A stretch of DNA of 25,374 bases from contig CAZWTI010000015.1 of NCBI GenBank assembly GCA_964637065.1, forward strand, positions 1-25,374, given 5' to 3'. Below are positions 1 through 25,374 of the stretch, piece after piece (within the stretch, counting starts at the first letter, position 1; every line of letters begins with the position of its first letter). The translations under genes and the position numbers were made by a program. This stretch comes from an uncultured Puniceicoccaceae bacterium. Lineage in GTDB: Bacteria > Verrucomicrobiota > Verrucomicrobiia > Opitutales > Seribacteraceae. The notes under the pieces were generated by a model. The model saw only the letters and a program-made list of their open reading frames with translations. It was not told where the DNA came from and searched no databases.

Positions 1-562
1 AACCGACAAGGAATACGCGTTCTCGCATTTGCGGGACGCCATGATCTTCGGCCTTTATTGTTTTTGGGGTGGGAACGAAATAACCAAGTTCGTTTCGGAG
101 GATGGAAAGAATCGCGTCGAGGGTTTGACCGCCTAGGAGGCTCATGAGACCTTTTACGATTTCTAGAAAAAAGGCCTTTGGATGCTTTATCTTCAGGAAA
201 CGAGCGATGTCGAAGAAAAGTGTGCCGCGGGTATCCTCAAAACCGAGACGGTGGCCTGCCTGCGAGAATGCTTGGCAGGGAAACCCGGCACAGAGCAAAT
301 CGTGAACGGGAACTTCCTTTTCTTCGATTAGGGTGATGTCGCCCAAGGGAATTTCACCGAAGTTGGCTTTATAGGTTTCTTGTGCCCAAGAATCCCATTC
401 GCTTGAAAATACGCACAGCCCACCCAGTTCCTGCAGGGCTAGGCGAAACCCACCGATCCCTGCAAAGAGATCAACGAAAGTGAATCCTGCTTTGCTTTTT
501 TTTGGCAATGGGAAGGGAATTTCACCTCTTTTTCCCCCACCGTCGTAATTGGATTGTTTCAT
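1..562 (-). CDS. DNA (cytosine-5)-methyltransferase, Dcm/M.HpaII-like, 3' end beyond left edge of window
   Basis: Not in the ORF track. Hand translation from ATG 562: MKQSNYDGGGKRGEIPFPLPKKSKAGFTFVDLFAGIGGFRLALQELGGLCVFSSEWDSWAQETYKANFGEIPLGDITLIEEKEVPVHDLLCAGFPCQAFSQAGHRLGFEDTRGTLFFDIARFLKIKHPKAFFLEIVKGLMSLLGGQTLDAILSILRNELGYFVPTPKTIKAEDHGVPQMRERVFLVG, with no stop to position 1. Motif I FAGIGG, motif IV GFPCQ (catalytic Cys at 275-277), motif VI EIV (canonical ENV), motif VIII GVPQxRERVF. ATG overlaps the permease TGA (ATGA, 559-562). Confidence 0.93.
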   Translation of the reverse strand, partial: MKQSNYDGGGKRGEIPFPLPKKSKAGFTFVDLFAGIGGFRLALQELGGLCVFSSEWDSWAQETYKANFGEIPLGDITLIEEKEVPVHDLLCAGFPCQAFSQAGHRLGFEDTRGTLFFDIARFLKIKHPKAFFLEIVKGLMSLLGGQTLDAILSILRNELGYFVPTPKTIKAEDHGVPQMRERVFLVG

Positions 563-1947
563 TCAAGCTTTTTTACGGCATCACGAATTACGGAAACATT
601 CACCAAGATGAAACCTGCTCCGTATATAGCTGCGGCGATGAAGGTCACAGTTGAGAGCCCCGAGTCTATGTTCAGGTCATAGGATTGGGCCTGTCTTAAA
701 AGGAGAGTCTTCAAGAGCCAGGCAGCCAATAGACTTGCTGCAAATACAAAACCAAAGAGTTTCAGAAAACGACGAACGAAAGCGTTGGTTACGGTGTGTC
801 GTTTAAATCCAAGGTGGAGCAAGTTGCGGGCAGGAATTGCGGCTCTCGTTACCACAAGGCGATAGCTTGCCGAGAAGGCCGCCACGGAGAGTGCCGACAG
901 CAGCAAGCCGATGCATGCGACGATTCCGAATGCGGCTTTCGAGGCGTCGTTTAGCAGATCGTGTTCAGGGAGCTCTCGGTTAACTTCATAACTCTGTGAT
1001 CGCAAGTATTTGAGCAAGGCCTCGGTCGGAGATTCATCTACGCGCACAATGAGACGCGACGGCTTCGCCTCCTCTTTGTTTTTCTTGCTAAGCTTGGCCA
1101 GTGGTCGTCGGGCGGAGGGATCGTTTAGGGGAGAGAATTCGGTATCGACTGATGCATTTGCCTCCAGCAAGGCCAACAGAAAATCCCTTGTTCTAGGGGG
1201 ACCCTCCACTTGGCCATCCTTCCAAAGGAAGAAATATTCAGTGACGTTCGGTTGAGCATATTTTTTATTAGCCCAATTGAGAAAACTGGCTGGAACCAGT
1301 ACACTGTTGATACGTCGGCTGAAGGCGACGAACTTGCCATCGTGTGAAACATCACGACGTTTTCCGAGAAAAATCTCTATAGGTATGCCAAGTGCAGCTT
1401 TGGCTGAAAGGGCGGGATACTCGACTCTGGTCGGGGCGAAACCGAAGTTCCAAAGATCGAGATAGAACTTCGGTATGATGAGAGGGACATGGGAGGAATT
1501 TTCGTCCCATTCCCAATTCGAGGGTTTTGCATCGATGAATTCATCCGGCACGGATTCGAAAAAAACATCTGCCTTGGCGGCCTCTCCAAAGCCAACTTTT
1601 CCAGCTGGCCAGATATGGATTTCTACTGGAAATCGATTTCTGATAAAGGCACCCACGGCCTTTACCTCCTGGTGTGCCTTTAGGGCTGTAATTTCTTCGG
1701 ATGAGAACCCTTCGTCATTTTTTCCGAGGTTGGCTAAGGCGCCACCTTCTATTTTTTTGTTTAATGTGAAGAAATTGTGCGGTGGTTCACGCTCCTGTAG
1801 AATTTGTCTAGCATCTACGAAAAACTGTACGGCACCGAGTAGCAAAACCGTGCCCATGAAGCATCCAACGACTGCTATGCTTAGCTCGCCTCGAGGTCCA
1901 CGAACCCCTAGAGCCTTAGCCGTCAGTTGATCGACTGGAACTTTCAT
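559..1947 (-). CDS. FtsX-like ABC transporter permease
   Basis: One N-terminal TM helix, large soluble loop (FFESVPDEFID, VPLIIPKFYLDLWNFGF), three C-terminal hydrophobic segments. Resembles, from memory, the Bacteroidota permeases paired with the adjacent ATPase type. Start placed at ATG 1947 (GGAGG 8 nt upstream, ATGA overlap with the ATPase stop) rather than GTG 1956. Confidence 0.75.
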   Translation of the reverse strand: MKVPVDQLTAKALGVRGPRGELSIAVVGCFMGTVLLLGAVQFFVDARQILQEREPPHNFFTLNKKIEGGALANLGKNDEGFSSEEITALKAHQEVKAVGAFIRNRFPVEIHIWPAGKVGFGEAAKADVFFESVPDEFIDAKPSNWEWDENSSHVPLIIPKFYLDLWNFGFAPTRVEYPALSAKAALGIPIEIFLGKRRDVSHDGKFVAFSRRINSVLVPASFLNWANKKYAQPNVTEYFFLWKDGQVEGPPRTRDFLLALLEANASVDTEFSPLNDPSARRPLAKLSKKNKEEAKPSRLIVRVDESPTEALLKYLRSQSYEVNRELPEHDLLNDASKAAFGIVACIGLLLSALSVAAFSASYRLVVTRAAIPARNLLHLGFKRHTVTNAFVRRFLKLFGFVFAASLLAAWLLKTLLLRQAQSYDLNIDSGLSTVTFIAAAIYGAGFILVNVSVIRDAVKKLE

Positions 1948-2579
1948 AGTTTCCACCTCCGATCGAAGCTTAGGGAGGTGGAGTCACTGAGGGCGGAAAG
2001 TACAAGACCGGCTTGTCGTCGCTCGATTTCTTCTTGGATTAGCTTGCAGGCTCGACGTGTGTTATCATCGTCTAGATGACTGAAGGGTTCGTCTAGGAGG
2101 AGAAGTTCGAAGGAACGGCGTAAAACCCTTATTATTGCTATTCTCTGGCACTGTCCTTGTGAGAGTTTTCCGCAAGGGATATGCATGAATTCCTCAACCC
2201 CTAAGAGCGCGGCCATTTTTTCTGGTGCTTTTGCGTGGGAGTCCTGAGAGGCGATTAATTCAAGGTTTTCTCGTGCTGTAAGGTTTGGGAACAGACGCAG
2301 GTCTTGGAACATTAGAGCAACACGGTTGGATCTCAGTTCAGTCCATTCCTCTTTCCCAAAGTTAGTGGTGTCTCGATCATCCAGCAGCAATTGTCCCGAA
2401 AAATCATCGCGTATTCCGCAGATGAGTTGAAGCAAGGTACTCTTGCCGCGTCCGGAGACGCCCGAAACTAGGTGGCGTTTGCCTGGGTCGAGAATTAGAT
2501 TCGAACGCCATAAGTCGGATTCTTCCGTTGCCTTTTTGGGAATCGGTTCGGGAAGCACGTTATTAAGTTCGATTTTCAT
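1944..2579 (-). CDS. ABC transporter ATP-binding protein
   Basis: Walker A GVSGRGKS, Q-loop MFQDLRLF, signature LSQGQCQR, Walker B/D-loop LLLLDEPFSHLD. ATG 2579 preferred over TTG 2588. Confidence 0.9.
   Translation of the reverse strand: MKIELNNVLPEPIPKKATEESDLWRSNLILDPGKRHLVSGVSGRGKSTLLQLICGIRDDFSGQLLLDDRDTTNFGKEEWTELRSNRVALMFQDLRLFPNLTARENLELIASQDSHAKAPEKMAALLGVEEFMHIPCGKLSQGQCQRIAIIRVLRRSFELLLLDEPFSHLDDDNTRRACKLIQEEIERRQAGLVLSALSDSTSLSFDRRWKL
1956..1960 (-). promoter_or_regulatory. Shine-Dalgarno GGAGG for the permease ATG at 1947
   Basis: Minus strand reads GGAGG-TGGAAACT-ATG. Confidence 0.6.
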
Positions 2580-2589
2580 CAATCCCAAG

Positions 2590-3477
2590 TCACTTGTTCA
2601 ATCCAAGCAGATTCGAGGTGTTCTCGCCGAGGATTTTTTTAAGATTCGAATTGGACAATCCTGAGTTTTGAATCTCTTCGAGAAAGGTCTTGAAATCTGG
2701 GCACTTCAATTTTTCTGGATACAGCCTCAACGGATAGTCCGAACCGTAGAGAACTTTTTCGCAACCTACGATGTCCACAATTGCTCGGAAGACCTTCGGG
2801 TCGTAAAGCAGGGGACTGGCGGCGACATCGTAAAGAATATTGGTTGAGCTTTTGCGGAAATGCTCGTTTAGCTCGTAAAAGGGCAAGAGACCACCCCAAT
2901 GTGCGAGAATCAATTTTAACTCTGGATAAGTTTCGGCTAGCCATTGAAAATCTTCGAAAGGCGTCGGAATTCGACCGGGATGTGGGTGCCCGACTGGTTC
3001 ACTAACGTGAAAATTTATTGGCCAACCTACGTCGATAGCGAACTCCACGATCTCAAGCCAAGCTGGATCCCTAATTGAAAAGCCCTGGACCTTTGGTAGA
3101 ATTTCACCGATTCCATTAAAGCCATTGTCGCGCGCGAACTTTAGCTCTTCGATCGCATGTTTGCCCTCGAGAGGATTTATCGCGGCAAACGCGATAAAAC
3201 GGTCGGGGTCTTTGCTCGTCCATTCGACGTGCCAACGGTTGTGCAAATGGCAAGTTTCAGGATTCTCCCAATACCAACCAAGCAGCAAGGCTTTGTCAAC
3301 TAAGGCGGCATCCATGTCTGCAAGCATGGTTTCTCGATCTGCCCAACCTTGAATGGAAGGTGCATTTGGGGGTGCCACCAAGGCCAACCAATGCTTTTCG
3401 CCATGAATTTTTGCAAAGGCTAAGGGATCCGCGAACACTTCGTGGGGGTAGCGGTGAACGTGAGCGTCTATGATCAT
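2590..3477 (-). CDS. Amidohydrolase_2 family metal-dependent TIM-barrel hydrolase, substrate unknown
   Basis: MIIDAHVH (HxH), NFHV, LAHWGG and GSDYP metal-ligand motifs. Confidence 0.85.
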   Translation of the reverse strand: MIIDAHVHRYPHEVFADPLAFAKIHGEKHWLALVAPPNAPSIQGWADRETMLADMDAALVDKALLLGWYWENPETCHLHNRWHVEWTSKDPDRFIAFAAINPLEGKHAIEELKFARDNGFNGIGEILPKVQGFSIRDPAWLEIVEFAIDVGWPINFHVSEPVGHPHPGRIPTPFEDFQWLAETYPELKLILAHWGGLLPFYELNEHFRKSSTNILYDVAASPLLYDPKVFRAIVDIVGCEKVLYGSDYPLRLYPEKLKCPDFKTFLEEIQNSGLSNSNLKKILGENTSNLLGLNK

Positions 3478-3562
3478 CGCGTTAATCGGTCTCTTCGGTG
3501 GCAGTCCTACTTATTCCGTTTTACCTTGCGGCGCTCGCGTTAGGAGGCCTAACGGAAAAGGT

Positions 3563-5550
<1,988 letters not shown>

Positions 5551-6387
5551 ATGGATCAAGGTATAGGAGGACATTCTGCTGCATTCGCCTCGACGGGTCG
5601 AGTGGATCGCTGGTGGGTGGAACCCGTTGCCACCGGGGCTGGGTTCTTATGTTTCGTCATCTACACCACGTGGGCCATGTTGCAGGCTGGGCACTATTGG
5701 ACGGAAGCATATCTGTCTCCACTCTACTCACCTCTTTTTTACATCAAGCCCGAGGTAGACGGAGCAGCTCCATTGATGCATGCATGGTTCGGAAGTTGGC
5801 CGCAATGGTGGCCTGCATGGCTGCCCCCATCTCCCGCCATATTCATTCTTGCCGGACCCTTGGCCTTTAGGATGACTTGCTACTATTACCGAAAGTTTTA
5901 CTACAGGTCCTACTTTGCCACTCCACCCGCTTGTGCGGTAACTTCTTTGCCTCAAAAGAAGTACAAGGGTGAAACATTCCTTTTTGTTTTCCAGAACATT
6001 CACCGTTATACTCTTTACATTGCCTTAGGTTATATAGTCATTCTTTCCTATGATGCCTTTTTGGCCTTTTTTGAGAATGGCGACGTGGCCAATGGTGAGT
6101 TCGGTGTGGGTGTCGGCACAGTGGTGCTTTGCCTCAATGTCGTTTTGCTTAGTGGATATACGTTTGGATGTCATGCCTTTCGCCATCTAATTGGTGGGCG
6201 AGGTGATTGTTTCAGTTGCTCTGCTGGCCGAGAACACTTGGGGCACAAGGCATGGAAGCAGGTTAGTCGGCTCAATGCACGTCACATGATGTGGGCGTGG
6301 ATAAGCATGATTTGGGTGGGGTTCACGGATTTTTACGTACGCATGGTCTCGATGGGAGTGTTCAGTGATTTCAACACTTGGGATTGA
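5551..6387 (+). CDS. Succinate dehydrogenase membrane anchor, mycobacterial Sdh1/Rv0249c-like (type F)
   Basis: Motifs RMTCYYYRKFYYRS, PPACAV, KGET, QNIHRY, GCHAFRHLIGG and LNARHM match Rv0249c-type anchors as recalled. Multiple TM segments, first gene before sdhA/sdhB. Confidence 0.85.
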   Translation: MDQGIGGHSAAFASTGRVDRWWVEPVATGAGFLCFVIYTTWAMLQAGHYWTEAYLSPLYSPLFYIKPEVDGAAPLMHAWFGSWPQWWPAWLPPSPAIFILAGPLAFRMTCYYYRKFYYRSYFATPPACAVTSLPQKKYKGETFLFVFQNIHRYTLYIALGYIVILSYDAFLAFFENGDVANGEFGVGVGTVVLCLNVVLLSGYTFGCHAFRHLIGGRGDCFSCSAGREHLGHKAWKQVSRLNARHMMWAWISMIWVGFTDFYVRMVSMGVFSDFNTWD

Positions 6388-6399
6388 GGGATTGAACGA

Positions 6400-8235
6400 A
6401 TGAGCATTTCTGACCTTCAGACAATCGAGCACGACGTTCTAGTGGTTGGGGCTGGTGGGGCCGGCATCCGTGCTGCAATTGAGTCTGCGTCCAAGGGATT
6501 GAGCACAGGCTTGCTCTCCAAGTCTCTGCTTGGGAAAGCACACACAGTTATGGCCGAGGGGGGTGTAGCTGCGGCTTTAGGGAATGTAGATTCTCGAGAT
6601 AACTGGAAAATTCATTTTCGCGACACCATGCGCGGGGGCAAATTTCTCAACCAATGGCGCATGGCTCAATTGCATGCCCAACAAGCTCCGGATCGTGTGC
6701 GTGAACTGGAGGAGTGGGGAGCGGTCTTTGACCGTACCGACGAAGGCTTGATCAGCCAACGCAACTTCGGTGGCCATCGCTATCCGAGACTGGCTCACGT
6801 TGGTGATCGAACGGGACTCGAGATCATTCGCACTTTGCAGGATTTTTGCGTCCACCAAGGAATTGCCACCCATATGGAATGTACTGCTCTCGACTTGTTG
6901 CTCGATGGAGACGGCAAGGTGGCTGGCTTGCTTGGTTATTGGAGAGAGACGGGTCGTTTCGTGCTTTTTCGGGCCAAGGCCGTAGTGCTTGCCACAGGTG
7001 GGGGCGGGAAGGCATGGAGGGTGACCTCCAATTCATGGGAGTATACCGGGGATGGCCTGGGGATGGCTTTTCGCGCCGGCGCCGAGATGATAGACATGGA
7101 ATTTACTCAGTTCCATCCCACTGGCATGGTGTGGCCTCCATCGGTACGTGGAATTCTCGTGACGGAAGGCGTTCGTGGTGACGGCGGCATTTTGCTTAAT
7201 AACAAGAACGAACGTTTCATGTTCGATTATATTCCCGAACGTTTCGCTCCCGAGACGGCTGATACCGAGGAGGAGGCTCAAAGTTGGCTGGATGGTGACC
7301 GGGATGCCCGACGTCCGCCCGAATTGCTCACCCGCGACGTTGTGGCTCGAGCCATCACTCGTGAAGTCAAGGAGGGTAGGGGATCACCCAACGGAGGAGT
7401 ATTCCTAGACATTGCATCGCGTCGTCCCGCTGATTTCATTCGTCGCAAGTTGCCCTCCATGTTTCACCAGTTCAAGGAATTGGCGGAAATCGATATTACC
7501 GAAGAGCCCATGGAGGTGGGGCCGACACTTCACTATTTCATGGGCGGTATTCGAGTTGACGACGAAACCCAAGAGACGTGCGTTCCGGGCCTCTTTGCTT
7601 CTGGGGAGTGTGCCGGCGGTATGCATGGAGCCAATAGGTTGGGCGGCAATTCACTTTCAGACCTTTTGGTTTTCGGCAAGTTGTCCGGGGATGGTGCGAT
7701 CGAATATGTCCAAAAGTTAAATTCCTTGCCGTCCGTTGACGAAGCTCAGGTTCAAGAACTCATGCGTCAGGCAACGGCTCCTCTCAATCGCGAGGACGGA
7801 TCTAATCCTTACCTCATTCAAGAAAAACTTCAGCAAATGATGCAACGTTGCGTCGGCATTGTTCGCAATGCCGAAGATTTGCAAAAAGGTCTTGATGAAT
7901 TGGAAGAACTTCGCGAGGAAACCAAGACAGTGAAGGCTCACGCTTCCGCTCAATACAATCCTGGGTGGAACGTTGCCTTGGATTTGCCTAATTTGCTTAT
8001 AACTGCCGAGGCAGTCACCAAGGCTGCCCTCATCCGCGAAGAAAGCCGTGGCGCTCATACCCGAACCGATTTTGAGGGAGAGCGAGACGAATGGTTGAAA
8101 TACAACGTTATCTTAAGTCCTGGCGAGGATGGCGAGGTGGCGGTTCGCAAGGAAGAGCGGGCCGATCCCCCAGAGGATTTGGCGGCCATTGCTAACGCCA
8201 CCCTTGAAGAATTGGAGGCTGATGACGATGTCTGA
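6400..8235 (+). CDS. sdhA: Succinate dehydrogenase/fumarate reductase flavoprotein subunit (Rv0248c-like)
   Basis: VVGAGGAG FAD fold, KAHTVMAEGG flavinylation motif, QFHPTG, TEGVRGDGG, RDVVARAI, HYFMGG, HGANRLGGNSL, ESRGAH. Confidence 0.96.
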   Translation: MSISDLQTIEHDVLVVGAGGAGIRAAIESASKGLSTGLLSKSLLGKAHTVMAEGGVAAALGNVDSRDNWKIHFRDTMRGGKFLNQWRMAQLHAQQAPDRVRELEEWGAVFDRTDEGLISQRNFGGHRYPRLAHVGDRTGLEIIRTLQDFCVHQGIATHMECTALDLLLDGDGKVAGLLGYWRETGRFVLFRAKAVVLATGGGGKAWRVTSNSWEYTGDGLGMAFRAGAEMIDMEFTQFHPTGMVWPPSVRGILVTEGVRGDGGILLNNKNERFMFDYIPERFAPETADTEEEAQSWLDGDRDARRPPELLTRDVVARAITREVKEGRGSPNGGVFLDIASRRPADFIRRKLPSMFHQFKELAEIDITEEPMEVGPTLHYFMGGIRVDDETQETCVPGLFASGECAGGMHGANRLGGNSLSDLLVFGKLSGDGAIEYVQKLNSLPSVDEAQVQELMRQATAPLNREDGSNPYLIQEKLQQMMQRCVGIVRNAEDLQKGLDELEELREETKTVKAHASAQYNPGWNVALDLPNLLITAEAVTKAALIREESRGAHTRTDFEGERDEWLKYNVILSPGEDGEVAVRKEERADPPEDLAAIANATLEELEADDDV

Positions 8236-9007
8236 ACGAAAATTCAAGGTTTGGCGTGGAGACTCTGACGGAGGAGAATTCAAGGAATACTCCGTTGAAC
8301 TCGACCGAGGGATGGTCGTACTCGATGCGCTCCACCTGATACAGGCTCAGCATGCAGGCGACCTTGCCGTCCGCTGGAACTGCAAGGCGGGCAAGTGTGG
8401 TTCTTGCAGCATGGAAATAAACGGGCGACCCCGACTTAGTTGCATGACGCGCATCAATGAGTTCGGCTCCGACGAACTAATCACCGTACGCCCAATCAAG
8501 ACCTTTCCTGTCATCAAGGATCTAGTCACCGATGTTTCCTGGAACTACGACCAGAACAAGCGCATCAAGCCCTTCAAGCCTAAAGAGAAGGATGCCGACG
8601 GCAATCATCGGATGATGCAGCGCGACGTGGAGCGTGTACAGGAGTTCCGCAAGTGTATAGAGTGCTATCTTTGCCAGAATGTCTGCCATGTTTTGCGCGA
8701 TCAAGACCGCAAGGATGACTTCGTTGGCCCTCGTTTCATGATTCGCATAGCATCCTTGGAGATGCACCCCCTTGACGTTGAGGACCGCGTACCCGAAACC
8801 CGCGACGAGTATGGTTCCGGCATGTGCAATATCACCCGTTGCTGTACTGACGTTTGCCCCGAGCACATCCAGATTACTGACAACGGCATTATACCGATGA
8901 AGGAACGAGTAGTGGATCGTTTTTATGATCCCGTCCTTTGGTTGTTTCGTAAGATCATGGGTTCGGACAAGAAGAAATCATCCGTTCCGGTCGTTGATAA
9001 GGACTGA
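8228..9007 (+). CDS. sdhB: Succinate dehydrogenase iron-sulfur subunit (Rv0247c-like)
   Basis: CKAGKCGSC...C [2Fe-2S], CIECYLCQNVC and CNITRCCTDVCP cluster motifs. ATG 8228 overlaps the sdhA stop (8233-8235); the extension to 8129 is not needed. Confidence 0.96.
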   Translation: MSERKFKVWRGDSDGGEFKEYSVELDRGMVVLDALHLIQAQHAGDLAVRWNCKAGKCGSCSMEINGRPRLSCMTRINEFGSDELITVRPIKTFPVIKDLVTDVSWNYDQNKRIKPFKPKEKDADGNHRMMQRDVERVQEFRKCIECYLCQNVCHVLRDQDRKDDFVGPRFMIRIASLEMHPLDVEDRVPETRDEYGSGMCNITRCCTDVCPEHIQITDNGIIPMKERVVDRFYDPVLWLFRKIMGSDKKKSSVPVVDKD

Positions 9008-9089
9008 ACAGTTCAACTAACCTTCCCCCCTTCGTCCGAATCTTGAATAACGTTGCGGGTTGCCGCTCCGTTTGAAAAATCGTCTACAT

Positions 9090-10499
9090 ATGGCTGAAGA
9101 CAAACAGGCAACTTGGGGAGGAAGATTCACGGAAGGTCCATCCGAGTTGATGCATTGGTTTTGCGAGTCGGTTTCCTTTGACAAGCGACTTGCTCGTTTC
9201 GACGTGGCCGGAAGCAAGGCTCACTCCACCATGCTTGCCAAGCTCGGTTTGCTCACTGAGGAGGAATGTTCTGCCATTCATGTGGGTCTGGACGAATTGT
9301 TGACTGAAATCGACGAAGGTTCTTTCAATTGGGACGCATCCCTTGAGGATGTGCACATGAACCTCGAGCATGCCCTTCTCGAAAAGACTCCTGCCGCTGC
9401 CAAGCTTCACGCAGGCAGAAGTCGTAACGATCAAGTTGCAACAGACATGCGGCTATTCTTCAAGGATGCCTGCGGCAAGTTGGAAGAGACGATCGAGACC
9501 GTTATGAAAGCACTGCTGGTTCAAGCAAAGGTTCATGCGACTGTTCCTATACCTGGTTACACTCACCTCCAGCGGGCCCAACCTGTCACTGTCGGTCATC
9601 ATTTCCTCGCCCACCTCGAAGCCTTTGCTCGTGATCTGCTTCGTTTCTCCGAGGTTTCGGATCACGCTAATGTCTGCCCTCTGGGTTCCGGAGCAATCGC
9701 GGGAAGCACGTTGCCTCTAGATCGAGAACTCGTTGCTCGCGAGCTTGGATTCGTGGATGAAGACGGCAAACCTCGACTCACTGCCAATAGCATGGACGCA
9801 GTGGCAGATCGTGATCTTTTCGTAGAATTCGCGTCAGCGTGCGCCATCTGTGGGCTGCATGTTTCACGTTTGGCCGAGGATCTTATCCTATGGAATTCAA
9901 GCGAGTTCGGTTTTGTCGTTCTGCCGGATGCTTTTACCACGGGTTCGTCGCTCATGCCTCAGAAGAAGAACCCCGATGCCCTGGAATTGCTGCGGGGCAA
10001 GACAGGGCGACTCGTTGGCAACCTCCAAGCACTTTTCGTTGCCATCAAGGGTCTGCCTCTTACCTACAACAGAGACCTGCAGGAGGACAAGCCGCCGGTC
10101 TTTGATTCCTTCGACCAACTTGGCATGGGACTCGCCGTTCTTGCGGGTACGGTTGCCGGCTTGGAGATCAATGAGGGTCGCTGTCGAGAGGCAGCTTCCG
10201 ATCCCTTGTTGCTCGCTACCGACTTGGCGGATCATCTGGTTGAAAATGGTGTTCCTTTCCGTGAGGCTCATCATGCCGTTGGCGCCTTGGTTGCCTGTGC
10301 GGAGAAGGCAGGCGTGAGTTTGCCCGAATTGACTAATGATCAGGCGCATTCGGCTCACGAGGCCTGTTTAAGCCTTGGTTCGGATTGGCGTGAGGTTTTT
10401 GACTTGGATCGTGCCTTTTCCCGACGGGATAAGCCCGGTATGCCCGGGCCAAAGCAAGTCGCTTCGCGCATCTCTCACTGGGAAAACCTTCTGAGTTGA
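9090..10499 (+). CDS. argH: Argininosuccinate lyase
   Basis: [53 protein letters not shown] 9090 preferred over TTG 9060. Confidence 0.98.
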
Positions 10500-10520
10500 A
10501 ACTTGAGGGGTTACAATCAT

Positions 10521-11564
10521 ATGCATCACTTCCTCACATGCATCTTTTTTTTGTCGCTTGTTTGCTCGGTGTGGAGTGAACCACGTACTTGGACCACGAC
10601 TGATGGACGCAAGGCCGAAGGGGAACTGTTCGAGGTTGTCGGCGATGAAATTGGTCTGCTGATAGGTAGACAAGAATTTCGTTTTCCTCTTTCCCGCTTT
10701 ATTCCTGCAGACCATTCCTTTGTGCGTCAGTGGCAATCCAAGCCCCGATGCCATTTGTGTCACAATCCGCTTGGCACCCGCACCATGGAGGCGGGAGGAA
10801 GAACCTATCACACTTCATGCTTTCGTTGTCTTGTTTGCAAGAAGGTGTTCAAGGGTGGTGACAAGTTTCGTCGCGACCAATGGGGCATGCTTGCTCATGT
10901 TGAACATTTCTCGTTCGTGGCAACCTGTGGATCCTGTGGACGAATGTTTCGTAAGCGGGATGCCCGTCCGCAACAAGTCCTTCGTGATGGACGCATAGCC
11001 TGTCTCTCCTGTTTAGGTAATGCCGTGCTCGACGAAGCAACACTTGGTCTCGTCAACGATCGAGTGAAGGAATCATTGAGCAAGTGCGGGATCGAAAAGC
11101 CTGATGGAAAGATTACTCTGTTCATTGTGGACAAGACCAAACTGGACATCGAGGCGAAGCGCATTCATGCCGGCGGCAATCTGAAGGGCCTTACGCTTAC
11201 CAAGTTCCGTACCGTAACCAAAGGCGATGTTTCCAACACCACTTTCGAACATCGCATAATGGTGCTTTTCGGGCTTCCTCATGTGGAATGCGAGGCTGTT
11301 CTTGCCCATGAATATATGCATGTCTGGCTAAACGAACGCTTCATCGAGGGATCGCTGGGTACAATTGAAGGATTTTGCAACCTCGGTTCTGCGGCTCTAC
11401 TCAAGTTGGAGACGAGCAAACTGTCCTCCATCCTCATGAATAACATGCTCAATAATCCCAATCCCGTTTATGGTGACGGTTATCGTAAAATGGCTTCTCG
11501 TCTCAACCAGATTGGCTGGTCTCGCCTTCTTGGCGAAATGCGTGCGAGGGCAAAGAAAAAATAG
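10521..11564 (+). CDS. Exported SHD1 + LIM-type zinc fingers + DA1-family zinc metallopeptidase
   Basis: Signal peptide MHHFLTCIFFLSLVCSVWS; SHD1-like RTWTTTDGRKAEG...FPLSRFIPADHSFVRQW; CxxC-16-HxxCxxCxxC-19-HxxH; CxxC...DGRIACLSC; LFGLP...LAHEYMHVWL, EGFC, PVYGDGYR. ATG 10521 preferred over TTG 10503. Confidence 0.85.
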   Translation: MHHFLTCIFFLSLVCSVWSEPRTWTTTDGRKAEGELFEVVGDEIGLLIGRQEFRFPLSRFIPADHSFVRQWQSKPRCHLCHNPLGTRTMEAGGRTYHTSCFRCLVCKKVFKGGDKFRRDQWGMLAHVEHFSFVATCGSCGRMFRKRDARPQQVLRDGRIACLSCLGNAVLDEATLGLVNDRVKESLSKCGIEKPDGKITLFIVDKTKLDIEAKRIHAGGNLKGLTLTKFRTVTKGDVSNTTFEHRIMVLFGLPHVECEAVLAHEYMHVWLNERFIEGSLGTIEGFCNLGSAALLKLETSKLSSILMNNMLNNPNPVYGDGYRKMASRLNQIGWSRLLGEMRARAKKK

Positions 11565-11590
11565 CTTTGAACAAGTCTGAGCAAATTGTC

Positions 11591-12418
11591 ATGAAAATCG
11601 ATGCCCATCATCATTTTTGGAAATACGACCCTGTTGAATATGCGTGGATGAAGGAGGACATGGGTGTTCTCAAACGCGACTTCGGTCCCGCCGACCTAAA
11701 GAAAGAAATCGATGAAGCCGGCATAGACGGAGTCGTCTCAGTTCAAGCCAGTCAGACCCTAAATGAGACGGATGCGCTCCTCGATTACGCTGCCCGGGAA
11801 GATTTCATCAAAGGGGTGGTTGGTTGGTTTCCCTTGTCTCAAGATAATGCATTCGAGGTCATTGCCCCTTATGTTGAGAATGGATTTCTCAAGGGCGTCC
11901 GTCACGTGGTACAGGACGAACCGGATGATTGCTTCATCCTTGGAGAGGCTTTCAATCGAGGCGTTGCTCTTCTCAAGGGTTTCGATCTCGTGTACGACAT
12001 ATTGATTTACGAGCGACAGCTTGGTCCATCGATCGAGTTCGTCGACAGACATCCCGACCTAGTCTTTGTTCTCGATCACGTGGCCAAGCCTAGGATTCGC
12101 GACGATGTGAGGGAGCCTTGGTCCGACCTTATGGGCCAAATGGCTGAGCGACCGAACGTTTACTGTAAGCTTTCGGGCATGGCTACCGAAGGGGACTGGT
12201 CTTCTTGGACAAAGGAGCAACTTTTACCTTACATGGAAGTCGCCCTCGAGGCCTTCGGGCCCGATCGTTTGATGTTCGGTTCCGATTGGCCTGTTGCGCT
12301 GCTTGCCATAAACTATCAAAAGTGGGTCAAGGTTGTTGCGGACTTTACCTCCTCCCTTTCCGAAGACGAGCAAGCTGCCGTCTGGGGTAAAACTGCGGTT
12401 CGCGCCTACGATCTATAG
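11591..12418 (+). CDS. Amidohydrolase family, L-fuconolactone hydrolase-like (COG3618) sugar lactonase
   Basis: MKIDAHHHFW, VSVQA, KGVRH, LDHVAKP, CKLSGM, FGSDWPV. Alternative start TTG 11567. Confidence 0.8.
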   Translation: MKIDAHHHFWKYDPVEYAWMKEDMGVLKRDFGPADLKKEIDEAGIDGVVSVQASQTLNETDALLDYAAREDFIKGVVGWFPLSQDNAFEVIAPYVENGFLKGVRHVVQDEPDDCFILGEAFNRGVALLKGFDLVYDILIYERQLGPSIEFVDRHPDLVFVLDHVAKPRIRDDVREPWSDLMGQMAERPNVYCKLSGMATEGDWSSWTKEQLLPYMEVALEAFGPDRLMFGSDWPVALLAINYQKWVKVVADFTSSLSEDEQAAVWGKTAVRAYDL

Positions 12419-12444
12419 CTTGGATGGTTGTTATAATCCAAGCT
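12417..12444. terminator. Inverted repeat between convergent genes, possible bidirectional terminator
   Basis: AGCTTGGAT (12417-12425), 10-nt loop, ATCCAAGCT (12436-12444): perfect 9-bp stem in the convergent gap. No strong U-tract. Confidence 0.45.
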
Positions 12445-12466
12445 CACGAATGAAGGATTACCTTTT

Positions 12467-15460
12467 TTACATTTTGGCGTAACAAAGGGCTTGGCCGTTC
12501 TCCAGAGTCACGAATATCCGGCCTTTGTGATCGATGGACATGCCGCCCTTGATTGGTTGGGCGGGCAAGCTTTCGCTCCATGCTACAACTCCGTCCTTCA
12601 CGCGTATGGCTGCCAAGAAAGGCTTCTTTTCTTCTTCTCCTCCTACATCCCCTGTGGTCAGCAATAGTTCGTCGCTAACGACGAAACTTGCGAATCGCCT
12701 GCCCTGCTTTTCTTGCCAGACAACCTTTCGTTTGTCCGACCAACCTCGCCGGGCCCAACGTGCAGCGTCTTTCCCGACTTTTTGTACTCCGACGGGCAAT
12801 GAAGAAAGAAGGGCAAGCGAAGTGAATCGATTCCCCTCGTAGCTAGCATCGAAGACTAGGGAGCGACCATCGGGCAAGTTGTGGTCAAGCGAGAGGTAGT
12901 TTCCATATTCGGGATAATAGGGATAAAATGCTGTGCGGAATTGTGAACGAGGGTCTTCCTTTGGTGTATTTAGACACTTACCATTCTGCAGGTTGAACCG
13001 TGCAGTCTCGTATACGCCGCCGCCCAAAAAGCAAAGCTCACCGTCTTGCAGGAAGAGATCGCCTTGCATGCTGACTCCACTGTTGACTTTGCCGGAAAGG
13101 CTGCCGGAAGAATCGTTTCGCCACTTAAGCTTGCCTGTCACGGCATCGAGGGCGACCACGTATGTTCCGTCGTAATGGGCGATACCCGCCGCAGCGTAGA
13201 CGGTGCCTTTTTCCACAATTACTCCTCCTGCTACAGGCCATGTAGAGATGAGGTTGCCGAACATCGATATTCGGCGAGCTGAGGGTGCGACCCGAAACGA
13301 CCAGAGTGATCTTCCGGTGGCTGCCTCAAAAGCGTAAACGCGACCATCTGCCGAACCCACGTAGGCTCGGCTGTTCGAAATCGTGGGGGGGTAATAGATT
13401 GCGCCGCCGACATAGACTTTCCACTTTAATTCGCCCTTGGCATCAATGGCTCGCAGGACACCAGTCCGGTCGCCTACGAACACAAGGTTACCAGCTACCA
13501 CGGGGGCGGTCGGCATGGCCTTGTTTGACGAAGCAAAGCTCCACTGCTGTTCAATTTTATTTGGTATGGCAACGGATGTTGAGGGGACGCGGTTGTTGTT
13601 GCCTTGGTAGGTGGCCCAGTCGTCAGGTTGTTCATTAAGTTTTTCCACTTTCTGCAACTCGCCTTCGCCGAGTTCAAGAGCGGGGTGCTCCTCGCCCGGT
13701 AACGGTAATTGCCCTGCCGAGGATGTAAGGCTTATGTGACCGTAGAGCGAGAGTTGACAACCGCACATCCAGGGTCCCCAAAAGAGTTGTCCATCTGAAA
13801 TAATGACGCCATCTTGGCAGGGAGGACGCATGGGGGCGATGTGCTGAGCGGTATTAGAGGGCACGTCAAGTCGCACGGTTCCTCCGGATGTGCGGTAGAA
13901 GATGCTGTCTATGCTGCCTGTGGCTCTGGTACAGGCCCGACGAGTTGGCATCTTCGACAGTTCTCGTCCTGTCGCATATTCAAGCTTGGCTCCGGTTGTC
14001 TTGGGTCCGGCCGTATAGAGTCCGTCGCCTCGCAAAACAAGTTGTAGGTTTCCGTTGGGTTTGTGCCAAAGCAACTTTCCGTTTTTTGTTGAGGCGCAAA
14101 CCAATCGACTCCGCTGAGGGCCCGCGAAAAAGAGATAGTCATCGTTACATTTCATGTAGGCAGTGGTGGCGTAACCCGTGACGTAATGTTGAGCGCGACC
14201 GCTTCCCCCTATCGCTTCCAGCAAATCAGCATCCGAGTTCTCCCAAGCCTTCTTCCCGGAGGAAATATCCAAGCCACCCAAGAATTTTTGCGGGCAGTAG
14301 TAGAACAACTTTCCGTTACGCATGCAAACGCCTCGACTGTCTATGAATTCCTTTTCCGTGTGATTCCATTTAATCCTCTTTGTCTTAAGATTTACGGCAA
14401 TTAGAGTACGCCCGAAACCAAAGCTCTTTTGCGGGTTCTTATAGTCATGCCCCTGCCACATGCCCCACGGCCAGTGCCCAAGGCCACGACGGGTCGAACG
14501 CACCGTATCTACCTTTGTCTCGGTCGCCCCGACGAGTGCATAGAGCACGCCTTTCTCCATCGCCATCCACTTCCAGACCGGACCATCTCCTAAGCCCTTC
14601 GGCACCACGATTTCATCTTTAACTTTACCAGTTGCCGCATCGATGATTTTGCAGGATTCGTCGTCCGCCATGTAGAGGGCGTCGAGTGTGGCGATCATGG
14701 TGTTTCGGTGAATCATGTAGCCCTTCTTCAAGGGCCGTTTCCAGAGGATCGTACCGTTGTAGGCGTTTACGCATAATAGGGTGTTGAGTACTTCATTTTG
14801 GTTGGCCTTGTGGGCAATGTGGCCAAATGCCTTGAATATACGTCCTCCTGCAGCAACCGAGACTTGGGGCATCGGGCTGAATTTCGGCTCTGCTACAAAT
14901 TGCGTAAGGTAAGGGGCTCGAGCGATCCTGTCTGTGGACTGCGGGTTGTTGTCGGGGCCATGGTAGGGATGACTCCAACTGTCGGTGCCCTCTATGGGAG
15001 GCTTGATGATCTGTCGCTTCCCCAGAAACGCTTTGCCTCTCGGGCGGAGCACCCGCAGGATTTCCTTCTCATTGACATCCTCGGTTGAGGCAGAAGCTAC
15101 AAGAACCGCATCTGCAAGATTCGTGGCCAAGTGTATCCTTTTCCAGTCGGCTTTCTCCGCAAAAATACGACGACCCAGCAATCCGGCTTCTTCGGCAGCT
15201 TTGCGAACCTTAGTTAGGTCGGAGTTGCTGGGAGATTGGAAGTAGATCGTAAGTTCGCTTCCGTGCGCCAGATCGACCACATAGTCTGAGTTTTCATTTT
15301 CCGATAAGCCAAATACTGCACAAATGCCTCGAGAGATGCCGACTTTTTCCAAATGAGCCTTGGCAAGCGGTTTTATCTTGGCTTGGGATTGCAGTGCATT
15401 TGCTATGCACGTCGCGAATGTGATCGACAAATATGTGAGGAGGATAGGGATGGGCTTCAT
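12467..15460 (-). CDS. Exported PQQ-like beta-propeller repeat protein with N-terminal methyltransferase-like Rossmann domain
   Basis: Signal peptide MKPIPILLTYLSITFATCIANA; MTase-like segment GICAVFG...LADAVLV...EILRVLRPRG; WSHPYHGPDNN; repeated GxLxWK / A.DA.TGKxxW propeller motifs in two clusters. Alternative start 15484. Confidence 0.8.
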   Translation of the reverse strand: MKPIPILLTYLSITFATCIANALQSQAKIKPLAKAHLEKVGISRGICAVFGLSENENSDYVVDLAHGSELTIYFQSPSNSDLTKVRKAAEEAGLLGRRIFAEKADWKRIHLATNLADAVLVASASTEDVNEKEILRVLRPRGKAFLGKRQIIKPPIEGTDSWSHPYHGPDNNPQSTDRIARAPYLTQFVAEPKFSPMPQVSVAAGGRIFKAFGHIAHKANQNEVLNTLLCVNAYNGTILWKRPLKKGYMIHRNTMIATLDALYMADDESCKIIDAATGKVKDEIVVPKGLGDGPVWKWMAMEKGVLYALVGATETKVDTVRSTRRGLGHWPWGMWQGHDYKNPQKSFGFGRTLIAVNLKTKRIKWNHTEKEFIDSRGVCMRNGKLFYYCPQKFLGGLDISSGKKAWENSDADLLEAIGGSGRAQHYVTGYATTAYMKCNDDYLFFAGPQRSRLVCASTKNGKLLWHKPNGNLQLVLRGDGLYTAGPKTTGAKLEYATGRELSKMPTRRACTRATGSIDSIFYRTSGGTVRLDVPSNTAQHIAPMRPPCQDGVIISDGQLFWGPWMCGCQLSLYGHISLTSSAGQLPLPGEEHPALELGEGELQKVEKLNEQPDDWATYQGNNNRVPSTSVAIPNKIEQQWSFASSNKAMPTAPVVAGNLVFVGDRTGVLRAIDAKGELKWKVYVGGAIYYPPTISNSRAYVGSADGRVYAFEAATGRSLWSFRVAPSARRISMFGNLISTWPVAGGVIVEKGTVYAAAGIAHYDGTYVVALDAVTGKLKWRNDSSGSLSGKVNSGVSMQGDLFLQDGELCFLGGGVYETARFNLQNGKCLNTPKEDPRSQFRTAFYPYYPEYGNYLSLDHNLPDGRSLVFDASYEGNRFTSLALLSSLPVGVQKVGKDAARWARRGWSDKRKVVWQEKQGRRFASFVVSDELLLTTGDVGGEEEKKPFLAAIRVKDGVVAWSESLPAQPIKGGMSIDHKGRIFVTLENGQALCYAKM

Positions 15461-15576
15461 GAGATTCCTTGGATTGGGTAACAAAATCTTCGATTTTACT
15501 AGTGGGCCTTTAACTTATGAAAGAAGGTACGGGGCCTATACCACATTGCTAAAAGGTGATTGCCCAACGGTCAAGG

Positions 15577-17004
15577 TCAGGTTCCTGACACTACTTTGCG
15601 GTTGAAATGACCCTCGTTCAGATCGACACGCTCGGGACGGCCCTTGTGCATGTAGATTACCTTTGTGTGATCGAGGCCTAGGAGTGAGAGAATTGTGGCG
15701 TGTAAATCATGGACGTGCATCTTGTCTTCGGTTGCGAAGAGACCAAGTTCATCCGTCGCGCCGATGGTTTGTCCACCTTTCACGCCTCCCCCTGCCATCC
15801 ACATGGTGAAGCCGGTCGGGTTGTGGTCTCGACCATCGCCTTTTTCGCTCATGGGAGTGCGTCCGAACTCACCGCCCCAGATAACCAACGTCTCATCCAG
15901 CAGGCCACGAGCCTTGAGGTCGGTTATGAGGCCGACGATTGGGAGATCCACTTGAGCGCAGAGCCTGGAATGATTTTTCTCCATACCCGAGTGACTGTCC
16001 CACTTGCTTCCCGCTCCGTGGTAAAGTTGTACGAAGCGTACGCCCCTTTCGACTAGACGACGGGCAAGGAGGCATTGGCGACCATAGATTTTCGTCGGTT
16101 CTCGATCGATGCCATAAAGCTTTTTAGTGGCAGATGATTCATTAGAAAGGTCAACCGCATCCGGAGCCTTGGCTTGCATGTGCGCCGCCAATTCGTAGCT
16201 CCGTATGCGAGCTTCCAGTTCAGTATTGGTTTCACGTCCACGGAGATGTCGAAGGTTGAGATTGCGCAGGAAGGCCAATTTGCGGTTTTGCCGAATCTTT
16301 GGGATGTCCTTTGGAGGATGAAGGTTTGCAATGGGTGCGGTTCCCGACGCAAACAGTACCCCTTGGTGTCCAGCAGGCATGAAGCCCGAGCCCCAGCACC
16401 GAACACCGTTCACAACCATGGTCTTGGTATCCTTGATGACTACAAAGCCCGGCAAGCTTTCGTTTTCCGTGCCTAGACCATACGAAACCCATGCCCCGAG
16501 TGAAGGACGACCGCCAAACACGGAACCAGTGTTCATTTGGCAGACTCCGCCCGCATGATTTATGCCGTCCGAGACGCAGGAACGGATGACGCAGAGATCG
16601 TCGGCGATACCAGCGTGATGGGGGAGCCAGTCTGAAATCCATAGCCCACTTTCTCCGTGTTGCTTCCATTGCCGCTGCGAAGGAAGAAGAGGTGAATTGA
16701 CTTCTCCCATGGCGGTGACGGGGCGCTTAAAACTGTCCGGCATGCGTTGCCCTGCCAGTTTTTGGAGCAGTGGTTTGGGGTCAAAGAGGTCGAGATGGCT
16801 GGGCCCTCCCTCCATAAAAAGGAAGATTATGTTTTTGGCTTGCCCGAGGCGGTGCGGAATCTTGTTGGTCGCCGTGTTCTCCGAAGGTGTTCCCAGCAAA
16901 CCTTCACCCGTCAGGGCGGACAAGGCTAACGCTCCGAAGCCCGAACCTGCCGAAAGAAGGAAATCACGTCGGGATCTAGGAAAATCGAAACGGTTACAAG
17001 ACAT
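15577..17004 (-). CDS. DUF1501 domain protein (Tat-exported, PVC type)
   Basis: SRRDFL twin-arginine motif, IFLFMEGGPSHLDLFDPKP, CLLARRLVERGVRFVQL, WGGEFGRTP, GRDHNP, VHDLHATIL. Confidence 0.92.
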   Translation of the reverse strand: MSCNRFDFPRSRRDFLLSAGSGFGALALSALTGEGLLGTPSENTATNKIPHRLGQAKNIIFLFMEGGPSHLDLFDPKPLLQKLAGQRMPDSFKRPVTAMGEVNSPLLPSQRQWKQHGESGLWISDWLPHHAGIADDLCVIRSCVSDGINHAGGVCQMNTGSVFGGRPSLGAWVSYGLGTENESLPGFVVIKDTKTMVVNGVRCWGSGFMPAGHQGVLFASGTAPIANLHPPKDIPKIRQNRKLAFLRNLNLRHLRGRETNTELEARIRSYELAAHMQAKAPDAVDLSNESSATKKLYGIDREPTKIYGRQCLLARRLVERGVRFVQLYHGAGSKWDSHSGMEKNHSRLCAQVDLPIVGLITDLKARGLLDETLVIWGGEFGRTPMSEKGDGRDHNPTGFTMWMAGGGVKGGQTIGATDELGLFATEDKMHVHDLHATILSLLGLDHTKVIYMHKGRPERVDLNEGHFNRKVVSGT

Positions 17005-17015
17005 GAATGCAAATA

Positions 17016-19961
17016 CTAGTGGAGATAGAGAAACTCGTTTGAGTTAAGCAAAGCCTGACAAAAGTCGCTGACCGCAGCAAGGGTAGGGGAGGTGTCCGCG
17101 TTTGGTTTTGGAATAGAGCGACGCAGCCAAGAGGTGGACGGTGCTGGGGTTTCTCCTTGAGAACCGTTGAAGTTCCAGTCGAAGAGCCTGACAGGCGCTT
17201 TGGGTGGATTGGAGACTAGAAGGTCTTTTTTTGAGAGTGTTGCGGGGGTCAATACGAGCCGAGCTAGTTGACCGTCCCAGAGGTGCCCTATTTGGTCCCG
17301 CCCGCCAATGAGAAACTTTGTAGCCGCTTTTTGCAGGCGATTCGCAACATTGAAGTCAACTTGGGAGCTTTGCAGAATGGCATCGGCTATGGAGAGGTCG
17401 AGAAAATGAAAGGTGGCGTTGCTCTTGCCGTCAGAGCTTGTGGAGATAGAGGTCGCTAGATAAACGGGTTTGCCCAAGGGGATTCGAAGGTTGGATGGAA
17501 CTACTTCATAGATCAAGTCACCGCCTATGTTCTCGCCGATGACTTGGAGAATGAAGTTTCGTGGGTCGTAACGTGATTTGGCACTCGTTACGCCGAAGGT
17601 CCAACCTGGGGAGCGATGATTCCCGTTCCATCGGGATGCAAGGGTATTTACGCTGGCGTCGGCGTGAATGGCGTCCAAAGTGACGACGACCTCAATGGTG
17701 AAGGAATCACCTAGGTTGGAAGGCGCAGTCCATTGCAATTGTTCGAAGCGGCTTCCTGGTTGAAGCCATAGTGAGCGTGATCCTAACCCGAAGAAATCGG
17801 CGTCCACCTTGTCAAAAGCTTGTTCAATGGGACGAAGGCCATTCTCGTGTGGAAATTTGTCGGACCTTTGTGCAACATTTGATTTTGGAGCAGAGATGTG
17901 GGCAAGCTCGAGAAGGTAGGCAAGAGCATCGTCTCGCTCATCGTTGTCGGGGGGTCGAGCGTAGGCATAAACATATGCATCTTCAACTAATGAAGGATCA
18001 ATACTCTTTCTTTTTTTCAGAAGTCTTTTGGCAAATGCTCGAGCACGTATTCTTGGCCATTCGGAATTGGACATAAGTAGGGCTTGTTTGGGCGTAGTGG
18101 TTTTTTGGCGAGTGGGCGAGGATTCGAATCCAGTCGGGGCATCGAAGGCGGTTAGCACGGCATTTGGATTGTTTCGCATTTTTTTGAGATAGATCGAACG
18201 GACATTCGAACCATCCGAGTCGGAGGGACCGTCTTTCCTTTCACGAAGCTCGCCCGACAAGGCCAGCATGGCGTCTCTAACTTGTTCGGCGGAAAGGCGA
18301 CTTGGCGGAAATCGCCACAGAAGGCGATTGCCGGGATCGGTTAGCTTCGCTTGGGTAGAAGGTTCGTTCCGTGCAGTTTGACGATAAGTGGAGCTAGTTA
18401 GGATTAACTTGTGCAGTGGCTTAAGTCGCCAACCATTCTTGATGAATCGCCGTGTGAGCCAGTCTAGGAGTTTCGGGTGGGAGGGTGGCTCGCCAAGGGT
18501 GCCGAAGTCGTTTGGGGTGGGCACTATGCCTTGCCCAAAGTGTTGCTGCCAGACTCGGTTAACGATGACGCGTGTGGATAGCGGGTTCTTTTCATTCGTG
18601 ATCCATTCTGCGAGCGCGGTGCGGCGACCTGTGGAAAACTTGTTGGGGCTGATCTTTGGCGGAGGAAGTCCGAGGAGGGTGAGAAACGCGGGTTCCACCT
18701 CGGTCTTGTCTTTACTAGCTGGAATGAATGTACGGGCGGGTTTTTCGCTTATGTCAAACGTGATGAATGCGTCGATCAACTTTGGTTTCTTTTTCTCTGA
18801 CTCGGTCAGTTTAGCCTTTAGATTCTTGTAGGTGCTCATTTCCTCGGCTTTACCCTTTAACCTATCCTCTACTTTTTGCTTCCGCCGTTGCGCTTGTACC
18901 TGCCGCTCCACGAGTTGCACCAGTTGCTCCTCGTAGGTCGATCGCTCGGTTGCAGGTTTACGATATATCTCCTGCACATCTTTTGGGAACTGGTTTACGG
19001 CGAATTGAATTTTGCTTTTGTGGGCTTCGTTCTCGATGGCGGCGATTAGCTGTCGAAGTTCGAGCGTTTCCTTTTTCCATGCCTGTAGTGCGGCGAAATG
19101 CTCAGCCGTGCCCAACTTGCGGATTTCAGGCCACCAAACGCTTGAGAGGAAGCTTTGCAAGGAATAGTAATCCTTTTGTAAAAGAGGGTCGAACTTGAGG
19201 TCGTGACACTGGGCGCAACCAATTCCGAGCCCGAGGAACGCTTCGGCTGTCACGTTTGTCATCTCGTTCATGATGAGTTCCCATTGCATGCGAGCGTTAC
19301 GCTGGTTGTGCTCGTAGATGCCGAGACGCAGAAATGCAGTCGCGATCAGAACTTCGGGATCATCGGGAGCCAATTCGTCGCCCGCGAGTTGTTCACGAAC
19401 AAACTGATCATAGGGCTTGTCATCGTTGAGGGACTTTATCACATAATCTCGATAAAGGTAAACTGTGGGACGAAAGTCGTCGGCTCGGTAGCCATCCGAT
19501 TCGGCATAGCGAACGACGTCTAGCCAGTGTGTTGCCCAACGTTCCCCATAGCGTGGCGAGGCAAGAAGTTCATCGACGAGATTTTGGTAGGCTATTTCCG
19601 AATTTTTGCCGAACGAGGTCACAAAGACCTCCACTTGGCTAGGAGTTGGAGGAAGCCCATGTAGATCGAAGTAGAGCCGCCGAACCAGTTCGCGAGGACT
19701 TGCCGCGGGAGCTGGACTAAGATTGTTCTCGTCCAGTTTGCGGACCACGAAAAAGTCGATCTCGTTGCGCGCCCACGTCTCGCCGTTTTCGGGAACCGCT
19801 TGATTGCCCACTGGTTGAATCGCCCACCATGCCTTCTCCTCGTTGCTGAAAGCGTGCTTGTAGTCGGCACTCTCGGCAATACCGATCAAGGACAACGAGA
19901 ACAAGGTTGGTATAAGGGGCTTCAAGCGTAAACTAATCTGGCGTGTCATCCTTTTCCTCAT
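17016..19961 (-). CDS. DUF1549 (PSCyt2) + DUF1553 (PSD1) protein with inserted LamG/ConA-like domain
   Basis: WWAIQP, LVRRLYFDLHGLPPT, YGERWATHWLDVVRYAESDG, CAQCHD, RVIVNRVWQQHFGQG, TTPKQALLMSN, LLNSNEFLYL. LamG-like FTIEVVV...IGGRDQ...WDGQLARL. Alternative ATG 19949. Confidence 0.9.
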   Translation of the reverse strand: MRKRMTRQISLRLKPLIPTLFSLSLIGIAESADYKHAFSNEEKAWWAIQPVGNQAVPENGETWARNEIDFFVVRKLDENNLSPAPAASPRELVRRLYFDLHGLPPTPSQVEVFVTSFGKNSEIAYQNLVDELLASPRYGERWATHWLDVVRYAESDGYRADDFRPTVYLYRDYVIKSLNDDKPYDQFVREQLAGDELAPDDPEVLIATAFLRLGIYEHNQRNARMQWELIMNEMTNVTAEAFLGLGIGCAQCHDLKFDPLLQKDYYSLQSFLSSVWWPEIRKLGTAEHFAALQAWKKETLELRQLIAAIENEAHKSKIQFAVNQFPKDVQEIYRKPATERSTYEEQLVQLVERQVQAQRRKQKVEDRLKGKAEEMSTYKNLKAKLTESEKKKPKLIDAFITFDISEKPARTFIPASKDKTEVEPAFLTLLGLPPPKISPNKFSTGRRTALAEWITNEKNPLSTRVIVNRVWQQHFGQGIVPTPNDFGTLGEPPSHPKLLDWLTRRFIKNGWRLKPLHKLILTSSTYRQTARNEPSTQAKLTDPGNRLLWRFPPSRLSAEQVRDAMLALSGELRERKDGPSDSDGSNVRSIYLKKMRNNPNAVLTAFDAPTGFESSPTRQKTTTPKQALLMSNSEWPRIRARAFAKRLLKKRKSIDPSLVEDAYVYAYARPPDNDERDDALAYLLELAHISAPKSNVAQRSDKFPHENGLRPIEQAFDKVDADFFGLGSRSLWLQPGSRFEQLQWTAPSNLGDSFTIEVVVTLDAIHADASVNTLASRWNGNHRSPGWTFGVTSAKSRYDPRNFILQVIGENIGGDLIYEVVPSNLRIPLGKPVYLATSISTSSDGKSNATFHFLDLSIADAILQSSQVDFNVANRLQKAATKFLIGGRDQIGHLWDGQLARLVLTPATLSKKDLLVSNPPKAPVRLFDWNFNGSQGETPAPSTSWLRRSIPKPNADTSPTLAAVSDFCQALLNSNEFLYLH

Positions 19962-20017
19962 GGAAAGAAATGTAGCGAATTCACCACTCTTTCAAGGAGA
20001 TGGGAATGTGATTTAAC

Positions 20018-20992
20018 TCAAATGTCATTTATGGTCGGGATGCGATCAGCAAAGCCTGCAAAGGCTTTGTCAGGGTTCAATAGAAGTGGATAGTAGTCGC
20101 CGCCCATCTTTTCACCCTTCGGCACTCTCGGATAGTTGTCGGCTCCCGGAGCGTTTACCCCGTCGTCATCTCGGTTGCTCACCACGCCATCCGCAAAAAC
20201 GTTGATCAAGGTTGCTCGCCGTCTGCGATCGGAGTGGTTTTCATAGGACCCATGCATCATGAGCGGGTGATGGAAACTCGCCTCACCGGCCTTCATCTCG
20301 ATAGGAACCTTGCGGCCAAAGTCAGCTAATTGTTCTGGGGTTAAATTCTCCCGAATGGCGTCCATGTCGCCCGCCAAGCTTTTCTTTTCCAGCAAGCCCC
20401 AGTGATGACTCTTTGGAATGTAGAACATGCAGCCGTTCTCGACGTCGACGTCGTCAAGGCCCATCCAGCATGTGAGGTGAGACATCGGTTTTGTCCACGT
20501 CCAGTAGGAATAGTCCTGATGCCATGCGACCACGCTGCCGTGCTTGGCGGGTTTACTGAACAATTGGTCGTGGAAGAGACGGTAGCCTTTGCCCAGCAAC
20601 TGGTATGCTGCCATTAGAAAGGCTGGGTTCCACAGTATGTCGTGGAAGGCGGGTCGCACTCTCCAAGCGCCCAAGGCGTGAAAGAGTACGCTGTCTGCAT
20701 TCTCGGACTCGTTGCTATTGTACTCGTAAAAGTACTCGTTTCCCTCGTGCTCGGGTTCCACCATTTCCTCAAGCTGTTCTTTAAGAGCGTCCAACTGTTG
20801 CTCATTTAACAAACGTACACCGTGCAGGAAACCTTCTTCCTTGAATTGTGAAAGCTGACCCTCGCTCAAGGCATGTTTCAACCATTCCTCGGCATTTCGA
20901 GGTTGGGGGAATAACTCGGTTAACAATTCTTTGTCCAATCCCAAGTCGCTGACCATGACACCAAACCCTATGGGTGAATCCCATAGCGTCAA
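20018..20992 (-). CDS. PhyH-family 2-oxoglutarate/Fe(II) dioxygenase
   Basis: HDQLFSKP, AWHQDYSYW (HxD), CWMGLDD, NGCM, HHPLMMHGS (distal His), NHSDRRRRA. Alternative ATG 20956. Confidence 0.88.
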   Translation of the reverse strand: MTLWDSPIGFGVMVSDLGLDKELLTELFPQPRNAEEWLKHALSEGQLSQFKEEGFLHGVRLLNEQQLDALKEQLEEMVEPEHEGNEYFYEYNSNESENADSVLFHALGAWRVRPAFHDILWNPAFLMAAYQLLGKGYRLFHDQLFSKPAKHGSVVAWHQDYSYWTWTKPMSHLTCWMGLDDVDVENGCMFYIPKSHHWGLLEKKSLAGDMDAIRENLTPEQLADFGRKVPIEMKAGEASFHHPLMMHGSYENHSDRRRRATLINVFADGVVSNRDDDGVNAPGADNYPRVPKGEKMGGDYYPLLLNPDKAFAGFADRIPTINDI

Positions 20993-21004
20993 CCCCAGTG
21001 GCTT

Positions 21005-23146
21005 TCAGTTTTTGCGAGCGTCTGGAATAAGGGCTCTCGAAATTTGGTGTCCCGCCAGGAAGTAACCGATGGGCTTGTCCTTGTTGTCCGTGACCACCCA
21101 AGTATTGTTTGCGTAGGTGACCTGTGTCCTCTTTTCTTTAGGTTTGATTGTTCCGTATGCTTGGCGTTCGCCTTTGTATCCTATCCAGTAAAGCTTGACC
21201 GGATTTTCGGAATGGTTCTCGAAGATTACTTCCGTTTGTGGGCCTCTTTTTGATCTAGGCACAGCTTGAAAGTTAATCGAAGGGTGAAACTTCAAAGGTT
21301 CCGTATCCTTGTTTTCACCTCTTGAAAACCAGACCGACATGGATTTAGCCCCTCTATTTTCCCAACTGAAATAAGGCACTAGCTTAATGGAAGAAGGGCT
21401 TGGCTCACTGTCCGTCTTACGCATGCCGGGGAATCTAATCATGGTCATGCCTTTGAGTGTGCCGTTGGGAATCGTTGAGACATTGACCTGTTCGGGTTTG
21501 GGGATTGCAGGAAGAAAGACAAGCCTGACGGGACCATTATTGTCCACTCCCTCGGCACAAAAAACTAGGGGGCCGCATGTTACCGCCACGCGTTCCCTGT
21601 AAGCTTTTACTTTCTCTATGCACTCACTGAAGCGGACTGGCATGGGAAGATAGAGCTCTACTTCATCTCCTGAGTTCCAATTGCGGCCTAGAATTGCAAA
21701 CCCTTTCTCCATTTTTGCTTTCACGGGTTTACCGTTCAAGCGCAACTGCCATTGCTCTTTGGTTGGAGAGAGGAAGAAATAAAGTTCGCTTGGAATGAAC
21801 TTTTTTCCAGTCCAAGTAGGTATGCGGAGGCGTAGGTTGAAGGTTTGCTCGGTTTTTTTTGGGGTGATGGTTAGCTTGATTTTTCCGTCGAACGGATACT
21901 TGGTCCTTTGCGTGATTCCAACCTTGCCCGCCGACAAGGGGATATTGGTCGAACTTGATGCATAAAGGGTCACATAGATGTCGTTTTTGTCGTAACCATA
22001 AAAGTAACTTGGAACTTGGGGTATTGTACGGGCCACGCTGCCGTGACAGCAGGGAACACGCCTGTCTTCACGTCGTGCGGCATGACCTGCGGACTCGAGC
22101 ACGTTTGTGTAGAAGAACTTGTTTCCCGAAAGGCTTACGCCCGAGAGAAATCCGTTGTAGAGTACTGCTTCCATGACGTCGAAGTACTGAGCGTCCTTGG
22201 TAAGCATACCCAGACGGTAGTTGTAGAACACCTGTCCGGATGCGGCGCAAGTTTCGTTATACCCGCCGCGTCCTATTGCAAAGGGTTCACCAAAGCCTTC
22301 CCACCGGGAAACTGACCCCGTCCCTCCGGTAATGCAAATTCGGGTGTTTACCATGTTCTTCCAGATTCGCTGGGCAGCTTCGCCGTATTTACTTTCACCT
22401 GTCAGTGCGGCGACGTCTACGAGGGCAGACGCGAACCATCCGAAAGAACCAGCGTGTCCGCCGGGTTCATTCATTTCCTGCACGGGCTTGTGTTGTGCGG
22501 CGAACTTGGGCCATGTCCTTTGACCCGTCGCAGGCATCCCTCGAATGTCCATGAACTTCTGGGCAAGGTTCTTGAAATATTCTTCCCCAGTTGCTTGGTA
22601 GAGACTAACAATTGCCATCCCGTAGTAAGCATGGGATTCAGGTTCCTTGAGGTAGCTTCCGTCCGTGCCGAAATACTCTTCGTCCCTTTTCCGATACTCC
22701 TTCAAGGCCTCTTTCAGCCAATCGTTTTTCTTTCCTGTTGCCAGATACAAGAAAGCGGGAGCTTCTGGGACTGCTCCGAACCATTCGTTGCCTTCCCGAA
22801 TCGATTTCCCGATGTTCGAGCACATTCGCTCCATCATTTCGCGAAGTTCCAGATTTTCTTCCCTTCTAAGGCTATGGGAAACTCCTTCCAAGGTTCTGAC
22901 CAGGGCGAGTGCGGAGCGTCCGGGTTGAGGGTCGGCGTAATTTACTCCAAGCGCCTGCAGAACGTGAGGGATCGTGACATTTGCGTGGGTCTTCATTCTT
23001 TCCGACCAGAAACCTTCTTCGAGATTCACCTCACTTAGATCAATGGGGGTGATTGAGTAGCCAATCGGAGCGGGTTTAATTGCTGCGGGCACTCCATCCA
23101 CCAAGAGGCAACTCAGAATCCACCAAAAGAGTTGTCTAACGGTCAT
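21005..23146 (-). CDS. Exported GH127-family glycoside hydrolase with C-terminal VHL beta domain
   Basis: Signal peptide; QHKPV..GHA, ITGGTGS..EGF (E283), NETCAA (E298/C300), FFYTNVL, PCC (C366/C367), RLRIPTW, GPLVFCAE. C-terminal ~95 aa VIFENHS..LYWIGYKG..YG..TY..W. Confidence 0.88.
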   Translation of the reverse strand: MTVRQLFWWILSCLLVDGVPAAIKPAPIGYSITPIDLSEVNLEEGFWSERMKTHANVTIPHVLQALGVNYADPQPGRSALALVRTLEGVSHSLRREENLELREMMERMCSNIGKSIREGNEWFGAVPEAPAFLYLATGKKNDWLKEALKEYRKRDEEYFGTDGSYLKEPESHAYYGMAIVSLYQATGEEYFKNLAQKFMDIRGMPATGQRTWPKFAAQHKPVQEMNEPGGHAGSFGWFASALVDVAALTGESKYGEAAQRIWKNMVNTRICITGGTGSVSRWEGFGEPFAIGRGGYNETCAASGQVFYNYRLGMLTKDAQYFDVMEAVLYNGFLSGVSLSGNKFFYTNVLESAGHAARREDRRVPCCHGSVARTIPQVPSYFYGYDKNDIYVTLYASSSTNIPLSAGKVGITQRTKYPFDGKIKLTITPKKTEQTFNLRLRIPTWTGKKFIPSELYFFLSPTKEQWQLRLNGKPVKAKMEKGFAILGRNWNSGDEVELYLPMPVRFSECIEKVKAYRERVAVTCGPLVFCAEGVDNNGPVRLVFLPAIPKPEQVNVSTIPNGTLKGMTMIRFPGMRKTDSEPSPSSIKLVPYFSWENRGAKSMSVWFSRGENKDTEPLKFHPSINFQAVPRSKRGPQTEVIFENHSENPVKLYWIGYKGERQAYGTIKPKEKRTQVTYANNTWVVTDNKDKPIGYFLAGHQISRALIPDARKN

Positions 23147-23166
23147 TTACAATGACTAGAAAGTTT

Positions 23167-24030
23167 TCAGATGCCTGACGGTATGATTGCCTTGGCGTCT
23201 TCCTTTTCAGAAATAAAATAGCCGAGAGGCCTGTCCTCTTTGTCACAAACCATCCAAGTGTTTGCAGTGTAGGTGTTCTGCCTTCGAGTTTTTCCAGTCT
23301 CGATTTCTCCGTACAGACGCTTGTCGCCACCGTAGCTAATCCAGAACAACTTGATCGTCTTCTTCGATTTATTTTCAAAGAAGACAGTAATGTTTGGGCC
23401 GGATCTCGATTTCGGGGGATTGAACGTGGAAGCTGGGTTCCACTTTAGATTTCCCAGTTTCTTTGGAGGTTCAGGTGGAGGAAGGGCGGAGAGATCGGCT
23501 CCAGTGTCGATCACAAGGTTGGGGAGTGCCTTTTGTAGACGGCTTACACCCGCATCTGTCGCCTTGGTTTGCCAAAGATACAGGCGTCGTAATTTTTTAA
23601 ATCCAGTCAGGTGCTCCAGTCCCTTGTCCGTGACGGCGGTATCATAGAGATTTAGATATTCCAGACTCGAGAGCCCCTTTAGATGGGCCAGACCTGCATC
23701 GTCGACTTTCGTTCTTTCCAAATGCAAGCGCCGCAAACTTAAAAAGGTATTTAGGTGAACAAGTCCACCGCTGGTTATCTTTGTTCCTCCCAAGTGCAAG
23801 GTCACAACCTCTTTCAGGGCGCTTATTTTGGGCAAGTCTTTGTCCGAGAGTTCTTTTCCGCGTAGATGAAAGTCGACTTCCAGTTCACTGGATTTCTGAG
23901 AGACGTTGCTTACGGTAGCTCCCAGTTTCTCGATGGCGGACAATGTCACTTTGTCGACTGCCGAGACGCAAAACACGAACAGGCACATATGGAATGTGGC
24001 GATGAACAAAAAACTAATTATCCCTTTCAC
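23167..24030 (-). CDS. Exported leucine-rich repeat protein with C-terminal VHL beta domain
   Basis: GTG start, hydrophobic signal, ~4 LRRs of 24 aa, LPPPEPPK linker, then VFFENKS..LFWISYGG..YG..TY..W. Confidence 0.85.
   Translation of the reverse strand: MKGIISFLFIATFHMCLFVFCVSAVDKVTLSAIEKLGATVSNVSQKSSELEVDFHLRGKELSDKDLPKISALKEVVTLHLGGTKITSGGLVHLNTFLSLRRLHLERTKVDDAGLAHLKGLSSLEYLNLYDTAVTDKGLEHLTGFKKLRRLYLWQTKATDAGVSRLQKALPNLVIDTGADLSALPPPEPPKKLGNLKWNPASTFNPPKSRSGPNITVFFENKSKKTIKLFWISYGGDKRLYGEIETGKTRRQNTYTANTWMVCDKEDRPLGYFISEKEDAKAIIPSGI
23521..23820 (-). repeat. Leucine-rich repeats, 24-aa period (protein-level)
   Basis: LKEVVTLHLGGTKITSGGLVHLNT / FLSLRRLHLERTKVDDAGLAHLKG / LSSLEYLNLYDTAVTDKGLEHLTG / FKKLRRLYLWQTKATDAGVSRLQK. 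Confidence 0.9.
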
Positions 24031-24085
24031 GCTGCTTCAAGTTGGGATTCTTTTGAAAAACCTCAAGTCTGGATCAAGATGAGGC

Positions 24086-25374
24086 TTACTTTTTCTTTGG
24101 GGTTCCCTCAACCCCGCCTGCTTTTTTGCGTGCGGTCTGCTTAAAGTAGGGGTTGATTTTCACTCGCAGCGCCCAATCCAACCATTCTTCTCGCAGCTTC
24201 TTGGCCTTGTCGGGAAAGGACTTGATGAGGTCGCTGGTTTCACAACGGTCCTGAGCGATATTGTAGAGTTCCCACACACCGTTGTTATAGCGACTGTTGC
24301 TCCGAACCAGTTTCCAGTCGCCCCGACGTATGGCGCTTGATCCGAAATGATCGAAGCAGAGGACGCGCTCGGGCATTTTGCTTTCGCCCTCGAAGATCGG
24401 CACGAAGCTGGTGCCCTCGACGGGCTGTATCTGGTTTTCGGCAAATGTCTCCGGGTATTCGGCCCCGGTGGCCGAACAGATCGTCGGCATGAGGTCGATC
24501 AGGTGGATGGGGGTTCGAACCCAGCGGTCCGCCTTCTTGATGCCCTTGGGCCAATGGGCAATTAGTGGACTACATTGGCCGCCTTCGTAGTTGAAGTGCT
24601 TGTACATCCGCATGGGGGTGTTGCTAAGACAGGACCATGCGCTGCCGACGGAGTGGTGGGTACCCGCCCCACCCACTTTGTTGAGGTCTGGGCCCTTGTG
24701 CAAAGTGGTCTTGCCCGTGCGGCTGCGACCATCGAAACCGTAGGGCCCCCATTCGTAGCAAGCCCCGTTGTCGCTGGTGAAGAGGATTAGGGTGTCGTCG
24801 AGGTTGCCGCCTTCTTCCAACTGTCGCAGGATGCGCCCGATCCCCTGGTCGACATGCGCAACCATGGCGGCGAAGGTGGCCATGCGGTAGACCAAGTCCT
24901 CGCGCCGATCCGCAGGCACCTCCTCCCAGGTCGGGTTTTGCTTGCCCGGGAATCCGTTGGCGATGTCCTTGCGGTCAAGGGGAACGTCGGAAAGGCCGGT
25001 GAACTGCCAACTTTTGGCGACAAGGCCGGATTTCTTTTGCCGCTCGTAACGCTCCTCCCGCAAGATGTCCCAGCCGCGGCGGTAGATTTCGAGGTAGGTG
25101 TCGCGTGTCTTGGCCGGTGCATGGAGTGGAAAGTGGGGCGAGGTATGTGCCAGATAGAGGATGAATGGCTCCTTCTTTTTTTGCCCCTGCTTGACGAACG
25201 CGTCGGCATAGTCGGAAAACGCGTCGGTGGCAGAGAACTCGTCGGGCTTGTACTGGAACTCGGGTTTGTGATCGGCCGGCAGACGCCGGTAGTTATTCAC
25301 CTGCCACTGGCTCGTGCTGTGGCCCCGGGTGTAGCCGTAGAACTCGTCGAAGCCGCGGGTCTCCGGGCTTTCCT
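24086..25374 (-). CDS. Arylsulfatase-family (S1) sulfatase, 5' end beyond right edge of window
   Basis: The frame stays open past the ORF-track GTG 25300 (ESPETRGFDEFYGYTRGHSTSQWQV). Motifs RGFDEFYG, YLAHTSPHFPLHAP, DQGIGRIL, FTSDNG, SNTPMRMYKH, IDLMPT, GDWKLV, ELYNIAQD. The CxPxR motif lies outside the window. Confidence 0.92.
   Translation of the reverse strand, partial: ESPETRGFDEFYGYTRGHSTSQWQVNNYRRLPADHKPEFQYKPDEFSATDAFSDYADAFVKQGQKKKEPFILYLAHTSPHFPLHAPAKTRDTYLEIYRRGWDILREERYERQKKSGLVAKSWQFTGLSDVPLDRKDIANGFPGKQNPTWEEVPADRREDLVYRMATFAAMVAHVDQGIGRILRQLEEGGNLDDTLILFTSDNGACYEWGPYGFDGRSRTGKTTLHKGPDLNKVGGAGTHHSVGSAWSCLSNTPMRMYKHFNYEGGQCSPLIAHWPKGIKKADRWVRTPIHLIDLMPTICSATGAEYPETFAENQIQPVEGTSFVPIFEGESKMPERVLCFDHFGSSAIRRGDWKLVRSNSRYNNGVWELYNIAQDRCETSDLIKSFPDKAKKLREEWLDWALRVKINPYFKQTARKKAGGVEGTPKKK

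Follow-up and report, generated by a model that had tools for sequence, protein, structure and literature searches.

Arabidopsis DA1 is a site-specific endopeptidase that cuts BB between NTNA and YKFG (PMC5322733; PMC12485226). According to Dong et al. 2017 (PMC5322733), bacterial proteins combining LIM domains with DA1-like peptidases were noted by Burroughs, Iyer and Aravind in 2011, and NCBI annotation names such relatives 'protein DA1'. Because the family is already recognised in bacteria, the 347-aa protein described here, which is an uncharacterised member of it, leaves the classification unaltered. About 1330 representative clusters match this protein at E<=1e-3, and the named bacterial members come from at least five phyla and include some from Marinisomatota, Bacteroidota and Sericytochromatia, which contradicts the view of LIM domains as essentially eukaryotic taken in an earlier note on this DNA. 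The same note knew of no characterised bacterial member of PF12315, and none was found in the literature searched.

The gene lies in a window of 25,374 nucleotides (contig CAZWTI010000015.1 of assembly GCA_964637065.1, an uncultured Puniceicoccaceae bacterium). Its product has a signal-like N-terminus followed, in this order, by an SHD1 fold, a LIM domain with two zinc sites, a zinc ribbon and a gluzincin peptidase; NCBIfam has no model that covers it. The features of the locus are the following:

9060..10499, + strand: argH, argininosuccinate lyase, the upstream neighbour (TIGR00838, 536.8 bits)
10505..10510, + strand: Shine-Dalgarno-like GAGGGG, 10 nt 5' of the ATG, read from the sequence
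10521..11564, + strand: open reading frame, the whole gene, 347 aa plus stop (ATG at 10521, stop at 11562-11564)
10521..10577, + strand: probable Sec signal peptide, aa 1-19, MHHFLTCIFFLSLVCSVWS, assigned by a heuristic, with V-W-S before the predicted cleavage point
10578..10742, + strand: SHD1-fold domain, aa 20-74, four-stranded with a helix at its C-terminal end, from fold match and profile comparison
10743..10910, + strand: LIM domain, aa 75-130 (Pfam PF00412, Foldseek)
10920..11018, + strand: extra zinc ribbon, aa 134-166, C136-x2-C139-x21-C161-x2-C164, with DGRIACLSC (conservation, alignment)
11028..11561, + strand: DA1-like (MEROPS M102-type) gluzincin peptidase, aa 170-347 (Pfam PF12315, fold match)
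11307..11321, + strand: HEYMH zinc-binding and catalytic motif, H263, E264 and H267, invariant in 100 sequences and lying in model helix 254-272
11367..11369, + strand: E283, predicted third zinc ligand (HEYMH-x15-E; EGFC motif), with E283 and G284 invariant
11469..11486, + strand: YGDGYR motif, with Y317 and G318 invariant
11591..12418, + strand: Amidohydro_2 enzyme, L-fucono-1,5-lactonase-like, the downstream neighbour (Pfam PF04909, 183.5 bits)

The five motifs on which the earlier note had built its comparison with DA1 are all present in the translation of this reading frame, namely DGRIACLSCLGNAVLD at 156-171, IMVLFGLP at 246-253, VLAHEYMHVWL at 260-270, IEGFC at 282-286 and NPVYGDGYR at 314-322. 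The Pfam DA1-like model (PF12315, cut-off 25) scores 46.1 bits on the whole protein and 49.6 bits on its C-terminal part, and it is also matched by 99 of 100 relatives. The alignment comes in pieces, covering only profile positions 81-107 and 168-211, and the protein is therefore a divergent family member. No plant sequence was among the matches of word-seeded searches that started from the peptidase region or from a profile of 100 sequences, and the eukaryotic side is represented here by P0234, a UIM-LIM-DA1 protein from a metagenomic eukaryotic contig that stands in for plant DA1. Aligned with hhalign, the clade profile matches P0234 over 266 columns (query residues 74-343) at 99.4% probability and an E-value of 1.7e-21, which, together with the PF12315 score, bears out the proposed collinear homology to DA1. 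The worry that neither a DA1 nor a LIM profile would match, or that the HExxH domain would belong to an unrelated zincin family, is likewise answered by profile scores above cut-off. Pfam detects no ubiquitin-interacting motif (UIM) in the 347-aa protein, and its first 74 residues are taken up by the SHD1 fold and, by the heuristic, a signal peptide, in agreement with the suggestion that these parts replace the UIMs. Because a UIM is lacking, the protein is placed in the broad DA1-like family, outside the ubiquitin-regulated plant subfamily; the idea of an ancestral ubiquitin-independent DA1 holds only loosely, in the sense of membership in a broad ubiquitin-independent bacterial family.

The AlphaFold (AF2) model of the protein has a pLDDT of 94.6 and a pTM of 0.90, and the superposition recommended in the earlier note gave matches to the SHD1 of Sla1, to LIM structures and to M1/thermolysin-type catalytic domains. 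In VIA-align comparisons the peptidase domain (residues 165/170-347) reaches Z 10.5 with the catalytic domains of tricorn-interacting factor F3 and aminopeptidase N (1z1w, 6oiu) and Z 8.2 with thermolysin. The predicted zinc ligands are carried by model helices 254-272 and 279-294, and the spacing HEYMH(263-267)-x15-E283-G is that of Arabidopsis DA1, whose motif is HEMMH-x15-EE (PMC5322733). Conservation was assessed in 100 diverse LIM-DA1 family members that are 22-80% identical, in which C100, C103, C136, C139, C161, C164, H263, E264, H267, E283, Y317 and G318 are invariant; conservation across the family extends to all twelve ligands of the fingers and to the catalytic residues. By analogy with M1 and thermolysin-type enzymes, Y317 is a candidate for the tyrosine that stabilises the transition state, and endopeptidase action like that of DA1 is expected of the bacterial protein. 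A scaffold without catalytic activity, binding partners only through its SHD1 and LIM domains, would have a parallel in the plant DAR family, which includes inhibitory and decoy forms according to a preprint (bioRxiv 10.1101/2022.06.21.497003); it is nevertheless scarcely credible, given that H263, E264, H267, E283 and Y317 do not vary in sequences of such low identity.

The eight ligands of the LIM domain, C77-x2-C80-x16-H97-x2-C100-x2-C103-x2-C106-x19-H126-x2-H129, agree with the LIM spacing C-x2-C-x16-23-H-x2-C-x2-C-x2-C-x16-21-C/H-x2-C/H/D, the two variable spacings being 16 and 19, and they are invariant or nearly so in the 100 sequences. The Pfam LIM model (PF00412) scores 36.9-43.1 bits against a cut-off of 22.9, sequence matches of the protein in the PDB are to LIM domains only, and Foldseek retrieves LIM structures at TM 0.5-0.62 and rmsd 2-3 Å over about 58 aa (e.g., 3f6q_B, TM 0.62, rmsd 2.1 Å; 2dlo, rmsd 2.5 Å, 31% identity). 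The ribbon that follows has four cysteines that are invariant in the 100 family members, and it aligns with the TCFACGR...DGRSLCAQC segment of the eukaryote-type P0234.

The N-terminal domain was recognised in another way. The Pfam SHD1 model (PF03983) gave no match to residues 1-80 even at E<=10, so that of the three profile searches proposed for this protein those with PF12315 and PF00412 exceeded their cut-offs and the one with PF03983 did not. Among orthologue N-termini this model reaches E ~0.09 in 2 of 25, and a protein-atlas feature search with the N-terminal part yielded only weak SHD1 leads (score 0.80). The SHD1 assignment thus comes from fold match and profile comparison. VIA-align superposes the domain on the SHD1 of Sla1 (2hbp) with Z 8.8 and an rmsd of 1.8 Å over 56 of 66 residues, and hhalign aligns it with the SHD1 of a protein on contig 87 of the same genome at 97% probability and E 8.8e-11; the Pfam SHD1 model gives this second protein 24 bits when it is searched as DNA (cut-off 23.7) and 21.3 bits as protein. 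At least five further products of the genome, apparently exported as well, carry SHD1; they include a trypsin-like protease, a CAP-domain protein, a PQQ-type propeller, a triple-SHD1 protein and, assigned by eye, a PSCyt/PSD-like protein.

Heuristic reading of the N-terminus makes it a probable Sec signal peptide: the mean Kyte-Doolittle value over 12 aa is 2.67, V-W-S precedes E20, and residues 1-20 of the AF2 model have a low pLDDT of 51-62. Of 46 orthologues, 42 have a hydrophobic leader immediately preceding the R-x-W-T with which SHD1 starts; its character is conserved while its sequence drifts, and A-x-A sites occur in several of them. In the wider superfamily, 72 of 94 complete representatives have a signal-like N-terminus, and about one-fifth of the representatives begin at the first CxxC without a hydrophobic leader. 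These leaderless forms, the zinc fingers, which are normally intracellular, and the two gene neighbours, both cytoplasmic enzymes, would all suit a cytoplasmic protein with classical reduced zinc fingers in which the N-terminal hydrophobic stretch is no export signal. We consider this very improbable, since the leader keeps its character across the orthologues despite sequence drift and SHD1 modules stand behind similar leaders in five other proteins of the genome. An uncleaved signal anchor, which would hold the peptidase on the periplasmic side of the inner membrane and prevent its release, deserves more weight, although it too is unlikely: some orthologues lack a clean A-x-A site (e.g., ...SFGW-S/GRVW), but the hydrophobic core of only about 15 residues is short for a membrane span, and small residues occupy positions -3 and -1 before SHD1 in many orthologues (ALA-E, ATA-Q, AWA-E, VWS-E). 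Export by a cleaved signal peptide is the reading followed here.

Zinc ligands of the Cys/His type, of which the protein has twelve, are unusual outside the cytoplasm. With positive controls in place, neither DsbB nor VKOR was found in 28 genomes of the family, 26 of them at least 90% complete, and since neither was detected in the family, thiolate zinc fingers outside the cytoplasm are plausible. In a sample of the phylum, DsbB and VKOR occur in 2 and 21 of 401 genomes, respectively; because their absence is phylum-wide, it is permissive and not specific. A link between LIM-DA1 and the absence of DsbB/VKOR was considered in the same sample, in which one or the other occurs in none of 55 LIM-DA1 holders versus 22 of 346 other genomes, and was rejected, as the two groups differ little, kinship confounds the comparison, and the result offers permissive context only. 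A bolder proposal, which we regard as decidedly speculative, is that SHD1 might serve the Verrucomicrobial envelope as a common address tag or adaptor, docking six proteins on a single partner or peptide motif there. The LIM-DA1 peptidase would then be a site-specific processing enzyme in an extracytoplasmic space where thiolate zinc fingers are tolerated because canonical disulfide machinery is lacking.

In one widespread marine Opitutales family the gene belongs to the core, as a single copy with vertical inheritance: 68 of the 76 genomes carry it, as do 25 of the 26 high-quality ones, and it occurs in all five genera. About 40 loci show the order argH-X-amidohydrolase, X being 44-73% identical (in five of them the tblastn matches overlap), and argH immediately precedes the orthologue in nearly every locus of the family that reaches far enough. 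In the window the intergenic gap to argH is 21 nt, since the argH stop is at 10497-10499, and the gap from the DA1-like gene to the next ATG downstream is 26 nt; no terminator-like site was seen at either gap, and a promoter/terminator scan gave nothing exceeding the shuffled background. Two 151-nt contigs of a marine metatranscriptome are identical to 10992-11294, a match for which DNA carry-over is possible. The downstream amidohydrolase scores 275.7 bits on NF052480, under the 400-bit cut-off of that model. Both argH and the lactonase-like gene encode cytoplasmic enzymes and give no functional clue to the DA1-like protein. The window contains polysaccharide-degrading gene types, a sulfatase as well as the lactonase-like enzyme, and the organisms with the gene, marine Opitutales, come from metagenomes of seawater and plankton.

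Habitat and gene content of this sort, together with apparent export, could fit an effector acquired from algae, or one secreted to cut DA1 substrates of an alga or other host, as the earlier note had proposed in one of its two readings. Effectors are usually patchy in distribution and island-borne, whereas this gene is a single-copy core gene of its family in a fixed argH-X-lactonase slot, with the base composition of its surroundings and no dedicated secretion system adjoining it. The free tree places the clade within a starred group of 36 bacterial rows and P0234 on the other side, on a long branch; the AU test did not reject a tree joining P0234 to the clade (p 0.186). The phylogeny called for in the earlier note gives bacterial nesting in the free tree, while the AU test, made with a single eukaryotic proxy, still tolerates the alternative. 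Identity is 26-37% to other bacterial members, among the matches listed, and 23% to P0234, which has long insertions that the bacterial protein lacks. Moreover, M102 is altogether missing from Chlamydomonas (PMC8643629). Because the clade nests among bacterial relatives in the tree, an algal origin or target is not supported, and we judge such an effector to be very improbable. Among the relatives compared, only members of the window's own family showed the SHD1-LIM-DA1 architecture, in which SHD1 stands where N-terminal LIMs would otherwise be.

The reading that we favour, with somewhat better than even confidence, is that of an exported DA1-like zinc endopeptidase (PF12315, MEROPS M102 type) whose role would most likely be to process envelope or secreted proteins at specific sites or to turn them over, and which would be expressed with housekeeping genes. 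In this model, Sec would translocate the protein and the signal peptide would be cut just before SHD1, after which the mature protein would take up its fold around four zinc ions, either in the periplasm or beyond it. The catalytic zinc is predicted to be held by H263, H267 and E283, with E264 activating the water, and the enzyme would bind its substrate the way other gluzincins do, in the form of an extended strand. The zinc-finger block, which in the model (pTM 0.90) is packed on the peptidase, may together with SHD1 select or recruit protein partners, and both may stand in for the control that ubiquitin and the UIMs exert in plant DA1. A compact bacterial version of 347 aa without ubiquitin control would be a tractable model for the LIM-ribbon-peptidase core and raises the question of what lets zinc fingers with cysteine ligands persist outside the cytoplasm, while SHD1 is a recurrent and unstudied module on apparently exported Verrucomicrobial proteins.

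Compared with known systems, the protein shares its catalytic fold with M1 aminopeptidases and thermolysin-like gluzincins of clan MA(E) (Z 8-10.5), including the HExxH helix and, after it, a helix that carries the Glu, but identity to them is 7-16%, the Glu spacing of the 347-aa protein is short (x15), and it lacks both the N- and C-terminal domains of M1 enzymes and their exopeptidase motif GxMEN. Its N-terminal domain shares the fold of the yeast Sla1 SHD1 (PDB 2hbp, PF03983) at 16% identity, beyond the reach of the Pfam model; in Sla1 this domain is part of an endocytic adaptor, whereas the bacterial SHD1 forms the predicted mature N-terminus of apparently exported proteins. With plant DA1/DAR proteins (M102.001, PF12315) it has in common the order of LIM, ribbon with DGRxxCxxC and HExxH-x15-E peptidase, as well as the PVYGxG(F/Y)R ending, at an identity of about 23-27% to the eukaryotic DA1 side. 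The plant proteins have UIMs and a ubiquitin system where the bacterial one has a probable signal peptide and SHD1, and they are nucleo-cytoplasmic whereas the latter is predicted to be extracytoplasmic. The bacterial protein has three zinc-finger modules, in contrast to plant DA1, which has a LIM in addition to four pairs in its LIM-like region (PMC5322733), and is free of the large peptidase-domain insertions of eukaryotic DA1. The bacterial 'protein DA1' members share the whole LIM-ribbon-peptidase core, most of them (72/94) also with a signal-like N-terminus; typical members have at least two LIM domains before the ribbon, as judged from the 100-sequence consensus, whereas the Opitutales clade has one, preceded by SHD1.

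Although divergent, the SHD1-LIM-DA1-like protein encoded in the window truly belongs to the family of LIM peptidases that includes the plant enzyme DA1. The earlier note had recognized this relationship from short motifs, all of which are found in the translated open reading frame, and its observation is correct well beyond chance. Both domain profiles score above their Pfam cut-offs, LIM (PF00412) with 36.9-43.1 bits (cut-off 22.9) and DA1-like (PF12315) with 46.1-49.6 bits (cut-off 25), the latter alignment being limited to profile positions 81-107 and 168-211. In the AlphaFold2 model, based on a 100-sequence alignment (pLDDT 94.6, pTM 0.90), residues 1-20 alone are poorly defined. Exhaustive structural comparison of this model places residues 170-347 among gluzincin catalytic domains (Z 10.5 with tricorn-interacting factor F3 and aminopeptidase N, 9.8 with LTA4 hydrolase and 8.2 with thermolysin), and LIM structures are the sole Foldseek matches of the middle part. 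A PDB sequence search with the peptidase likewise returns LIM domains only, indicating that a DA1-family structure has not yet been solved. DA1 is listed by MEROPS as M102, and bacterial members are named 'protein DA1' by NCBI. The LIM-like region of DA1 has already been aligned with Roseiflexus proteins (Dong et al., 2017; PMC5322733), and the same article cites Burroughs, Iyer and Aravind (2011) for prokaryotic forms. The literature searched yielded no published characterization of a bacterial LIM-DA1 member and no publication on bacterial SHD1.

The LIM domain is canonical, with two zinc sites according to its ligand pattern (C77-x2-C80-x16-H97-x2-C100-x2-C103-x2-C106-x19-H126-x2-H129), and is followed by one extra ribbon (C136-x2-C139-x21-C161-x2-C164) and by the catalytic site H263-E264-x2-H267-x15-E283. 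Across 100 relatives with 22-80% identity to the peptidase, C100, C103, C136, C139, C161, C164, H263, E264, H267, E283, Y317 and G318 are invariant (100/100), and conservation of C77, C80, H97, C106 and H129 is 90% or higher; H126 is invariant in the 15 closer relatives. Because these ligands are conserved and the catalytic spacing equals that of Arabidopsis DA1 (HEMMH-x15-EE), of which the AEMMA mutant is inactive (PMC5322733), the enzyme looks catalytically active. By analogy, Y317 would be a candidate transition-state residue.

The N-terminal part was not matched by the Pfam SHD1 model. Nevertheless, the SHD1 assigned to it in the earlier note is correct, since residues 19-74 superpose on the SHD1 of Sla1 (2hbp; Z 8.8, rmsd 1.8 Å over 56 residues) and a profile built from orthologue N-termini aligns with the SHD1 that a second protein of this genome carries (97% probability, E 8.8e-11); that protein itself reaches 24 bits with the Pfam model as DNA (cut-off 23.7) and 21.3 bits as protein. 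A search of this genome (79% complete) with the N-terminal-domain profile retrieved six SHD1 modules, each directly after a hydrophobic leader. Besides that of the peptidase, these are located as follows (the loci being among L065-L069):

C240:4860-5024, contig 240, SHD1 of a PQQ-type beta-propeller protein
C350:7718-7882, contig 350, SHD1 of a trypsin-like protease
C87:313-462, contig 87, SHD1 of a CAP-domain protein
C191:257-388, minus strand, contig 191, protein with three tandem SHD1 repeats
C403:779-949, contig 403, SHD1 of a 769-aa PSCyt/PSD-like protein (assigned by eye, not by Pfam)

The last gene is adjoined by a DUF1501-like gene, also assigned by eye and not by Pfam. These five proteins are otherwise unrelated, and just one of them exceeds the Pfam SHD1 cut-off. 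Recurrence of the module behind leaders on six proteins of one genome suggests that SHD1 may serve a common docking or partner-binding role.

The peptidase itself is likely exported. Its N-terminus, MHHFLTCIFFLSLVCSVWS, has the composition typical of a Sec signal peptide, and a hydrophobic stretch of varying sequence directly precedes the conserved R-x-W-T start of SHD1 in 42 of the 46 orthologous open reading frames, frequently finishing in A-x-A-like sites. A leader is also present in 72/94 superfamily representatives that start with Met; as these calls are heuristic, export is graded as likely. Cys-ligated zinc fingers are odd beyond the cytoplasm, and this prompted a search for the membrane oxidases responsible for forming disulfides in the periplasm. 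DsbB and VKOR both went undetected in 28 genomes from the window's family, of which 26 have a completeness of 90% or more; the named control genomes were positive as expected. Across the phylum sample, DsbB occurs in 2/401 genomes and VKOR in 21/401, a scarcity suggesting that the canonical pathway of disulfide oxidation in the periplasm is missing from most of these bacteria. Since this absence is phylum-wide, it represents a permissive background and not a specific adaptation.

The gene is intact and closely packed between its neighbours:

10521-11564, plus strand, peptidase open reading frame (ATG at 10521, stop at 11562-11564; 347 aa)
10 nt 5' of the ATG, plus strand, Shine-Dalgarno-like GAGGGG, read from the sequence

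Only 21 nt separate the stop codon of argH from its ATG, and 26 nt separate its own stop from the next ATG (11591). No terminator-like site lies in either gap, the whole scan performing no better than shuffled background, and the GC content of the gene (0.49-0.53) is that of the remainder of the window. The upstream neighbour is a clear argH; the downstream one (Amidohydro_2) resembles L-fucono-1,5-lactonase, yet scores below the cut-off of that model. Both lack leaders, and they provide no clue to the substrate. Two 151-nt contigs of one marine metatranscriptome are identical to 10992-11294, hinting that the gene may be expressed.

Marine metagenomes supplied the nearest relatives (44-80% identity, equal length and architecture); among named genomes these belong to Opitutales, Puniceicoccaceae and 'Candidatus Seribacter'. 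Of the 76 genomes of the window's taxonomic family, 68 carry a single copy of the gene, among them 25 of the 26 of high quality, and each of the five genera is represented; with this peptidase as query no match was obtained in the sampled remainder of the order. Outside this class, the phylum also has remoter LIM-DA1 proteins (26-33% identity), and others are found in Sericytochromatia, Bacteroidota and Marinisomatota. The order argH, peptidase gene, Amidohydro_2 is maintained in about 40 loci, with peptidases down to 44% identity, and in 5 of these the tblastn matches of the peptidase and amidohydrolase genes overlap.

Upstream of argH, at 6400-9007, lie the flavoprotein and Fe-S genes of succinate dehydrogenase/fumarate reductase. 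In a comparison with loci L003-L064, they share 87-92% identity with their counterparts in L032 and L037, in which the DA1-like protein is only 49% identical; in the closest relatives (e.g., L003, DA1-like 73%) identity of the genes at this position is just 24-29%. The pattern resembles that of an exchanged cassette or of a locus with two types of enzyme. On the minus strand, 12467-20000 codes for a PQQ-like beta-propeller protein of 1005 aa. Next in line are a DUF1501 gene, a DUF1549/DUF1553 (PSCyt2/PSD1) gene, a PhyH-family dioxygenase, an aceric-acid-hydrolase-like protein and a sulfatase-like gene. The pairing of DUF1501 with DUF1549/DUF1553 is typical for Planctomycetes and Verrucomicrobia, and the gene set is consistent with a marine polysaccharide degrader.

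The eukaryotic side of the comparison was represented by a single stand-in, P0234, a 555-aa protein that combines LIM domains with an N-terminal UIM-like motif (DPDLELAIQLSLAEQ) and scores 145.7 bits as DA1-like. Its metagenomic contig is eukaryotic, given that the casein-kinase-II-beta and phosphomannose-isomerase genes on it are split. This contig (L070) carries two DA1-like genes about 2.5 kb apart, at 8001-9668 (555 aa, clear N-terminal UIM, no apparent introns) and 12148-14181 (677 aa). A profile of the SHD1 clade, the one-LIM, SHD1-bearing peptidases of the window's family, matches P0234 from the LIM to the C-terminus (99.4% probability, E 1.7e-21, 266 columns), relative to which the P0234 peptidase domain has long insertions. 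A quick maximum-likelihood tree, built from 66 sequences, recovers the SHD1 clade as monophyletic (SH-aLRT 97) and nested in a starred set of 36 rows, all bacterial. P0234 lies on the opposite side, on a long branch, and groups with weak support (SH-aLRT 92) beside two leaderless bacterial forms (P0118 and P0159). This position hints that eukaryotic DA1 may have descended from cytoplasmic and not from exported bacterial forms; an AU test did not reject a forced grouping of P0234 with the SHD1 clade (p 0.186). Acquisition from algae, also raised in that note, is argued against, if recent, by the status of the peptidase as a core gene, its constant gene order and its nesting among bacterial relatives. 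Chlamydomonas has no member of the DA1 (M102) family (PMC8643629).

In all, the peptidase is most likely an exported, site-specific zinc endopeptidase, as predicted here, whose zinc fingers and SHD1 domain would select its partners. Unlike the plant DA1 subfamily, it is devoid of ubiquitin-dependent regulation. What distinguishes it within the family is the replacement of LIM by SHD1.

What the first reader, a model, noticed from the sequence alone, without database searches (positions are those of the whole stretch)
20018..24030. Candidate hydroxyproline-centred system: LRR-VHL, GH127-VHL and a 2OG-Fe(II) dioxygenase
Seen: three co-oriented genes separated by only 20 and 12 nt, two ending in VHL beta domains. 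Established: eukaryotic pVHL reads 4-hydroxyproline written by 2OG-Fe(II) prolyl hydroxylases; the GH127 founder HypBA1 removes beta-L-arabinofuranose from Hyp-linked arabinosides; the PhyH family includes, as I recall, a bacterial proline trans-4-hydroxylase. Inference: all three point to hydroxyproline. The locus may recognise and deglycosylate Hyp-rich algal wall glycoproteins, or form a bacterial hydroxylation writer/reader pair. I know of no description of such a system. Caveat: the dioxygenase appears cytoplasmic while the VHL proteins have signal peptides.
Basis: partly seen in the sequence, partly recalled or inferred. Interest (0 to 1): 0.8.

Follow-up and report, generated by a model that had tools for sequence, protein, structure and literature searches.

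The report
Exported enzymes tagged with VHL-like domains
Two neighbouring exported proteins of a marine Verrucomicrobia-type bacterium (a leucine-rich-repeat protein and a GH127 sugar-cleaving enzyme) each end in a true relative of the hydroxyproline-gripping domain of the human VHL tumour suppressor, probably a targeting module for their substrate, whereas the dioxygenase gene next to them is a bystander and not a hydroxyproline "writer".

Summary
On the minus strand lie three co-oriented genes: LRR-VHL (24030..23167), GH127-VHL (23146..21005) and a PhyH dioxygenase (20992 or 20956..20018). Both VHL domains are genuine pVHL beta-domain homologues: they pass the Pfam threshold, a family profile hits only pVHL in the PDB (E 1.5e-11), and an AF2 model (pLDDT 94) has pVHL as top fold. 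Four of the five hydroxyproline-pocket residues are kept (W, Y, T for S111, W; H115 is Asn).

The three-gene "system" is not supported. The PhyH ortholog (65-83% identical in many genomes) is a cytoplasmic, stand-alone gene with changing neighbours. It adjoins a VHL gene only here and in one congener, and adjoins 1 of 6 GH127-VHL loci. It resembles no prolyl hydroxylase, and no P4H-type gene was found in this 79%-complete genome.

The real unit is a lineage-specific set of exported VHL-tagged proteins: sulfatases, LRR, GH127, DUF1080, cytochrome c. Phylum-wide the domain sits mainly in DPP-IV-type proline peptidases. VHL-bearing genomes are enriched for a 4-hydroxyproline epimerase operon, so targeting to hydroxyproline-rich glycoproteins is plausible but untested. 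A sulfated-galactan (carrageenan-type GH127) reading remains open.

The scan has noted bacterial VHL pockets before, on other DNA.

The parts
24086..25372 (-). S1-type sulfatase, 5' end cut by the window edge; first gene of the co-oriented run, 55 nt upstream of LRR-VHL; carries no VHL domain itself
   Evidence: Pfam Sulfatase + SGSH_C. It is 84% identical over 416 aa to a 651-aa sulfatase of G009 that does end in a VHL domain and lies between GH127-VHL and LRR-VHL there.
23167..24030 (-). Exported LRR-VHL protein (287 aa), with no catalytic domain
   Evidence: Pfam LRR_4/LRR_8 + VHL. Orthologs at 45-62% identity occur in all 8 same-genus genomes. AF2 model, mean pLDDT 85, pTM 0.54: two independently placed domains joined by a disordered Pro-rich linker.
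23503..23922 (-). LRR solenoid of the LRR-VHL protein (aa 37-176, about six repeats)
   Evidence: Regular strand/helix repeats with pLDDT 80-96 in model m65719a362533; LRR Pfam matches.
23170..23454 (-). VHL beta-like domain of the LRR protein (aa 193-287); pocket equivalents W230, Y240, T253, N257, W259
   Evidence: Pfam PF01847, E 1.9e-8; alignment columns; residue positions.
21005..23146 (-). Exported GH127-VHL protein (713 aa)
   Evidence: Pfam GH127 catalytic, middle and C-terminal domains + VHL. Full-length orthologs including the VHL domain occur in L032, L035, L091, L120 and L121 at 46-68% identity.
21311..23062 (-). GH127 cysteine-glycosidase body (aa 29-612) with E283 (acid/base), E298, C300, C366, C367 (Zn site and nucleophile)
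   Evidence: phmmer alignment to HypBA1 3wkw places these residues on E322, E338, C340, C417, C418. Nearest solved chain is 6ex6, E 5.9e-94. The N-terminal ~125 aa match the family only weakly.
21008..21283 (-). VHL beta-like domain of the GH127 protein (aa 622-713); pocket equivalents W654, Y664, T677, N681, W683
   Evidence: Pfam PF01847, E 2.8e-8. Gapless phmmer alignment to human pVHL 69-121. AF2 pLDDT 94. Foldseek top hits are all pVHL, TM 0.69, probability 1.00.
20018..20956 (-). PhyH-family 2OG/Fe(II) dioxygenase (312 aa from the ATG at 20956; a TTG at 20992 is the alternative start). Cytoplasmic. Judged a neighbour, NOT a component
   Evidence: Pfam PhyH, 124.6 bits. H158-x-D160 and a distal His are read from the sequence. 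Orthologs are 312 aa, 65-83% identical, with varying neighbours.
20968..20986 (-). 7-bp hairpin in the 48-nt spacer between GH127-VHL and the dioxygenase ATG; a possible weak transcript boundary
   Evidence: Terminator-like site, but the site count in the region is not above shuffles (8 found against 6.2 +/- 2.6). Sequence read.

Best explanation
The locus holds part of a lineage-specific set of exported, VHL-tagged degradative proteins: a sulfatase, then an LRR-VHL adaptor, then a GH127 cysteine glycosidase with a C-terminal VHL module. The VHL beta-like domain is a portable ligand-binding module, used as a carbohydrate-binding module would be. Its conserved pocket (Trp, Tyr, Ser/Thr, Trp, with His, Asn or Ala at the fifth position) most likely grips a proline- or hydroxyproline-containing peptide epitope. 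That would hold the enzymes on a (sulfated, arabinosylated) hydroxyproline-rich glycoprotein while they strip sulfate and terminal sugars. The LRR-VHL protein has no catalytic domain and would bridge the same ligand to something else. The PhyH dioxygenase immediately downstream is a conserved cytoplasmic small-molecule oxygenase of unknown substrate. It happens to lie beside the spot where the VHL genes were inserted, and it neither writes nor reads hydroxyproline for them. Shown: homology, fold, pocket conservation, fusion partners, synteny and co-occurrence. Inferred: the ligand, and the targeting role.
For: (1) True pVHL homology. Pfam scores exceed the cut-off. A profile of 55 bacterial domains hits only pVHL in the PDB at E 1.5e-11, with consensus 'tYsGHvW' against human 'SYRGHLW'. 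The AF2 model has pLDDT 94 and Foldseek returns pVHL first.
(2) Pocket conservation in 56 domains of relatives: W88 56/56, Y98 45/56, S111 as Thr/Ser 55/55, W117 55/55, H115 as H25/A17/N13.
(3) Portable module. In relatives it is fused to sulfatases (28 of 57), LRR (16), DPP-IV/S9 peptidases (4), GH127 (3), HU/IHF, cytochrome c and DUF1080. G009 has five VHL-tagged genes in a row, including GH127-VHL, sulfatase-VHL and LRR-VHL.
(4) Phylum-wide, 13 of 14 VHL ORFs fetched are DPP-IV-type proline peptidases, and these keep the full human-like pocket. DPP-IV is also the commonest partner among global hits.
(5) A 4-hydroxyproline epimerase (443.9 bits, cut-off 442) with an adjacent FAD D-amino-acid dehydrogenase occurs in 14 of 17 VHL-positive relatives and 0 of 24 VHL-negative ones. 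That includes the only VHL-positive genome outside the family. In a 400-genome phylum sample the odds ratio is 6, p 0.005, uncorrected for phylogeny.
(6) PhyH is a bystander: see synteny, the nearest PDB chains, and no PF13640 match in the genome.
Against: No binding data exist for any bacterial VHL domain (PMC7736814 states that the function is unknown). In the two window copies H115, one of the two residues that hydrogen-bond the Hyp hydroxyl in pVHL, is Asn, and in 17 of 56 relatives it is Ala. W117 and F76 are also fold-core residues (PMC3688787), so part of the conservation is structural. The commonest partner in this family is a sulfatase, which points to sulfated glycans rather than proteins. 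GH127 specificity is unproven, and the N-terminal half of the catalytic domain is divergent. The co-occurrence with the Hyp epimerase is confounded by phylogeny and genome size, and it is only 5 of 18 at phylum level. In 13 phylum-level loci the DPP-IV-VHL gene had no Hyp-catabolic neighbour within 3 kb. The VHL domain also occurs in cytoplasmic contexts (HU/IHF, kinase-WD40, SAM-TIR), so its ligand need not be one thing.
Confidence: 0.5

Rival explanations
1. The VHL modules are carbohydrate-binding modules for a sulfated algal glycan, with no relation to hydroxyproline. The sulfatase and the GH127 act in sequence on sulfated galactan (carrageenan-type) oligosaccharides, GH127 being a 3,6-anhydro-D-galactosidase. 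The aromatic pocket stacks on a sugar ring.
For: Half of the VHL fusions in relatives are sulfatases. A sulfatase lies directly upstream here and in G009. In marine Zobellia the GH127 enzymes clustered with S1 sulfatases are alpha-1,3-(3,6-anhydro)-D-galactosidases that act after desulfation (PMC5698469). A Trp/Tyr/Trp pocket with a hydroxyl donor is also typical of sugar-binding sites (general knowledge). The habitat is marine.
Against: The nearest solved GH127 chains are all deposited as glycosidase or beta-L-arabinofuranosidase (6ex6, 4qjy, 3wkw), and no DagA sequence could be compared. This reading does not explain the phylum-wide fusion to DPP-IV-type proline peptidases. It does not explain the cytoplasmic HU, kinase and TIR fusions, or the enrichment of the Hyp epimerase operon.
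Confidence: 0.25
2. The VHL modules are protein-protein docking or anchoring modules, dockerin-like. They assemble several exported enzymes on a common scaffold or on the cell surface, and LRR-VHL serves as an adaptor.
For: The module sits at the extreme C-terminus of many unrelated exported enzymes, behind a Pro-rich disordered linker. VHL-tagged genes cluster in one operon in G009. pVHL itself is a protein-recognition module. A non-catalytic LRR-VHL protein is conserved in every genome of the genus.
Against: No candidate scaffold with repeated partner modules was seen. In some sulfatases and all DPP-IV fusions the domain is internal or N-terminal. There are only 2-9 copies per genome. No complex prediction was run, because no partner could be named.
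Confidence: 0.12
3. Incidental neighbours. The VHL domains are inert beta-sandwich spacers or stabilising domains, and the three genes share nothing beyond orientation.
For: Synteny around each gene changes between relatives. Promoter and terminator scans give nothing above chance. Part of the conservation falls on fold-core residues (PMC3688787).
Against: The surface pocket residues that are not fold core (the W88, Y98 and S111 equivalents) are invariant or nearly so across fusions that diverged long ago. Sulfatase + LRR-VHL + GH127-VHL recur together in another genus.
Confidence: 0.1
4. One reading: the PhyH dioxygenase hydroxylates proline residues, or free proline, and the VHL proteins read the product.
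For: The gene is adjacent and co-oriented here. LRR-VHL lies directly upstream of the PhyH ortholog in one congener, G006. The Fe(II)/2OG motifs are intact.
Against: PhyH has no signal peptide while the VHL proteins are exported. Its orthologs keep 65-83% identity in genomes where the neighbours are PSCyt2/PSD1-DUF1501 pairs, ABC transporters or purine genes, never VHL. VHL-bearing genomes G009, G012, G021 and G023 lack the ortholog. Its nearest solved relatives are RESC14, SnoK and MysH, with no proline hydroxylase among hits at E <= 0.01. NCBIfam best hits lie far below their cut-offs. Known Hyp writers for VHL are P4H/PHD-type enzymes (PF13640), and none was found (genome 79% complete).
Confidence: 0.03

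Closest known systems
Human/metazoan pVHL beta domain (Pfam PF01847; PDB 1LM8, 1VCB, 4AJY, 7CJB)
   Same: Same fold and detectable sequence homology. The equivalents of W88, Y98, S111 (as Thr), Y112 and W117, plus N78 and G93, are conserved. It is a ligand-recognition beta-sandwich.
   Different: There is no alpha domain or BC-box, so no elongin/cullin ligase. The proteins are exported, not cytosolic. H115 is Asn. The domain is fused to an LRR or to a glycosidase. The ligand is unknown.
Bacterial DPP-IV/S9 peptidases with an inserted VHL beta domain
   Same: Same domain family in the same phylum, exported hydrolases, pocket conserved.
   Different: Those copies keep His115 and sit N-terminal of the peptidase propeller. 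Here the module is C-terminal on a glycosidase and on an LRR protein, an expansion seen only in this family and a few Planctomycetota-labelled MAGs.
GH127 beta-L-arabinofuranosidases (HypBA1 of Bifidobacterium longum, 3WKW; Geobacillus 4QJY; chain 6EX6, which I recall as Bacteroides BT3674 but could not verify)
   Same: Three-domain GH127 architecture. Acid/base Glu and the Zn-binding Glu-x-Cys and Cys-Cys are all present.
   Different: An extra C-terminal VHL module. The N-terminal ~125 residues are divergent. The substrate is untested. HypBA1 is cytoplasmic and acts on Ara-beta1,2-Ara released from Hyp-arabinosides (PMC10850190), not on the glycoprotein itself.
GH127 3,6-anhydro-D-galactosidases DagA1-3 with S1 sulfatases in the Zobellia carrageenan locus (PMC5698469)
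   Same: A marine bacterium, and a GH127 gene clustered with sulfatase genes.
   Different: The window lacks the other carrageenan genes (GH16/GH82, dau genes).
Carbohydrate-binding modules and dockerins of secreted CAZymes
   Same: A small beta-sandwich appended through a flexible linker to diverse exported catalytic domains; several copies per genome; genes clustered.
   Different: A different fold family. The homology points to a peptide (hydroxyproline) pocket rather than a glycan-binding face or a Ca-dependent cohesin partner.
PhyH-family 2OG/Fe(II) dioxygenases (PhyH, EctD, PhnY*, SnoK/SnoN, MysH)
   Same: Full-length PhyH domain, HxD...H iron triad, size about 310 aa, cytoplasmic.
   Different: It belongs to none of the curated equivalogs (best 52 bits against a cut-off of 500). 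It forms a very conserved orphan ortholog group in marine Verrucomicrobiota and Planctomycetota.
PHD/EGLN-pVHL hydroxylation writer/reader pair of metazoa; Pseudomonas PPHD-EF-Tu
   Same: Only the presence of a 2OG oxygenase gene next to VHL-domain genes.
   Different: The oxygenase is of a different family (PhyH, not P4H/PHD). The two sit in different cell compartments, and the linkage is not conserved.

Membership tests
pVHL beta domain (PF01847) | Sequence match above the curated Pfam threshold | tested here: met
   34.7 and 34.1 bits against a cut-off of 21. A profile of 55 bacterial domains hits only pVHL in the PDB, E 1.5e-11.
pVHL beta domain (PF01847) | Seven-stranded beta-sandwich fold of pVHL | tested here: met
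   AF2 pLDDT 94 with seven strands. The Foldseek PDB top 50 are all pVHL, TM 0.67-0.71, rmsd about 2.7 A.
pVHL beta domain (PF01847) | Hydroxyproline pocket W88, Y98, S111, H115, W117 | tested here: inconclusive
   Window copies have W, Y, T, N, W. Four of five are kept, and the His that hydrogen-bonds the 4-OH is Asn. Across relatives it is H25/A17/N13.
pVHL beta domain (PF01847) | Binding of 4-hydroxyproline peptides | not testable with these tools
   Needs ITC, SPR or a crystal structure. No modified-residue docking is available.
VCB-type E3 ligase substrate receptor | Alpha domain with a BC-box binding elongin C | tested here: not met
   Both proteins end within a few residues of the last beta strand. 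The Pfam and PDB alignments cover only the beta domain.
GH127 cysteine glycosidase | Catalytic, middle and C-terminal GH127 domains | tested here: met
   PF07944, PF20736 and PF20737 all exceed their cut-offs. Only model positions 175-375 of the catalytic domain match.
GH127 cysteine glycosidase | Acid/base Glu322, and Zn/nucleophile Glu338, Cys340, Cys417, Cys418 (HypBA1 numbering) | tested here: met
   E283, E298, C300, C366 and C367 align to them.
GH127 cysteine glycosidase | Beta-L-arabinofuranosidase specificity (as against aceric-acid hydrolase or 3,6-anhydro-D-galactosidase) | not testable with these tools
   The NCBIfam aceric-acid-hydrolase model scores 269 bits against a cut-off of 950. 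Nearest PDB chain is 6ex6. No DagA sequences were obtainable.
PhyH 2OG/Fe(II) dioxygenase | PhyH domain with the HxD...H iron triad | tested here: met
   PF05721, 124.6 bits, full length. H158-Q-D160 and a distal His (H241, H242 or H247) are read from the sequence.
Prolyl 4-hydroxylase (P4H/PHD type, PF13640) or known bacterial proline hydroxylases | Sequence membership | tested here: not met
   Only PhyH matches in Pfam. No proline hydroxylase appears among PDB hits at E <= 0.01. There is no PF13640 match in the genome, which is 79% complete.
   PhyH is adjacent in 1 of 6 GH127-VHL loci. The PhyH ortholog adjoins a VHL gene in 2 of about 14 contexts.
Hydroxyproline-utilising organism | Presence of 4-hydroxyproline epimerase plus D-hydroxyproline dehydrogenase genes | tested here: met
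   Pro_racemase-family match in the window's own genome at G000:C325:1413-2327, E 2.4e-96. A G002 ortholog scores 443.9 bits on NF010577 (cut-off 442) and has an adjacent DAO-family gene. The later pathway steps were not searched.

The most novel reading that the evidence does not exclude
The VHL beta fold is an ancient hydroxyproline-(glyco)peptide reader that bacteria use outside the cell as a substrate-targeting module, a peptide-epitope counterpart of carbohydrate-binding modules. In this Opitutales-type lineage it has spread from a DPP-IV-type peptidase onto sulfatases, a GH127 beta-L-arabinofuranosidase and an LRR adaptor. The result would be a toolkit that is held on sulfated, arabinosylated hydroxyproline-rich glycoproteins (algal or plant wall HRGPs/AGPs, or collagen-like proteins) while it dismantles them. 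The released Hyp would feed a Hyp epimerase pathway. Hydroxyproline reading by VHL would then predate metazoan oxygen sensing.
Probability: 0.3. Interest if true: 0.8.

Novelty: new variant of a known kind. Interest (0 to 1): 0.45.

Why it matters
If the modules do bind hydroxyproline epitopes, they would be the first binding modules known to direct glycosidases and sulfatases to the protein part of a glycoprotein. They would supply small, stable natural Hyp or Hyp-glycan binders, useful as probes for HRGPs and collagen or as scaffolds related to the VHL ligands used in PROTACs. They would also place the origin of the VHL hydroxyproline reader in bacterial extracellular digestion rather than in animal oxygen sensing. 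For genome annotation, the practical lesson is that the neighbouring PhyH gene should not be read as a prolyl hydroxylase. GH127 next to a sulfatase in a marine genome has two competing substrate readings.

Tried and rejected
(1) A word-indexed homolog search restricted to the VHL region found only the query and one close relative. The exhaustive representative search was used instead.
(2) A literature search for PDB code 6EX6 gave only false hits. Its identity as BT3674 rests on my memory alone.
(3) The single genome-contig scan with a GH127 alignment returned only four close relatives. No tree against characterised HypBA1, BT1003 or DagA enzymes could be built, so GH127 specificity stays open.
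(4) The promoter/terminator scan of 19800-24300 was not above shuffles. Operon boundaries are unresolved.
(5) Neighbours of 13 phylum-level DPP-IV-VHL genes shared no gene family within 3 kb. I could not reproduce the earlier scan notes that place such genes inside Hyp-catabolic operons in this sample.
(6) The maximum-likelihood tree of 55 VHL domains has unresolved deep forks. It shows only that domains group by fusion partner: the window LRR copy groups with G006, and the GH127 copy with G001. There is no recent shuffling between the two window genes.
(7) No complex prediction was run, because I claim no specific protein pair.
(8) I considered a C-terminal sorting signal (T9SS-CTD-like) and rejected it. 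The domain is internal in DPP-IV and some sulfatase fusions, occurs in 9-12 tandem copies in giant proteins, and is homologous to a ligand-binding domain.
(9) Model coordinates are not exposed, so pocket geometry, and whether the conserved upstream 'LKWxP' segment occupies the pocket, could not be examined.

Full report
OBSERVATION. Three co-oriented minus-strand ORFs occupy 24030..23167 (287 aa), 23146..21005 (713 aa) and 20992..20018 (324 aa), with gaps of 20 and 12 nt. Pfam gives LRR repeats plus a C-terminal VHL beta domain for the first. The second has the three GH127 domains plus a C-terminal VHL beta domain, and the third is a full-length PhyH domain. There is one correction. Orthologs of the dioxygenase are 312 aa and align from residue 11-13, so the start is probably the ATG at 20956. 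The spacer to GH127-VHL is then 48 nt and holds a 7-bp hairpin. The run continues on the same strand in both directions. Upstream is a sulfatase (24086..25372, cut by the window edge). Downstream are a PSCyt2/PSD1 protein, a DUF1501 protein and a PQQ-propeller protein. The assembly is a 2.58-Mb, 79%-complete MAG. Names attached to close homologues and to orthologous contigs point to marine Verrucomicrobiota of the Opitutales/Opitutia type.

THE VHL DOMAINS ARE REAL. phmmer aligns the GH127 module without gaps to human pVHL residues 69-121. A profile of 55 bacterial domains from relatives hits only pVHL chains in the PDB, at E 1.5e-11. Its consensus 'tYsGHvW' lies over human 'SYRGHLW'. An AF2 model of the module has mean pLDDT 94 and seven strands, and the Foldseek top 50 PDB hits are all pVHL, with TM about 0.69. 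The residues that line the hydroxyproline pocket of pVHL are W88, Y98, S111, H115 and W117, with S111 and H115 bonding the 4-OH (established structural knowledge of the HIF-pVHL complexes, from memory). They correspond to W654, Y664, T677, N681, W683 in GH127-VHL and W230, Y240, T253, N257, W259 in LRR-VHL. Across 56 distinct domains of relatives W88 is kept in 56/56, W117 in 55/55, the S111 position is Thr or Ser in 55/55 and Y98 is kept in 45/56. H115 is His in 25, Ala in 17 and Asn in 13. W117 and F76 are also fold-core residues (PMC3688787), so only part of this conservation argues for a ligand site. Neither protein has an alpha domain, so nothing suggests a ubiquitin-ligase role.

THE MODULE IS PORTABLE. 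The own genome holds a third VHL copy at the end of a sulfatase fragment. In 40 relatives the domain occurs in 8 of 8 genomes of the genus and 15 of 24 of the family, at 2-9 copies per genome. I extracted 57 VHL-bearing ORFs and masked the VHL part. The partners were sulfatases (28; the module C-terminal or N-terminal of the catalytic domain), LRR proteins (16), DPP-IV/S9 peptidases (4), GH127 (3) and HU/IHF-type proteins (2). Single cases were a cytochrome c/PA14/DUF6797 protein, a DUF1080 (3-keto-disaccharide-hydrolase-like) protein and an M90-like protein. An exhaustive search of 1.84 billion cluster representatives found 1429 proteins at E <= 0.001. These include giants with 9-12 tandem VHL repeats and SAM-TIR, DM9-ankyrin and kinase-WD40 fusions. 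Among 50 mid-sized hits the commonest partner was DPP-IV. In a 400-genome sample of the phylum only 18 genomes carry the domain. Thirteen of the 14 ORFs I fetched are orthologous DPP-IV/S9 peptidases with the module in front of the propeller, and these copies keep the complete human-type pocket including His115. The spread onto sulfatases, LRR and GH127 is thus an expansion specific to this family, plus two MAGs labelled Planctomycetota and Phycisphaerales that carry full-length GH127-VHL orthologs. A domain tree groups copies by fusion partner, so the two window modules are not recent duplicates of each other. The AF2 model of LRR-VHL shows an N-terminal hydrophobic helix, a six-repeat LRR, a disordered Pro-rich linker and the VHL sandwich, placed independently (pTM 0.54).

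THE DIOXYGENASE IS A BYSTANDER. The PhyH ortholog is 72-81% identical in nine relatives and 65-83% identical in thousands of marine Verrucomicrobiota and Planctomycetota sequences. In G002, G003, G004, G007, G011 and G013 it lies between or beside PSCyt2/PSD1 + DUF1501 pairs, within the same block (argininosuccinate lyase, LIM/DA1-like protein, amidohydrolase) that occupies 9060..12418 of the window. No VHL gene is nearby in those genomes. Only in G006 does an LRR-VHL gene sit directly upstream. The window looks like that arrangement with GH127-VHL inserted between the two. In more distant genomes the neighbours are an ABC transporter and a PDZ protease, or an AI-2E transporter, SGL and GMP synthase, or a DUF1961 protein. 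Conversely, of six GH127-VHL loci (window, L032, L035, L091, L120, L121) only the window has PhyH next to it. VHL-bearing G009, G012, G021 and G023 (89-96% complete) lack the ortholog. The protein has no signal peptide. Its nearest solved relatives are the trypanosome RESC14 protein, SnoK, MysH and PHYHD1, with no proline hydroxylase at E <= 0.01. Its best NCBIfam hits (methylphosphonate hydroxylase 52 bits, ectoine hydroxylase 39 bits) are far below their cut-offs. No P4H/PHD-type domain (PF13640) was found in the genome. The writer/reader reading is therefore rejected. The enzyme is an orphan small-molecule oxygenase.

WHAT IS LINKED. In G009, a different genus, one tightly packed operon encodes GH127-VHL, a sulfatase-VHL that is 84% identical to the window sulfatase, LRR-VHL and a cytochrome c/PA14-VHL protein. 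A DUF1080-VHL gene follows. In seven other genomes of the genus (G001-G005, G007, G008) LRR-VHL lies next to a divergent sulfatase gene; in G007 only a 241-aa sulfatase ORF is seen. The recurrent association is thus sulfatase + LRR-VHL (+ GH127-VHL), not PhyH. G002 keeps only a decayed remnant of GH127-VHL.

THE GH127 BODY. All five catalytic or Zn residues of HypBA1 are conserved, as E283, E298, C300, C366 and C367. The nearest solved chain is 6ex6 (E 5.9e-94), followed by the Geobacillus and Bifidobacterium beta-L-arabinofuranosidases and BT1003. The first ~125 residues are divergent. GH127 enzymes are mostly beta-L-arabinofuranosidases (PMC10850190). In marine Zobellia, however, three GH127 enzymes clustered with sulfatases are 3,6-anhydro-D-galactosidases of carrageenan catabolism (PMC5698469). 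I could not obtain those sequences for a tree, so the sugar specificity is open. 'GH127 implies hydroxyproline' is only a family-level hint.

INDEPENDENT HINT TOWARDS HYDROXYPROLINE. A Pro_racemase-family gene is present in 14 of the 41 close genomes, including the window's own. All 14 are VHL-positive (17 are VHL-positive in all), and none of the 24 VHL-negative genomes has it. The only VHL-positive genome outside the family, G029, is also the only carrier outside the family. The gene scores as 4-hydroxyproline epimerase (443.9 bits, cut-off 442). It is always followed by a DAO-family D-amino-acid dehydrogenase, which together give the first two steps of Hyp catabolism. In the 400-genome phylum sample 5 of 18 VHL-positive genomes carry it against 23 of 382 VHL-negative ones (odds ratio 6, p 0.005). 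At genus level the figures are 4 of 12 against 13 of 172 (p 0.016). These tests ignore phylogeny and genome size, and the genes are not adjacent to VHL genes. This is suggestive, not decisive.

SYNTHESIS. Best explanation (about 0.5): the window carries two members, plus an associated sulfatase, of a lineage-specific set of exported VHL-tagged proteins. The VHL module is a ligand-binding targeting domain, most probably for a Pro/Hyp-containing epitope of a glycoprotein substrate. The PhyH gene is unrelated. Main rival (0.25): the modules bind a sulfated glycan, and the sulfatase-GH127 pair works on carrageenan-type oligosaccharides. Lesser rivals are docking or anchoring modules (0.12), inert domains and incidental neighbours (0.10), and the writer/reader system (0.03).

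NOVELTY. Bacterial VHL beta domains are listed in Pfam. The one paper that discusses them says their function is unknown (PMC7736814), and another merely annotates one (PMC9002001). Searches for bacterial VHL with sulfatase or glycosidase found nothing. This scan has already reported VHL pockets in bacterial DPP-IV-type peptidases and other exported proteins on other DNA. I found the peptidase fusions independently, before reading those notes. I confirm the architecture but not the operon linkage those notes describe. The GH127-VHL, sulfatase-VHL and LRR-VHL architectures, and the co-occurrence with the Hyp epimerase operon in this family, are additions. The finding is a new variant of a known, functionally untested domain family, and the proposed three-gene system is not real. 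Interest 0.45.

Noticed in passing
window 10503-11564 (+): A protein with a LIM zinc-finger domain and a DA1-like peptidase domain, both typically eukaryotic. It is conserved at 64-73% identity in relatives, inside the block of argininosuccinate lyase, LIM/DA1 and amidohydrolase.
   Followed up: partly
L035 (G009:C51) 8995-19368: Five VHL-tagged genes lie within 10 kb: GH127-VHL, sulfatase-VHL, LRR-VHL, cytochrome c/PA14/DUF6797-VHL and DUF1080-VHL. The first four abut or overlap, so they look like one operon.
   Followed up: partly
L105-L118 (14 genomes across the phylum): Outside the window's family, the VHL domain of this phylum sits almost only in ~800-aa DPP-IV/S9 peptidases, with the full W/Y/S-T/H/W pocket. 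No neighbour is conserved within 3 kb.
   Followed up: partly
L098 (G002:C7) 4670-14121; own genome L102 (G000:C325) 1365-3583: A 4-hydroxyproline epimerase + DAO dehydrogenase pair. In genomes of the genus it is flanked by two LRR proteins, a PQQ-propeller protein, a CitMHS-type transporter and a sulfatase.
   Followed up: partly
L043 (G002:C11) 9728-10468: A decayed remnant of GH127-VHL. The N-terminal ~115 residues (59-70% identical to the window protein) are interrupted by a stop and joined to a fragment of the VHL domain.
   Followed up: partly
L074 2903-4123 (-), L086 3302-5071 (-): HU/IHF-type DNA-binding domain fused to a VHL domain with a full His115 pocket. This is the architecture reported as the accessory protein of type X retrons (PMC7736814); no reverse transcriptase was looked for here.
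   Followed up: no
P0005-P0010 (library proteins): Proteins of 900-2000 aa that consist of 7-12 tandem VHL beta domains; also SAM-TIR-VHL, DM9-VHL-ankyrin and kinase-WD40-VHL architectures. Origin unknown, possibly eukaryotic in part.
   Followed up: partly
window 15577-19961 (-) and relatives L036, L037, L038, L039, L041: The conserved PhyH ortholog is repeatedly sandwiched between PSCyt2/PSD1 (DUF1549/DUF1553) and DUF1501 gene pairs within this family. Function unknown.
   Followed up: partly
L120, L121: Full-length GH127-VHL orthologs (56-59% identical) lie on contigs of MAGs labelled Planctomycetota and Phycisphaerales. This means either transfer between PVC phyla or a binning error.
   Followed up: no
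window 2-562 (-): The N-terminal half of a C5 cytosine DNA methyltransferase at the window edge, downstream of an ABC ATPase/permease pair.
   Followed up: no
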